In this document: in pieces, positions 1 to 56,309 of the stretch | Position numbering within the stretch: position 1 is the first letter of the stretch | How the letters are laid out: each line of letters begins with the position of its first letter | Assembly (NCBI GenBank): GCA_964496095.1 | Contig: CAZBWU010000006.1 | Span: forward strand, 1-56,309 | Direction: 5' to 3' | Source of the DNA: an uncultured Gammaproteobacteria bacterium | GTDB lineage: Bacteria; Patescibacteriota; Patescibacteriia; Magasanikbacterales; GWA2-37-8 | Length of the DNA stretch: 56,309 nucleotides | Translations under genes and position numbers: made by a program | Notes under the pieces: model-generated | What the model was told of the DNA's origin: nothing | The model's input: the letters and a program-made list of their open reading frames with translations, nothing else | The model's database searches: none

Positions 1-181
1 CTATCGCTGCGACGACCTCCTTCTGAGTAAGTCCAGTTCGCAATCCGATAGACCACAGTGCCCCAGCATAATCCTGAGCTTGCATCGCGCCCATATAAGA
101 AACAAGCTCAAAAGCTGAACGGCCATTGCCACCAATACGTTGATTTGTAAGACGAAGCATTCTTATATCTTTAATATCCAT
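1..181 (-). CDS. N-terminus of an AlkZ/YcaQ-like winged-helix DNA-binding (DNA glycosylase-like) protein; continues off the window
   Basis: Manual translation MDIKDIRMLRLTNQRIGG...MGAMQAQDYAGALWSIGLRTG; the QAQD...W..GLR motif is typical of the HTH_42/AlkZ family. Not in the ORF track because no stop lies in the window. Confidence 0.65.
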   Translation of the reverse strand, partial: MDIKDIRMLRLTNQRIGGNGRSAFELVSYMGAMQAQDYAGALWSIGLRTGLTQKEVVAAI

Positions 182-244
182 AAATATAAAAACTAAACTT
201 GGGTGCAAGTAAATCCTAAAACGCAGGTAAGACTTAAAAAATAA

Positions 245-332
245 TGGCGGAAGGGGTGGGATTCGAACCCACGGTACCTTTCGATACGACAGTTTTCAAG
301 ACTGTTGCCTTAAACCGCTCGGCCACCCTTCC
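245..332 (-). tRNA. tRNA-Ser(TGA)
   Basis: Reverse complement GGAAGGGTGGCCGAGCGG...CAGTC-TTGAAA-ACTG...GGTTCGAATCCCACCCCTTCCGCCA; long variable arm, encoded CCA. Confidence 0.97.
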
Positions 333-385
333 AAATAGTATGCATAGATTAACACAAGAACTGACAACAATCAATAGTTATTTTA

Positions 386-3043
386 CTACCCTCTCTTAAT
401 AAATTTTCCTACTTTTTCCACCACCTTCTTTATGCCACCAAAAAACATTGCCCCTCTAGCCCTGGCTAAAAATCCTAAAATTAGCGTGGTTATTCCTCCG
501 GCCGTGGCCGTCAGGTACTTTTCAGTTACGCCCTCACTTCCAGTAGTCGTTTGTTTTTGCAAAGTAGCATCCTGAGCCATGCCCAAAGATTCTATATCAT
601 CACTACTCCTTGGCCATAGCTGCCACTCTTCTTTAACTTTTTCCAAGATACCCACTACTCGTACATTTTCGCCTTCTTTAAATTTTTGCTTTTCAATTTT
701 GGCATTTTTCTTAAAATATACTTTAATTTCATCAGCACCATTATCCACATACATAAACGTAGATTTTATTTCTGTTATCTCCCCGCTTACTTCTACCAGA
801 CTTCCAGCCATAACTTCTTCAATGTTGTCCAAATCTAACATTATACTTTCCGGGTTTTTACCTGTTGCCAAAATATCTATGGCTCTACTATTTTTAACAT
901 TCACTCTTTTTATCCCGCTAGCTTCCGAGACTGTGCCGGTAATTTCTACCGAGTCGCCGATACCAACTGGTGGAAAATCTTTTTTGTTCTGATATATTTC
1001 AATCCCGCCACCATCACCAATAATATAAAAAAATTGACTACCAAAAACATTTGGCAGAACCGCCACTATTCCTCTTACTTTTACCGGCTGACCTTTTTCT
1101 CCTTGCCTAATGTCGGCAATATTTTTTATTAGTGGCCCTACTGATTTTTTAGTCACTGTCTTCTTTACAGTTTGCTCTGCTCCGATTTTAATTCCCAGCA
1201 CCTCTCCTTTGGCATACACTTTTCCTGGTGTCGGATCTGCCCAGCGCCATTCGTTATTGATAAGCGATAAACTTTTACCCGCTTCAGGCTTGTCATATTT
1301 TACAATATCAACTAACGCTTTATCTTTATTTAATAATTCAACTTTTCCGGTTGTATTTGCCAAACTAATTTTAGTAGCTGTTTTATAAAAAACCAAAAAC
1401 CCACCGGCTGGGATAAAGGTATTTTCCGGGAAAATATATTTCTTAGCCTGCACCCGTAAAAACCAGCCTGCTATATTTACGGCTGACGCTGAATTATTTT
1501 TTAACTCAATAAATTCTTTAGTGTCGTCACCCTCCGGATTTGGCAAAACTTCTGAGATTAATATTTCCGCATTTAGACTCAGACCATTATCTACTTCTAT
1601 TTCAATTTTCTTTTCCTCTCCATAGCCACTAGTGCTAGTCACAAAAAGTGAGAGAGTATGCATTCCCGAAGAAGCAAAACTCACTTTCAATTCCGGCCCT
1701 ACAACCTTAACACCGTTTTCTAAACTCCAAACAAAACTTAAACTTCCTCCTCGTGGATCAGCTGTATTTTCCGCATTAAAAACAACTTGTTCGTTGGGCG
1801 CAGCGCTTGAAGGCGCTTCGATATCCCAAACAAAAATCGACGCTGGCTTCTTGGTAGTTTTAGTTGTCTTTGTAGTACTACTGGCAGTTGAGGTATTACT
1901 ACCGCCTGACTGCCCAGCCTCATCTTCCGGCTCAGAAACAATATTTGCCTTGCCTGGTGTGATAGTGTCAGTCACTATCCAATCAATATCATTGTCCGTA
2001 TCCTTGCCATCAATTTTTCTTGCCAGAGACTGGCCTTCATCCGGTGTCAGCTCGTCATCATAATCAATTCTATCTATAATAGAACCAGAATTGTTTTTTA
2101 ATATCACACTATCACCGGAATTATTCAAAAAACTTTTGGTTTGTAAATCAACCTGAAGCCACCCATTTCCTCCGACCGATCCCATAATTTTTTTACAAGT
2201 AGAGGTAGTATTGCGCGCATCACAAATCATTGCATCGGTAATATCCACACTAGCAGTAGAATTATTATACAGTTCTACCCACTCATTTCCACTTTCTGGA
2301 TCTACGACAAATTCATTTATTTTTAAGGCTGTTAAATTTTGTACCACTGGCACTGGAGTTGAGTTTTGATTTTGTGACCCACTATTATTTTGCCCCGTGT
2401 TTTGAGTTTGGTTTGGAATGGGCGTTGGGTCGGGTGTGGTGGTTGGTGTAGAAGTTACAATCGGGGTTGGCGCAATATCAAAAACATTTATTCCCCCAAC
2501 AGTATTACCGCTCGCATGCTCTACCCAGTTGGCACTGGTATAATCTATCAGGTTCGGATCTTTTCTTTGCAAAGAAAAATGCGTAGTTGGTATATAGGTA
2601 AATCTTTCAATCTGGATTCCTTCTGCGTCTATAAGCCCAATATTTTCACCTTCTGGATTTAAACTCCCACTAGAAAATTCAAATATTGAACCACCAAAGG
2701 CTGGATAATCTGTCAAAAATTGTTTTGCACCCTTGACTATGACTGCATATTCTCCTCGGTCAACAACAGAGTCGGTTGTAGTGACCCTTAATTCATGTCC
2801 ATTTACCTGCGCATTCGCATCCAAAAATTTCCAGCCGTTTAAATCAACTGACTCATCCCCTTTGTTCCAAATTTCAATCCATCTATGAGTACTTACGCTA
2901 GGATAGGCCCCAATTTCATTTATTACAATATCAGTATTAGCGGCAAAAACTTTTCCAAAGACCAAAGATCCTAAAAAGAGTACTAAAAAAGTAAAAAAAA
3001 ATTCCTCCTTTTCATATTTTGTAAAAATTATTTTTTCTATCAA
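386..3043 (-). CDS. Surface protein with three lamin-tail (LTD) domains, a PKD-like domain, OB-folds and a C-terminal TM anchor
   Basis: INEIG/INEFV/ISEVLPNP...EWVELYN LTD motifs x3; Thr/Pro linkers; OB-fold-like VRGIV and VEITGTV segments. True start is uncertain (see poly-T finding). Confidence 0.8.
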   Translation of the reverse strand: MIEKIIFTKYEKEEFFFTFLVLFLGSLVFGKVFAANTDIVINEIGAYPSVSTHRWIEIWNKGDESVDLNGWKFLDANAQVNGHELRVTTTDSVVDRGEYAVIVKGAKQFLTDYPAFGGSIFEFSSGSLNPEGENIGLIDAEGIQIERFTYIPTTHFSLQRKDPNLIDYTSANWVEHASGNTVGGINVFDIAPTPIVTSTPTTTPDPTPIPNQTQNTGQNNSGSQNQNSTPVPVVQNLTALKINEFVVDPESGNEWVELYNNSTASVDITDAMICDARNTTSTCKKIMGSVGGNGWLQVDLQTKSFLNNSGDSVILKNNSGSIIDRIDYDDELTPDEGQSLARKIDGKDTDNDIDWIVTDTITPGKANIVSEPEDEAGQSGGSNTSTASSTTKTTKTTKKPASIFVWDIEAPSSAAPNEQVVFNAENTADPRGGSLSFVWSLENGVKVVGPELKVSFASSGMHTLSLFVTSTSGYGEEKKIEIEVDNGLSLNAEILISEVLPNPEGDDTKEFIELKNNSASAVNIAGWFLRVQAKKYIFPENTFIPAGGFLVFYKTATKISLANTTGKVELLNKDKALVDIVKYDKPEAGKSLSLINNEWRWADPTPGKVYAKGEVLGIKIGAEQTVKKTVTKKSVGPLIKNIADIRQGEKGQPVKVRGIVAVLPNVFGSQFFYIIGDGGGIEIYQNKKDFPPVGIGDSVEITGTVSEASGIKRVNVKNSRAIDILATGKNPESIMLDLDNIEEVMAGSLVEVSGEITEIKSTFMYVDNGADEIKVYFKKNAKIEKQKFKEGENVRVVGILEKVKEEWQLWPRSSDDIESLGMAQDATLQKQTTTGSEGVTEKYLTATAGGITTLILGFLARARGAMFFGGIKKVVEKVGKFIKRG

Positions 3044-3256
3044 GCTTATATAATTATATTACTCACAATACTACAAAAGTCAAGGCTCCGTTCGACAAGC
3101 TTTTTCAAATAAAATAAAAACATTCCACTTTCGTGGAATGTTTTTAAAATGCTTTCCGAGATTCCTGTAGTTGTATACACAATTATTATATACACAACTA
3201 CATCAGGAACCTCGGCCCGGTGCAGTGAGATGGTTGAACCACCTCTGCGATCAGGA

Positions 3257-3679
3257 CTACCGTGCATAGGCACAGGACGGCGCTTTTCCGCCGTAGGCGT
3301 CTCGAACCTCCTTCGGCAAGGAGTCGAAGTAGGCCTTGGCAGCCTTGTTCGCCTCGTCCACGGTCGCCCGGGTGATCTTGCCCTTGAAGGCGAAGATCTC
3401 GGCGAAGTGGGCCTTGGCCTGGGCACGAGCCGAGACAAGGTCCTTCACCTTCTGCGCCTCCTGCGCCGTGGCCGTATTGGCCACCAGCAGGTTCACAGTC
3501 GCGCGCCGGATCTTCTTCTGTTGCGCGCGGACGGGCACCACGATCTCCGGCTCGAAGGTGGCCGTGCTCGGACGCACCACCTTGACGACCTCTGGCTCGA
3601 AGACGAACCGCTGATCCGCGCGGGCGGGGTTGATGGTGGCGAGAACGAGCGCGATGAGCGCGAGGATGAAAAGCTTCAC
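3257..3679 (-). CDS. GC-rich secreted hypothetical protein (140 aa)
   Basis: Signal peptide MKLFILALIALVLATINPARA, AGGAG RBS before GTG, G/C-ending codons, own promoter at 3804-3832. Confidence 0.75.
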   Translation of the reverse strand: MKLFILALIALVLATINPARADQRFVFEPEVVKVVRPSTATFEPEIVVPVRAQQKKIRRATVNLLVANTATAQEAQKVKDLVSARAQAKAHFAEIFAFKGKITRATVDEANKAAKAYFDSLPKEVRDAYGGKAPSCAYAR

Positions 3680-3803
3680 GGCAGTCTCCTGGAATGTGCT
3701 AAGTCCCCCAAAAACACCGAATGTGCCAAGGGGAAAGAAACCGCTAACTTAACGAGTTCTTTTCCCTTAGCAAACCTATTTTGTTATTAAAGAGCAACAG
3801 ACT

Positions 3804-3832
3804 AGTATACACCAAAACAGAGGTTTTGTCAA
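3804..3832 (-). promoter_or_regulatory. sigma70 promoter for the 140-aa gene
   Basis: TTGACA-17nt-TATACT on the minus strand. Confidence 0.8.
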
Positions 3833-3919
3833 TCCCCACACGAGAGTGATAACACTTTTTTGGCTAATTATAAACAAATTTAATGAACGGGCAGCATTAT
3901 TTTAGCGAAAATCACTGGT

Positions 3920-4104
3920 GCGAGCCTTGAAATTAGGAGGTAGCAGACAGAGACGAGCCTGAGCAATCCCGACTTGTCGGGATCTGCCCTGCTGTTTGAG
4001 CCCGCAGGCGAGTTCAAGGCGGAAGCGAGGGTGAGTCCTGTCTGGCTCCGAGTAATTTCATTAGCTCGCGCTTCTTTCTGACCCTTTCTTCTAAAGAAAG
4101 GGTC
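3920..4104. repeat. REP/MITE-like multi-hairpin element with a nested ATCCCGACTTGTCGGGAT palindrome
   Basis: Outer inverted repeat GCGAGC..GAAATTA.GGAG / CTCC..TAATTTC..GCTCGC; internal TGTTTGAGCCCGCAGGGCGAGTT; closing hairpin GACCCTTTCT/AGAAAGGGTC. Confidence 0.55.
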
Positions 4105-4189
4105 TATTAAAGTTGGTTTTGATAATAAAAGGTGGGACGCTTAGCGTCCCAATCACAGCGCTAAGCGCTGGGGATAAAATTTTTTAAAA

Positions 4190-4314
4190 TTGTATATACT
4201 AGTGTATACAACTGTGGATAAGTAGGTGTATAAGTCCACAGTAATGGGGATAACTTACCCACCTACTTTGCTAATCCTAGCCAAAACAAAGTTTGTATAT
4301 ACTAGTTTATACAA
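4190..4314. promoter_or_regulatory. Cluster of DnaA-box-like sites bracketed by two 22-bp palindromes
   Basis: Perfect DnaA box TGTGGATAA at 4213-4221 plus degenerate boxes; TTGTATATACTAGTGTATACAA at 4190 and TTGTATATACTAGTTTATACAA at 4293. Confidence 0.6.
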
Positions 4315-4318
4315 ACAA

Positions 4319-4347
4319 TTGACAAAAGTGAAAAAAACTGGTATAAT
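4319..4347 (+). promoter_or_regulatory. Consensus sigma70 promoter
   Basis: TTGACA-17nt-TATAAT. Confidence 0.85.
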
Positions 4348-4353
4348 TATTTA

Positions 4354-4704
4354 TGTAGAGTTCTTCTGCTCTACACCTTTACAACTGTCTGTTTCCTTAA
4401 ACAGACCAAAAACCATCACACTGCATAAAAGAAAGCGGGCGAACAACTGCTAACTACATAAAGTAGAAAAGCAATGGCGCGCCCAACTTCTTCCAGGGTA
4501 TCTCCAATTAGCCAAATGCCTTCTAGGCTCTATGGCACCGGAGTCCGCCCCCAAGCGGTTGAGGTTACGTTCATATGCTCTTAGGTCGCTAGCGTGCCAG
4601 TTCCCCGCAAGGGGGAAGACACCTCACCTTCGTAGCATCCATCAAAGGCGATTTGCCTCCTGTACCAAAAAAGTTTTGATTCAGAAGGGTGATCGCCTTT
4701 TTTT
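4354..4704 (+). ncRNA. Candidate structured non-coding RNA of unknown family (~350 nt)
   Basis: Lies between a perfect promoter and a long hairpin plus T-run; several stems (TGTAGAG/CTCTACA, GTCTGTTT/AAACAGAC, TGAGGT/ACCTCA enclosing CCCC-GCAA-GGGG); no convincing ORF. Confidence 0.45.
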
Positions 4705-4718
4705 ATTGTATTTATATC

Positions 4719-4747
4719 TTTACAAAACTCTTTCTTTTTAGTAGACT
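4719..4747 (+). promoter_or_regulatory. sigma70-like promoter for the M28 peptidase
   Basis: TTTACA-17nt-TAGACT. Confidence 0.65.
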
Positions 4748-4855
4748 CATCTATTCAGTCTCTTTTCAGGTCCCCGTAATTTGCGCACGGGCATCTGTAG
4801 GAGTCTGACTCCTAACAAAGCGCACTTTGACAAAAAAACGGAAGGTCTTTTCATC

Positions 4856-6604
4856 ATGTTGACGAAAAAGTATATCTGGGTTCTGGTCTTCGCACTGGCG
4901 TTGGCGGAGTGCTTGATGCCGAAGCACGCGACGCCGCTACAGAGCAGCGATCTCCAGGAGAAGATCCGCAAGGTCTTCTCCGGCGACCGGGCCCTGGCCA
5001 CCGTGGCGAGCCTGGAGGCCGACCCGTGGCGACTGGCCGGCAACAAACCGTTCAACCGGGCGATCGCACTCGGGGTGGAGCAGCTCGAAAAGGCTGGATA
5101 CATCCTGGAAGCAGATGCCCGCCCGAGCGACAGACTCATCTACCGCATCGAGAAGCGAAGAATGGATGAGCCGACCTGGGAGCCGAAGAGCGCGTCTCTT
5201 ACGATCGTGGGGCAGTCGGTGCCGTTGCTCGACTTCAAGACCAACATGAACATGATCGCCGTTAACTCCTACTCGACGCCGATCGGCGGCGTGGAGGCAG
5301 AGCTGGTGTCCGTCGGGCGGGGTCGGCCCGAGGATCTGGAGGGAAAAGAGTTGGCGGGGAAGATTGTCCTCGTCGATTACCCCTATCCTCCACCAAAGTT
5401 CGTGACTGAGGCCTACAAATTGGGGGTGATCGGGGTCGTAATGTATGTTCCTTCATACCCCATGAAGGAGGCGCCCACGAATTCGATTCAGTTTCACTAC
5501 TTCAATCTTGACGCCGGGCAATGGGTGGTCCTGCTCTCATCGAACGCCAAGGAGAATCTCTTCAAAGCAGTGGCGACGAGCCCAGTACCATTGCGCGTAC
5601 ACGTAGACATTCAGACGCTCATCTACGAGTCGGACGAGCAGATGATCGTCGCCGAAATCCTGGGCTCCTCAGCACCCGAAGAGCGGTTCGTTTCCTCTGG
5701 CCACGTGAGCGAACCTGGGGCGAACGACAACGCCTCTGGTGTCGGCACTCAAGTCGAACTGGCTCGAACCTTGGCTCAGCTCCTCAAGAAGGGCCAGTGG
5801 AACCCATCACGAACGGTGACGTTCATCTGGGGCGACGAAATCGGCGCCGTGGAATGGTTCCTCACCAAGGACCCTAAACGGGCGAAAGGGGTAAAGTGGG
5901 GCATCTCCCTCGACATGGTCGGGGAGACGGAGAACTTCCTGGTCGAGAAAACCGGAGACCCTTCCGCTATCTGGACTCGGGGCAAAGATCATCACAGCGG
6001 CTGGGGAGGCGAAAAGCCAATCTCGGCTGACCAACTCTTCCCTAGTTTCCTGAATGATTTCGTCGTTGGTCGCTGCCTTGACCAGGCGGCAACGAACGGC
6101 TGGAAGGTGCGGGCCAACCCTTTTGAAGGCGGCAGTGACCACGTGTCGTTCATCGACGCGGGGGTGCCGGCCGTTCTCTTCAATCACTATCCGGACACCG
6201 CGTACCACCACGACAACGATCGTCTCGGCCGGGTCAATCCGATTGAGATGGCCAATGTCGGTGTCTGCGCGGGGTCTGTCGCGGCCATCTTGACCACTGC
6301 AGACGGTGCTGCCGCACAGGCTGTGGTCGATGAAGTCAAGGTGGCTGCCCTTGAACGGTTGGCGACGGAGTTCAAGCTGTCGCAAGCCGAAGTGGCCAAG
6401 GGTGGAAAGTTGGATCAGGAAGTGACGATCATCACCACCTGGACCGAGTGGTACGCTCGAGCACTGCAGACAACCCAGCAGATCGAAGTCGGCGGACCGA
6501 GTCCGTCCACGACTGCTACGATCGATGCCGCCATCGCCGAGATCAAGCGCGTGGGCGAGCAGTACGTCGCCGAGCTGAAGGCCACCACACCGCCGTCGCA
6601 CTAG
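4856..6604 (+). CDS. Secreted M28-family Zn peptidase with PA domain, GC-rich
   Basis: GHVSEPGANDNASG, GDEIG, SLDMVG, GGSDH and YHH metal-binding motifs; signal peptide from ATG 4856 (the track's upstream start at 4781 is probably an over-extension). Confidence 0.85.
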   Translation: MLTKKYIWVLVFALALAECLMPKHATPLQSSDLQEKIRKVFSGDRALATVASLEADPWRLAGNKPFNRAIALGVEQLEKAGYILEADARPSDRLIYRIEKRRMDEPTWEPKSASLTIVGQSVPLLDFKTNMNMIAVNSYSTPIGGVEAELVSVGRGRPEDLEGKELAGKIVLVDYPYPPPKFVTEAYKLGVIGVVMYVPSYPMKEAPTNSIQFHYFNLDAGQWVVLLSSNAKENLFKAVATSPVPLRVHVDIQTLIYESDEQMIVAEILGSSAPEERFVSSGHVSEPGANDNASGVGTQVELARTLAQLLKKGQWNPSRTVTFIWGDEIGAVEWFLTKDPKRAKGVKWGISLDMVGETENFLVEKTGDPSAIWTRGKDHHSGWGGEKPISADQLFPSFLNDFVVGRCLDQAATNGWKVRANPFEGGSDHVSFIDAGVPAVLFNHYPDTAYHHDNDRLGRVNPIEMANVGVCAGSVAAILTTADGAAAQAVVDEVKVAALERLATEFKLSQAEVAKGGKLDQEVTIITTWTEWYARALQTTQQIEVGGPSPSTTATIDAAIAEIKRVGEQYVAELKATTPPSH

Positions 6605-6830
6605 AACCACGGCACGCGGATCACGCTCACGAGCTAACTTCGCTTGCCTTCGATCTGCATCGAAGAAGGTGGTGGGGTTACGAGCAATAATAAACAATTC
6701 GTTCGCCATCCCACTACCTTTCTAAAGATAATATATTTGTCTTTCAGAAAGGTGGTGGTGAATGAATATTTTTTTAAAAATTAAAACATAAGAAACATCC
6801 AAGTCACATTGGGTGTTTTTTTGTATCATA

Positions 6831-6859
6831 TTGACAAACCCACCTCCCGCTGATAGAAT
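6831..6859 (+). promoter_or_regulatory. sigma70 promoter upstream of the dksA-like gene
   Basis: TTGACA-17nt-TAGAAT. Confidence 0.7.
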
Positions 6860-6944
6860 AACCTCCGCTTAACAAAAGACAGTCGCCTAGACTGCTTTAT
6901 TTTTTCTAAAGCATGCTGTATAATAAACCCATAATCAAAACTAT

Positions 6945-7319
6945 ATGACTAAGATAAAATCACAATTTTCCGATACTTTGCTCAAAAAAATTGAGGCCCT
7001 CATTTTGGCAGAAAAAACTAAGCTTGAAAAAGAGTTAGAAAAATTTTCTGACAAAAAAGGTGGCGAGGTTTTTCCTGACTATGGCGACCAAGAAGATGAA
7101 AACGCAGCCGAGGTTGCAGACTATGTCGTAAACATTTCTCTCAAAGATAACTTAGAAAAAAATCTTCGTGATGCCAACAAGGCCTTAGAAAAATTAAAGA
7201 AGGGCGACTATGGTATCTGCAAATATTGCCATAAACCTATTGAAGAAAAACGTCTTCTTGCCAGACCAACTTCTAGTTCTTGCATGAGTTGTAAAAAAAC
7301 CATCAATCAAGAAGTGTAA
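6945..7319 (+). CDS. dksA: DksA/TraR C4-type zinc-finger protein
   Basis: DENAAEV coiled coil, GDYGICKYC...RLLARPTSSSCMSC. Confidence 0.88.
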   Translation: MTKIKSQFSDTLLKKIEALILAEKTKLEKELEKFSDKKGGEVFPDYGDQEDENAAEVADYVVNISLKDNLEKNLRDANKALEKLKKGDYGICKYCHKPIEEKRLLARPTSSSCMSCKKTINQEV

Positions 7320-7327
7320 ACAAACAT

Positions 7328-7813
7328 ATGTATCTCAAAAAGGCCCGTTCAATAATTTTTATCAGCGGGCTTTTTTTATTGGTTGACAGACTTTTGAAAT
7401 GGCAAGCTTTGGGCGAATGGTCCCAAACTCGTTTACTTAACCGTTATTTTGGTTGGCAACCTTTTTTTAATAAAGGTATTGCTTTTAGTCTGGCTATCCC
7501 CTATCAAATTACTTTAATTTTTAGTCTACCTATTATAGTTTTAGTTTTATATCTTCTTATTCATGAATGGAAAAAAGAAAATGCAAACATCATATTACTT
7601 TCCGCTTGGTCACTAATTCTGGGCGGAGCTATCTCAAATTTTTTTGATAGAATGTTTTATAAACAAGTGATTGATTATTTTACACTTGGAACGGCGGTAA
7701 TAAATATTAGTGATATAATGATAGTGGTGGGATTGATTTTATATTTATTAACTTTCAAACACCAACGCACCAACTGTCATTCTGAGCAGAGCGAAGAATC
7801 TCTGTCCAAATAA
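7328..7813 (+). CDS. lspA: Lipoprotein signal peptidase II; C-terminus supplied by a repeat element
   Basis: FNKGIAFS, GAISNFFDR, VIDY, NISD motifs. Confidence 0.88.
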   Translation: MYLKKARSIIFISGLFLLVDRLLKWQALGEWSQTRLLNRYFGWQPFFNKGIAFSLAIPYQITLIFSLPIIVLVLYLLIHEWKKENANIILLSAWSLILGGAISNFFDRMFYKQVIDYFTLGTAVINISDIMIVVGLILYLLTFKHQRTNCHSEQSEESLSK

Positions 7814-7931
7814 CTGTCATTCCCGCCAAAGCGGGAATCCAGACAATTTAATTGTTCGCTGGATCCCCGATCAGATCGGGGATGACAACGAGTGAACCGG
7901 ACAGGGATCCTTCATTACATTCAGGATGACA
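7775..7931. repeat. Nested TGTCAT...ATGACA palindromic elements (inner copy 7815-7887)
   Basis: Outer TGTCATTCTGAGC..GAAGAATCTCTGTCC / GGACAGGGATCCTTC..TTCAGGATGACA; inner TGTCATTCCCGCCAAAGCGGGAATCCAG / CTGGATCCCCG..CGGGGATGACA. Confidence 0.85.
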
Positions 7932-7959
7932 GACCTACAACAATACAAATTTTAATTTT

Positions 7960-9474
7960 ATGTTCCTCAAATTAAATTCCGCAGCTGCGGTGGGCCTTGA
8001 TTGCTTACCAGTAGATGTGGAGGTTGATATAAACAAAGGCCAAAGTGCTTTTAATATCGTAGGGCTTCCTGACACTTCTATCCACGAAGCCAAAGACCGT
8101 ATTCATTCCGCTCTCAAAAATTCCGGGTTTTCTTACCCCTTTAACTTTCGCATCCTGGTCAATCTAGCTCCGGCTGATCTGCATAAAGAAGGACCCTCTT
8201 ATGATCTGCCAATGGCGCTAGGCATTATTAGTATTAGCAATGATTTGGAAATAAATTTTACCGACTCGGTCTTTGTTGGCGAACTAGCACTTGATGGCGC
8301 CCTGCGACATACCAATGGTATTTTACCAATTACTATCTTTGCCAAAAAAAATGGCTACAAAAAAATATTCTTACCAGAAGTAAATGCGCCCGAAGCAGCC
8401 CTGGTAGATAACATAGAAATCTATCCAATAAAAAATCTAAAACAACTCGTAGATCACCTCACCGAGGTGGCGCCAATATCGCCATACATCAGACCCGACA
8501 AATGGAACGAGTTTGAAACACCACAATACGAACTAGATATGGCTTTTATCAAAGGCCAAGAGTTTGTGAAGCGCGCGCTTGAGATCGCAGCGAGCGGTTC
8601 ACACAATATATTGATGAGTGGCCCACCCGGATCTGGTAAAACTTTACTGGCTCGTAGTTTTCCATCTATCTTGCCAAAGCTCACACCCGAAGAAGCGCTA
8701 GAAGTTACCAAAATTTATTCTGTAGCTGGCCAATTGCAAAATGGATTCATCAAAGAACGACCATTTCGTTCTCCACATCATACAGCCTCAGGTGTATCAC
8801 TTGTTGGTGGCGGCAAATTCCCACGCCCCGGAGAAATATCTCTCGCTCATCGTGGCGTATTGTTCCTAGACGAATTCCCAGAGTTCCCTCGCACGGTTTT
8901 GGAAAATTTACGCCAACCACTAGAAGACGGCGTTATTACTATTTCGCGCGCGCAAAGTGTTCTCAAATTTCCCGCGAGATTTATTCTTGTCGCTAGTCAA
9001 AATCCTTGCCCCTGCGGATTTAGCACAGACCCAGACAGACAGTGCTCTTGTGGGCCAAGCCAAATCGCGCGCTACCAAAAAAGAATTAGCGGGCCACTTC
9101 TTGATCGTATAGATTTACACGTAGAAGTGCCAAGAGTAAAATTTGAAAAATTAGCATCAGAGATAAACGAAGAATCATCGGCCAAAATTCGTGAACGGGT
9201 GGAAGAGGCCAGACAAATCCAAACCAATCGTTTTAAAAATACAAATATTCACTGCAACAGCGAGATGCGCAACCCGGAAATAAAAGAATATTGCAAACTT
9301 GATAATCAATCTATAGATTTACTTCGCGCGGCCGTCACCCAAATGCACTTATCTGCCCGTGCTTATAATAGAATTCTTAAACTCGCCCGCACTATTGCCG
9401 ATTTGGGCAAGAGTGATAACATTGCATTAGAGCATGTCGCCGAAGCATTACAGTTCCGAGCTAAAATAGAATAA
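7960..9474 (+). CDS. comM: YifB/ComM Mg-chelatase-like AAA+ ATPase
   Basis: VGLPD, Walker A GPPGSGKT, RPFRSPHH, LFLDEFPEF, GPLLDRID, HVAEALQFR. Confidence 0.93.
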   Translation: MFLKLNSAAAVGLDCLPVDVEVDINKGQSAFNIVGLPDTSIHEAKDRIHSALKNSGFSYPFNFRILVNLAPADLHKEGPSYDLPMALGIISISNDLEINFTDSVFVGELALDGALRHTNGILPITIFAKKNGYKKIFLPEVNAPEAALVDNIEIYPIKNLKQLVDHLTEVAPISPYIRPDKWNEFETPQYELDMAFIKGQEFVKRALEIAASGSHNILMSGPPGSGKTLLARSFPSILPKLTPEEALEVTKIYSVAGQLQNGFIKERPFRSPHHTASGVSLVGGGKFPRPGEISLAHRGVLFLDEFPEFPRTVLENLRQPLEDGVITISRAQSVLKFPARFILVASQNPCPCGFSTDPDRQCSCGPSQIARYQKRISGPLLDRIDLHVEVPRVKFEKLASEINEESSAKIRERVEEARQIQTNRFKNTNIHCNSEMRNPEIKEYCKLDNQSIDLLRAAVTQMHLSARAYNRILKLARTIADLGKSDNIALEHVAEALQFRAKIE

Positions 9475-9558
9475 AGCATGCCTGCCCCGTAGCGGTCGCC
9501 TTTGCGACCTGCTACTGGGGTTGCGGAAGCACTGCAATTTAGAGCTAAAGTAGAATAA
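9475..9558 (+). pseudogene. Displaced duplicate of the comM 3' end, interrupted by a 40-bp hairpin element
   Basis: AGCATG|element|TTGCGGAAGCACTGCAATTTAGAGCTAAAGTAGAATAA reads HVAEALQFRAKVE* once the element is removed. Confidence 0.9.
9481..9520 (+). mobile_element. 40-bp bulged-hairpin element (CCCCG..CTGGGG family), copy 1
   Basis: CCTG CCCC GTAG C GGTCGC CTTT GCGACC T G CTAC T GGGG. Confidence 0.8.
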
Positions 9559-9622
9559 ATTTGCCCAAAACCAAAGTCTTTGCTACAATTCTAACCAATC
9601 AAAAAATAACTAACTACAACAT

Positions 9623-10339
9623 ATGATGAAAAAAATAATCATCGCCCTAGTCATAGTCACCGTAGCCATTGTCGCCTTTTTCTTCTTTAAGAAAACACCT
9701 GCCGTCCAAGCGCCAGTAGAAGAAAAGGTAAACCAAACACCTCCAATACAAACCGAAGTAAAAACCGAACCAACGTCCACCCCGCCAGCTAAAGAAGAAA
9801 CAAAAAAACCAGAGCCAATAGATTTAAGTCAATATAAAACACCAATTATGTTAATAGATCAAAAGAAAAGCTATACAGCTAAAATGAAAACAAGCGTTGG
9901 GGAAATAGATATAGAATTAAATGTAAAAGACACTCCAGTTACAGCCAATAATTTTGTTTTCCTCGCCAAGAAAAATTTCTATGACAATGTTATTTTCCAC
10001 CGTGTCATCAAAGGCTTTATGATTCAAGGTGGTGACCCAACCGGCACTGGCTCAGGCGGACCTGGCTACAAATTTAATGACGAACCATTTACAGGAGAAT
10101 ACACTCGTGGGACAGTGGCTATGGCCAACTCTGGTCCAAATACCAACGGCAGTCAGTTTTTCATTATGCATGCTGATGTCGGTTTACAAAAAGCTTATGT
10201 AATTTTTGGTAAGGTTGTAAAAGGTTTGGATGTGGTAGATAAGATTGCCGAAGCTGAAACTACCTGGGGTGGAGATGGTGCTATGTCAAAACCAGTTGAA
10301 CCAGTCAAGATTTTATCAGTTGAGATTGTTGAGAAATAA
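9623..10339 (+). CDS. Cyclophilin-type peptidyl-prolyl isomerase with N-terminal membrane anchor
   Basis: FHRVIKGFMIQGGDPTGTGSGGPGY, AMANSGPNTNGSQFFI. Confidence 0.93.
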   Translation: MMKKIIIALVIVTVAIVAFFFFKKTPAVQAPVEEKVNQTPPIQTEVKTEPTSTPPAKEETKKPEPIDLSQYKTPIMLIDQKKSYTAKMKTSVGEIDIELNVKDTPVTANNFVFLAKKNFYDNVIFHRVIKGFMIQGGDPTGTGSGGPGYKFNDEPFTGEYTRGTVAMANSGPNTNGSQFFIMHADVGLQKAYVIFGKVVKGLDVVDKIAEAETTWGGDGAMSKPVEPVKILSVEIVEK

Positions 10340-10348
10340 ACTCCTCAC

Positions 10349-10441
10349 TGTCATTCTGAGCGGAGCGAAGAATCTTTCCGTTAGCAAAACTTATTCTCGG
10401 AAAGATCTCTCGTCGCCCTTGGGGGCTCGCTCGGGATGACA
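10349..10441. repeat. TGTCAT...ATGACA palindromic element
   Basis: TGTCATTCTGAGCGGAGCGAAGAATCTTTCCG...CGGAAAGATCT...CTCGGGATGACA. Confidence 0.8.
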
Positions 10442-10443
10442 AC

Positions 10444-10476
10444 AAAAAAAGACTTACCAAGTGGTAAGTCTTTTTT
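10444..10476. terminator. Bidirectional intrinsic terminator
   Basis: A-run GACTTACC-AAGT-GGTAAGTC T-run between convergent genes. Confidence 0.85.
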
Positions 10477-10484
10477 ACTTTTAT

Positions 10485-11054
10485 TTATTTTCCACTTCTA
10501 TTAACCGCTACTTCTTTTGGTGCTTTTTTAACAAAAGTGATTTCTACTTTAACTCTCTTTACCCCAAATTTCATAGCTTCGGCTCTAGTAGTATCTAACC
10601 AGATATCCATACGTCCCAAACCATAACGCTTATTCATACGATCTTCCACTACAAAGATTTTATCTCCATATAAGGCTGGGATCTTGATCTGAGTACCAAA
10701 TGGCAAGCCGTTGGCAGCAATCATCCCATCGTGCACTCTTTTGCCGGTAGCAGCAATAAAAGGGCTGTCATCAGTTTGGCCAGGAGTGCTGGTATAGGCA
10801 GTAATAACTGCATCCATCACCTTGTCCGGCTTCTCCTCTTCGGCAAAGCCATCATCAAAGGCAAGCTTGGTGCTAGTCTCTGGCTTATCTTGGCTAACTG
10901 TATCTAAACCAAAGGTTTTTGGTGTAGAATTAGCCATTTCATGGCCTGCTTGGGCACTAGCTGTCATTGGCAAGATAATTTGGCTAACTACAGCCAAAAT
11001 TACTAGGACTTTAAGTACGGCTGGTGTGGTGTTTTTTGGCTCAACTAAGCGCAT
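10485..11054 (-). CDS. Secreted 3D-domain (MltA-like) protein
   Basis: TAYTS...TDDSPFIAATG, AAN.LPFGT, VEDRM, MDIW. Confidence 0.85.
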   Translation of the reverse strand: MRLVEPKNTTPAVLKVLVILAVVSQIILPMTASAQAGHEMANSTPKTFGLDTVSQDKPETSTKLAFDDGFAEEEKPDKVMDAVITAYTSTPGQTDDSPFIAATGKRVHDGMIAANGLPFGTQIKIPALYGDKIFVVEDRMNKRYGLGRMDIWLDTTRAEAMKFGVKRVKVEITFVKKAPKEVAVNRSGK

Positions 11055-11108
11055 ATTGTTCTAAATTAAAAAGTATCCATATCGGATACCTTGCTTAATT
11101 AACGAACC

Positions 11109-11137
11109 ACTATATCACAAATTGCCATTTTTGTCAA
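11109..11137 (-). promoter_or_regulatory. sigma70 promoter for the 3D-domain gene
   Basis: TTGACA-17nt-TATAGT on the minus strand. Confidence 0.7.
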
Positions 11138-11281
11138 CCTTGTTAAGTCCCGCCGTGGCGGGTCGGGCAATGCCCGACTTAACAGGGTCAACCCTGTTAA
11201 CCCCCTCTTCGGTATTGGCATATTATAAAAAAATGATATAGAATACCACCTAAGACTAGTAAATTTATCCCTGTTTTTTAT

Positions 11282-14116
11282 ATGCCAATCCCAAAAATGC
11301 AAAAAAGCCGACACTACGGACATATTCCCGAAGGAGAAAGGCTTTCTCCTAAGGAAAGAAAGAAAAAACTTATCAAAACTATAGCCACAGCGGCTGGAGT
11401 TGGGGCTGTGCTTCTTTTTATTGTCGGCACTATCACTGTGGCTTGGGTTAGTCGTGACCTACCAGACCCAAACAAGCTCAACGACCGTAAGATTTCTCAA
11501 AGCACCAAGATCTATGACCGTACAGGCGAACATATGCTGTTTGAGGTCTACCAAAATCAAAAAAGAACTCTGGTAGAAATGGACCAGATTGCTGACTACG
11601 CCAAAAAAGCTACAATCGCCGTGGAGGACAAAGATTTCTATACTCACAACGGCATCCGCATCCAAAGTATTCTTCGCGCCAGCTTTAATAATCTCATTGG
11701 CCGTAAATCAGGATCAGGTGGCGCCTCTACCCTTACCCAACAACTCATTAAAAATACACTTGGTAATGACGAACATTCTATTTTCAGAAAAGTTAGGGAG
11801 GCAATTCTGGCTCTGCGTCTTGAAAAAAAATATGACAAAGAACAGATTTTAAAAATTTATCTCAACGAGATTCCTTATGGCTCTACCAACTATGGCATCG
11901 AAGCCGCCAGCCAAGCTTATTTCCACAAAAACGCCAAAGACCTCACCTTGGCTGAATCTGCAACCTTGGCAGCCATTCCTAAAGCGCCGTCGAAATACCT
12001 CAGAGATTTAGACGCATTGCGCAACCGCCGTGATTTGGTTCTGGCTCTGATGTTTAATCAGGGATATATAAATGAAGAACAAAAAAATGAAGCCCAGGGT
12101 GTAGCGCTAAGAGTATTTAAAAACTCTGGGCCAATCGAAGCACCCCACTTTGTTTTTTATGTCCAAAAATTATTAGCCGACCAATTTGGTGAGCGCGCCA
12201 TTGATGAGGGCGGATTAAAAGTTATTACCACACTTGATTTTGATAAACAACAGATCGCCGAAAAGACAGTCAAAGAATTGGGCGACAAAAACGCCAAGGA
12301 TGCTAACGCCAATAACGCCGCTCTTGTAGCCATAGACCCAAAGACAAAACAAATACTAGCCTTGGTTGGTTCGCGTGATTATAACAACGATGAGATTGAT
12401 GGTAAATATGATGTGGCCACCCAGGGAAACCGTCAGCCTGGCTCATCTTTCAAACCATTTGTTTATACCTATGCTTTTGAAAAAGGATACACACCTGAAA
12501 CTGTTCTTTATGATGTATCCACCAATTTCGACTCACGCACAGGTCAAAAATATGCTCCAAAAAATTATGATGGCAAGGAGCGTGGACTGGTGACCGTGCG
12601 CAGGGCCTTACAGGGTTCGCTTAACATTCCGGCTGTAAAAACTTTATACTTAGTTGGAACAAAAAACACTATTGAGTTTGCAAAAAGATTTGGTTATTCA
12701 ACTTTTACCGGTGATCCGGGATTGAGTTTGGTGCTCGGTGGCGCAGAAGTAAACTTATTAGAGCACACCAACGCCTATGCCACTTTGGCTGACAAAGGAC
12801 AATACAACAAACCAGTAAGTATTCTCAAAGTCACCAACAGTAAAGGCGAAGAATTATATAAATGGGAACAATCACCTGACCAAGAAGCAATCAAGCCGGA
12901 AATCGCAGCCACTATTTCTAATGTTCTTTCAGATGATGAGGCCCGAGGTTATATATTTGGTCGCAACGGAAACCTTACCTTGCCTGGCCGACCAGCAGCA
13001 GCCAAGACTGGAACTACCAATGACAACAAAGACGCTTGGACAATGGGCTATGTACCACAACTCGCTACTGGTGTTTGGGTAGGCAATTCCCCTACTGCCA
13101 CACCGATGAAGGCTGGTGGTAATGCTTTGGCTGGTACTATCTGGAATAGATTTATGAAAGAAGCGCTCAAAGGCGAACCGGTAGAATATTTCCCAGCGCC
13201 ACCAGTTGAGGATATTGAAAAACCAGTCTTACGCGGAGGTAGCGGCGGTATTACTTTAGAAATAAACTCAGTCACAGGAAAAATCGCATCAGTCTTGACC
13301 CCGCCAAATTTAATTGTTACAAAAACATTTTTACCACCTCATGATATTTTGCATTATGTAAATAAAGATGATCCGCGTGGACCAGTCCCAACTTTTCCAG
13401 CCGATGATCCACAGTACACTGCTTGGGAAGACGCTTTGCAAAACTGGATTGTTCGCCAACAAAAAGCTGGTGTTAGTCTGACATTTGAAGAACCGCCAAC
13501 CGAAACTGATAACACTCAACCTTCAGAATTTTCTCCAACCATAGATTTTGTTTCTCCGCTGGAAGGAAATGTTTTGAATTCCAGAGATCTCGATATTCAG
13601 GTGCAGGCGTCTGCGCCAAGGGGTGTGGCCAAAGTAATTTATCAAATTGATGGTCAAATTATTGGCACCGCTACCCAAGCACCGTTTGACCTAAAGTATC
13701 ACACCCAAAAACTTGTAAAAGGTTCGCACACACTCACGGCCATAGCTGTAGATGATCAAAATAATGCAGGCGCAAAAACAATTCACTTTGACTTGCAAGC
13801 AGATTTTGATCCAGCTAGTTTTGATTGGTTTGATATAAGCCCAGTTACTATCCGAGCTGAAGATTTTCCAAGAGTAATAAACTTGATTCCGTTCCGTTGG
13901 GAAGTAATGAAGCAAATTAATATTTATTTAACATCCGGAAATACCGCGCCAAGACAAATTTATAACTTCAATCAAAAAGAAGATAAGCTTTTCAACAACA
14001 TGTTAACTTTCACTTGGAAGAAATCTCCGGGTGTTGGCGAACATTCTTTAAAAGCTGTTATGACGGATAACGACGGAAGAACTTCGGAGAAGGTTTTGAA
14101 GGTTTTAGTGGAGTAA
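11282..14116 (+). CDS. Class A penicillin-binding protein (PBP1A family) with C-terminal Ig-like domains
   Basis: EDKDFYTH, GASTLTQQLIKN, RKVRE, YLNEIPYG; transpeptidase SSFK, SLN, KTG. Confidence 0.93.
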   Translation: MPIPKMQKSRHYGHIPEGERLSPKERKKKLIKTIATAAGVGAVLLFIVGTITVAWVSRDLPDPNKLNDRKISQSTKIYDRTGEHMLFEVYQNQKRTLVEMDQIADYAKKATIAVEDKDFYTHNGIRIQSILRASFNNLIGRKSGSGGASTLTQQLIKNTLGNDEHSIFRKVREAILALRLEKKYDKEQILKIYLNEIPYGSTNYGIEAASQAYFHKNAKDLTLAESATLAAIPKAPSKYLRDLDALRNRRDLVLALMFNQGYINEEQKNEAQGVALRVFKNSGPIEAPHFVFYVQKLLADQFGERAIDEGGLKVITTLDFDKQQIAEKTVKELGDKNAKDANANNAALVAIDPKTKQILALVGSRDYNNDEIDGKYDVATQGNRQPGSSFKPFVYTYAFEKGYTPETVLYDVSTNFDSRTGQKYAPKNYDGKERGLVTVRRALQGSLNIPAVKTLYLVGTKNTIEFAKRFGYSTFTGDPGLSLVLGGAEVNLLEHTNAYATLADKGQYNKPVSILKVTNSKGEELYKWEQSPDQEAIKPEIAATISNVLSDDEARGYIFGRNGNLTLPGRPAAAKTGTTNDNKDAWTMGYVPQLATGVWVGNSPTATPMKAGGNALAGTIWNRFMKEALKGEPVEYFPAPPVEDIEKPVLRGGSGGITLEINSVTGKIASVLTPPNLIVTKTFLPPHDILHYVNKDDPRGPVPTFPADDPQYTAWEDALQNWIVRQQKAGVSLTFEEPPTETDNTQPSEFSPTIDFVSPLEGNVLNSRDLDIQVQASAPRGVAKVIYQIDGQIIGTATQAPFDLKYHTQKLVKGSHTLTAIAVDDQNNAGAKTIHFDLQADFDPASFDWFDISPVTIRAEDFPRVINLIPFRWEVMKQINIYLTSGNTAPRQIYNFNQKEDKLFNNMLTFTWKKSPGVGEHSLKAVMTDNDGRTSEKVLKVLVE

Positions 14117-14136
14117 TTTTTTCCAACAACATGCTC

Positions 14137-14946
14137 TTATTTCTGAACACCGCTTTGCACTTTCTGAACAAAATCTTGGCGGTCCTTTAAATTTGGATAA
14201 AGAATCGTCGCAATCTCATTTATAATTTTTAGTTCTTTATCTGCAAACGGGTCTGGGAATTTATTTCGTCCGTTTGCAACATAAAACAAATATTCTACAA
14301 ATAAAGAATTTACCTTTTTGATTTTTTCTAACTCTTCTTCTCTCTGCTTTTTTAAATCTTCAAGAAGCGCTTCTTTTTGATTGATTCCTTTAAGGGCTAG
14401 TTCTATTTTATTTTTATTAATCTCTAAATATGTATTCTGCTCTTTCAACCTATTTTCGGTTTTATCAAGCATGTTTTGAGCCTGCATACGAACCTTGTCG
14501 GCACTTGTTAAAAGACTGTCTCCTTGTGCTGTAACGCTTAGGGTGCGCTTAGACAATTTTGATATTTCTTTTGTTTGAACATCGATTTCATTTTCCAAAA
14601 GCCCTTGTTTTTTCTTTAAACTTTCCTGCTTTTCATCTATTTCTATTCTTTTATCTTCTATTTTATAAACTAAATCATTTACTTCGTCTCTTTTATTATA
14701 AATCCCTTCTCTTAAATTTTCTAGCTTAAAACCAAAGTACGTAACCAAAACTATTATCGCTATCGCTATTGGCCAAACTACCCAACGAATAATAGTTAGT
14801 ACGCTCTGTATTGTTTTGTTTAGGTTTTTAAATATTTCTTCCTGTGACAAGCTTTTTACAGTTTCTGGTGTAGTACCAGAAACTTTCCCCGACTGTACGG
14901 GTTGTTGCATAAATTCTGAGGTTTGTTCGTTGATTGGTTCGGACAT
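14137..14946 (-). CDS. Single-TM long coiled-coil hypothetical protein
   Basis: One hydrophobic segment then a heptad-rich K/E/Q region; starts 6 nt after the dnaN stop. Confidence 0.65.
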   Translation of the reverse strand: MSEPINEQTSEFMQQPVQSGKVSGTTPETVKSLSQEEIFKNLNKTIQSVLTIIRWVVWPIAIAIIVLVTYFGFKLENLREGIYNKRDEVNDLVYKIEDKRIEIDEKQESLKKKQGLLENEIDVQTKEISKLSKRTLSVTAQGDSLLTSADKVRMQAQNMLDKTENRLKEQNTYLEINKNKIELALKGINQKEALLEDLKKQREEELEKIKKVNSLFVEYLFYVANGRNKFPDPFADKELKIINEIATILYPNLKDRQDFVQKVQSGVQK

Positions 14947-14952
14947 ATGCTT

Positions 14953-16074
14953 TTACTGCCTAATAGGCATCACAATATACACGAAGTTTTTATCTTCTTT
15001 TGGCGCAAGAATACATGGACTCTCGGCGTTTACTACTCTCAGGACCGAAGTTTCTTCATCAATATTTGCCAACCCATCCAAAACATAGCGGTGGTTGAGT
15101 AAGATATTATTTTTTTCTCCTTTTATCTCGGCGCTAGCTTCGGATTTATGTTCACCGGTTTGAGTGGACACAGAAGATATCATCACTGCACCAGCAGTTG
15201 GATCAAACTCAAAGTTAACCGCATTTACACCCACAGTTGTAAACAAGCTAGCAGCTTTGATTTCTTTAGTTATTTGGTTGGTAGAAAACTCAGCTGTGGT
15301 TCTAAATTCTTTGGGGATAATCTGGGTATAATCAGGATATTGACCATCAACCAGTCGTGAAACCAACTCTACTTCATTACACCTCAACACTATTTGGTTT
15401 TCTGTCACTAACAATCTTACATTCTTTTCGTTATCTAACCCTTTGGATAAAGACAAAATATGACTAATCTCTGAAGCAGTACGGGCAGGGATTATAATTC
15501 TTGTTTTTTCATCACCTTGGATTAACTTTACTTTTTTTTCTGCTAATCTATAACTATCCGTAGCAGCCATAGTGATCATATTTGGTTCGTCGTTAAAATT
15601 AAACAACACACCAGCCAACTCTGCTCGGATTTCATTCTTTGAAGCTGCTTGAAAAACCTGCCCCAGACCCTTTTTAAAGAGTTCTAGATCAATAAGGTAT
15701 CCTTTACCCTCTCCGACCACTGGAACGACTGGAAACTCCTCTGCAGAGGTTCCTTTTATCTTTGTAGATGATTTGCCGGACACTACTTCTACTTCGTTGT
15801 CCTTAAGAATCAACTCAACTTTTTCATCTGACAGCAAATTCACAAAATCAGTCAGGGTTCTAGCTGGAACAGTAAAGTTTCCTGGAGTTTCAACTTTGGC
15901 TCGTAGAGTAGCGACCGTTGCCAACTCTAGATTGGTGGCGACTAGTTCTACTTTTTGTTCACTCGCTCTTATTAGAACATTACCCAAGATTGGTAGGTTG
16001 GTGTTTTTGCCGGCCACGCCAATCACAAGCGCTAAGGCTTTGGAAAGGTTTTCTTTTGTGCAGAGAAACTTCAT
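14953..16074 (-). CDS. dnaN: DNA polymerase III beta clamp
   Basis: LPILGNVLI, ATNLE, ATDSYRL, LVDGQYPDY, VMPIR. Confidence 0.97.
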   Translation of the reverse strand: MKFLCTKENLSKALALVIGVAGKNTNLPILGNVLIRASEQKVELVATNLELATVATLRAKVETPGNFTVPARTLTDFVNLLSDEKVELILKDNEVEVVSGKSSTKIKGTSAEEFPVVPVVGEGKGYLIDLELFKKGLGQVFQAASKNEIRAELAGVLFNFNDEPNMITMAATDSYRLAEKKVKLIQGDEKTRIIIPARTASEISHILSLSKGLDNEKNVRLLVTENQIVLRCNEVELVSRLVDGQYPDYTQIIPKEFRTTAEFSTNQITKEIKAASLFTTVGVNAVNFEFDPTAGAVMISSVSTQTGEHKSEASAEIKGEKNNILLNHRYVLDGLANIDEETSVLRVVNAESPCILAPKEDKNFVYIVMPIRQ

Positions 16075-16462
16075 AGTAGATTTAGGTGAATTATGTTTTA
16101 GTTTTTCTTATCTCTTAAAGTTGTACACATCGTCGGCCTATTACTGTTTGTTTAAATATTTATATATAAATACCAATCGTTACTATAAGGCAGTGGATAA
16201 GGTGTATAACTTGTTCGGGGGTCTGATTTTATTATGCGTTTGTGTTTTTGGGTTGTGTATAAGGTGTGGTGATAAAAGTGTGAACAAGTGCAAGAAATAT
16301 TTTTTAGTTTTTTTATCTGTTAATAACGGTCTGTGCTAGGTGGGTAAAAGTGGATAAAGTTTTGGGTTTATACAATTTTTTACAACCCTTATACACAGGG
16401 AAGTAGAATAAAAAGTGTATAAGTCGGAATATTCACTTCCCTGCAGGCGGGTTATTAACTTT
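16075..16462. other. Replication origin (oriC) region between dnaA and dnaN
   Basis: DnaA boxes at 16192, 16254, 16279, 16349, 16389, 16414; AT-rich tract near 16150-16171; the plus strand appears to switch from C-rich to G-rich here. Confidence 0.8.
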
Positions 16463-17866
16463 TTAGGTGACAGTGTTATAGATTTTTTGTTTTATCAATT
16501 CTATTTCTTGTTTTAGTTTAGCGTCCTTTTCTATATCATTGATAATCTTGTTGTCAGCGTGCATAGCCGTAGTATGATCGCGCCCGCCAAGCTCGTGACC
16601 AATGGCCGGATAGGACATGTTTAGTTCTTTGCGCATCAAGTGCATAATGATTTGGCGAGGGTAAGAAAACTTTTTCTCACGACTTTGTCCGAGCAGATCG
16701 GCCACACTAACTGTGAAAAACTCGCTGGCGGCATCAATTATCTGTTGAGGGGTGATGGATTTGTAGGTAGAACGAACTTCGGTATTGGCTAGAAGAGATT
16801 TTACAGACTCAAGCGTTGGTTCCATGTTCTTGAGCTGATGAAGAGCAATTATTTTGTTTAGCGCCCCCTCTAGTTCACGGATATTTCTGTGGATAGTGGC
16901 GGCCACTGTCTGTAATATTTCTTGAGATAGTGGAAAATTCTTTTCTATACATTTCTTTTGTAGGATTGCGATTCTAGTTTCTAAGTCTGGTGGAGCCACA
17001 TCAACAATCATCCCCCACTCAAATCGTGATTTTAGACGGTCTTCAAGGGCTGGTATAGCTTTTGGTGGTCTATCAGAAGTCATGACTACCTGTTTGTTTT
17101 GTTGGTGGAGTTCGTTGAAAGTATGGAAGAAAGATTCTTGAGTTTTGTCTTTGCCAGAGATGAACTGGATATCATCAATAAGTAGTAAGTCTATGTTGCG
17201 GTATCTGTTTTGGAAGTTTTTGGCATTACCGTCGCGGACAGATGAGATATAGTCGTTGGAAAACTTCTCAGCACTGGCATACATGATGTTTATATTTGGT
17301 CGAGCCTTGAGGAGATGGTTGCCGATAGCTTGTAAAAGATGGGTCTTGCCTAACCCTACACCGCCATATATAAATAGTGGGTTATAAGCTTCACCAGGCC
17401 TGTTAACTACAGCTTGAGCCGCTGCATAAGCTAGTTCTGATCCGCCACCAACCACAAAAGTCTCAAAAACATATTTTGAGTTTAAGCCAAACTCGCCTAC
17501 GCGAGCCGGAGCCTTGATTTCGCTAGCTGGAGGGAAATTAGACTGTGGAAAAGTATCTGGAAGAACCGGGGTTTCTGTTTTTTCTTCTATGGCTACAGCT
17601 GGAGTGGTAATGTTTTTTATATTAAAGACCTTGTATTCAAGCTTTTTGATTGGCTTGCCAGTCACTCTTTCTAGGGACTTTACAATCATTTGGTGGTAGT
17701 TTTTTTCTAGCCAGCTTCGATAAAAGTCGTTTGGTACGCATAGTACAGCGCAACTGTCTTGGTAAGACATGATGTCAGTACCGCGAAACCAGGTGACAAA
17801 ATTTGGTTTGGAAATTGTTAATTCCAACTCTCCTAAGACAGCCTGCCAGATTTCGTGGTTGGACAT
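16463..17866 (-). CDS. dnaA: Chromosomal replication initiator DnaA
   Basis: YNPLFIYGGVGLGKTHL, LLIDDIQF, RLKSRF, GRDHTTAMHA. Confidence 0.98.
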   Translation of the reverse strand: MSNHEIWQAVLGELELTISKPNFVTWFRGTDIMSYQDSCAVLCVPNDFYRSWLEKNYHQMIVKSLERVTGKPIKKLEYKVFNIKNITTPAVAIEEKTETPVLPDTFPQSNFPPASEIKAPARVGEFGLNSKYVFETFVVGGGSELAYAAAQAVVNRPGEAYNPLFIYGGVGLGKTHLLQAIGNHLLKARPNINIMYASAEKFSNDYISSVRDGNAKNFQNRYRNIDLLLIDDIQFISGKDKTQESFFHTFNELHQQNKQVVMTSDRPPKAIPALEDRLKSRFEWGMIVDVAPPDLETRIAILQKKCIEKNFPLSQEILQTVAATIHRNIRELEGALNKIIALHQLKNMEPTLESVKSLLANTEVRSTYKSITPQQIIDAASEFFTVSVADLLGQSREKKFSYPRQIIMHLMRKELNMSYPAIGHELGGRDHTTAMHADNKIINDIEKDAKLKQEIELIKQKIYNTVT

Positions 17867-25093: not shown

Positions 25094-27769
25094 ATGAGCA
25101 GGTTAATCATCATTGACGGCAATGCGATAATACACAGGGCCTATCATGCCATACCGCCTCTGACTACCAAGGACGGCAAAATGGTAAATGCTGTTTATGG
25201 ATTTACATCCATGCTTCTTAAAGTTTGGAAAGATTTAAAACCCGATCATATTGCGGTGACTTTTGATATGGCTGGGCCAACTTTTCGGCACGTGCAGTTC
25301 AAAGAATATAAAGCTACGCGTGTCAAAGCTGATCAGGCTCTCTATGACCAAATTCCATTGGTGCATGAAGTGGTAGAATCTTTTGATTTACCAATTTATG
25401 AAATGAAAGGCTATGAGGCTGATGATGTGATAGGAACGATAGTTGAAAAAACAAAAGGCAAAGCAGAGGTCTTTGTGGTGACGGGTGATATGGATACATT
25501 ACAGCTAGTGCAAGAAGGAGTTAAAGTTTATACGCTTCGCAAAGGCATAAGCGATATAGTTATCTACGATACTAAAGAGGTAGAAAACAGATTTGGCTTT
25601 GGTCCAGAAAAAATGGTGGACTATAAAGCCTTGCGCGGAGACACCTCAGATAATATTCCAGGCGTGCCTGGTATTGGCGAAAAAACAGCCACGGATTTGA
25701 TAAAGGCCTATGGCAGTATAGAAAATATTTACGACCAACTAAAAGATGAAAAGTCAAAAATTAAATCAGAGATAAAACCAGGTGTACTAAATAAATTAAC
25801 TGAAGGTGAGGCTAGTGCCAGAATGAGTTTTGAGCTGGCTAGTATTAATTGCGCTGTGCCAGATTTGGATTTCAAGTTAGAAAATTGCAAGATAAAAGAA
25901 TTTAATAAATCAAAAATAGAAGAATTGTTTCAAAAGTTTGAATTTGTTTCATTGTTAAAACGTGTGCCCGGGTTTGATGTGTCAGTGATGGAAAAAGAAA
26001 CCCACAAAAAGAAAAATGAAATAAAAATGGTTTTTTCGGAAATTAAAACAGAGGCAGAACTAGTCGGAATGACCAAGTTAATTGAAAAAGAAAAATCATT
26101 TGTTTGTCGACCAGTATTGAGTGGGAAAGAAGTTTTGGAAACAGATTTGTTAGGATTAATATTTGGCGTGCAAGAAAATTTGTTTTTTGTAGAGACAAAA
26201 ATGATTAAAAAAATCTTGCCGATTTTTCAAAATGAAGAGATTCAATTAGTTGGCCATGATTTGAAAGATTTGTTCAAAGCCCTCAAATTTAATTTTGAAG
26301 CAGAGATAAAAAATAATTTGTTTGATGTGATGGTCGCGTCATATCTTCTTAATCCCGGCAGTCGCGCACATGATATTACCAGTCTGTTATTAAAAGTATT
26401 AGGTAAAACCTTGGCGCAAAACACAGCCCAAACTAATTTATTTGGCGTAGATAAGAAAAACTTGGCCGAAGAATTATTCTTGGTTTCTCAGACCAAAGAA
26501 AAACTACAGACTGAGTTAGAACAAGTTGATAATCTGGGACTGTTTAAAACTATAGAAATGGCGCTTATTCCAGTTTTGGCGGAGATGGAAGTAAATGGCG
26601 TGGCTATCGATCTCAAGATGATGGAAAAACTGTCTAAGGAAGCGACCGAGAGTCTAGAAAAAATAACGGCAAAAATATATAAGTTTGCCGGCATGGAATT
26701 TAACATTGCTTCGCCCTTGCAATTACGAGAAGTATTGTTTGATAAGATGGGGCTTTCAGTGGCAGGCATCAAAAAAGGCAAGACTGGTCTGTCTACCTCG
26801 GCTGAAGAATTAGAAAAATTACGAGACCTGCATCCAATCATTCCTGAAATTTCAGAATATCGTGAGCTGGCCAAATTGCAAAATACCTATATAGATGTTT
26901 TGCCTACCCTAGTCAACAAAAAAACGCACCGTATTCATACTCATTATAATCAAACTATTGCCGCCACTGGTCGTCTGTCTAGCATTGATCCAAACCTGCA
27001 AAACATTCCGATTCGCACCGAACTTGGTCGCGCTGTCCGTAAAGCGTTTATTGCCGAGCCGGGCAATGTGCTGGTAAGCGCCGATTATTCTCAGATTGAA
27101 TTGCGTATTGTGGCATCTCTAGCTGAGGATAAAAAAATGATTGAGATTTTTAACAACGACGAAGATATTCATCAGGCGACCGCGGCGGCGATAAACAATG
27201 TTCCGCTCGATAAAGTGACTAAAGAAATGCGCTATGCAGCCAAAGAAGTAAATTTTGGTGTGCTCTACGGGATGGGTTCGTATGGGCTCAGTTGGCGTAC
27301 CGGCATTTCGCAGTTTGAAGCCAAAGATTTTATCAAAAAATATTTTGAAGCGTTTAGTGGGGTGCGTGAATATATTGATCGCACCTTAGAATTTACCAAA
27401 AAAGAAGGTTATTGCGAAACCTTATTTGGTCGTCGTCGTTATTTGCCAGAACTTAATGCCGGTAATTTTCAACTACGTGCCGCGGCGGAGAGAATGGCGG
27501 TTAATCATCCTATCCAAGGCACAGCTGCGGATTTGATGAAGATGGCGATGATAGAAGTACACAAACAACTAACAACTAACAATAAAGAATTAGCAAAAGA
27601 AACAAGAATGATTTTGCAGGTGCATGACGAGTTGGTTTTGGAAGTAAAAGAAAGTTTGGCGGCAGAAGTCGGTGAGTTGGTAAAAAAGACAATGGAAAAT
27701 GTGGTATCCCTGCGCGTGCCGATTAAAGTCGGGTTGAGCTCTAATCGTAGCTGGGGTGAGATGAAATAA
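25094..27769 (+). CDS. polA: DNA polymerase I
   Basis: IIIDGNA..HRAYHA 5'-exonuclease, GDTSDNIPGVPGIG, DYSQIELR, LQVHDELV. Confidence 0.97.
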   Translation: MSRLIIIDGNAIIHRAYHAIPPLTTKDGKMVNAVYGFTSMLLKVWKDLKPDHIAVTFDMAGPTFRHVQFKEYKATRVKADQALYDQIPLVHEVVESFDLPIYEMKGYEADDVIGTIVEKTKGKAEVFVVTGDMDTLQLVQEGVKVYTLRKGISDIVIYDTKEVENRFGFGPEKMVDYKALRGDTSDNIPGVPGIGEKTATDLIKAYGSIENIYDQLKDEKSKIKSEIKPGVLNKLTEGEASARMSFELASINCAVPDLDFKLENCKIKEFNKSKIEELFQKFEFVSLLKRVPGFDVSVMEKETHKKKNEIKMVFSEIKTEAELVGMTKLIEKEKSFVCRPVLSGKEVLETDLLGLIFGVQENLFFVETKMIKKILPIFQNEEIQLVGHDLKDLFKALKFNFEAEIKNNLFDVMVASYLLNPGSRAHDITSLLLKVLGKTLAQNTAQTNLFGVDKKNLAEELFLVSQTKEKLQTELEQVDNLGLFKTIEMALIPVLAEMEVNGVAIDLKMMEKLSKEATESLEKITAKIYKFAGMEFNIASPLQLREVLFDKMGLSVAGIKKGKTGLSTSAEELEKLRDLHPIIPEISEYRELAKLQNTYIDVLPTLVNKKTHRIHTHYNQTIAATGRLSSIDPNLQNIPIRTELGRAVRKAFIAEPGNVLVSADYSQIELRIVASLAEDKKMIEIFNNDEDIHQATAAAINNVPLDKVTKEMRYAAKEVNFGVLYGMGSYGLSWRTGISQFEAKDFIKKYFEAFSGVREYIDRTLEFTKKEGYCETLFGRRRYLPELNAGNFQLRAAAERMAVNHPIQGTAADLMKMAMIEVHKQLTTNNKELAKETRMILQVHDELVLEVKESLAAEVGELVKKTMENVVSLRVPIKVGLSSNRSWGEMK

Positions 27770-27826
27770 AAAAATTATTTATAAACAAAAAACCCCTTCC
27801 GTACAGGTTGGGATTTTTTGTTTAGG

Positions 27827-28651
27827 CTAGTTATTTTGTTTTGGCATTATTTTGTTGGTGGATAGATCTTTGTAGTTTCCCATCAGTGGTACGCCCTTGG
27901 TGAATATGTATGTACCATCTTCGGCAATATCACCAACTTGATCCCAAACAGATTTTAGTTGTTGGTATTCTGGTAAATCCCCAGACAAAATAAATGTTGG
28001 GATCAGACTGATCTTGTATTTATTTACCAACTCTTTTCCTGTTTCGGAATTAATATCAATTGTTTGTGGCGCTGTATTTATGCCAAAGCCTGCCAAGATA
28101 GTGGCGTGAGCAGAAGAATCATAGCAGTCTGTGCAAGACTGATCAGTAATTAGAGTAAAATTAATCTTTCCCTTTATCTCCCCTGTTTCTGTTAGGCTGT
28201 ATGGCGGATTAACCTTGCGAAACACAAACGATTTTTTGGTAATATCACCTGCTTGGGAGAAGAAATCCTTTAGGGTTTGATTCCTGTCAAGATCTCCTGA
28301 GATAATAAAAGTGGGAAGTTTCTGGATAGAGAATTTTTTGATCAGACTTTTTGCCTTCCGATCATTTTTTTCGTAGGTTTTTTCTGAGATTATTTTTACA
28401 TTTTGTTTTTTTATCTGTTCTGTGAGCGTGGTTATATCAAAACAGTTGGCACAATCTTTATCTGTAATGATTGTCAGAGATATACTGGTTGGCAGGCTTG
28501 CGTTAGCTGCTCTGGTTATTTTTTCACTAGCCCCGGCGTCCATTTTGATAAATAGTAGAGCAATGAGAGCTGAGCCCCCAATTATCCCAATCACGCTTCC
28601 AAGTAAAAACCAATTATTGATTTTCATTTTTTCTATTAATTCTTTAAGCAT
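27827..28651 (-). CDS. Membrane-anchored protein with two CxxC thioredoxin-like modules
   Basis: Repeated ITD..C..C motif (CANC, CTDC) and cis-Pro-like KLPTF/LIPTF; ATG 28651 preferred. Confidence 0.65.
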   Translation of the reverse strand: MLKELIEKMKINNWFLLGSVIGIIGGSALIALLFIKMDAGASEKITRAANASLPTSISLTIITDKDCANCFDITTLTEQIKKQNVKIISEKTYEKNDRKAKSLIKKFSIQKLPTFIISGDLDRNQTLKDFFSQAGDITKKSFVFRKVNPPYSLTETGEIKGKINFTLITDQSCTDCYDSSAHATILAGFGINTAPQTIDINSETGKELVNKYKISLIPTFILSGDLPEYQQLKSVWDQVGDIAEDGTYIFTKGVPLMGNYKDLSTNKIMPKQNN

Positions 28652-28655
28652 AGGC

Positions 28656-29492
28656 TTATCCCCCGCAAGCGGCTCCGCTATCAACATTTTGCGCCAAACC
28701 AGTACCAAATCCAGGCTGAGGTGAGGAAGCGGAGAGAGCCTGTTCACATTCGCTAGGGGCGTTTTCAAATGCTGCGCAGACCACAGATTTTATTGCATCA
28801 GGAGTACGGCCAGCATCAACTTGCACTCCATTTATAACTAGAGTTGGCGATCCTTGAACCCCATATTTTGTATTTAGTTCCTCATCGATTGGGTAGATAG
28901 GATAACGACCGCTTAGCCAAGTGCTTTGATCGTTAAACTTGTCCAAAATGCCAAACTCTTTATTAGCCTTATCGACACAACTATTAATCTTGCTTTCGTT
29001 TAAGCCTGATAATTTCATACAGCCGGCAGTATCACCTTCGGCAGAATAACAATCAAGATATTTGTAGAACTTATCCTTGTCTTGTTGTTGGGCACAATAT
29101 TGGCGAGTGTTCTCGTCCACCTCTTCTTTTCCGTGCATTGCATAGGAAACAAATTTGATATCAAAATCAGCTTTTTTCTTGAGCAAGTCATAAGCAGGGA
29201 TAAAAGCTTTTTCCATCTGTAGACCATATGGACATTTTGACATTACAAACAGTTCCACCTTTGGTTTTTTAGTTTTTGGTATGTTGGTTGGGATAGGGGC
29301 GCTAGGTACGGTGGCGGTATCTTGAGGGTTTGTTTGGGCTGCTTGCTGGTAGGTGCCACCGACATTTTGAGCAACAGTATTGTTGCGTAGTAAAACTGGA
29401 GTCAAGAAACTAAAACCAATAATGGCGGTTAGTCCCATGCCCGAAAGGATTCCAAAAAGGAAACCTTGTTTGCCTGACAAATTCTCAAACAT
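28656..29492 (-). CDS. Membrane-anchored thioredoxin/DsbA-fold protein
   Basis: VELFVMSKCPYG, GVQGSPTLVING, several paired Cys. Confidence 0.7.
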   Translation of the reverse strand: MFENLSGKQGFLFGILSGMGLTAIIGFSFLTPVLLRNNTVAQNVGGTYQQAAQTNPQDTATVPSAPIPTNIPKTKKPKVELFVMSKCPYGLQMEKAFIPAYDLLKKKADFDIKFVSYAMHGKEEVDENTRQYCAQQQDKDKFYKYLDCYSAEGDTAGCMKLSGLNESKINSCVDKANKEFGILDKFNDQSTWLSGRYPIYPIDEELNTKYGVQGSPTLVINGVQVDAGRTPDAIKSVVCAAFENAPSECEQALSASSPQPGFGTGLAQNVDSGAACGG

Positions 29493-29529
29493 ATTTTAAG
29501 GAATTAAAATTAGTAAATTAATATTATTC

Positions 29530-29546
29530 TACTACGTATTGTAGTA
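29530..29546. promoter_or_regulatory. BlaI-type operator
   Basis: TACTAC-GTATT-GTAGTA upstream of the thioredoxin-fold genes. Confidence 0.7.
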
Positions 29547-29572
29547 TCTAAGTTATGAATTGTCAAAGAAAG

Positions 29573-30607
29573 TTATCCACCTGTTTCTATTCTACTCTGG
29601 TTCTGTAAACTTTGGAAATATTTTATGATTTCAGAATTAGAATTTTTTTGGCATTTTTCAATTAGAACAATATCCTGGCATTTACCGTTTGGTAAAAGAG
29701 CGGTGCTGTTTGGTGGAGGTGTTAATTGAGGTGGTAGTAACAACAAAATCATTATAATTATAGTCAAACCTGGTATTGCTCGCAAGGCTTCTCGGACAAA
29801 AGTTGGTTGGAATTTTATATTACTTAGAGCTAGAATTCGTTCCTCGGTGATTTGGCTAAAGTAAGACAGGTTAAGCCCTGTTTGTAAAATTCGTCTCTCT
29901 TCGAGATCAAGAACTTTGGCCATGGCTGAGGCTAAATGCTGCTTGGTTTGAAAATTATCGGTTGCCAACTCGTCGGCAGCAATTTCTGAAAAAGATAAGT
30001 ATTTTTGTGTAAGATTTTTGATGCCAGGTATAAAAGAAAAGGTACTAATAAATCTGACTGCTAGTAGTCTAGCCGGTTCTCTCGTTTGCAGATGGTGGCT
30101 TTCGTGTAGGATTGCCGCTTTTAATTCGCTAAAGCCTAGGTTTTGTACGATAGTAGACGAGACATATATATGGGAGCGCCAAATGCCATGGCAAAAAATA
30201 ATTGGCTTGGCAGAATCGATTTGAGTTATATTTTTTTCCAGGTTTGTCTGTCTGGCAATTTGCGCAAGCTTGGGAGAAAGAATTTGTTTTTTGTTTTTCT
30301 CTAAACCGATAAACTTGTTTGTTTTAAATACGCTTAGAATAATTTTTAAAACCCCAATAATCAAAACAGATCCGATTGCTACAGCCAATAAAGACAAGAA
30401 TCCAAGTAAAAAATAATTATTTTGCGTCGGTGTTATTTGACAGCCACAGGCTAGCTCTGCGTTTTGCAAGACCGCCTTGCCAATAAAAGCAAAAACAAAA
30501 TTATATATTTTATAAAGTATAAGCAAAAACAAAGATGTTAAAACAGATCCTAGAAAAATTATCTCTATAAAGATCAGGTTAGATTTTTGTCTGAGGTTGA
30601 GAGCCAT
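29573..30607 (-). CDS. M56-family (BlaR1/MecR1-like) membrane metalloprotease
   Basis: AAILHESHH (HExxH), EIAADE, downstream of blaI; no penicillin-binding sensor domain. Confidence 0.85.
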   Translation of the reverse strand: MALNLRQKSNLIFIEIIFLGSVLTSLFLLILYKIYNFVFAFIGKAVLQNAELACGCQITPTQNNYFLLGFLSLLAVAIGSVLIIGVLKIILSVFKTNKFIGLEKNKKQILSPKLAQIARQTNLEKNITQIDSAKPIIFCHGIWRSHIYVSSTIVQNLGFSELKAAILHESHHLQTREPARLLAVRFISTFSFIPGIKNLTQKYLSFSEIAADELATDNFQTKQHLASAMAKVLDLEERRILQTGLNLSYFSQITEERILALSNIKFQPTFVREALRAIPGLTIIIMILLLLPPQLTPPPNSTALLPNGKCQDIVLIEKCQKNSNSEIIKYFQSLQNQSRIETGG

Positions 30608-30610
30608 ATC

Positions 30611-30991
30611 TTATTTTATATTTCTGAGCCTCTTTCTCCACTCACTCGATTTTTTGAAATTACCTGCTTCCACAATATCTATAAATCTGGCCACAGCCAC
30701 CTCGCCACAATTTTTTATAAGGTCTTTGATGACTCGTTCAGAGATCTTGTCCAAAAATTTTTCTTTACTTTGCGCCGGAGAATAAATATATGATCCGTTT
30801 TCATGCAGACGACGATGAAGAATGCCTTTGGTATGAAGGCGGGACATGATAGTCATGACAGTGGTATAGGCAAGCTCTCTTTTTTTCTTGAGCTTATCAA
30901 AAATGCAACGCACGGAGGCATTATTTTCTTTCCAAATAATTTGCATTATCTCTTCTTCCAAGCTGCCGAGGTTTGATTGGGTATTTTTCAT
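30611..30991 (-). CDS. BlaI/MecI/CopY-family repressor
   Basis: LGSLEEEIMQIIW, AYTTVMTIMSRLHTKGIL.R. Confidence 0.92.
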   Translation of the reverse strand: MKNTQSNLGSLEEEIMQIIWKENNASVRCIFDKLKKKRELAYTTVMTIMSRLHTKGILHRRLHENGSYIYSPAQSKEKFLDKISERVIKDLIKNCGEVAVARFIDIVEAGNFKKSSEWRKRLRNIK

Positions 30992-31003
30992 ATGGGTTTT
31001 TTA

Positions 31004-31034
31004 TCCCCTCCTTTCCAAGGAGGGGTAGGGGTGG
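31004..31034. repeat. REP-like palindrome
   Basis: TCCCCTCCTT-TCC-AAGGAGGGG-TAGGGGTGG. Confidence 0.55.
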
Positions 31035-31067
31035 TTTGCCGAGGCAATTAAGTTTAATAAAATTTTC

Positions 31068-31084
31068 TACTACAACCCGTAGTA
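31068..31084. promoter_or_regulatory. BlaI-type operator (autoregulatory)
   Basis: TACTAC-AACCC-GTAGTA upstream of blaI. Confidence 0.7.
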
Positions 31085-31187
31085 TAGCATATAACAAAAA
31101 AAGCACGCAAGGTGCATACAATAAAATATAAAAACAGGCAAGATAAGTTGCCTGTTTTTATATTTTATTGTATGTGGATCTAGTATT

Positions 31188-31523
31188 TTAGCAAGGTCTC
31201 CCGTCACCCGTTGTACAATTTGTTTGAGTAATGACTAAGCATCTCTCACCTGAAGCGCAACATTTTTTACGCAATGATCCTTCGGTTGGTAAAGTTTGGC
31301 ACTCCCCACATTTTTTGTCTTCGTCTAAATTACAGTTTACCGTTCTTTCTTGGTAATTATTTGACCAGTCATATACTTCGTTATTATATGGTAATGCGAT
31401 TAGAGTAACAGTGGAATCGTTCGTAGATACTGCAAAAACTGTTTCTGCTAATTTGATAAAAAATACCATACTTGTAACTGCTAAGACTGATAAGATTCCA
31501 ACGACAAACAATTTTTGCTTCAT
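31188..31523 (-). CDS. Small exported Cys-rich hypothetical protein
   Basis: N-terminal hydrophobic segment, eight Cys in the C-terminal half, strong terminator at ~31122-31166. Confidence 0.6.
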   Translation of the reverse strand: MKQKLFVVGILSVLAVTSMVFFIKLAETVFAVSTNDSTVTLIALPYNNEVYDWSNNYQERTVNCNLDEDKKCGECQTLPTEGSLRKKCCASGERCLVITQTNCTTGDGRPC

Positions 31524-31725
31524 ACTATGCTTAGTTAATGATTAAACCCTTTTAATTTAATGTCGAACCTTACTCTATTTCTGTTATTTTGTCAATATAT
31601 CAATTGTGGATAATCGAGTGCTTCAAAATTTATTATGCTGTAAAAAGGTCCCCCTTTTGTAAATATTCAGTATTTAAGCCTAAATAAGCTAGATAGTTTA
31701 AGTTGGTTGTCAAGTTAGAATACCT

Positions 31726-31789
31726 AGTTTACAAGTTAGTTAACAAGTTCAGTATTTTAGTTGACAAGTTTGAAGAAAAATGCTATAAT
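31726..31789 (+). promoter_or_regulatory. Promoter with AGTTNACAAGTT direct-repeat operator array
   Basis: Repeats at 31726, 31738 and 31759; the third overlaps TTGACA of TTGACA-17nt-TATAAT. Confidence 0.65.
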
Positions 31790-31815
31790 TATAGGGTAAA
31801 TTTAGCTAGATTATT

Positions 31816-32823
31816 ATGTTAGAAAAAATCTTACAATTCATCGCCCAAAATAAAGAAGCCTCCACCAAAGAACTGCTTAGTTTAAGCGGGTTTAGTCGGA
31901 CTTACTTGAATCGGCTTCTTAATCAGCTTATCCAAGAAAAAAAGATTCTGCGTTTGGGACAAACCAATCGCACTCATTATGTTTTGTTTGATGAAAAAAT
32001 ACTGGAGGAAGCTTCTCAGATTTGGCGTAAAGATTTGATAAATCAAAATTTGAGTGAAGATCAGGTTTTTCGAGATTTCAAAAACACATCTAGTCTTTTG
32101 GTAGATGTGCCACAAACAACGGTAAATATTTTGGAGTATGCTTTTACGGAAATGTTAAATAACGCTATTGATCACTCTGGTTCAACAAAAATATCAGTTG
32201 AGTTTAAGAAAGAATCTGGTAATATTATTTTCTCTGTTAGAGATTTTGGTGTAGGGGTATTTAATAACATTATGAAGTTCCACGGCCTTAAAAATGAGTA
32301 TGAAGCGATTCAGGATCTCTTAAAAGGCAAGCAAACAACCGCTCGGGGGTTCCATTCCGGAGAAGGTATATTTTTTACCTCTAAGATCGCTGATGTTTTT
32401 TCACTTGCCAGCGAACAAACCGAACTGCGAATTGATAATAATATTAATGATATTTTTATTGTGCCCCAGAGGCGAGATCATGGCACAAAGGTTGTGTTTA
32501 CAATTGGTATTATGTCTAATAAAAAGCTAACCGACGTTTTTGCGCGGTTTGCGGATGTTGATAGCGGTTTTACCAAAACAGAAATCCAAGTTAAGTTGTA
32601 TAACCTTGATACAATTTTTATTTCTCGTTCACAGGCGAGAAGACTTTTGGCAGGCTTAGAAAAATTTAAAGAGGTAGTTTTGGATTTTGCTAAAGTTGAA
32701 ACAGTTGGACAAGGATTTGCCGATGAAATATTTCGCGTGTATCAAAATGCTCACCCGGATAAAAAAATTTCTTACATTAACGCCATTCCTGAAATTGAGT
32801 TTATGATTAAGCGAGTTGGATAA
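31816..32823 (+). CDS. HTH + HATPase-like + DUF4325 (STAS-like) protein
   Basis: N-terminal wHTH, EMLNNAIDHS, DFGVG, HSGEGIFF, SRSQARR..LDF..V..VGQGFADEIF. Confidence 0.8.
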   Translation: MLEKILQFIAQNKEASTKELLSLSGFSRTYLNRLLNQLIQEKKILRLGQTNRTHYVLFDEKILEEASQIWRKDLINQNLSEDQVFRDFKNTSSLLVDVPQTTVNILEYAFTEMLNNAIDHSGSTKISVEFKKESGNIIFSVRDFGVGVFNNIMKFHGLKNEYEAIQDLLKGKQTTARGFHSGEGIFFTSKIADVFSLASEQTELRIDNNINDIFIVPQRRDHGTKVVFTIGIMSNKKLTDVFARFADVDSGFTKTEIQVKLYNLDTIFISRSQARRLLAGLEKFKEVVLDFAKVETVGQGFADEIFRVYQNAHPDKKISYINAIPEIEFMIKRVG

Positions 32824-32938
32824 TTTTAAGCAAAAGTCTCGGCGACGGCACCGTGTGGTATCGTCGCCGGCCGGGAAGGCAGTAGGTTGGCGCAGGTTCG
32901 CTCGCGCGAGCCTGGCGTTTTCTGCCTTTGTAGACGTG

Positions 32939-33097
32939 CTAGCCGTCGAGATCCGGCAAACGCGGCCTGTCCTCATCCCGTCCCGGTCGCCAGGGAAGGG
33001 GCTGGTCGCCTCGCCGTCTCGGTCGTGGCCGTGGCCGCGGACCTCCTTGATTCGGTGGTGGCGGAGCCTCCATGTCAGGGGGGATCGTCTCGCTCAT
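32939..33097 (-). CDS. GC-rich 52-aa Pro/Arg-rich peptide
   Basis: GGAGG RBS before ATG; MSETIPPDMEAPPPPNQGGPRPRPRPRRRGDQPLPWRPGRDEDRPRLPDLDG*; downstream GC hairpin. Confidence 0.5.
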   Translation of the reverse strand: MSETIPPDMEAPPPPNQGGPRPRPRPRRRGDQPLPWRPGRDEDRPRLPDLDG

Positions 33098-33233
33098 CGT
33101 TCCTCCAGGACACCCCTTTTTAGGGGGGGTCAAATTGGTGAGTATACAAAAAATACTGTTTTTTTTAAGTTTTGTCAATGCCCAGCATGCCTTGTTTGCT
33201 ATATTTTTGTTTTGGCATTAAAATTGTATCCAT

Positions 33234-34199
33234 ATGATTATCTATATCTACGGTGAAGATACATTTTCTAGCCGGCATTACCTCGCTCAACAAATAGACA
33301 GGTTCAAAAAAGAACGAGACCCGCAAGGAATGAACGTGGTTGTTTTGGATGGGCAAAAGGAAGAAAGTGGGCGGTTATGGTCTGAGATTACAGCCACGCC
33401 TTTTTTGGCAGAGAAGAGATTAATTGTTATTCAGAATTTATTATCTAACAAAGACACAGATACTTTAGAATCTTTTATTGAAGGGGTTAAAGAAAATAAG
33501 TTACCTGAAAAAAATGTGATAATTTTTTGGCAGGGTGAGTCAATTGGCAAAACAAAAATTGCTCAAGAACTGCAAAAATTATTAGCCAAAGAAAAATGGG
33601 CCAAAGAGTTTGCTTCGCTTGCCGGCGCCTCTATGGCCAATTGGATAAAAACAGAAGTTACCAGTCGTGGCGGTACTATCAACATGCAAGCCTTGAATTA
33701 TTTGGCGCAAAACACGGGCGGAGATATGTGGTATGCTAATTCGTTGGTAGATCAGCTCGTGGCGTATAGTAATAAAAAAGAAATATCTCTGGGTGATGTG
33801 CAGTTATTTTTGGAAGAAAAAGCCGACGATAATATTTTTAATATGGTAGACGCGATTGTGGTTGGTAACCGCAAATTAGCCTTCAAACTCATAGAAGATC
33901 AGCGCCGATTGGGCCAAGAAGATGGATATTTATTTAGTATGATTGTGCGTCAGTTTCGCATTCTTATTTCTATGCGGGATTTGTTCAATCGCGAAGAGAA
34001 TATTTCTAGCGACAGTATGGCTAAAGCCTTGGAGCTACATCCGTTTGTAGTAAAAAAAAGTTTGCCACTCATCAAACGGTTTTCTTTGGATAAACTAAAA
34101 GATATTTATAAACAACTTTTGGATTTAGATATAAAAACAAAGACCGGTCTTGCGGACCAGTCTTGGCTGATTGATTTGTTCGTAGGAAAACTTTCTTAA
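33234..34199 (+). CDS. holA: DNA polymerase III delta subunit
   Basis: IYIYGED.F, PFLAEKRLIVI, NIFNMVDAI, HPFVVKK. Confidence 0.92.
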   Translation: MIIYIYGEDTFSSRHYLAQQIDRFKKERDPQGMNVVVLDGQKEESGRLWSEITATPFLAEKRLIVIQNLLSNKDTDTLESFIEGVKENKLPEKNVIIFWQGESIGKTKIAQELQKLLAKEKWAKEFASLAGASMANWIKTEVTSRGGTINMQALNYLAQNTGGDMWYANSLVDQLVAYSNKKEISLGDVQLFLEEKADDNIFNMVDAIVVGNRKLAFKLIEDQRRLGQEDGYLFSMIVRQFRILISMRDLFNREENISSDSMAKALELHPFVVKKSLPLIKRFSLDKLKDIYKQLLDLDIKTKTGLADQSWLIDLFVGKLS

Positions 34200-34201
34200 A
34201 A

Positions 34202-34447
34202 TTATTTTGCAGCTTTATTAAGTTTCTTCATTAAGCGGGAAAGTTTGCGGGAAGCAGTATTCTTTTTGATAACGCCGGTTCTAGCTGCTTTGTCCAAAGC
34301 TTGTTGGGCAGATCTTAGCACATCAGTGGATTTACTCACTACAGCTTTTTTGAGCAAAGTCTTGTAGGTATCGCGACGTACTTTATTTAAAGCGGCGCGC
34401 TTTTTCATTTTGCGGAGTTCTTTTTTTGCACTTTGTTGATTAGGCAT
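34202..34447 (-). CDS. rpsT: 30S ribosomal protein S20
   Basis: MPNQQSAKKELR, LDKAARTGVIKKNTASRKLSRL. Confidence 0.96.
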   Translation of the reverse strand: MPNQQSAKKELRKMKKRAALNKVRRDTYKTLLKKAVVSKSTDVLRSAQQALDKAARTGVIKKNTASRKLSRLMKKLNKAAK

Positions 34448-34568
34448 AAAATTATTGAAGATTTATGAATAAAGAATTATGAATTAAGAAAAACGAGAGC
34501 TGAATTTTTTAATTCTAACCTCAATACAATACTACATTTTTTACTATAAGTCAAGCTTGATCCGTAGA

Positions 34569-36122
34569 TTAAGGTAAGGATACCAAATATATACCAGGAC
34601 GCCCTCCCCAACCAGCTTCTGTTATTTCTGTTAGATTTATAAGAGCCCACTTTTTTTGATTATCTACTAAAATAGAAAGAATAGCATAGGGTGTATTACC
34701 CGAAAAAATAGGGATTTTATTATACGTTAAGCCGGTGCAGAATACGACTTCGCTATTAGCAAATGTTGATGGTATGGTACTGCTCGGTGGTGTGCAGGTA
34801 AACCCTTGAGATAGTACTCCGTGTGGTATCGTAATATTTTGCCCTAGTTTTATAATGTCGCCTTCGTTAAGTGTTTCAGTCCTTATATTGAAATTATTTA
34901 CTGATTCGATATTTGTTAAAATATTTATATAGTCTGGTCCCTCTCTGTGAATAATAAAATTATTATTCACAATATTTATATCAGAGACGCCATACCCGGA
35001 TTTATCTTTAAATACGTTTAGAAACCAGTAGTAAAAGGGGCCAGTTTGTTTTTTCTCGATTATCTTTATGGCATTTGTCGTCGGACGTAACCAGTTAGTA
35101 GGGAGGTTAAAATTCTGAGCAGGCGGGATTGTAAACAATAAGATAATATAACTAACTAAGACTAATTTAAATCCAGGAAATTTAATACCAGGGTGATTTT
35201 TTTTACTATAAGTATATAATACTAGATTTATCAAACAGAATACAGCTACAATGGCGAACAGTATGCCAAATATCCACACTTCATACATAACATTATCAGT
35301 CAGATGTATGCCAGCTCCCAGCGCGGTTTTAGTATAAGTATCAATTTGTTCGCGCACTGATAAAAATTGCCAATACATTTGTGGGTAGAGATGTGGAATC
35401 ATAGAGCTGCTAATCAAGTACAGCTCCAGTGTGATAATTGTTGGAAAAGCAGCATACTTTCTTATTTTTGCCAATTGGGTGGGAGCGGTTTTTAGGCCAC
35501 GAATTAGTATGTATACAGCAAAACCAAGGGCTGTATAATTAACGCTTAGTGCCGCAATTGCATGACGAAAAAGTGGAAAATAAATACCGCCCCTTTCTGT
35601 TTGTTCAGCTATAAGCACAATGCTTAGAATGACAATAAATGGTAGGGCGGCAATAATACTAATAAGCCGAAGGCGTAGTGGTGCCATTGATTTTTTAAGA
35701 GCAAAGGCAATGGAAAATAGGTAGAAGATTAAAAAAAAGAGAAAAGGAATCACGATATAGAACACCCACGCTTCCCAACTGTTGGGGTCACCAGCTTGCT
35801 CACGAAAGAAGCTGGTTATAGAAAGAAAAAAATAACCAAGGCAAAGAACTGCGGCTACGCTACCTACTATCAGACTTTCAAAATGAAAAGATAGTAGCAG
35901 GTCAGGACGAAGCCATTTTATATATGCACGAGTTAATTGATTGCTATCACCTATATTGCAAAGCGCCTGTTCTTGAGCTCGTGTTGAATCAAATCCGTTT
36001 TGCATAATTTTCTCAGTATCATCTTCTAGGTGATTGTTAAGCTCTTCTTTAAAACGTTCTACATAAGACGAAGACGGTAATGCTTTTTCTAAGTCAGAGA
36101 AAAAATCTTTTTTATTAGTCAT
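34569..36122 (-). CDS. Polytopic membrane protein with N-terminal HAAS/permease-prefix domain
   Basis: EELNNHLED...AQEQALCNIGD, followed by multiple TM helices; 4 nt downstream of padR. Confidence 0.7.
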   Translation of the reverse strand: MTNKKDFFSDLEKALPSSSYVERFKEELNNHLEDDTEKIMQNGFDSTRAQEQALCNIGDSNQLTRAYIKWLRPDLLLSFHFESLIVGSVAAVLCLGYFFLSITSFFREQAGDPNSWEAWVFYIVIPFLFFLIFYLFSIAFALKKSMAPLRLRLISIIAALPFIVILSIVLIAEQTERGGIYFPLFRHAIAALSVNYTALGFAVYILIRGLKTAPTQLAKIRKYAAFPTIITLELYLISSSMIPHLYPQMYWQFLSVREQIDTYTKTALGAGIHLTDNVMYEVWIFGILFAIVAVFCLINLVLYTYSKKNHPGIKFPGFKLVLVSYIILLFTIPPAQNFNLPTNWLRPTTNAIKIIEKKQTGPFYYWFLNVFKDKSGYGVSDINIVNNNFIIHREGPDYINILTNIESVNNFNIRTETLNEGDIIKLGQNITIPHGVLSQGFTCTPPSSTIPSTFANSEVVFCTGLTYNKIPIFSGNTPYAILSILVDNQKKWALINLTEITEAGWGGRPGIYLVSLP

Positions 36123-36126
36123 AAAA

Positions 36127-36462
36127 TTAAACAGACAAATTTAATGCTCCTCTTACGCCTAAAAAGAATGACTTTAATTCTTGTTTGTTTTCTACTAACA
36201 ATTTTTTTCCTTTTGTAGTCAATGAATAATAACGACGGTTTTTTCCACTTGACGCCTGTTTAATGACGCTTTTGACTAAATCTTTATTTTCTAAACGGTA
36301 CAATAGAGGGTATAGTGTCCCTTCTTGCATCTCCAAGATGCCGCCCCCTTGTTCTTTGATGGCTTGCGCAAGTTGATATCCATACGCTTCGCCAAGTTGA
36401 TTAATGCTGTGGAGTACGATTGTTTCTGTAACTCCTTTCATAAGTTGTTTAGAAAATGGCAT
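36127..36462 (-). CDS. PadR-family transcriptional regulator
   Basis: YGYQLAQAI, EGTLYPLLYRLE, RRYYSLT.KG. Confidence 0.93.
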   Translation of the reverse strand: MPFSKQLMKGVTETIVLHSINQLGEAYGYQLAQAIKEQGGGILEMQEGTLYPLLYRLENKDLVKSVIKQASSGKNRRYYSLTTKGKKLLVENKQELKSFFLGVRGALNLSV

Positions 36463-36487
36463 ATTTTAAAATTAAATATTTAGTACA

Positions 36488-36506
36488 TACTATGTATAAC
36501 ATAGTA
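36488..36506. promoter_or_regulatory. Palindromic operator upstream of padR
   Basis: TACTATGT-ATA-ACATAGTA. Confidence 0.6.
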
Positions 36507-36589
36507 TAAGCAGATTTGTCAAATTTATTTTTTTTAAATAAAAAAGCCCGACTCAGCGGGCTAATTTAGAAGATATTTTTGGTTCAATT

Positions 36590-37660
36590 TTATTCTTCTG
36601 AATCCGGCTTATCAATCAAAATTTGTTCAAAGTCCATAGCGTTGCCCGTAATTCGCATGACATCTTTATCAATTTTCTTAAATTCTTTGCTCGAACTATT
36701 ATAATGATTGACCACCGTGCCTAGAGATGAGCCTAGTTTTTCGTGGTATTCTTCGTATTTTTTTAGATGCGTGCCGATTTCCCCTACTCGTTTAATAATA
36801 TCTTTGGTTGTCTCTTCTATCTGCATCGCTTTGAGACCTTGTAAGACTGTTTGTAGATAGGCCAGGAAAGAAGTCGGTGAAACGATGATTACTTTGTATT
36901 TTCCAGCCGCGCGCTGGATAAGGTTCTCGGTGTCTTCGGTGATGGCGCCGATTTTGTTTATTAGCAGATCATAATAGATTGCCTCGTGTGGAATAAACAT
37001 AAAGGCAAATTCCATCGTGCCTTCTTCAGGACGGATATATTTGGCAGTCTCGGTAATACGTAATTTGAGATCGTTTACAAAAAGTTTTTCTAAGCGAGCT
37101 TTTTCAGTTGGGTCACTAATTTCCACCATGCGATTATAATTCTCCAGAGAAAATTTGGAATCAACCGGAATAATTTTATCTTTGACAAATACGACTGCGT
37201 CCACAATCTCGCCATTCTTAAATCCATACTGCATTTGGTATTGGCTTGGCGCTAAGACATTTTTGAGCAGTGTTTCCAAGTAATATTCGCCCAAAATACC
37301 TCTTTGTTTTGGGTTCTTGAGGATGTCTTGCAGGTTTTGCAACTGGTCGGTAAAACTCACAACTTGGCGATTGGTTTCATCTAGTTTAGCGAGACGTTCG
37401 GTGACATCAGTAATTATTTTCATGCTTTGGCCAAATTGAGACTGGATGGTTTTGTTTAGGTTTGTCTGAGTGTCGGTCATCACTCGGTGCGTGTCAGTGA
37501 TTTTTTGTTCTACCAATCGGTTGAGGTCTTGGATTTGGTTTTGAAGCATGAGAAAAAGGTTTTGTTCCCCTTCTTTTGGTTTGTCATCCTTCTTTTTTAA
37601 TAGAATAAAAATAGCTACGGCCAGGCCAAGTACAATGAGAATAAGTAAAGCATTTTGCAT
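36590..37660 (-). CDS. rmuC: DNA recombination protein RmuC
   Basis: NPKQRGILGE, IPVDSKF, FAFMFIPHE, VSPTSF; ATG 37660 preferred because the track start at 37675 comes from a repeat terminus. Confidence 0.93.
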   Translation of the reverse strand: MQNALLILIVLGLAVAIFILLKKKDDKPKEGEQNLFLMLQNQIQDLNRLVEQKITDTHRVMTDTQTNLNKTIQSQFGQSMKIITDVTERLAKLDETNRQVVSFTDQLQNLQDILKNPKQRGILGEYYLETLLKNVLAPSQYQMQYGFKNGEIVDAVVFVKDKIIPVDSKFSLENYNRMVEISDPTEKARLEKLFVNDLKLRITETAKYIRPEEGTMEFAFMFIPHEAIYYDLLINKIGAITEDTENLIQRAAGKYKVIIVSPTSFLAYLQTVLQGLKAMQIEETTKDIIKRVGEIGTHLKKYEEYHEKLGSSLGTVVNHYNSSSKEFKKIDKDVMRITGNAMDFEQILIDKPDSEE

Positions 37661-37669
37661 ATTTTTAGT

Positions 37670-37703
37670 TGTCATTCTGACGACAAAGGAAGAATCCTTG
37701 TCT
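37670..37703. repeat. Truncated TGTCAT-family element (left arm)
   Basis: TGTCATTCTGACGACAAAGGAAGAATCCTTGTC. Confidence 0.6.
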
Positions 37704-37794
37704 AGTCGGGTTAATTGTAATCTTAATTTTAGAAAATATCAACCTGGAGTTTTACATTGCCAAAACAAAATTTTTCATATATGATTTCATTAAT

Positions 37795-37866
37795 GTCCCC
37801 ATAGTTCAACGGATAGAACAGGCCCGTCCTAAGGGCAAGATGTGTGTTCAATTCATGCTGGGGGCA
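37795..37866 (+). tRNA. tRNA-Arg(CCT)
   Basis: GTCCCCA/TGGGGGC acceptor, GCCC-GTCCTAA-GGGC anticodon arm, GTGTG-TTCAATT-CATGC T-arm. Confidence 0.88.
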
Positions 37867-37910
37867 CAAAGCTCAGCGTTGTGGTTGGCCCCGCTAAGCG
37901 GGGTCACGTC

Positions 37911-37981
37911 GGGCCTGTATTACAGTGGTAGTATAGGGCATTCGCATTGCTCAGACGCGAGTCCGATTCTCGCCAGGTCCA
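37911..37981 (+). tRNA. tRNA-Ala(CGC)
   Basis: GGGCCTG/CAGGTCC-A with the G3:U70 Ala identity pair; GGGCA-TTCGCAT-TGCTC anticodon arm. Confidence 0.88.
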
Positions 37982-38031
37982 CAAGTTTATTTTTTCTAAG
38001 GCACTCTGATTTTAGATTATATCAATAAAAT

Positions 38032-39732
38032 ATGATTCGTTTCGTCCAAAGTACGACCGTTAGTAGTGGGCAATACATTTCTTCCAGTTCGGGGGAGACT
38101 GGATTTTCAGAGTTTGGTCGTAAGCAGTTAATAAATATTAACGATATACAAAAACTAGAGCTTACTCTAAATTTTTTTAAGGGAGTATTAACATCTGTTT
38201 GGTTTTGGGTGGGGTTTGCTCTACTTGTATCTATCTTTGTCTTTAAGAGTGAAATTTCTGCTTTTATAAAAAGATTAAAACAATTCAAAACAACAGGGTT
38301 TGAGATAAATGCTGAAAACGGAGAAGAGAAGAAGGAAGAACCTCCAAAAGATGAAGAGCTTGCAAAAGAAGAGGTGAAAGAAGAAGAGCAAGCCGGGACT
38401 CAAAAGGTAGAGGAGCCTAAAACGCTCGAAGAATGGCGGAGGGAAATGGTTTTTTCTACACTTGTTAAAAACCAAACACGAGCAGATGAGGGATTTAAAA
38501 AGACGCAAGAGTTGAACACGGATCCAGTGTCTCGAAAGAAAGATGAGCTACTTTATTTAAAATTGTCTCATACTGCAGGCAAAACAGATGCTCTTCAGAG
38601 AATTAAGATTTTTTTGACTGATTCAGAGGTTGAATATGAAGCAAACATCGCGCTTGGTTTTTGTTATGCCAATTCTGAAGATTTTGAGAATTCTGCAAAA
38701 TTTTATACACAAGCATTAGAAAAAGCGAAAGAAGAAGAACAAAAGACCAGTGCGGCCTCACAACTCTCTTCCTCGTTCTATAGAGATAATAAAAAAGAAA
38801 ACGCGATCAAAGTATTAAGCGATGTTCTTACAATTGCCACAAATGATTCTAATAAAGTTAGGCTCTATGAGAGCTTGGCGGATATATACGAAAAGGAGAA
38901 TGATCATGAAAATAGGGCTTTCGTTCTTGATAAGGCCGTTGAATTAAAACCAAATGACACAGGTTTAATTTTTAAAGTTGGTTATTCCTATGCGGAAAGT
39001 GAATTTGATGAACTGTCACTCTTACATTATAAAAATGCGCGAGACATTAACCCTGATCATGAATTTGTCCAAAATAATTTAGGTGTTCAATACGACAACT
39101 TAAAAATGCCCATTAAATCAATACTAAGTTATAAAAAAGCCGAGAAGCTTGGCAATACATTGGCGAGCGCGAATCTTGCTTACCGCTTGATGAACGCAGG
39201 GTTTGTAGAGGAAGCTAAATCAATACTTGGTATTGCAGCCTCCAAGGAAGATGCTCACCCGAATGTAAGTTCTGCATTATCCGATCTTCCCAAAAGAAGC
39301 GAGGCAGAGGATGAGGTAGAAAAAGGAAAAATTAAATTAGCGCTAAATTTAAGAAAATTTTTTTTGGGTTTTACAGAAGCAAAATTTATTAAGAGTAATA
39401 TTTTGAACAATGTTAGTGGAGAATGGAAGGTGGAGGCTGGTTCTATTTTTCAACTTTCTATATCTGAAAGCAAAATTACTGGAACATGGAAAGAAAAGCT
39501 GATTTCTTTTGAATATGACTGGAAATTTGAAGGGGAAATAACAAATAACAGCTCAGTTTTAACAATTTATGAAAAGGAGTATAGTTTTGCGAAAAGTGAG
39601 TATGAATACAAAAAGAAAGGTAGAGGGTTTCTTTTTTGCTCAACAGATGGTAGTTCAGTTAAATTTATTAGAATTGACGATTCTTTCAAATCAAAGCAGA
39701 TTTATGTTTTGATCCGGAACCTTGTTGGATAA
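38032..39732 (+). CDS. Membrane-anchored TPR-repeat protein
   Basis: One TM helix, acidic linker, TPR-like helical repeats, beta-rich C-terminus; start uncertain. Confidence 0.7.
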   Translation: MIRFVQSTTVSSGQYISSSSGETGFSEFGRKQLININDIQKLELTLNFFKGVLTSVWFWVGFALLVSIFVFKSEISAFIKRLKQFKTTGFEINAENGEEKKEEPPKDEELAKEEVKEEEQAGTQKVEEPKTLEEWRREMVFSTLVKNQTRADEGFKKTQELNTDPVSRKKDELLYLKLSHTAGKTDALQRIKIFLTDSEVEYEANIALGFCYANSEDFENSAKFYTQALEKAKEEEQKTSAASQLSSSFYRDNKKENAIKVLSDVLTIATNDSNKVRLYESLADIYEKENDHENRAFVLDKAVELKPNDTGLIFKVGYSYAESEFDELSLLHYKNARDINPDHEFVQNNLGVQYDNLKMPIKSILSYKKAEKLGNTLASANLAYRLMNAGFVEEAKSILGIAASKEDAHPNVSSALSDLPKRSEAEDEVEKGKIKLALNLRKFFLGFTEAKFIKSNILNNVSGEWKVEAGSIFQLSISESKITGTWKEKLISFEYDWKFEGEITNNSSVLTIYEKEYSFAKSEYEYKKKGRGFLFCSTDGSSVKFIRIDDSFKSKQIYVLIRNLVG

Positions 39733-39840
39733 ATACAGCTCGCCTTTTTTAAATTATTAAAGGTGGTCAGATTTCCTTTAAAATAATTTCGTACAAATTT
39801 TTGAAAATTTTAATACTTTATTTATTAATAAAAAATTTAT

Positions 39841-40278
39841 ATGTCTAGAACCAGCACCTACCTGAATTTTCCTCGCAACACAGAAGAAGCATTCAATTTT
39901 TATAAATCAGTTTTTGGTGGAGAATTTGTTGGTGGCATCAATCGTATGGGCGATGTGCCAACTCAAGAAGGTCAGCCGCCTTTGGCTGAGTCTGACAAAA
40001 ATCTGGTTATGCATGTTGCCTTGCCAATCCTCGGCGGGCATATGCTCATGGGAACCGACGCACCAGAATCAATGGGGTTCAAAGTAAATATGGGAAACAA
40101 TATGTATATCAATCTTGAGCCTGATACCAAAGAGGAGGCGGAACAATTATTTACCGCCATTTCCGCGGGAGGTAAGGTAGAAATGCCATTACAAAAGATG
40201 TTTTGGGGTGCATATTATGGATCTTGTACTGATAAATTCGGCGTACAATGGATGGTTAATTGTGCTAGTAAGGAGTAA
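39841..40278 (+). CDS. VOC/PhnB-like glyoxalase-family protein
   Basis: AFNFYKSVFGG, VMHVAL, MPLQKMFWGAYYG...DKFGVQWM. Confidence 0.9.
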   Translation: MSRTSTYLNFPRNTEEAFNFYKSVFGGEFVGGINRMGDVPTQEGQPPLAESDKNLVMHVALPILGGHMLMGTDAPESMGFKVNMGNNMYINLEPDTKEEAEQLFTAISAGGKVEMPLQKMFWGAYYGSCTDKFGVQWMVNCASKE

Positions 40279-40296
40279 TTTCTATATAAATTTTAT

Positions 40297-41178
40297 ATGC
40301 AAAATATTGTTCCACATTTATGGTTTGATAAAGAAGCCAAAGAAGCTACGGCTTTTTATACAACTTTGTTTTCAAATTCAAAAATAAAGAACATAAGTAC
40401 TATCAATGGCACACCTTCTGGGGATTGTGATATTGTAAATTTTAATTTGGCCGGCCAAGATTTTATGGCCATTAGCGCCGGGCCATACTTCAAATTTAAT
40501 CCAGCAGTTTCACTTTTTGTGGTTTTTGATTCCGAAGCAGAGATAGAGGTGACATGGAATAAGCTTATTGAGGGAGGCAAGGCGCTTATGCCATTTGATA
40601 CATATCCATGGGCAAATAAGTACGGTTGGTTGCAAGACAAATATGGCTTGTCATGGCAACTATCAATGAGCGAACATCATCAGATGGAGCAGAAAATTAC
40701 CCCTTTGTTTATGTTTACCCAAGACAAAGCTGGTAAAGCCAAAGAAGCGGTTGAGTATTACACTAGCGTGTTTCCGGAGTCTAAGGTAGAAATGCTCGTG
40801 CCATATGAAAAAGGTGAAGGCGACGTAGAAGGTTATATCAAACATTCTCGGTTTAACTTGGGCGGGCAAGGTTTTATGGCTATGGATAGTTCCGGACCAC
40901 ACGAATTTGTATTTAACGAAGCTGTTTCTTTTATAATCAATTGTGAAACTCAGGAAGAGATAGATTATTATTGGGACAAACTTTCAGCCGTGGCTGAAGC
41001 CGAACAGTGCGGTTGGTGTAAAGATAAATTCGGCGTGTCTTGGCAGGTAGTGCCAACGGCCATGAATGAGATGATGAAAAGTGGTGATAAGGAAAAAATT
41101 AACCGAGTCACACAAGCTTTTCTCAAAATGAAGAAGTTTGATATTGAGGCTCTGAAGACTACTTATGAAGGGAAATAA
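40297..41178 (+). CDS. Tandem VOC (3-demethylubiquinone-9 methyltransferase-like) protein
   Basis: Two repeats ending in GWLQDKYGLSWQ and GWCKDKFGVSWQ. Confidence 0.9.
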   Translation: MQNIVPHLWFDKEAKEATAFYTTLFSNSKIKNISTINGTPSGDCDIVNFNLAGQDFMAISAGPYFKFNPAVSLFVVFDSEAEIEVTWNKLIEGGKALMPFDTYPWANKYGWLQDKYGLSWQLSMSEHHQMEQKITPLFMFTQDKAGKAKEAVEYYTSVFPESKVEMLVPYEKGEGDVEGYIKHSRFNLGGQGFMAMDSSGPHEFVFNEAVSFIINCETQEEIDYYWDKLSAVAEAEQCGWCKDKFGVSWQVVPTAMNEMMKSGDKEKINRVTQAFLKMKKFDIEALKTTYEGK

Positions 41179-41187
41179 AATTAAATT

Positions 41188-42120
41188 ATGAAACCAATTC
41201 TCGTCACTTGTTATGTAAATCCCGATCTTGATGGTCTGGCCGGGGCCGTTGCTTATAGTGAATTTTTACAAAAGACAGGTAAAAGTGCCGTATCAGGAAT
41301 TATTGGAGAACCGCACGATGAAGCAAAATATATTTTGGATCGTTTTGGTATTGCTTATCCAGCGATGATCCCAGATGCCGACGATTTTGATGAAGTAATA
41401 CTTGTAGATGCCAGCGACCTCAATGGGCTTGAGGGAAAAATCGGAGCAGAAAAAGTGATTGAAATTATTGATCATCGCAAGATTCATGAAGCCGATAAAT
41501 TTCCAAACGCAAAAGTGCAAATAGAACTAGTAGGTTCAGCTGCCACACTAGTTGCTGAAAAATTTATGAAGAATAATTTGGGTATTTCTAAAGAATCAGC
41601 CATATTAGTTTATGGAGCCATATTATCAAATACCCTTAATTTTAAAGGTACAATCACTACTGACCGCGATAGAGAAGCAGCTCTTTGGCTCAATAAAGTC
41701 GCGCAACTCTCAGAAGATTTTTGGAAAGAATTATTTATTGCTAAGTCGGATTTATCTGGTGGAAAATTAGTTCAAAGAATTGACGGTGATTTTGCTTGGT
41801 TTGTGATGGGAAATAAAAAATTAGGTATTGCTCAAATCGAAATGATTGGCGCCCAGAAACTTGTTGAAGAGAGAAATGAAGAAATCGTGCAAGAGCTGGA
41901 AAAGATTAAAAAAGAAATGGGTTTAGATTTTATTTTTCAAAACACAATTGAACTTGAAGGTGTTAAAAACTTTTTTGTTACTTCTGATTTTAAAACTCAA
42001 AAACTTTTAGAAAAAATGCTAAGTGTAAAATTTTCTGGCGTTGTAGCCGAACGACCAAACCTAATCATGAGAAAACAGATAGTGCCGTTGCTGAAGGATG
42101 AGTTGGAAAAAATAATCTAA
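41188..42120 (+). CDS. DHH/DHHA2-family (PpaC-like) Mn-dependent inorganic pyrophosphatase
   Basis: NPDLDG, ILVD, IIDHR (variant DHH), GSAATL, LGIAQIE. Confidence 0.8.
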   Translation: MKPILVTCYVNPDLDGLAGAVAYSEFLQKTGKSAVSGIIGEPHDEAKYILDRFGIAYPAMIPDADDFDEVILVDASDLNGLEGKIGAEKVIEIIDHRKIHEADKFPNAKVQIELVGSAATLVAEKFMKNNLGISKESAILVYGAILSNTLNFKGTITTDRDREAALWLNKVAQLSEDFWKELFIAKSDLSGGKLVQRIDGDFAWFVMGNKKLGIAQIEMIGAQKLVEERNEEIVQELEKIKKEMGLDFIFQNTIELEGVKNFFVTSDFKTQKLLEKMLSVKFSGVVAERPNLIMRKQIVPLLKDELEKII

Positions 42121-42126
42121 CCTTAC

Positions 42127-42450
42127 ATGTCCACCTCACAGTCAACAATGGATTACATTTTGGATCAACTATCCCCACTCCGGGATGTTTTGGCACGGAA
42201 AATGTTTGGCGAGTATGCTGTGTATTATGAGGGTAAAGTTGTAGGTTTGGTGTGTGATAATAAGTTATATATAAAGATAACAGAGCCGGGAAAAGAGTTT
42301 GTGGACGAATTTTATCAAGAAGGTTTTGCCTATCCAGGTGCTAAAGTGTCTATGTTTATTCACGAAGAAAGGATTGAGGATAGTGGGTGGTTAAGCGAAT
42401 TGGTGCGGATTACTGCTGAGAGTTTACCAATTCCAAAGAAGAAAAAATAA
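42127..42450 (+). CDS. TfoX/Sxy N-terminal domain protein
   Basis: RKMFGEYAVY..GKVVGLVCDNKLYIK. Confidence 0.88.
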   Translation: MSTSQSTMDYILDQLSPLRDVLARKMFGEYAVYYEGKVVGLVCDNKLYIKITEPGKEFVDEFYQEGFAYPGAKVSMFIHEERIEDSGWLSELVRITAESLPIPKKKK

Positions 42451-42460
42451 TATTTAAACT

Positions 42461-42997
42461 ATGAATTTTCAATTTAAAAATATTTTTAAATGGTTATTGG
42501 TGGTATCTGGCGTCTTAACCTTGATTTTATTTATTATTCTCACTATTACTGGAGCTATCACCGAGCCTATTCATAGTACCCTGTTATCAAAGTGTGTTGG
42601 CCGTCGATTATTTGGCTCTTGTATAACTTATGCAGATTTTTATAAACTATTTTTAGTTGCACTGTATTCGTTCGTAAGTATTCTAATAGTTAAAATTCCT
42701 GTATTATATTTGTTTGGTTTTAAAAGCAAAAGAAAAATATTATTAGCAATCAGCGCCGTTGCTTTATCTACACTTTTTTTTCATTTTGCAAGATTTGTTT
42801 TTGATGGCGTCAATAGTTTGGTGGCCTTGCTCCTGACTATAATTTTTGAAAGTCTGTTTCTAATTTCTCGATTAAAAACGGAATTGAGGGGAGAAACAAT
42901 AATTTTAGCAGTAAGTGTAGCTAGTCTGGCTTTATTTTTTTTAAGGAGTATTTGGGGAGAGTTTCCATTATTTTCACTGCCGTTCATTTCATATTAG
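42461..42997 (+). CDS. Hypothetical polytopic membrane protein
   Basis: About five hydrophobic segments. Confidence 0.6.
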   Translation: MNFQFKNIFKWLLVVSGVLTLILFIILTITGAITEPIHSTLLSKCVGRRLFGSCITYADFYKLFLVALYSFVSILIVKIPVLYLFGFKSKRKILLAISAVALSTLFFHFARFVFDGVNSLVALLLTIIFESLFLISRLKTELRGETIILAVSVASLALFFLRSIWGEFPLFSLPFISY

Positions 42998-43038
42998 TCT
43001 GGGTTTAAAAGCTAGGAGTATATAAACAAGTCATTATC

Positions 43039-43055
43039 TACTACACTATGTAGTA
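43039..43055. promoter_or_regulatory. BlaI-type operator (distal)
   Basis: ATC-TACTAC-ACTAT-GTAGTA-GAT upstream of the nucleoside deoxyribosyltransferase gene. Confidence 0.65.
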
Positions 43056-43079
43056 GATAATTTATATCCTTAAAGATTT

Positions 43080-43487
43080 ATGAAAATATATTTCGCCGGA
43101 TCCATTAGGGGTGGGCGTCAAGATAAGGATCTCTATGCTCAAATAATTCCCCTTTTGGAAAAATTTGGCATTGTTTTAACTGAGCATATTGGTAATAGTG
43201 GCCTAACAAACATTGGTGAGGATTTACCAAGTGGTTTTATCTATAATAGAGATATGGGTTGGCTCAAAGAGTCAGATGTTGTAGTGGCTGAAGTGACTCA
43301 ACCGAGCTTAGGTGTTGGTTATGAGGTAGCTAGCGCCGAAATTATGGGCAAAAAAATACTTTGTATATATAGAAATGGCGAAAAACTGTCCGCTATGATT
43401 GGTGGTAATATGAATATATTAAAGAAGAGCTACGCTTCTTTTGCAGAACTAGTCACAATTTTTGACGAATTTTTTAGTATTAAATAA
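43080..43487 (+). CDS. Nucleoside 2-deoxyribosyltransferase / DNPH1-like N-hydrolase
   Basis: KIYFAGSIRGGR, SDVVVAEVT.PSLGVGYE. Confidence 0.88.
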   Translation: MKIYFAGSIRGGRQDKDLYAQIIPLLEKFGIVLTEHIGNSGLTNIGEDLPSGFIYNRDMGWLKESDVVVAEVTQPSLGVGYEVASAEIMGKKILCIYRNGEKLSAMIGGNMNILKKSYASFAELVTIFDEFFSIK

Positions 43488-43498
43488 GTTTGAATAGC

Positions 43499-43528
43499 AA
43501 AAAAAGAGCCAATTGGGGCTCTTTTTTT
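43499..43528. terminator. Intrinsic terminator
   Basis: A-run GAGCC-AATTGG-GGCTC T-run. Confidence 0.75.
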
Positions 43529-43581
43529 AATTGTTTATATTTAGAACCTTATTTACCCAGTTAATATATGCCAGTAGCCAT

Positions 43582-43649
43582 TTTCACTCCCGTCAAAGTG
43601 GATATCTAGAAAATTGATCGGGGGATACCCAGTCAGGTCGGGAATGACA
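43582..43649. repeat. Degenerate dRS3-like TGTCAT-family element
   Basis: TTTCACTCCCGTCAAAGTGGATATCTAG...GTCGGGAATGACA aligns with the inner element at 7815-7887. Confidence 0.6.
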
Positions 43650-43671
43650 AGGAGTGTATTATGAAGGCATA

Positions 43672-43818
43672 TCTGTGCACAAACCTGTGTACAAGTAGGT
43701 GGATATGGGGACAATTGTATACATTAGTGTATACAAATCTATCCACTTTATACATTTTTTAGTTGATAAACTAGCCAAATTGGTGGTATTTGACCCATTT
43801 TTATGTTATTGATAAGAT
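43672..43818 (+). promoter_or_regulatory. Second palindrome/DnaA-box-like cluster plus promoter
   Basis: AAGTAGGTGGATA, GGGGACAA, TTGTATACATTAGTGTATACAA (43715), then TTGACC-17nt-TAAGAT (43790-43818). Confidence 0.55.
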
Positions 43819-43928
43819 TCTTCGACTTTTGTGTAAAGTTAACATAACTGACAGAGATTCTCCCAAAGGGTTCCCGCTGGGGTTCGCTTTTTTTGAATGG
43901 CAATTTGTGGAATTGATATTTAAACAAT

Positions 43929-43944
43929 TGTTTCACGTGGAACA
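43929..43944. other. parS centromere-like site
   Basis: TGTTTCACGTGGAACA matches the canonical parS consensus; origin-proximal. Confidence 0.88.
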
Positions 43945-43945
43945 A

Positions 43946-44323
43946 TTACTTTGAATGGTACTTATAGACAAAATCCAGCCTTCTTTCAAAGAACTTATTT
44001 TTCCATTCATCAAACTGAAATTTCTTTTGTCCCCAGAATCTACCGTCGAAGGTTGGTACAAGCGTTGTTTGTATCACAGATCGTTTTCGGACTAGTAAAA
44101 GTAGGTAAGGTTTACCATTTTGTAAATATTGGTAGATTTTTTCTTTTAAACCTAGCTTAGACCGAATCATTTCTAGTAGGGGTAGTTCATCAGCCTCCAT
44201 TTTTATTTGAAAAACAGGAACCTCAGATTCTTTTTGTTTTACCCACATAAAGACCCCGCACTTGTTAACAAGGCCCGCCACGAAGTCTAAAGAGGGTAGT
44301 TGGTTCTCAGTCATAATTATCAT
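43946..44323 (-). CDS. Stand-alone single-motif LAGLIDADG-like protein, probably catalytically degenerate
   Basis: LDFVAGLVNKCGVF aligns with the LAGLIDADG helix (..LAGFIDGEGSF) but lacks the acidic residues; PVFQIKM..DELPLLEMIRSKLG. Confidence 0.6.
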   Translation of the reverse strand: MIIMTENQLPSLDFVAGLVNKCGVFMWVKQKESEVPVFQIKMEADELPLLEMIRSKLGLKEKIYQYLQNGKPYLLLLVRKRSVIQTTLVPTFDGRFWGQKKFQFDEWKNKFFERRLDFVYKYHSK

Positions 44324-44339
44324 TGTTTCACATGTAACA
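44324..44339. other. parS site (variant)
   Basis: TGTTTCACATGTAACA, directly abutting the start codon of the LAGLIDADG-like gene. Confidence 0.75.
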
Positions 44340-44415
44340 TTCTGTTGCTGTATGGAACATACTTATTATAATAGGATAAAATAGGGGTGTCAAGTGGGTG
44401 GGTATGCTCGTCTAT

Positions 44416-44515
44416 TGTCATTCTGAGCCCCCTAAAGGGGATAAATTCCACGAAGAATCTCTGTCCACGTAACAAACAAACCTGATAGGGATCCTTCACT
44501 GCATTCAGGATGACA
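44416..44515. repeat. TGTCAT...ATGACA palindromic element with a small nested palindrome
   Basis: TGTCATTCTGAGC[CCCCTAAAGGGGATAAATTC]..GAAGAATCTCTGTCC...GATAGGGATCCTTCACTGCATTCAGGATGACA. Confidence 0.8.
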
Positions 44516-44595
44516 GTTATACAACGAACAAGGGGTGATAATGGTGGTGTATCTAACTGAGAATTTGTGATATAATTTATTCGTTAATATTTTGT

Positions 44596-46893
44596 TTGTT
44601 TTCGCATATGTTTAATCAGAATCAAAAGCTGATCAAATTTTTTGATACGCTTTCTTATGTTTTTATTTTGTTAAATATAATTACGATTCCTTTATTGGTT
44701 GATACAAATGTTGTAAATATTTTTGTAATGCCGAAGCAGTATTTGTTTATTGGATTCCTGCTTTTTAATTTACTTTTCTTTACTATCAAAACTATTTTGG
44801 AAAAGAAAATTTTTTATCGTCAATCTATTTTGGATATTCCACTTTTGGTATTTTTGGCAATTGGGCTTGTTTCATCTTTATTTTCTTTAGCGCGTTATGA
44901 TAGTTTCTTGGGACGGAGCGAAACATTTGTTTTTAATTTCGTATTTTTATTTTTCTTAGTTGTATTTTATTTATTTTTAGTTAATTTTTTAAATACACCT
45001 GAGCGTTGGCGAGGAGTCTTAGATATGATTTTGATAGGCGGGGGGTTGGCTTCAGTTTTGTTTATCTTCAAAGTAGTTTTGAAAATAAATTTGCCGTTAG
45101 TTGGTCAAGCTTTAAATACTGTTGATAGTGCTAGTAGTGCTTTTGGTTTATGGATAATACCTGTGTTTATAATTTCGGCAGGATCACTTATTAAAAAGAA
45201 TCTTTCGTTTGTAAGACATATATTTTATCTTGTTACAATGATTGCGTCTTTCGGAAGTTTGCTTGTGATTGGGTTTGGATTTTTTTGGTGGGTGATGCTT
45301 GTCGGATTGATCTTGCTGTTACTTCTGGGAGTTAGTTTTTTACAGGATGCCAGATTGAGTTGGTTGTCGGCTTTGTTTGCGATTATGATAGTTTGTTCCG
45401 TGTTTATCGCTTTTGGCAGTCCCAAATCTTTACAAGCGACGTTGCCGGCAGAAGTGGCTCTTGATGCCGGATCTTCTTGGGGAATCACAAAAAAAGTTTT
45501 ATTTTCCGGGGTAAAAAACTTTTTGGTAGGTAGTGGCCTTGGTACTTTTGGAAATGATTTTTCCAAGTTTAGGAGCGCTGATTTTAATCTTCATCCGACT
45601 GCTTGGAATATGAGATTCTCTCAGCCCTTTAATTCATTTTTTGCTGTTTTGTCAGAGGGTGGAATTTTGCTTTTGTTAGGATTTGCCTTTATTTTATTGT
45701 TTGTTTTAGGGCACGTATTTACCACCTGGTTTAAGGCGCGAGGGGCTAGCTTTGGTATATCAGTGAGTCTTAATCTGAGTAAAAAAAATATTCGACTGGA
45801 TGTGTTTTTAGTTGTAGTAGCTTGGTTGGTGTTTACTATAGGCATGCTGACCAATTTTTATAGTGTATCGCTTTGGGTATTTTGGTGGTTGTTGCTGGGA
45901 ATAATAATTTCCGGAATGTCTCTTCTTGGTCATAATGTGGTGCAAGAAAAATATCTAACAATGGAAGATACGCCTCAGTATAATTTAACCTTTTCATTCA
46001 GTATGATTGTTTTGATGGCTGGGGTAATTATGGTAGGAATTTTAGGGGGAAGATTTTATGTGGCAGAAAAATTATATGCGCAAGCCATGCAGGAAACGGA
46101 CTCTGGAATTATCGAAACAAAATTACAAAACATTCTGTCATTACGAAATGGGTATGATTCGTATCACACTTCTATGGCCAGAGCCTATCTGGTAAGAGCC
46201 GGAGAATTGTCAAAAGAATCAAATCCAAATGTGCAGGCAGTTGGAGATTATCTGAGAAAGTCAGTGAATGAGGCTAGGGTAGCCACAGAAATTTCTCCAA
46301 ACTCAGTGGCAGTTTGGGAAAATTTGGCAACCATGTATGAGAACACTTCTGTTTTAGTATCCGATGCTGGTGATTGGGCAGTTAAATCTTTAAACAGCGC
46401 CATTGATCTTGAGCCAACCAACCCTATACTTATGTGGCGTTTAGGCAATGATTATTTATCGCAAAATAATTTTGTAAAATCAGCCGAATATTTTCAAAAA
46501 TCAATTGACTTGAAGAAAGATTATTTGGGTTCATATCTTGGTCTGGCCAATGCCTACGAGTCTGCCAAAGATTTTGACAAGGCAGTAGATGTTTATAAAA
46601 ATCTTTTGCAGTTAGGCGCAACAAATAACACGGAAATATTATTTAATGCGGGTAGAGTTTTGTATAATCGTAATCAAAAAGGTGATAAGGCGGACGCAGA
46701 AAAATTATGGTTAGAGGCAGTGCGATTACAACCAAATTATTCTAATGCTTTGTATAGTTTGGCCCTGCTTTATGAAAGTGAAAATCAAAAACAAAAAGCT
46801 TTGGAATATTATTACAAAGTAAAAGAGTTGAATCCCGGAAATAAGGATATAATTAATAAAATAAAATCCTTAGTTGCGGGTGAGACAAAATAA
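44596..46893 (+). CDS. Polytopic (O-antigen ligase/Wzy-like) membrane protein with C-terminal TPRs
   Basis: About 12 TM helices, GSGLGTF...FNSFF..LSEGG.L motif, multiple TPRs; ATG 44608 is a likely start. Confidence 0.75.
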   Translation: MFSHMFNQNQKLIKFFDTLSYVFILLNIITIPLLVDTNVVNIFVMPKQYLFIGFLLFNLLFFTIKTILEKKIFYRQSILDIPLLVFLAIGLVSSLFSLARYDSFLGRSETFVFNFVFLFFLVVFYLFLVNFLNTPERWRGVLDMILIGGGLASVLFIFKVVLKINLPLVGQALNTVDSASSAFGLWIIPVFIISAGSLIKKNLSFVRHIFYLVTMIASFGSLLVIGFGFFWWVMLVGLILLLLLGVSFLQDARLSWLSALFAIMIVCSVFIAFGSPKSLQATLPAEVALDAGSSWGITKKVLFSGVKNFLVGSGLGTFGNDFSKFRSADFNLHPTAWNMRFSQPFNSFFAVLSEGGILLLLGFAFILLFVLGHVFTTWFKARGASFGISVSLNLSKKNIRLDVFLVVVAWLVFTIGMLTNFYSVSLWVFWWLLLGIIISGMSLLGHNVVQEKYLTMEDTPQYNLTFSFSMIVLMAGVIMVGILGGRFYVAEKLYAQAMQETDSGIIETKLQNILSLRNGYDSYHTSMARAYLVRAGELSKESNPNVQAVGDYLRKSVNEARVATEISPNSVAVWENLATMYENTSVLVSDAGDWAVKSLNSAIDLEPTNPILMWRLGNDYLSQNNFVKSAEYFQKSIDLKKDYLGSYLGLANAYESAKDFDKAVDVYKNLLQLGATNNTEILFNAGRVLYNRNQKGDKADAEKLWLEAVRLQPNYSNALYSLALLYESENQKQKALEYYYKVKELNPGNKDIINKIKSLVAGETK

Positions 46894-46907
46894 TTTTTTA
46901 GTCAGCT

Positions 46908-47552
46908 ATGCGTAAGTTAAATTTTCTATTGATATTTTTTTTGGTAGGGACGTTGGTTTTTCCTCTGCGTTGTTTTGGTTTAATGTCTTCAACAAATTAT
47001 ACAATTTTCGCCGACAGTGTAGATTCGGGCGGTGGTTTAAGTACGGGCGCCACCTATAGCTTGCAGGATACCTTGGGTGAGTCGCCAGTAGATTCTTCAG
47101 TAAGTGGTAGTGGTAAGCCTTATACAATTCTTGCGGGGTATCAGTATATGGATTCTTATTATTTGTCGCTTTCGCTTAGTACGAGTACTATAGATTTAGG
47201 CACGCTGGATGTGGCTACGGTCGCCAGTTCATCCTTGGTTGCGACCGTAAGTACCGATATTATTGATGGCTATATTTTAAGTTTGAATAATCCTGGCTTT
47301 GGCAGGTTGCCTTTAACAGGCGTTGTGGACGGCTCGGTCACCGCTGGCCAAGAAGAATTTGGTATTGCAGTGCGGGGAACCGATGCTTTGTTTGCTGATG
47401 ATAGGGCTGAACTTAGTTTGAATCTAGCATCTTCAAGTACCCCAGTCACAGCATCAGAAACCGAGGTTATTTTTAAAGCCGCCATAAATAACGCAACTGT
47501 GGCCGGAGATCAATCGCGGTCTATGACTTTAGATGTAACAGCAACAATATAA
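46908..47552 (+). CDS. Secreted beta-rich hypothetical protein
   Basis: Signal peptide, SSTNYTIFADSVDSGG, C-terminal VTAGQEEFG. Confidence 0.7.
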   Translation: MRKLNFLLIFFLVGTLVFPLRCFGLMSSTNYTIFADSVDSGGGLSTGATYSLQDTLGESPVDSSVSGSGKPYTILAGYQYMDSYYLSLSLSTSTIDLGTLDVATVASSSLVATVSTDIIDGYILSLNNPGFGRLPLTGVVDGSVTAGQEEFGIAVRGTDALFADDRAELSLNLASSSTPVTASETEVIFKAAINNATVAGDQSRSMTLDVTATI

Positions 47553-47557
47553 ATTAT

Positions 47558-48409
47558 ATGAGTATTAGAAGTGTATTTTTAAGTAGTATAATTTTAGCTT
47601 TAATTTTTTTTATTCATCCAGTTAGAGCATTTGGCATTTCTCCATCAAAGATTCTATTAACGATTGATCCAAATACTAGTCAAACAGTTGTTTTAAAAAT
47701 AAATAATTCAGAGAGTAAAGACTTGGATTTTAAGCTAGGTGTTTTGGGGCTAAAGCAAGATGATAGTGGCAAGCCTGTGCTTGGCAGAGGTCTAACTGAT
47801 GCGGAAAATTGGGTTTATCCTGAAAATAAAACTATATCAATCAAAGCAGGTCAAGCTAAAATAGCGAATTTTATTCTTAATGTACCAGACAAAACTACTC
47901 CTGGATCATACTATGTGGGCTTGTTTGCCGAATCTGGGGGTGAAGTGGGCGCTAGAATTGTTTCTTTGCTTACTATTCAGGTAGCCGGGGTTGTAAACGA
48001 GTCCCTTTTAATAGAAAAATGGCTTCCAGTGAAAAATTCAGCTAGTAGTAGAGAGCGAAAATTTGAGGTAAATTTGAAAAATAATGGTGATGTAGAAGTG
48101 CAATTAAAGAGCGTTGTATCTGTTAGAAACTGGAAGGGCGAGGAAATTTTTGCAGAACCATTGATTTTGGGCAACAAATTGCTTGCCGGTTCGCGTAGGG
48201 TACTGTCCACGTCTGTTGTTTTGAAAGATAATATTAAATTACCAGGTTTGTATCAGTCGCAGATTAAAATTAATTTTGGTTTGTCCAATCAAATGACATC
48301 GGCGATAGCTTATTTCTGGTTTTTTCCACAGTGGAGCCAGGTATTTTTGATAATATTTGGAATTTTAATATTTGGTTTGGTTATTTTTTTTATAAAAAGA
48401 AAAAAATAG
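47558..48409 (+). CDS. Exported Ig-fold (DUF916-like) protein with C-terminal TM and basic tail
   Basis: GISPSKI.LTIDP, PGSYYVGLFA, N.G.V.V, C-terminal TM then KRKK. Confidence 0.65.
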   Translation: MSIRSVFLSSIILALIFFIHPVRAFGISPSKILLTIDPNTSQTVVLKINNSESKDLDFKLGVLGLKQDDSGKPVLGRGLTDAENWVYPENKTISIKAGQAKIANFILNVPDKTTPGSYYVGLFAESGGEVGARIVSLLTIQVAGVVNESLLIEKWLPVKNSASSRERKFEVNLKNNGDVEVQLKSVVSVRNWKGEEIFAEPLILGNKLLAGSRRVLSTSVVLKDNIKLPGLYQSQIKINFGLSNQMTSAIAYFWFFPQWSQVFLIIFGILIFGLVIFFIKRKK

Positions 48410-48554
48410 ACAAAATTATTTATTTTTTAACCACATTTTTTGTGGTTTTTTTGTTTTATTTTTTTATATGAACTTATCCACACGACAAAGTCATATTTAC
48501 CGTATTAAATAAGGCAAAAAAAGTGTATAATGTATATGTATTAAGGACGAATTT

Positions 48555-51500
48555 ATGGCTGAGGCAGGAGGAGAAAAACTCCGGAGGAAAGCCTTTGGAG
48601 AAAGAATGAAAAATATTCCCATTTTTGTGTTATTTGGGCTAGTTTTGTTTTTTGCAACAGTCGGTTTTTTTTCAAAAAAAGTTTTGGCAGCGACCGCTCC
48701 AAATATTATTACTTATCAGGGTAAGTTGTTAAGAGATGGCTTATTACAAGTTAATGCTGTGGATATAAAATTTCTTCTCTATGATGATTTAATTGGTGGA
48801 AGTATTTTATATACAGCTAGTGGAACCGTGGGAGTTCCAGAGGCATTAAGTATTACACCTTCGCAAGGATTGTTTAGTATTAATTTGGGTGACACTAATA
48901 CTAATCCAGTCAACCCTACTATTTTTCAAAATAATAATTCGGTATATCTTGAGGTGGTTGTAGCGGGAGAAGTTCTTAGTCCGCGAAAAAGAATTACAGC
49001 TGTACCATATGCCTTCAATGCAAAGTATTTAGATGGTGTTGGTATAAATACTGTTTCCAGTTCCAGCTATATCCCAGTTTCAGACGCTAGTGGCAATTTC
49101 ACTTTTAATAGCACAACTGTTACTACCTCTACAATTTCAAACCTTGTTGCTGGGTTTACAACCACTACCAATCTCTATGTTTCAGGGTTAGCGAATTTTG
49201 CCAATTCGACCACGATGCAGACAACAACTATTACAGGGGGTTTTTATCAGTCTGGTTTAGCTGATTGTAGTGGAGAGGGGCAAACTTTGAATTATGATTT
49301 AGCTTTAGGTAAGTTTACATGTTTAGCAGATGCGATCGGAGCTGGGGGTGGAGGAAGTGGTGCAGTCGGAACTTCAACAGCTAATTATTTTGCATTTTAT
49401 GATTCGGCTAATTCTGTTACTGGTACGCCACTAATGCAATTTACAAACGGCGCAATCTCCTTTACTACCAATACATCTTTTTCTTTAGTTTTTTCTACTA
49501 ATGGTTTGTTTGGCAGTGTTACGACTACAAATTTAAGTGTTTCTGGTGCCTTGTTTTTACCTGCCAATTCTATTACAGACGGCATGGTTATTAATGGTTT
49601 AACAATTGATGGTGGCACAATCAATAACACGCCAATCGGTGGTGCTAATCCTTCTACAGGTGTTTTTACAAATCTTACTTCAAGTATATTTTTTGCGACA
49701 GACACTTTGTTTGTCAGCGCTTCCACAACTAATTTGTATGTGTCAGGTAGTTTGAATTTGCCAAATAATTCTATTACTAACGCAATGGTAGCGGATAACA
49801 TTACAGCTTCAAATTATTTACTTTTAACTGGAGGGTCTCTTTCTGGCCAATTAATTTTTACTTCTGCCTCAGGAACCGCTATCACTTCCACCAATATTGT
49901 AAGCACAAACCTTAATGCGGTTAATGTTACCTCTACCAATTTATATGTTTCTGCCACCACATCTATTGCTACCACCAGTGTGCTTAGAACTTTAAATATA
50001 GGTGGTTCAATTGCAGCTGATTACTATTTTTCGAATGCAAATGCAAACGCTTTCTTTTCAGGAGATAGTGGGGGGATAGTATTTAATGGCGGTTATTTGT
50101 TCGCTGCCGGCGCTGGCACTGGTTTGTATGTTGCAAATGGCGCCGTGTTTAGAGGTGGTTTGAGTAATGATACAGGTGCAAGTCTAGTTATTAATGGTGG
50201 AACAAGCGGTAATACATTGATAAACAATACCCTAACTTTTAATAATGCCACTGGTACCTCAATTACTTCAACCAACATTTATAATAACGGCGGATTTTTT
50301 CAAACAGGTTTAGGAGACTGTGATCTTGACACCCAAACAGTTAATTATGATATTGCTACTGGCAAGTTTAGTTGTTTGGCAGATGCAACTGGTGCTGGTG
50401 GTGGAAGCGGTGTAGTAGGAACATCTACAGTTAATTATTTTGCGTTTTATGATTCCGCAAACGCAGTGACCGGCACCCCGCTAATGCAACTTGTTAATGG
50501 TGCTATTACTTTTACAACAAACACTTCATTTTTATCTGTTTCTTCTAGTAACGCTTTGTTTTATGATGTATCTACAACTAATTTTGCTGTGATTGGTAAT
50601 GCCAATTTTAGAACGACTACAATAAGTGGGCAACTAACATTTGAAACTGCAAGCGGAACAAGTATCACTTCTACAAATATCGTCGTAACAAATAAAGTTG
50701 GTATTGGTACATCTACTCCAACTCAAGCATTGTCCGTTGTTGGGAATATTTCTAATATTATTGACTCAAATACACTTATTACTGAAGTGGGTACGGTAGC
50801 AGTTGGTTCTGGCCCCAATTCAATTTTTGTCTCTGGTCGTTATGCTTACGCTACTAATCGATCTGCAGACAGTATTTCTGTAGTAGATATCTCTAACCCT
50901 TCCGCTCCAATACAAGTCGGTACTGTATCTGTAGAAAGCAACCCCTATTCAATATTTGTCTCTGGTCGTTATGCCTATGTGGCAAATAGAGGTTCTGGAA
51001 CAGTATCTGTAGTAGATATTTCTAATCCCTCTACTCCAGTACAAGTTAGTACAGTACCCGTGGAAAGTGGCCCGCAATCAATTTTTGTCTCCGGCAGGTA
51101 TGCGTATGTGGCTAACTCACTTAGTGATAGTATTTCTGTAATAGATATTTCCAATCCTTTAGTTCCAGAGCAAATCGCTACTACTTCGGCTGAGCTAACA
51201 CCAAAATCAATTTTTGTTTCCGGTCGGTATGCATATACTGCTAATTCTGGGGGAAGTATCTCTGTGATAGATATTTCTAATCCTTCAAATCCTGTTCAAA
51301 TCGCAACCACCACAGTTGGAGATATAGATCAGTCATTAGGGCCAAATTCAATCTTTGTTTCCGGCCGGTATGCTTATACTGTAAATTCTAATGACACTTT
51401 TTCAGTTATTGATATAGCAGATCCATCTGCGCCTCTAGAAGTTGCTACAACTACTGTGGGTGCTGGTACGCAATCGTTGTATGTCTCAGGTCGTTATGCG

Positions 51501-54500
51501 TATGTTGCCAATAATAGTGATAATAATATTTCAGTTGTAGATATTTCTAGACCGCTTTCTCCGACTCAGGTGGCCATCAGTGGTTTGGTTGCCGGCGGAC
51601 CTACTTCTATTTATGTATCTGGACGATATACATACACAACAAATCTTGATGATACTATTTCGGTTATAGATATTTCTGGTACGGAAGTTTCAAGTCTTAT
51701 CGCCGGATCGGCAGAAGTAGGTAATTTTCAGTCGAGAAATGATATTTTTGCCCAAGGAAATATTATGGCCGGAACTTCCCTTATAGTTGGTGCTGGCGGA
51801 ATTTATTCTCAAGGAGGTCTATCTGTATTTTCTTCTTCTACTGGGGTTACATCTTCTATATTTAATGTTGGATCAAGCGGGGCTTCTAGTACTTTACGTG
51901 TATTTGCTAACGGCACAATTGTATTAGCAACTACTACTATTAATGGATTATTAACATTTAATTCAGCTGTAGGCGTGAGCTTGACGTCTACAAATTTATA
52001 TATTGCTAGTTTAGCAAATTTTGCAGGCAGTTTGGTTTTTGCAAATGCTAGTGGCACAAGCATTACTTCTACCAATGCCTTTTTTCCAAATTTGCTATCC
52101 ACCTCCATCACATCCACTAATTTATTTGCAACTTCGTCTGTATTTGTAAATGCAACTATTTCAAACGCTACTTCAACCAACCTGTATATTTCCAGTCTTT
52201 CAAATTTTGCAGGTCTATTAACTTTTACCACAGCTTCTGGCACCTCCATCACCTCTACTAATGCATTCTTTACAAACTTATCTGCCACTAACTTTAATCC
52301 GTCTAACATTATTGCCACCTCCATCACCTCAACTAATCTCTTCGCCACCACCTCCGTCTTCAACACCACCACCATTAACAATAAATTAAGCATCGGCACA
52401 ACCACATTTAACAAAGCTCTTACGGTAGTTGGTAGTATCTCCAACGTCTTAGACGTTGGATCAGACATCTCTCTAGTCACTTCTTCAGGAGTTGGTGGTT
52501 CTATCTTACAGTCTATTTTTGTCTCTGGTCGTTATGCATATATGACCAATCAGACTGCTAAGACCCTGACTATCGTTGATATAACCAACCCTTCGCTCCC
52601 TGTTTTTGTTGGTACTAGCTCTCTTAGTATTGCAACTGGTGGTCCAGGAGAAGTAGTTGTCTCTGGTCGTTATGCGTATGTATCAAATCCAAGCAATAAT
52701 AGCTTGTCAGTAGTAGATGTTTCTAATCCAGCTAGCCCAAGAGAAATTGCTACCACCACAGTTTCAGGTGGCGGACCCGTTGCTGTCTCTGGCCGTTATG
52801 CATATTTGGTTAATGGTACAGTAAGTAGGCTTACTGTGGTTGATATATCTATCCCATCTTCTCCAAGACAAATCGCCACTCTCAACGGTTTAGGAAATAC
52901 CACCTCAGGTATATATATCTCTGGTAGGTATGCCTACGTATCAAATACAAACGGTAAAACTGTCGCCGTAATTGATATTTCTGATCCAAGCAACCCATCT
53001 CTAGTAGGATCTGGTTCAGTCAGTGGTATTGCCGCCGATATCTTTGTCTCCGGTAGGTACGCATATACTGCCAATAGCACCTCAAACACTATCTCTGTTG
53101 TAAATATCTCTAATCCCGCCTCCCCGGTAGAAGTTGGTACTACTACAATAGTGGGAAATCCAGTTGATATCTTTGTCTCAGGACGTTATGCTTTTACTGC
53201 CAACAGTACCTCCAACACAATTTCAGTCATTGACGTATCAGTTCCTTCTTCTCCAACTTTAATTAAAAATATCGCGGTAGGAACTAGTCCTAACTCAGTT
53301 TTTGTCTCTGGTCGTTATGCCTATATCACCAATGCTAATTCCGCCAACTTCTCCATTGTTGATATCTCTGGCACAGAAGTAACCAGTCTCATCGCTCATT
53401 CGGCCGAAGCCGGACAACTTCAAGTCAGAAATGATATATTTGCCCAAGGAAGTATAATGGCCGGCACATCTCTGTCTGTTGGAGCTGGTGGTATTTCCTC
53501 GCACGGAGGTTTGTCTGTATTTTCATCTTCAACCGGAATTACCACTACTATATTTAGTGTCGGATCAAAAAATTCTACTACCACCCTTAGAGTATTTGCC
53601 GATGGTACTGTTATATTAGGCACCACCACCATGAACGGTTTGTTTACTTTTGGTAATGCTACGGGGACTAGTATTACTTCGACGAATGCAAGATTTACAA
53701 CCTTGAATTTTACAAATGCCACTGGTACTAATATTACTTCTACAAACGCTTTCTTAAGCAGTTTAAATTTTACTAGCGCAAGTGGTACGATGATTACTTC
53801 TACTAATTTATTTGTGTCGAGTAAGATTGGAATAAATTCCTCTAGTCCTGACGCTTCTCTTACGATTCAAGGAGTTGGTGGAACAAATCCATTAAATATT
53901 GTTTCTTCAACTGGAGCGTCCATGTTTACTATCCTTCAAAACGGAAATATTGGTATTGGTACCAGCACTCCAGGTCAAAAATTGTCTGTAATCGGAAATA
54001 TTTCAAATATAATTGATTCGGGTACAACAATGTCTCAAGTTAGTGCAATTGCAATCGGTCAGCCAAATTCTGTTTTTGTATCAGGTCGTTATGCGTATGT
54101 GCCAGGATTTACCGCCAATAAACTTTCAATTGTTGATGTCTCAAATCCTTCTGTGCCGGCGATCGTGGGCAATATTGCTCTTAGTTTTGGCCCCGCTAAA
54201 GTTTTTGTATCAGGTCGTTATGCGTATCTTGTTGATGCGTTTACAGGTGTGTTGGCTGTAGTAGATATATCTAATCCTTCTGCGCCCGTGCTGGTGTCTA
54301 CAAAAACTTTAAGCAGTTATACATCTTCCATTTATGTTTCTGGTAAATATTTATATGCTGCGCAAGACAGCTCAGCCGATCAAGTAGAAGTTTTAGATAT
54401 TTCCAATCCTTTTTCAGTTGTTTCGGTTGCTACTACTTCAGTGGGGGACTCACCTTCTTCTATTTATGTTTCTGGTCGCTATGCATATGTTGCCAATAGC

Positions 54501-56309
54501 GGAGTAGACACAATTTCGGTTGTTGATATTTCCAATCCGACTCTTCCAATACAGATTGCCACTACTTCGGTAGGTAGTAATCCACAATCTGTTTTTGTCT
54601 CGGGTCGTTATGCCTATGTAGCTAATAAAAACGCTAATACAATTTCAGTTGTTGATATTTCAAATGCTTCCGTGCCCACTGTAGTTGGCACTGTAACTGT
54701 GGGAGCAGGCCCTTGGTCGATCTATGTTTCTGGTAGATATTTATTTTCAGCAAATAGCGACGATGACAATATTTCGGTTGTTGATATTTCTAGTTCAACT
54801 GCGCCTACGGCAATTACAACTGTTTCTGTGGGAAATGATCCGCGCTCCATCTTTGTCTCCGGTCGTTATGCCTATATTACCAACGCTTTGAGCGAGACAA
54901 TGTCAATTGTTGATATTTCAGGCACAGAAGTGTCTAGTCTTATGGCTCATTCTGCTGAAGTCGGACAATTGCAAGTACGAAATGATATTTTCGTTCAGGG
55001 TAATTTTATGGCGGGAGGGTCTTTATCTGTAGGGGTTGGAGGAATATTTAGTCAGGGCAGTTTGGCTGTATTTACTTCTTCTACAGGACCTACTTCTTCC
55101 GTCTTTAGTGTAGCGTCTAGAGAATCACCGAATGCTTTGAGAATTTTATCAAACGGGAATGTTGGTATTGGTACAAGTACACCAACCCAAAAATTATCCG
55201 TTGTAGGAAATATATCAAATATTATTGATAGCGGTACGACTATATCTCAAATTTCTACTGTATCAGTTGGAGCGATGCCGTGGTCGATTTTTGTATCCGG
55301 ACGTTATGCGTATGTTTCTAATTTTTCTTCCAACACTATTTCTATAGTTGATATTTCTAATCCTTCTGCACCAACACAAGTAGCTACGACTTCTGTTGGG
55401 GTTGGTCCAGAAGGAATTTTTGTATCCGGACGTTATGCGTATGTTTCTAATTTTTCTTCTGGCACGGTTTCGATTATTGATGTTTCCAACCCATCCTCCC
55501 CTGTACAGGTAGCTACAACTTCTGCGGTATCTAGTGCAAGCTCAGTCGTGGTATCAGGTAAATATATGTACGTTAACAATGGCAACGCTGTAAGAGTATT
55601 TGATATTTCGAATCCTCAAGTGCCTGTGGAAGTTACTAATTTCTCTGTAGGTACATTGGCTAGGGCATTATATGTATCTGGCAGATATCTTTATGTTGCA
55701 AATTTTAACTCTAACGATTTGTCCGTTGTTGATATCTCCAACCCTTCTGCCCCAACGCAAATTGCCACAGTATCGGTTGGCGGGAACCCTTTTTCTGTAT
55801 CTGTATCAGGTAGGTATGCGTATGTAGCCAACAATGCATCTGGTACTATTTCGATAGTAGATATTTCAAACCCCAACACCCCCTTACAAGTAGCTACAAC
55901 CTCCGTAGGTGGTAATCCGAGTTCTCTGTTTTTGTCAGGCAGGTATTTGTTTGTAACCAACGAAGCAGATGATAATTTATCTGTAGTTGATGTTTCTATT
56001 CCGTTATCCCCATCAAAAATTATGAATATAAGTGTGGGCGATGCTCCTAAGTCAGTTTTTGTTTCTGGTAGATATGCGTATATAACAAATAGTGGCTCTA
56101 ATAATATATCGGTTGTAGATATATCCGGCACTGAAGTTTCAAGTCTTATAGCAGGGTCTGCCGAAGTAGGTAATATTCAGTCCAGGAATGATATTTTTGC
56201 TCAGGGTAATATAATGGCTGGAACATCCCTAACAGTTGGGGCTGGTGGTATTTATTCTCAAGGCTCACTTTCTATTTTTGCTTCGTCTACTGGAGCGACT
56301 TCTTCAATA
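48555..56309 (+). CDS. Giant (>2585 aa) exported surface/fibre protein with four blocks of seven LVIVD-type repeats; 3' end outside the window
   Basis: Frame checked at start, middle and end; signal peptide; 28 SGRYAY...SVVDISNP repeats; IGIGTSTP segments; missing from the ORF track because no stop lies in the window. Confidence 0.9.
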   Translation, partial: MAEAGGEKLRRKAFGERMKNIPIFVLFGLVLFFATVGFFSKKVLAATAPNIITYQGKLLRDGLLQVNAVDIKFLLYDDLIGGSILYTASGTVGVPEALSITPSQGLFSINLGDTNTNPVNPTIFQNNNSVYLEVVVAGEVLSPRKRITAVPYAFNAKYLDGVGINTVSSSSYIPVSDASGNFTFNSTTVTTSTISNLVAGFTTTTNLYVSGLANFANSTTMQTTTITGGFYQSGLADCSGEGQTLNYDLALGKFTCLADAIGAGGGGSGAVGTSTANYFAFYDSANSVTGTPLMQFTNGAISFTTNTSFSLVFSTNGLFGSVTTTNLSVSGALFLPANSITDGMVINGLTIDGGTINNTPIGGANPSTGVFTNLTSSIFFATDTLFVSASTTNLYVSGSLNLPNNSITNAMVADNITASNYLLLTGGSLSGQLIFTSASGTAITSTNIVSTNLNAVNVTSTNLYVSATTSIATTSVLRTLNIGGSIAADYYFSNANANAFFSGDSGGIVFNGGYLFAAGAGTGLYVANGAVFRGGLSNDTGASLVINGGTSGNTLINNTLTFNNATGTSITSTNIYNNGGFFQTGLGDCDLDTQTVNYDIATGKFSCLADATGAGGGSGVVGTSTVNYFAFYDSANAVTGTPLMQLVNGAITFTTNTSFLSVSSSNALFYDVSTTNFAVIGNANFRTTTISGQLTFETASGTSITSTNIVVTNKVGIGTSTPTQALSVVGNISNIIDSNTLITEVGTVAVGSGPNSIFVSGRYAYATNRSADSISVVDISNPSAPIQVGTVSVESNPYSIFVSGRYAYVANRGSGTVSVVDISNPSTPVQVSTVPVESGPQSIFVSGRYAYVANSLSDSISVIDISNPLVPEQIATTSAELTPKSIFVSGRYAYTANSGGSISVIDISNPSNPVQIATTTVGDIDQSLGPNSIFVSGRYAYTVNSNDTFSVIDIADPSAPLEVATTTVGAGTQSLYVSGRYAYVANNSDNNISVVDISRPLSPTQVAISGLVAGGPTSIYVSGRYTYTTNLDDTISVIDISGTEVSSLIAGSAEVGNFQSRNDIFAQGNIMAGTSLIVGAGGIYSQGGLSVFSSSTGVTSSIFNVGSSGASSTLRVFANGTIVLATTTINGLLTFNSAVGVSLTSTNLYIASLANFAGSLVFANASGTSITSTNAFFPNLLSTSITSTNLFATSSVFVNATISNATSTNLYISSLSNFAGLLTFTTASGTSITSTNAFFTNLSATNFNPSNIIATSITSTNLFATTSVFNTTTINNKLSIGTTTFNKALTVVGSISNVLDVGSDISLVTSSGVGGSILQSIFVSGRYAYMTNQTAKTLTIVDITNPSLPVFVGTSSLSIATGGPGEVVVSGRYAYVSNPSNNSLSVVDVSNPASPREIATTTVSGGGPVAVSGRYAYLVNGTVSRLTVVDISIPSSPRQIATLNGLGNTTSGIYISGRYAYVSNTNGKTVAVIDISDPSNPSLVGSGSVSGIAADIFVSGRYAYTANSTSNTISVVNISNPASPVEVGTTTIVGNPVDIFVSGRYAFTANSTSNTISVIDVSVPSSPTLIKNIAVGTSPNSVFVSGRYAYITNANSANFSIVDISGTEVTSLIAHSAEAGQLQVRNDIFAQGSIMAGTSLSVGAGGISSHGGLSVFSSSTGITTTIFSVGSKNSTTTLRVFADGTVILGTTTMNGLFTFGNATGTSITSTNARFTTLNFTNATGTNITSTNAFLSSLNFTSASGTMITSTNLFVSSKIGINSSSPDASLTIQGVGGTNPLNIVSSTGASMFTILQNGNIGIGTSTPGQKLSVIGNISNIIDSGTTMSQVSAIAIGQPNSVFVSGRYAYVPGFTANKLSIVDVSNPSVPAIVGNIALSFGPAKVFVSGRYAYLVDAFTGVLAVVDISNPSAPVLVSTKTLSSYTSSIYVSGKYLYAAQDSSADQVEVLDISNPFSVVSVATTSVGDSPSSIYVSGRYAYVANSGVDTISVVDISNPTLPIQIATTSVGSNPQSVFVSGRYAYVANKNANTISVVDISNASVPTVVGTVTVGAGPWSIYVSGRYLFSANSDDDNISVVDISSSTAPTAITTVSVGNDPRSIFVSGRYAYITNALSETMSIVDISGTEVSSLMAHSAEVGQLQVRNDIFVQGNFMAGGSLSVGVGGIFSQGSLAVFTSSTGPTSSVFSVASRESPNALRILSNGNVGIGTSTPTQKLSVVGNISNIIDSGTTISQISTVSVGAMPWSIFVSGRYAYVSNFSSNTISIVDISNPSAPTQVATTSVGVGPEGIFVSGRYAYVSNFSSGTVSIIDVSNPSSPVQVATTSAVSSASSVVVSGKYMYVNNGNAVRVFDISNPQVPVEVTNFSVGTLARALYVSGRYLYVANFNSNDLSVVDISNPSAPTQIATVSVGGNPFSVSVSGRYAYVANNASGTISIVDISNPNTPLQVATTSVGGNPSSLFLSGRYLFVTNEADDNLSVVDVSIPLSPSKIMNISVGDAPKSVFVSGRYAYITNSGSNNISVVDISGTEVSSLIAGSAEVGNIQSRNDIFAQGNIMAGTSLTVGAGGIYSQGSLSIFASSTGATSSI

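What the first reader, a model, noticed from the sequence alone, without database searches (positions are those of the whole stretch)
9430..9558. comM 3' end duplicated and recoded around the hairpin element
Seen in sequence: live GAG CAT GTC GCC GAA GCA TTA CAG TTC CGA GCT AAA ATA GAA TAA is followed directly by AG CAT G|element|TT GCG GAA GCA CTG CAA TTT AGA GCT AAA GTA GAA TAA (six synonymous changes and one I/V change). Established knowledge: comM is a frequent integration target for mobile elements, and ComM promotes recombination of transforming DNA. Inference: this could be an att-like scar, but the identical geometry at hppA and polA argues for the hairpin-driven mechanism.
Basis: partly seen in the sequence, partly recalled or inferred. 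Interest (0 to 1): 0.68.

Follow-up and report, generated by a model that had tools for sequence, protein, structure and literature searches.

The report
Hairpin cassette replacing the comM gene end
The last 13 codons of this ultra-small bacterium's comM gene exist twice: a 40-base mobile hairpin has cut off the original end, and a copy of the same codons from another lineage now finishes the gene, a gene-free layout that recurs at many core genes and for which I found no published description.

Summary
comM (7960-9474) ends in 38 bases (9437-9474). These are followed by 6 bases of comM sequence (9475-9480), a 40-nt GC-rich bulged hairpin (9481-9520), and a second copy of the same 38 bases (9521-9558). 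The copies differ at 8 bases in 7 codons, giving one I/V change (P=1.3e-4 for random substitutions).

- **Downstream copy is native.** It adjoins downstream DNA that relatives carry right after their comM stop codon.
- **Upstream (working) copy looks imported.** It matches the comM end of relative G012 at 37/38 bases, although the genes are 74% identical overall.
- **The hairpin is a mobile family.** There are 8 copies here and hits in 27 of 100 family genomes. Many lie in frame inside essential genes whose orthologues are empty.
- **Distribution is patchy.** Twelve genus relatives have an empty comM site. G003 and one metagenome contig carry the same layout at the same base, yet the carriers are not sister lineages, and their displaced copies differ only synonymously.

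I read this as a gene-free cassette (imported end, short target tag, hairpin) that spreads between lineages. It joins precisely at the hairpin's 3' end and by homology on the gene side. No integrase, Y1 transposase or adjacent nuclease gene was found. The enzyme and the joining chemistry are unknown.

The parts
7960..9474 (+). comM (ComM/YifB-family ATPase), intact, 504 aa
   Evidence: ORF. Pfam ChlI, Mg_chelatase and Mg_chelatase_C match, with the C-terminal domain covering residues 404-500.
9430..9436 (+). Target flank 'a' (GAGCATG). The point after G9436 corresponds to the hairpin insertion point in the native copy.
   Evidence: G003 and contig L174 have the layout at the same position (cat(a)|TTGC).
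9437..9474 (+). Working replacement end of comM (12 codons plus stop, with 2 nt of the codon split at the junction), inferred to be imported
   Evidence: It matches the comM end of G012 at 37/38 nt, versus 74% identity over the gene body. It matches sister G015 at only 29/38 nt.
9475..9480 (+). a' (AGCATG): 6 nt of comM sequence that continue the displaced copy on the 5' side of the hairpin
   Evidence: Equivalent short tags occur at G003/L174 (TCATA), hppA (AACCCGA) and polA.
9481..9520 (+). 40-nt hairpin element (CCTG-CCCC / 5 bp / 6 bp / loop CTTT, with two bulged T on the 3' arm)
   Evidence: - Fold: -17 kcal/mol, z=-6.7.
- Covariance model R1 scores 49.6 bits.
- Covariation: 92.9% of cells paired and 8 pairs with compensatory changes.
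- No Rfam family matches.
9521..9558 (+). Displaced native end of comM ('ghost'): an untranslated copy with an intact frame and stop codon
   Evidence: It starts at the first base after the hairpin. It is followed by the downstream sequence that G001, G014 and G006 carry right after their comM stop. Its identity to sister G015 is 31/38, the same as the gene body at 82%.
9580..9596 (+). Conserved motif TTGCTACAATTCTAACC upstream of the cyclophilin-type isomerase gene (9623-10339). It marks the native downstream flank.
   Evidence: The same motif lies 15-25 nt after the comM stop in G001, G014 and G006. Pfam Pro_isomerase matches the downstream gene.
21245..21347 (-). Sister locus at the hppA 3' end: AACCCGA, hairpin (21301-21340) and native ghost (21245-21300)
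   Evidence: The ghost matches sister G015 at 49/57 nt, while the working end matches at 40/57.
25003..25093 (+). Sister locus at the polA 5' end: ghost start codons (25003-25031), hairpin in reverse orientation (25032-25073) and a new leader. The working start is at 25094.
   Evidence: There are 12 nt differences and 0 amino-acid differences over 10 codons.
18428..18466 (+). Hairpin copy translated in frame inside rnpA (ORF 18190-18717)
   Evidence: Pfam Ribonuclease_P spans the insert.

Best explanation
The 129-bp feature is a gene-free 'terminus-replacement cassette' sitting in comM.

**Shown**
1. The downstream copy (9521-9558) is the original comM end. It is still joined to its native downstream DNA, but a 40-nt hairpin inserted after ...GAGCATG separates it from the gene.
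2. The hairpin belongs to a mobile, structure-constrained family. Elsewhere it sits in frame inside essential genes, whose orthologues are empty at that site.
3. The upstream copy (9437-9474), which now finishes the protein, closely matches the comM end of a different lineage.
4. The same layout occurs at the same base in non-sister lineages, and their displaced copies differ only at synonymous positions.

**Inferred**
The unit [imported end - few nt of target (a') - hairpin] moves between lineages, probably on DNA taken up from relatives. It installs itself in one step, so the gene is never broken. On the gene side the incoming DNA is resolved by homology with comM. On the other side the 3' end of the hairpin (CTGGGG) is joined precisely to the recipient at the position that a' matches, which pushes the resident end aside.

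The agent acts in trans and is unidentified. It could be a structure-specific nuclease or recombinase acting on the folded hairpin, or replication/repair template switching at the hairpin. Cassettes are later lost, possibly leaving the imported end behind, as the G012 comM end suggests.
For: **Anatomy**
- Searches give the layout.
- In 11 ghost-type loci scored, the ghost starts at base +1 after CTGGGG.
- The working copy always lies on the CYTGCCCCG side, with 3-7 nt of target sequence between it and the hairpin.

**Hairpin family and mobility**
- Covariation is shown.
- There are 8 copies in this genome and hits in 27 of 100 family genomes. In a phylum sample, 14 of 401 genomes have hits.
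- About 30 of 74 copies lie in frame in long ORFs.
- G000 orthologues of uvrA, uvrB, priA-like, topA-like and glmS-like genes lack them, with gaps of 11-16 aa.

**Ghost is native**
- The downstream flank is shared with G001, G014 and G006.
- For hppA, the ghost matches sister G015 at 49/57 nt and the working end at 40/57 nt.

**Working end is foreign**
- It matches G012 at 37/38 nt, versus 74% identity over the gene body.

**Repeated arrival rather than inheritance**
- The comM tree needs at least 3 changes for carriers G000, G003 and L174, and their sisters G015 and G006 are empty.
- Ghost-versus-ghost differences are all or nearly all synonymous:
  - comM G003/L174: 4 of 4, P=0.002.
  - comM G000/G003: 10 nt, 1 aa, P=1e-5.
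  - polA G112/G113: 3 of 3, P=0.006.
  - hppA G000/G111: 11 of 11.
- Yet the patch-a'-hairpin junction is shared between carriers: GATTGATCATACC in G003/L174, and AAACCCGACT in G000/G111.

**No cis-encoded enzyme**
- No ORF family recurs near the 74 hairpins.
- Y1 transposase is absent from G000, G003 and G015.
- 14 of 16 genus genomes have a single tyrosine recombinase (G006 has two, G010 three).

**Not purely selection-driven**
- In one locus (L094) the duplicated segment is 3' UTR rather than coding sequence.
Against: - No enzyme, intermediate or polymorphic population was observed, and read data were unavailable.
- The donor inference for comM rests on 38 nt. Against the sister genome the two copies are similar (29 versus 31 of 38), so 'imported' depends on the G012 match and on analogy with hppA.
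- The direction of the G000/G012 exchange is not resolved.
- Working ends and hairpins of different carriers are themselves 67-82% identical. The cassettes are therefore old lineages, and no recent donor-recipient pair with near-identical whole cassettes was found.
- polA carries hairpins at two positions 6 nt apart in different genera. New cassettes therefore also form de novo, which the unit-transfer model does not explain.
- How a precise joint at the hairpin end would be made is speculation.
- Strand bias relative to replication is weak (42 of 74).
Confidence: 0.5

Rival explanations
1. Hairpin first, rescue second. The 40-nt hairpin transposed into the resident comM end and broke the frame. 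Separately in each lineage, replication or repair stalled at the hairpin's 5' edge, copied the missing end from foreign homologous DNA, and rejoined at a microhomology a few bases upstream of the hairpin (template switching, or homology-facilitated illegitimate recombination). No cassette moves as a unit.
For: - a' plus the ghost form an uninterrupted native sequence once the hairpin is removed.
- The hairpin clearly inserts on its own elsewhere.
- The patch/a' joints show 2-5 nt microhomology: TA.AG at comM and TAAA(A)CC at hppA.
- polA has two different insertion points.
- HFIR with 3-10 bp microhomology is documented in transformable bacteria (PMC6382021).
- Short template-switch tracts would explain why only hairpins within ~75 nt of a gene end are patched.
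Against: - It requires the same base of comM to be hit independently in three lineages, and the same base of hppA in two genera. The insertion sites show no strong consensus.
- It requires identical patch/a' joints in separate events.
- It requires a broken intermediate in genes such as polA and hppA.
- No unpatched frame-breaking hairpin near a gene end was seen among 74 copies.
- The fixed hairpin polarity is not explained by a symmetrical stall.
Confidence: 0.22
2. Conventional att scar. An integrase-encoding island or prophage that carried a surrogate comM end integrated here and later lost its interior, leaving attL/attR remnants. The hairpin would be part of its attachment site.
For: - Elements that carry a replacement gene end are well known, such as e14 and phage 21 in E. 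coli icd (my own knowledge).
- The comM 3' end does receive larger inserts in this family. G104 has a 1.2-kb Fic-gene cassette between ~47-nt repeats of the comM end, and G121 has a Fic gene right after comM.
Against: - Only 46 nt lie between the two copies, with no ORF.
- No relative has an island at these junctions.
- The G104 insert has different boundaries, near-identical repeats and no hairpin.
- 14 of 16 genus genomes have one tyrosine recombinase, regardless of hairpin count.
- The same hairpin sits in frame inside many ORFs.
- More than ten independent loci would all need to have decayed to the same minimal form.
Confidence: 0.06
3. Local tandem duplication of the comM end followed by drift, with a hairpin landing in the spare copy by chance. 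No foreign DNA is involved.
For: Short tandem duplications at microhomologies are common in bacteria (my own knowledge). A spare copy is a safe landing place.
Against: - Seven of the 8 differences are silent (P=1.3e-4), and all 17 and 12 at hppA and polA. A non-coding copy would not drift that way.
- The working end matches another lineage at 37/38 nt.
- The hairpin always lies 3-7 nt from the inner edge of the ghost, with fixed polarity.
Confidence: 0.03
4. The hairpin is a functional RNA or DNA signal (terminator, processing site or regulatory structure) kept by selection after comM. The duplicated end would be a by-product.
For: The structure is conserved through compensatory changes. One G-U-type pair fits only the element's top strand.
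Against: - No U-tract follows the hairpin and no Rfam family matches.
- Copies occur in both orientations relative to genes and inside coding sequence.
- Distribution among close relatives is patchy, with empty orthologous sites.
Confidence: 0.05

Closest known systems
Mobile endonuclease ORF (mORF) 'gene hybrids' of fungal mitochondria: Allomyces macrogynus atp6; Glomus atp6, atp9, cox2 and nad3 (Paquin et al. 1994; PMC3630166)
   Same: - A foreign copy of the gene's C-terminus is inserted in phase.
- The native C-terminus is left just downstream.
- The native copy resembles close relatives and the inserted one does not.
- Protein sequence is kept while DNA differs.
- Sister taxa have empty sites.

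All points come from the text read and match.
   Different: Those elements carry an endonuclease gene that drives mobility. Here the insert is 84 nt with no ORF, only a 40-nt hairpin. The present elements also target 5' ends, tRNA genes and a 3' UTR, and are bacterial.
Integrative elements that carry a surrogate end of their target gene (e14 and phage 21 in E. coli icd; islands in tRNA 3' ends). From my own knowledge.
   Same: The gene stays intact because the incoming DNA supplies a replacement end, and a displaced end remains as a pseudo-copy.
   Different: Those are kilobase elements with their own integrase and identical att cores. Here there is no recombinase gene, the insert is tiny, and the repeats are 79% identical.
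Rickettsia palindromic elements (RPE) and other intragenic MITEs (review PMC10969869)
   Same: A small, non-autonomous, palindromic repeat family that inserts in frame into unrelated essential genes and is translated.
   Different: - RPEs are ~100-150 bp, whereas these are 36-45 nt.
- In what I read, RPEs are not reported to come with an imported replacement gene end and a ghost.
- No target-site duplication is seen here.
Integron attC sites / single-strand hairpin recombination sites (attC x attI; CTX phage attP with XerCD). From my own knowledge.
   Same: - A folded imperfect hairpin with extrahelical bases on one arm, a conserved base and a variable, covarying top.
- The inserted DNA lies 5' of the hairpin.
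- The joint to resident DNA is exactly at the hairpin base, with fixed polarity.
   Different: - There is no IntI-type integrase; 14 of 16 genus genomes have only one Xer-like recombinase.
- There is no cassette array.
- There is no GTTRRRY box.
- Targets are gene ends, not attI or dif.
Homology-facilitated illegitimate recombination during natural transformation (de Vries & Wackernagel 2002; summarised in PMC6382021)
   Same: One side of the incoming DNA is anchored by homology, and the other is joined at a 3-10 bp microhomology. It is proposed to restore inactivated genes.
   Different: HFIR joints are scattered. Here the joint is always at a hairpin end with fixed polarity and recurs at the same base in different lineages.

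Membership tests
Integrase-mediated integrative element with surrogate gene end (e14/icd type) | Site-specific recombinase gene carried by the element or at the locus | tested here: not met
   The insert is 84 nt with no ORF. No ORF family recurs near 74 hairpins. 14 of 16 genus genomes have one tyrosine recombinase, irrespective of hairpins.
Integrase-mediated integrative element with surrogate gene end (e14/icd type) | The element supplies a replacement end and a displaced native end remains | tested here: met
Integrase-mediated integrative element with surrogate gene end (e14/icd type) | Larger island with the same att junctions in relatives | tested here: not met
   There are 12 empty sites and 1 identical mini-layout in the genus. 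The only larger insert, the Fic cassette in G104, has other boundaries and no hairpin.
Free-standing homing-endonuclease / mORF gene hybrid | Endonuclease ORF between the inserted and native ends | tested here: not met
   No ORF is present. Small GIY-YIG genes are abundant in all genus genomes but are not adjacent to hairpins in G000 and do not correlate with hairpin number.
Free-standing homing-endonuclease / mORF gene hybrid | Inserted end foreign, native end like close relatives, and sister taxa empty | tested here: met
Free-standing homing-endonuclease / mORF gene hybrid | Cleavage of the empty target site by the element's nuclease | not testable with these tools
   This needs biochemistry.
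Intragenic palindromic MITE (RPE-like) | Multi-copy, short, non-coding palindromic repeat with empty orthologous sites | tested here: met
Intragenic palindromic MITE (RPE-like) | Target-site duplication and terminal inverted repeats of a parent transposon | tested here: not met
   No duplication of 2 nt or more flanks the hairpin at comM or hppA. No parent element was found.
REP/RAYT or IS200/IS605 (Y1 HUH transposase) hairpin elements | Y1 transposase gene in the genome | tested here: not met
   PF01797 is absent from G000, G003 and G015. It occurs in 1 of 16 genus genomes.
REP/RAYT or IS200/IS605 (Y1 HUH transposase) hairpin elements | Insertion 3' of a fixed tetra- or pentanucleotide | tested here: inconclusive
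   Flanks vary. Only a T after the hairpin is common.
Integron attC | IntI integrase with an attI/cassette array | tested here: not met
   No arrays of hairpins were seen.
Integron attC | Imperfect hairpin with extrahelical bases, conserved base and variable top | tested here: met
   Two bulged T on the 3' arm are invariant. CCCC/GGGG is invariant and the upper stems covary.
Diversity-generating retroelement (TR/VR at a gene's 3' end plus hairpin) | Differences between repeats confined to adenines of one copy | tested here: not met
   The differences are C/T, C/G, T/C, A/G, G/A, C/T, C/A and A/G, and are silent.
Diversity-generating retroelement (TR/VR at a gene's 3' end plus hairpin) | Reverse transcriptase gene nearby | not tested
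   No RT domain appeared among the window ORFs scanned, but the genome was not searched for RVT_1.

The most novel reading that the evidence does not exclude
CPR bacteria may harbour a previously unrecognised class of mobile element. It would be a protein-free, gene-specific 'homing cassette' of under 100 nt, made of a surrogate gene terminus, a 3-7 nt address tag and a bulged hairpin. The hairpin's 3' end would be joined precisely to the target by a host or trans-acting structure-specific enzyme. This would let the cassette colonise the ends of essential genes, tRNAs included, without ever inactivating them, and would drive exchange of gene ends between lineages.
Probability: 0.3. Interest if true: 0.85.

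Novelty: new variant of a known kind. Interest (0 to 1): 0.7.

Why it matters
- **Smaller than known examples.** If the reading is right, the known strategy of arriving with a spare copy of the target gene's end can work without any gene of the element's own. That is far smaller than the mitochondrial endonuclease elements or the prophages known to use it.
- **A marker of DNA exchange.** It would give a sequence-level marker of DNA exchange and recombination between lineages of uncultured, ultra-small bacteria, whose genetics cannot yet be studied in culture.
- **A handle on the enzyme.** The junction rules found here constrain the enzyme to look for: fixed polarity, a precise joint at the hairpin's 3' end, a short target tag, and homology on the other side.
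- **Practical consequences.** Such ghosts and in-frame hairpins can mislead gene callers and phylogenies of gene ends. The displaced copies also date each arrival.
- **The target itself.** comM encodes a helicase that helps integrate transforming DNA (my own knowledge), which makes this target noteworthy.

Tried and rejected
- **Exact or near-exact repeats of the hairpin in the window:** none, because only the structure is conserved. A regex search and then a covariance model solved this.
- **Rfam:** only four tRNAs in the window and nothing at the hairpin.
- **A cis-encoded enzyme:** clustering all ORFs within 1.2 kb of 74 hairpins gave only orthologous host genes.
- **Y1 transposase:** absent.
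- **GIY-YIG:** present in every genome, uncorrelated with hairpin number, and adjacent in only one locus, G003:C47.
- **Tyrosine recombinase:** one per genome in 14 of 16 genus genomes, regardless of hairpins.
- **Phage carriage:** three pattern hits in viral contigs were not family members.
- **Replication-strand bias:** suggestive in the window, where 3 of 3 ghost-type copies are oriented alike relative to the skew switch. Over 74 copies it is not significant (42 of 74).
- **Collection-wide search for hairpin-plus-comM-ghost joints:** it returned only the G003 lineage, one further metagenome lineage and one chance hit in an actinobacterial MAG.
- **Distant family members across the phylum:** no obvious ghosts by nucleotide alignment.
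- **DGR and local-duplication readings:** rejected on the substitution pattern.
Full report
**1. The observation**

The window reads as the finding says:
- GAGCATG lies at 9430-9436.
- TCGCC...GAATAA lies at 9437-9474, and the ORF 7960..9474 stops at 9472-9474.
- AGCATG lies at 9475-9480.
- The 40-nt element CCTGCCCCGTAGCGGTCGCCTTTGCGACCTGCTACTGGGG lies at 9481-9520.
- TTGCGG...GAATAA lies at 9521-9558.

The gene is a complete ComM/YifB-type ATPase of 504 aa, and the Pfam C-terminal domain reaches residue 500.

The two end copies differ at 8 nt in 7 codons, six silent and one Ile/Val. With 8 random substitutions, so little protein change occurs with P=1.3e-4.

The element folds as a hairpin at -17 kcal/mol as DNA (z=-6.7).

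- At the hppA 3' end (gene 21348-23333, minus strand), a working end is followed by AACCCGA, a hairpin and a second copy. The copies show 17 nt differences and no amino-acid change.
- At the polA 5' end, a dead start (25003) is followed by a reversed hairpin, a new leader and the working start (25094). The copies show 12 nt differences and no amino-acid change.

**2. The hairpin is a structured, mobile family**

Five and then eight copies were found in this ~1.0-Mb, 38% GC genome of 14 contigs, which looks like a CPR/Patescibacteria genome.

All copies share the same architecture: CCCC/GGGG, a bulged T, a 5-bp stem, a second bulged T, a 6-7-bp stem and a 3-4-nt loop. On a 16-sequence alignment:
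- 92.9% of cells pair.
- 8 of 16 pairs show compensatory changes.
- None of 500 shuffles reaches the covariation score.
- Slid registers collapse to 34-52% pairing.

A covariance model (R1) finds the family in 27 of 100 genomes of the taxonomic family. G003 has 19 copies and G015 has 10. It also finds the family in 14 of 401 genomes sampled across the phylum at E<=1e-4. Rfam has no matching family.

About 30 of 74 non-redundant copies run in frame through long ORFs, in three preferred readings such as ..KPRTEPLSGSGTGE... The G000 orthologues of these genes (uvrA, uvrB, and priA-, topA-, glmS- and recG-like genes) lack the insert, with gaps of 11-16 aa. The hairpin is therefore a small insertion element comparable to the Rickettsia palindromic elements (PMC10969869).

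In this window a copy is translated inside rnpA (18428-18466).

**3. What relatives show at comM**

Of 13 genus relatives whose comM 3' end was recovered, 12 are empty: comM stops and other DNA follows. G003 has the same layout at the same base.

A degenerate pattern for the duplicated peptide finds two copies only in three cases:
- G000 and G003, with the copies 84 nt apart.
- G104, with the copies 1210 nt apart.
- G121, where the second copy is an overlap of two contig ends.

A scan of public collections for the hairpin-ghost joint found the G003 lineage again, in two groundwater contigs. It also found one further lineage (JGI contig L174) with the same layout.

In G000 the sequence after the second copy (ATTTGC...TTGCTACAATTCTAACC) is what G001, G014 and G006 carry directly after their comM stop. 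The second copy therefore sits in the native position.

The first copy matches the comM end of G012 at 37/38 nt, although the two genes are 74% identical over 1351 nt. It matches sister G015 at 29/38 nt. G012 itself departs from its own sister G004 in the last 87 nt (67-82% versus 93% over the body). Ends of comM have therefore been exchanged between lineages, but the direction is not resolved.

At hppA the assignment is clearer:
- The ghost matches sister G015 at 49/57 nt, in line with the body at 87%.
- The working end matches G015 at 40/57 nt.
- The foreign-looking tract starts about 20 nt upstream of the duplication.

**4. Repeated arrival rather than inheritance**

On a comM tree (1400 columns), the three carriers are not sisters. 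L174 pairs with empty G006 (support 100/99) and G000 pairs with empty G015 (99/98). At least three gains or losses are forced.

G003 and L174 compare as follows:
| Segment | Identity |
|---|---|
| Gene body | 80% |
| Working end | 82% |
| Hairpin | 71% |
| Ghost | 89.5% |
| Joint GATTGA-TCATA-CC | identical |

Differences between the ghosts of different carriers are silent:
| Comparison | Differences | P |
|---|---|---|
| comM G003/L174 | 4 of 4 silent | 0.002 |
| comM G000/G003 | 10 nt, 1 aa | 1e-5 |
| polA G112/G113 | 3 of 3 silent | 0.006 |
| hppA G000/G111 | 11 of 11 silent | not reached in 1e5 trials |

A non-coding copy inherited from a common ancestor would not diverge that way. Each ghost must have been a working gene end until its own displacement.

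At the same time, carriers share the patch-tag-hairpin joint. AAACCCGACT-hairpin occurs at hppA in two genera, while 92 other genomes are empty. Together this argues that the cassette arrives repeatedly at the same site.

**5. Junction rules any mechanism must meet**

These come:
- (a) The ghost starts at base +1 after CTGGGG in the 11 ghost-type loci scored (comM, hppA, polA, gap, uvrA, a tRNA and others). G000 polA and contig L174, read separately, agree.
- (b) The working copy always lies on the CYTGCCCCG side, so polarity is fixed. Consequently 3'-end cases are co-directional with the gene and 5'-end cases are antisense.
- (c) 3-7 nt of target sequence (a') lie between the end of the imported piece and the hairpin.
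- (d) The imported piece ends 0-4 nt after the stop codon in four 3' cases and 35 nt after it in one. It includes 11-35 nt of leader in 5' cases. Its joint to a' shows 2-5 nt of microhomology.
- (e) The left limit of foreign sequence varies, at about 0 nt at comM and about 20 nt at hppA.
- (f) In one locus (L094) the duplicated segment is a 3' UTR, so the duplication is not only a product of selection for an intact protein.
- (g) No frame-breaking hairpin without a patch was seen near a gene end.

**6. Enzymes**

- No ORF family recurs within 1.2 kb of the hairpins.
- The Y1 (IS200/IS605/RAYT) transposase is absent from G000, G003 and G015.
- 14 of the 16 genus genomes have one tyrosine recombinase of about 330 aa, with or without hairpins; G006 has two and G010 three.
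- Small GIY-YIG proteins are numerous in all of them. G000 has seven plus UvrC. Their number does not track hairpin number and none adjoins a hairpin in G000.
- No family member was found on viral contigs.

The agent is therefore unknown and acts in trans.

**7. Explanation**

I commit, at about 0.5, to a gene-free terminus-replacement cassette that spreads horizontally, presumably on DNA taken up from relatives. It is resolved by homology on the gene side and by a precise joint of the hairpin's 3' end at the position matched by a'. This displaces the resident end in one step.

- Shown: the anatomy, the mobility of the hairpin, the native status of the ghost, the foreign affinity of the working end, and the non-vertical distribution.
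- Inferred: movement as a unit, the joining chemistry and the source of DNA.

The main rival (0.22) is hairpin-first disruption rescued independently by template switching or HFIR (PMC6382021). It explains why the native sequence is continuous across the hairpin, and it explains the two polA sites. It does not explain same-base recurrence with shared joints, or the absence of broken intermediates. Both processes may operate, with the rival forming cassettes and the cassette model spreading them.

The remaining rivals are disfavoured:
- A conventional integrase scar.
- Local duplication with drift.
- A functional terminator-like RNA.

**8. Comparison with what is known**

The closest described systems are the mobile-endonuclease gene hybrids of fungal mitochondria. 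There a foreign C-terminus plus an endonuclease ORF is inserted in phase and the native C-terminus is left downstream (PMC3630166; Paquin et al. 1994). Integrase elements with surrogate gene ends, such as e14 in icd (my own knowledge), are also close. The present case works like these but lacks any gene.

Its hairpin resembles intragenic palindromic elements (RPE) in its lifestyle. It resembles attC-type folded recombination sites in shape and polarity. It fails the defining tests of each family, as listed in the membership table.

Two literature searches aimed at such a layout found no description of it in CPR or other bacteria. The searchable library is incomplete.

**9. Limits**

- The donor inference at comM rests on 38 nt.
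- Read data were unavailable.
- MAG quality limits strand-bias and copy-number statements.
- Earlier AI notes on the same genome reached a similar reading for hppA and polA. I re-derived the hppA evidence myself but did not repeat the polA donor analysis.

Noticed in passing
G104:C1:27600-30600 (locus L158, 800-2070): The comM 3' end in relative G104 carries a 1.2-kb insert encoding a 352-aa Fic/DOC-family protein. It is flanked by two ~47-nt, near-identical copies of the comM end (one mismatch), with no hairpin and no integrase. G121 also has a Fic-like gene directly after comM. The comM end therefore seems to be a general landing pad for cassettes in this family.
   Followed up: partly
window 3210-6634 and 32830-33117: Blocks of ~65% GC DNA sit in a 38% GC genome. 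The first holds a 607-aa ORF with a Peptidase_M28 domain (4781-6604). They look foreign.
   Followed up: partly
window 14137-18717: This looks like the replication-origin region: dnaN (14953-16074, minus), dnaA (16463-17866, minus) and rnpA (18190-18717, plus). GC skew changes sign around 14-17 kb. Four of the genome's eight hairpin copies lie within 9 kb of it.
   Followed up: partly
window 18428-18466: The rnpA (RNase P protein) ORF reads straight through a hairpin copy, adding roughly 16 residues (..EAKPRTEPLSGSGTGD..) in a loop. The Pfam match spans the insert.
   Followed up: partly
window 48555-56309: A very large ORF (more than 2585 aa, running off the window) is built of 129-nt (43-aa) tandem units, with Pfam LVIVD repeats and beta-propeller matches.
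   Followed up: partly
window 24929-25003: The dead polA start codon (25003) lies only 2 nt after a tRNA gene (24929-25000). The original polA therefore had almost no leader, and the replacement start brings its own ~20-nt leader.
   Followed up: no
genome C1:203700-203800; downstream of hppA in G012, G073, G067, G068 (loci L115, L118, L119, L126): A second repeat family, ...TGTCATCCTGA(G/A)C...GAAGGATC..., recurs next to hairpin loci and after hppA in several relatives. It is distinct from the R1 hairpin.
   Followed up: no
window 4134-4173 and 11135-11196: These are other GC-rich tandem or nested hairpins in intergenic DNA that do not match model R1. They may belong to the double-hairpin family mentioned in earlier notes.
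   Followed up: no
G012 versus G004 comM (loci L050, L055): These sister genomes are 93% identical over comM but only 67-82% identical in its last 87 nt. G012's end is nearly identical to the G000 working end. This may be a footprint of a lost cassette or of allele exchange at the gene end.
   Followed up: partly
G003:C47 (locus L020, 1501-1942): At the gap (GAPDH) 5' end of G003, the hairpin and ghost start are followed 184 nt later by a small GIY-YIG gene in the same direction. This is the only hairpin-nuclease adjacency seen.
   Followed up: no
loci L091, L096, L097: Hairpins of the same family sit in displaced fragments of tRNA genes next to intact tRNA copies (for example GCTGAG-hairpin-CTACCCTGTC). 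The ghost layout is therefore not limited to protein genes.
   Followed up: partly

Follow-up and report, generated by a model that had tools for sequence, protein, structure and literature searches.

Prophages and genomic islands located in the 3' ends of genes supply a replacement end, as e14 does in icd. In fungal mitochondria, mobile endonuclease ORFs (mORFs) create gene hybrids in Allomyces atp6 and in Glomus atp6, atp9, cox2 and nad3 (PMC3630166). The inserted C-terminus of these hybrids is 64-81% identical to the relative, compared to 91-98% for the native remnant, and the protein sequence is kept (PMC3630166).

The window analyzed here, a stretch of 56,309 nucleotides of DNA, contains four short hairpins. 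These hairpins are copies of one mobile element, which sit in frame inside essential genes, or are accompanied by a differently spelled replacement gene end. The arrangement resembles that of the mORF hybrids in having a gene body, an apparently foreign inserted C-terminus, a mobile insert and a native remnant, and both are read as inter-species transfer. In addition, the element resembles the GC clusters (GC42) of yeast mitochondria, which are likewise GC-rich hairpins of ~42 nt present in multiple copies in a very AT-rich genome (PMC4478555).

Structure of the hairpin element

The four hairpins lie at the places given in the original prediction (Table 1), and each shows the fold drawn there: an outer CCCC/GGGG stem, a bulged T, a 5-bp stem, another bulged T and an inner stem of 6-7 bp closed by a loop of 3-4 nt. 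The pattern CCCCGYA..TRCTGGGG has four matches in the window, compared to 0.02 expected from shuffles. Calculated for ssDNA, the folding energies of the four copies range from -14.4 to -17.1 kcal/mol (z = -5.4 to -7.4), and none of 200 shuffles is as good. A covariance-model scan of the whole window with the filters off revealed no fifth copy. Three of the window copies possess the CYTG leader that had been noticed before; the fourth (18430) is a member of a subfamily with a CGAAG leader. Overall, the element is 42-46 nt long. Its 5-nt leader (RCYTG or CGAAG) is followed by the outer CCCC/GGGG stem and a pyrimidine bulge, then by a 5-bp stem and the invariant bulged T; the distal stem-loop beyond these is free to vary.

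Table 1. Positions of the element copies and of the associated gene segments in the window (a', gene-contiguous terminus)
Feature	Position	Strand	Details
Element copy 1	9480..9523	+	Leader GCCTG 9480-9484, hairpin 9485-9520; 10 nt past the comM stop; 59.3 bits
Element copy 2	18425..18469	+	Sense subfamily, leader CGAAG, hairpin 18430-18466; in the RNase P protein gene
Element copy 3	21298..21341	-	Leader ACTTG 21337-21341, hairpin 21301-21336; past the hppA stop codon
Element copy 4	25029..25074	-	Leader ACTTG 25070-25074, hairpin 25032-25069; between the orphan and functional polA starts
comM a' terminus	9436..9474	+	Contiguous with ComM-like ORF 7960-9474; encodes VAEALQFRAKIE and stop
comM orphan native terminus	9521..9558	+	VAEALQFRAKVE and stop; abuts the hairpin 3' base; contiguous with native downstream DNA
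hppA a' terminus	21348..21404	-	H+-pyrophosphatase 3' end, 18 residues; 70% nt identity to nearest relative
hppA orphan native terminus	21245..21300	-	Same peptide as a'; 86% nt identity to nearest relative
polA a' terminus (5')	25094..25123	+	MSRLIIIDGN, gene-contiguous; on the hairpin's 5' side, hairpin-strand reading
polA orphan native start	25003..25031	+	MSRLIIIDG directly after tRNA-Cys
Diverged rnpA patch	18350..18424	+	On the hairpin's 5' side only

The proposed covariation between the two arms was borne out on 54 copies from many genomes: in an alignment fitted to the covariance model, 97.5% of the pair cells are paired, and 8 of the 16 pairs show double changes (101 cells). None of 500 shuffles matches the observed covariation, and slid registers of the 54 copies pair only 29-54%. 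Covariation of a palindrome can also arise by arm-to-arm templated correction without selection. The characterization as conserved in fold, not in sequence, proved too strong, as 18 of 46 columns are invariant among six genome copies. The middle stem is restricted to a few covarying types (GTACC, GTAGC, GTAGT, GTACT, GCACC and others). Nor is the inner stem fully variable: some copies share one, such as the window copy at 18430 and a copy at C1:203806. Both bulged T residues had been taken as invariant; this applies to the inner one (54/54 copies), whereas the outer bulge consists of T in 42 copies and of C in 10, and 2 copies lack it. The outer bulge is thus a pyrimidine in 52/54 copies, a T-A pair takes its place in a CCCT..AGGG subfamily, and the outer CCCC/GGGG stem is found in 52-54 of the 54 copies.

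Wobble pairs are asymmetric on the strand carrying the bulged T, with 22 G.T versus 5 A.C pairs, and the data support the view that the fold matters for just one of the two strands. The majority of copies run antisense to the gene that harbors them, which favors ssDNA and disfavors mRNA as the folded molecule; of the earlier suggestion of selection on folded ssDNA or RNA, the ssDNA part is thus supported and the mRNA part disfavored. The stems of the four window copies are not followed by the U-run of an intrinsic terminator (3' flanks TTGCGG, ATTCAG, TGATTA and TTTCCA). At the gathering threshold, Rfam gave no match for the hairpin, and the scan of the whole window returned only four tRNAs.

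Distribution and mobility

A covariance-model search, the check suggested in the original prediction, found further copies in the same genome and in many relatives. The hosts are AT-rich genomes of Candidatus Magasanikbacteria and of other CPR bacteria of the same class, and the element itself is GC-rich. Copy numbers vary from 0 to 29 per genome among the 16 genomes of the genus, and the spread over the class is patchy, with copies in 43 of 401 genomes and 35 of 300 genera. Empty sites were found in related genomes at rnpA, hppA, dnaE, polA and comM. Some copies are nested within the loops of other copies, and some lie in homopolymeric A/T runs of unrelated genes. The patchy distribution, the empty sites and the nesting identify the hairpin as a mobile element at the DNA level.

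Most copies are located inside, or at the extreme ends of, essential genes, including dnaE, polA, uvrA, rnpA, lepA and hppA. Hairpin orientation tracks gene orientation, which makes any replication-strand bias uninformative. A search for phage-borne copies with a loose pattern matched 104 viral contigs, only one of which passes the covariance model; this contig carries secA and looks cellular. When metagenomes were scanned with a 16-mer of the hppA spacer, all 80 fetched loci failed the covariance model, the matches being due to chance. A cassette bounded by two hairpins of the same orientation (9485/18430, 21301/25032, or two in dnaE) was considered and abandoned: every hairpin is accompanied by a short patch of its own, and the intervening DNA is native-like.

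Duplicated termini at gene ends

Copies at gene ends share a fixed layout that runs from the gene through a putatively foreign replacement terminus (a'), a spacer and the hairpin to a native orphan terminus. The orphan abuts the 3' base of the hairpin, and the gene-contiguous terminus always lies on the hairpin's 5' side. Nine independent gene sites (comM, hppA, polA, lepA, uvrA, yebC, gap, an epimerase and a typA-like gene) agree in this polarity without exception, for which the chance is 2^-9. Between the two termini, the insert measures 50-70 nt. The 3' junction is not always at the hairpin base, since in the tRNA-Leu case, which belongs to another family (L009), the hairpin is separated from the repeat boundary by 11 nt of the duplicated gene.

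The orphan appears to be the native copy and the gene-contiguous terminus the foreign one, where "foreign" is judged from divergence patterns because no donor genome with the exact a' sequences was found. Compared to the nearest relative, the hppA orphan is identical at 49/57 and a' at 40/57 positions, with a gene background of 87%, close to the level of the orphan. For uvrA in G015, the orphan is ~86% and a' ~67% identical to G000 (by eye). The polA orphan occupies the position that the real start has in the empty site of G013, right after tRNA-Cys. The two comM termini show about the same distance to the nearest relatives (counted by eye).

The peptides of a' and orphan differ at only 6 amino acids in 118 codons (pS 1.15 versus pN 0.08; P = 2e-24), and both terminus copies were thus shaped by protein-level selection. 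By contrast, 84 of 112 codons differ versus 67.4 expected from independent codon draws (z = 3.4), and the longest identical in-register run is 3-8 nt. Neutral decay of a long target-site duplication was rejected, as 58 of the 72 differences are synonymous versus 23% expected (P = 2e-24). DGR-like mutagenesis was also discarded, the differences between a' and orphan showing no adenine bias (by eye). Several junctions recur, namely those of comM in G000 and G003, of polA in G000 and G002, and of hppA in G000 and the genus g26; at hppA, the two genera have an identical junction and nearly the same spacer (ACCCGACTTG). The orphans of different genomes show synonymous differences only.

In-frame copies inside genes

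Most intragenic copies are spanned by long ORFs. Their net insert sizes (+36, +42, +42, +48 and +48 nt) are multiples of three without a stop, and the copies are predicted to be translated as a flexible loop of 12-16 residues, composed of Gly, Ser, Thr and Pro. Copy 2 in rnpA is a simple in-frame insertion that would be read as AKPRTEPLSGSGTG in a loop of the RNase P protein.

These internal copies are usually flanked by a diverged patch of 30-90 nt, which lies on the hairpin's 5' side only. In rnpA, 13/30, 17/30 and 24/30 positions match the nearest relative on the 5' side versus 26-30/30 elsewhere, and the match reaches 27/30 at once on the 3' side. The dnaE copy shows 11/30 on the 5' side and 28/30 on the 3' side, and the copy in the middle of uvrA has 14/30 on its 5' side. 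There are two exceptions: a sense-type copy in G015 (C5:12883) lacks the 5' patch, and an antisense copy gives an ambiguous picture.

Search for enzymes

The original prediction suggested looking for hairpins clustered next to a transposase or recombinase gene. None of the four window copies has such a gene nearby; the surrounding genes encode ComM, PPIase, PBP1, DnaN, DnaA, RnpA, YidD, trigger factor, H+-PPase, M23 peptidase and PolA. Each element has a single hairpin, not two ends, and no ORF, and neither G000 nor the fetched loci yielded an autonomous version, in which an ORF would split the hairpin. The hairpin had also been proposed as the substrate of a trans-acting ssDNA recombinase. 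Its mobility and one-strand fold are in line with this proposal, whereas the two enzymes named as models are not supported. The Y1 HUH transposase (PF01797), to which IS608 TnpA belongs, is absent from 15 of the 16 genus genomes, including all hairpin-rich ones (among them G000, G003 and G015), and control genomes matched. The R-box signature AAC...GTT of the integron integrase/attC model is absent from the element.

Reverse transcriptase (PF00078) is present in 4 of the 16 genus genomes and absent from G000, G003 and G015. The IS91-type Y2 transposase (PF04986) gave no match, and its control was likewise silent. Tiny GIY-YIG ORFs, 2-8 in number, occur in every genus genome. As a linked driver they were rejected, because their number does not correlate with that of the hairpins (29 hairpins versus 2 small GIY-YIG ORFs in G003, and 1 versus 8 in G011), and none adjoins a hairpin in G000. 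A trans-acting, structure-specific enzyme is possible.

Proposed mechanism and alternative explanations

The 5' foreign patch, the duplicated respelled termini and the in-frame insertions together argue for homology-anchored transfer between genomes rather than classical transposition. Our preferred reading, in which we place slightly less than even confidence, is a protein-less mobile DNA element whose polar, homology-anchored transfer ends at the hairpin's 3' base. The vehicle between genomes would be a short piece of DNA, made up of the donor's 5' flank (30-90 nt) and the hairpin, with its 3' end at the hairpin base. In the recipient, the donor flank would pair with the homologous gene, the tail, folded as a hairpin, would be retained instead of being trimmed, and synthesis or ligation would proceed onto recipient DNA. 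Foreign sequence would in this way be confined to a patch 5' of the hairpin, and the 3' junction would be exact. If the donor terminus were too differently spelled to pair, then terminus, spacer and hairpin would be looped in as a whole, leaving the native terminus as a duplicate. By acting as micro-anchors, flanking A- or T-runs might guide jumps to new sites, the loops of other copies among them. Three steps are our inference, namely a DNA end that coincides with the 3' base of the hairpin, a folded tail that is kept, and micro-anchored jumps; the DNA end could be made by a structure-specific nuclease, or by host replication and recombination only.

Non-autonomous homing, an explanation that we regard as improbable, assumes that a nuclease in trans cuts the empty gene near the junction, whereupon repair copies the donor terminus together with the hairpin and respelling confers immunity. 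Fungal mitochondrial mORFs operate in this manner. Here, the nuclease gene would have been lost from the element, and the tiny free-standing GIY-YIG proteins, present in all genomes of the genus, would be the candidates. The architecture is identical to that of the mORF gene hybrids (PMC3630166), distant genomes share the same junction at comM, polA and hppA, and the termini differ in codons above chance, as immunity would require. However, the uncorrelated numbers of GIY-YIG ORFs and hairpins and the lack of such an ORF next to a hairpin in G000 speak against it, as do the missing hairpin halves around an ORF; moreover, the junction sites of different genes have no common sequence, and hence a single protein could not recognize all of them. 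To a passive palindrome we likewise assign only a small probability. Here the gene body and the orphan would act as homology arms, and natural transformation would copy the structure of gene, a', hairpin and orphan between genomes. As a hairpin stimulates deletion between flanking direct repeats, only very dissimilar repeats would survive, consistent with identical runs of just 3-8 nt between a' and orphan. The shared hppA junction with a near-identical spacer in two genera and the synonymous-only differences of the orphans, as if refreshed from functional genes, also fit, and yeast mitochondrial GC42 clusters are exchanged across species by recombination via conserved flanks (PMC4478555). This explanation nevertheless leaves unaccounted for the first origin at nine or more genes, the uniform hairpin polarity, the 5'-only patch of internal copies, the loop nesting and the copies in A/T runs of unrelated genes.

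It is quite unlikely that an ssDNA transposase or recombinase (IS200/IS605 TnpA, REP-associated Y1, IS91-type Y2 or integron-type integrase) cuts and pastes the 42-46 nt core. The one-strand fold with its invariant extrahelical T and the insertions in homopolymer runs and in the single-stranded loops of other copies would suit such an enzyme, and the leader CTTG resembles the target of IS91, which is CTTG/GTTC. Against it stand the distribution of PF01797, the single hairpin per element without AAC/GTT boxes or a nearby recombinase gene, and the homologous foreign flanks, which cut-and-paste of the core does not explain. A functional RNA (terminator, mRNA stabilizer, regulatory hairpin, tiny intron or translational bypass signal) or cDNA retro-homing is highly improbable. 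Two window copies do lie 10-11 nt past stop codons in sense orientation, and group II introns are known to co-convert just the 5' flank during retrohoming. Yet there is no U-run after the stem and no Rfam family, the copies are mostly antisense, and the intragenic ones keep the frame and avoid stops, which neither splicing nor bypass would need; as regards retro-homing, G000, G003 and G015 lack PF00078.

Polar homology-anchored transfer may be taken one step further, to a version that we consider rather doubtful. In this version, the hairpin would be the core of a protein-less, self-rescuing gene-end homing unit of <110 nt, consisting of a maximally respelled terminus, a spacer and the hairpin, whose 3' base would be the joined DNA end. 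On reaching a new host, the unit would overwrite 8-18 codons at the start or the end of an essential gene, and the respelling would be selected. The extreme respelling may block recombining-out, or may render the filled allele immune to a nuclease, as in a natural cleave-and-rescue drive.

Implications

The element illustrates a route by which selfish DNA can enter the essential genes of minimal genomes without killing the host, either as a harmless read-through loop or with a spare gene end. CPR bacteria cannot yet be grown alone, and the uniform polarity and exact 3' junction provide a testable handle on how their recombination moves 100-nt pieces of essential genes between species. Termini that are dissimilar beyond chance would represent a rare natural case of selection on nucleotide dissimilarity itself. 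The inserts also produce annotation artefacts in CPR genomes, such as apparent extra loops, decoy start codons and orphan gene fragments, and their mosaic patches can mislead marker-gene phylogenies. If a hairpin-terminated strand does insert itself, the principle could be used for marker-free insertion of short sequences; if the gene-end homing unit is real, CPR bacteria, and possibly DPANN, swap pieces of essential genes via a dedicated miniature vehicle.

Relation to described systems

The e14-type islands share with the present sites a duplicated gene end, in which the copy brought by the element completes the gene and the native end persists in its displaced position. They differ in size and equipment: they span kilobases and have an integrase and an identical att core, compared to <110 nt including the terminus, no integrase and identical runs of 3-8 nt here. 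The resemblance to the integron attC site is one of design only: in both, one strand carries extrahelical bases and the terminal stem-loop is variable. The attC site has RYYYAAC...GTTRRRY boxes, which are missing here, where the outer stem is CCCC/GGGG; furthermore, the window copies are scattered among housekeeping genes and do not form a cassette array adjacent to intI/attI.

Rickettsia palindromic elements (RPEs) have a length of ~100-150 bp and, to our knowledge, do not carry replacement gene termini or a polar foreign flank. They are unrelated in sequence to the present element. Both are in-frame palindromes in the coding genes of reduced genomes, translated in Rickettsia (PMC10969869, PMC1779305) and predicted to be translated here. 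REP/RAYT and IS200/IS605 systems also possess short imperfect palindromes with an extrahelical base and single-strand handling (PMC3733652). The conserved head of REPs next to the stem finds a parallel in the G-Y-A-N inside the stem, which is reminiscent of GTAG. However, REPs lie outside genes and are accompanied by a Y1 enzyme, whereas the present copies lie mostly inside ORFs and Y1 is absent; IS200/IS605 elements have two distinct hairpin ends instead of a single hairpin.

Homology-facilitated illegitimate recombination (HFIR) in natural transformation is similar in that one side is anchored by homology and the other joined without it, and in that segments are short at high divergence (PMC6382021). 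Its joints are scattered at microhomologies and recipient DNA is often deleted, whereas here the joint is at a specific hairpin base and recipient DNA is kept. Beyond size and composition, the GC clusters of yeast mitochondria share a constrained stem and free loop, rapid gain and loss, mergers or nesting, inter-species exchange via homologous flanks and the lack of a protein (PMC4478555). They differ in being mostly intergenic and in having a putative short target duplication, AG (PMC4478555), and the paper describing them contains no replacement termini, no 5'-only foreign patch and no systematic in-frame insertions into essential genes (PMC4478555).

Compared to the mORFs, whose insert is a self-homing endonuclease gene of ~1 kb, the insert here is a hairpin of 42-46 nt without an ORF; the hosts are bacterial, 5' termini are replaced too, and in-frame intragenic copies occur as well. 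As in the mORF hybrids, the remnant is closer to relatives than the inserted terminus at hppA and at uvrA in G015, and the polA orphan is placed as in the empty site.

Structure and conservation of the hairpin family

The window harbors four hairpin copies, located by a shared-end pattern with 4 matches against 0.02 expected from shuffles; a covariance-model scan of the window with filters off revealed no fifth copy. As single-stranded DNA, each copy folds as the original prediction had drawn it, with one bulged T between the outer CCCC/GGGG stem and a 5-bp stem and a second between the latter and a distal stem-loop (6-7 bp stem, 3-4 nt loop). The folding energies range from -14.4 to -17.1 kcal/mol (z = -5.4 to -7.4); of 200 shuffled sequences, not one folded as stably. 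The neighbors of these copies are all housekeeping genes, namely lspA, comM, cyclophilin, PBP1, dnaN, dnaA and rpmH/rnpA, as well as yidD, trigger factor, hppA, M23 peptidase, tRNA-Cys and polA; three ORFs of 175-269 aa among them gave no Pfam match at E <= 0.001. The replication origin probably lies at 14900-18300, where dnaN, dnaA and rpmH-rnpA-yidD diverge, and all four copies sit within 9 kb of this region. The cumulative GC skew bottoms out at ~12-16 kb, and the composition profile gives ~48% GC at 2000-8000 compared to 38% for the genome.

Positions of hairpin copies and neighboring features
Feature	Location	Strand	Basis
Element copy 1, hairpin	window 9485-9520	+	sequence inspection, pattern match, ssDNA fold
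Element copy 2, hairpin	window 18430-18466	+	sequence inspection, pattern match, ssDNA fold
Element copy 3, hairpin	window 21301-21336	-	sequence inspection, pattern match, ssDNA fold
Element copy 4, hairpin	window 25032-25069	-	sequence inspection, pattern match, ssDNA fold
Copies on contig C1	203806; 206302; 270615		covariance model
Copies on contig C2	11856; 32577		covariance model
ORF without Pfam match	window 10485-11054	-	
ORF without Pfam match	window 14137-14946	-	
ORF without Pfam match	window 19109-19636	-	
dnaN	window 14953-16074	-	
dnaA	window 16463-17866	-	
rpmH-rnpA-yidD	window 18048-19059	+	
Hairpin copy in a partial tRNA-Leu copy, locus L009	G039:C18:8696-8734		

A covariance model trained on six copies detected nine good copies in the 1.0-Mb genome (G000; 38% GC, 14 contigs, the window being contig C6), of which four are in the window, three on C1 and two on C2. 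With this model, the 15 other genomes of the genus hold from 0 (six genomes) up to 13 and 29 copies. In a class-wide sample, copies occur in 43/401 genomes and 35/300 genera (E <= 1e-5), with a maximum of 14 per genome, and one exact subtype was also found in Kerfeldbacteria and Parcubacteria MAGs. Patchiness of this kind is characteristic of a mobile element.

In a 54-copy alignment, 97.5% of the pair cells are actually paired and 8 of 16 pairs show both-side changes (101 cells), values reached by none of 500 shuffles; slid registers pair at only 29-54%. The predicted covarying fold was thus borne out, but the sequence is more conserved than had been claimed: hardly any variation is seen at CCCC, G10, A12, G15 or their partners, and the middle stem uses only a handful of covarying types. 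Both bulged T had been described as invariant, which holds for the inner one (54/54), whereas the outer bulge is T in 42 copies, C in 10 and missing in 2; a CCCT..AGGG subfamily has a T-A pair in its place. As the alignment was fitted to the covariance model, which bears on the pair counts, and matched changes in palindromes can also come from templated correction between arms, selection is better read from the invariant bulge. On the strand with the bulged T, G.T wobbles outnumber A.C pairs (22 vs 5), indicating that the fold matters on this strand. Since the majority of copies are antisense to the host gene, DNA is a likelier form for that strand than mRNA.

Sister species G000 and G015 share an orthologous insertion at the dnaE start (loci L001 and L030); the two versions agree fully in leader, outer stem and middle stem but have wholly different distal stem-loops (GAGCCAC-TCTT-GTGGCTC vs GATCGC-CAAGC-GCGATC). 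The distal stem in G000 equals that of the rnpA copy, which suggests conversion between copies or very fast distal turnover. The 3' flank of the G000 copy (C1:203600-203800) holds members of other repeat families, tgtcatcctgagcgtagccgaaggatctc and gtcattcccaacttgattgggaatcc. Insertion spots are common to several hairpin families.

Copies inside genes

The RNase P protein carries copy 2 in one of its loops. This site is empty (...AAAAAAGAAG^AT...) in all 14 other genus genomes having rnpA, and in G000 it contains 48 additional bases, read as ...KKEAKPRTEPLSGSGTGDSE.... The copy at C1:206302, antisense in dnaE, adds a net 36 nt at a site that is empty in the 10 other genomes compared. In relatives, most copies are spanned by long ORFs, with net inserts of +42, +42 and +48 nt; given a core of 42 or 43 nt, the multiples of three come from small 5'-side adjustments. 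Two subfamilies are distinguished. In the first, the leader is RCYTG, a T-run usually precedes it, and the copies run antisense to the gene; in the second, the leader is CGAAG, CGCAG or CAACG, it follows an A-run ending in G, and the copies are sense and always in the frame AKPRTE..GSGTG. Some copies are nested within the T-rich loop of other copies.

Replacement of gene termini

At gene ends, the layout along the hairpin strand never varies: a gene carrying its full terminus (a'), a 5-19 nt spacer, the leader and hairpin, and a second copy of the same terminus (orphan) that begins at the 3' base of the hairpin. In the window, the comM pair reads VAEALQFRAKIE and VAEALQFRAKVE, each followed by a stop, the hppA pair gives the same 18-residue peptide twice, and polA has two copies of MSRLIIIDGN, of which the orphan comes immediately after tRNA-Cys. 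The same layout was found outside the window at lepA (G000), uvrA (G015, G003), comM (G003), polA (G002) and hppA (genus g26), and also at yebC, gap, an epimerase gene and a typA-like gene. In an automatic flank scan, the duplicated peptide scored above the top null at 10-11 of 54 copies.

Comparison with relatives distinguishes the native copy. The hppA insert is present only in G000, and against the nearest relative, G015, the orphan is identical at 49/57 positions, equal to the 87% background of the gene, and a' at 40/57. For polA, the empty site in G013 consists of tRNA-Cys, two bases and the polA ATG; the orphan in G000 and G002 holds the exact place of this real start, to which the G002 orphan is ~86% and the functional copy ~69% identical (counted by eye). 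Similarly, uvrA of G015 compared to G000 gives ~86% for the orphan and ~67% for a'. At comM, a' and orphan are about equally distant from relatives, and the orphan runs into downstream sequence found after comM in G001, G014 and G006. Together, these comparisons identify the orphan as the recipient's own gene end; by these alignments, the copy now completing the gene appears to have arrived with the spacer and hairpin.

A copy from another family of the order (L009) is located within the anticodon loop of an incomplete tRNA-Leu copy, with a flanking 62-nt repeat (61/62 identical) and the intact tRNA-Leu adjoining. Its leader CCTG repeats the native CCTG of the insertion point, and, unlike in the protein-gene cases, the repeat boundary and the hairpin are 11 nt of gene sequence apart.

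The incoming terminus is 5' of the hairpin, and the orphan abuts its 3' base, at 9/9 independent gene sites (chance 2^-9), an orientation not demanded by gene expression. Flanks of internal copies, compared to G015 per 30 nt, point to the same polarity. Toward the hairpin, the 5' side of rnpA falls from 24/30 to 17/30 and 13/30, and the 3' side stands at 27/30 at once (elsewhere 26-30/30). The 5' and 3' sides are 11/30 and 28/30 for the dnaE-mid copy (elsewhere 24-29/30), and 14/30 and 24/30 for the uvrA-mid copy (elsewhere 24-30/30). One sense copy without a patch and one ambiguous antisense copy are exceptions; none of the internal copies compared has a patch confined to the 3' side. G002 is a mosaic relative to G000, with amino-acid identity at 99% over the C-terminal part of hppA and at 97% over the first half of comM compared to 75-85% elsewhere (polA, dnaE, rnpA), suggesting frequent recombination between species of the genus.

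Dissimilarity of the two termini

Twelve terminus pairs (118 codons) have 6 amino-acid differences, and 84 of 112 same-residue codons differ. In the first seven pairs, 58/72 nucleotide differences are synonymous compared to 23% at random (P = 2e-24; pS 1.15, pN 0.08). The few amino-acid differences and mostly synonymous changes indicate that each copy acquired its form in a separate lineage, as functional coding sequence. A decayed target duplication is ruled out by the synonymous excess.

Independent draws from genome codon usage predict 67.4 +/- 4.8 differing codons of 112, fewer than seen (z = 3.4, P ~3e-4); for the first seven pairs alone, 56 differ against 40.7 expected (P = 1.5e-5). All three serine pairs switch TCN <-> AGY, and the longest in-register identical run is 3-8 nt. 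In addition, some filter favors maximal nucleotide dissimilarity. It is possible that similar-repeat structures are lost, as hairpins stimulate deletion between flanking repeats, that duplication arises only if the termini cannot pair, or that nuclease immunity is selected.

Candidate enzymes and proposed mechanism

The hairpins had been proposed as substrates of a trans-acting ssDNA recombinase resembling IS608 TnpA or integron integrase. The patchy spread and the G.T/A.C bias uphold a mobile, strand-specific DNA hairpin; an IS608/integron-type enzyme, as far as testable, is not supported. The Y1 transposase is missing from 15/16 genus genomes. A Y2 search gave no match, with the control likewise silent, and no reverse transcriptase was found in G000, G003 and G015. 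A homing nuclease acting in trans is another possible explanation: free-standing GIY-YIG ORFs of 80-130 aa occur at 1-8 per genome besides UvrC in all 16 genus genomes, a large number for 0.8-1.1 Mb. Their number does not track that of the hairpins, none adjoins a hairpin in G000, and no hairpin split around an ORF was found in G000 or the loci retrieved. Some of these ORFs (e.g. C8:20971) are flanked by the tgtcatcctgagcgtagccgaaggatctc and gtcattcccaacttgattgggaatcc motifs. Plain homologous recombination would take the orphan as its right arm.

We consider transfer of short hairpin-tailed DNA most likely, with which the ssDNA transposase, the homing nuclease and plain recombination may each overlap. 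The mobile unit would comprise 30-90 nt of donor 5' flank, the leader and the hairpin, with its 3' end at the hairpin base. CPR bacteria depend on DNA uptake, possibly following which the donor flank would pair with the recipient's homologous gene; the folded tail would escape trimming, and synthesis or ligation would proceed on recipient DNA from the end of pairing. A terminus spelled too differently to pair would be looped in whole, with spacer and hairpin, before the intact native terminus, and jumps to new sites, loops included, could use the A/T-run flanks as micro-anchors. Such a transfer would explain why the foreign patch is confined to the 5' side and why the 3' junction is exact, as well as the 5'-side adjustments making inserts multiples of three and the looped-in foreign terminus ahead of the native one.

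Comparison with known systems

Full-text literature searches found no published description of this element. What is unusual and testable about it is that it replaces gene termini in a self-rescuing way while encoding no protein, that its polarity is strict, and that a' and orphan are dissimilar to excess. The terminal copies share their architecture with the gene hybrids formed by mobile endonuclease ORFs in fungal mitochondria, in which identity to the relative is 64-81% for the inserted C-terminus and 91-98% for the native remnant, the protein staying unchanged (PMC3630166; see also PMC6279837); however, those carry a nuclease gene, in the place of which the CPR element has a 42-46 nt hairpin. 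Physically, the hairpin is reminiscent of the 42-nt GC clusters found in yeast mitochondria, likewise GC-rich and multi-copy, whose mechanism is unexplained and which pass between species via their flanks (PMC4478555). It shares an in-frame life with Rickettsia palindromic elements, and one-sided homology plus a non-homologous joint with homology-facilitated illegitimate recombination (PMC6382021). Despite these likenesses, the element belongs to none of the four.
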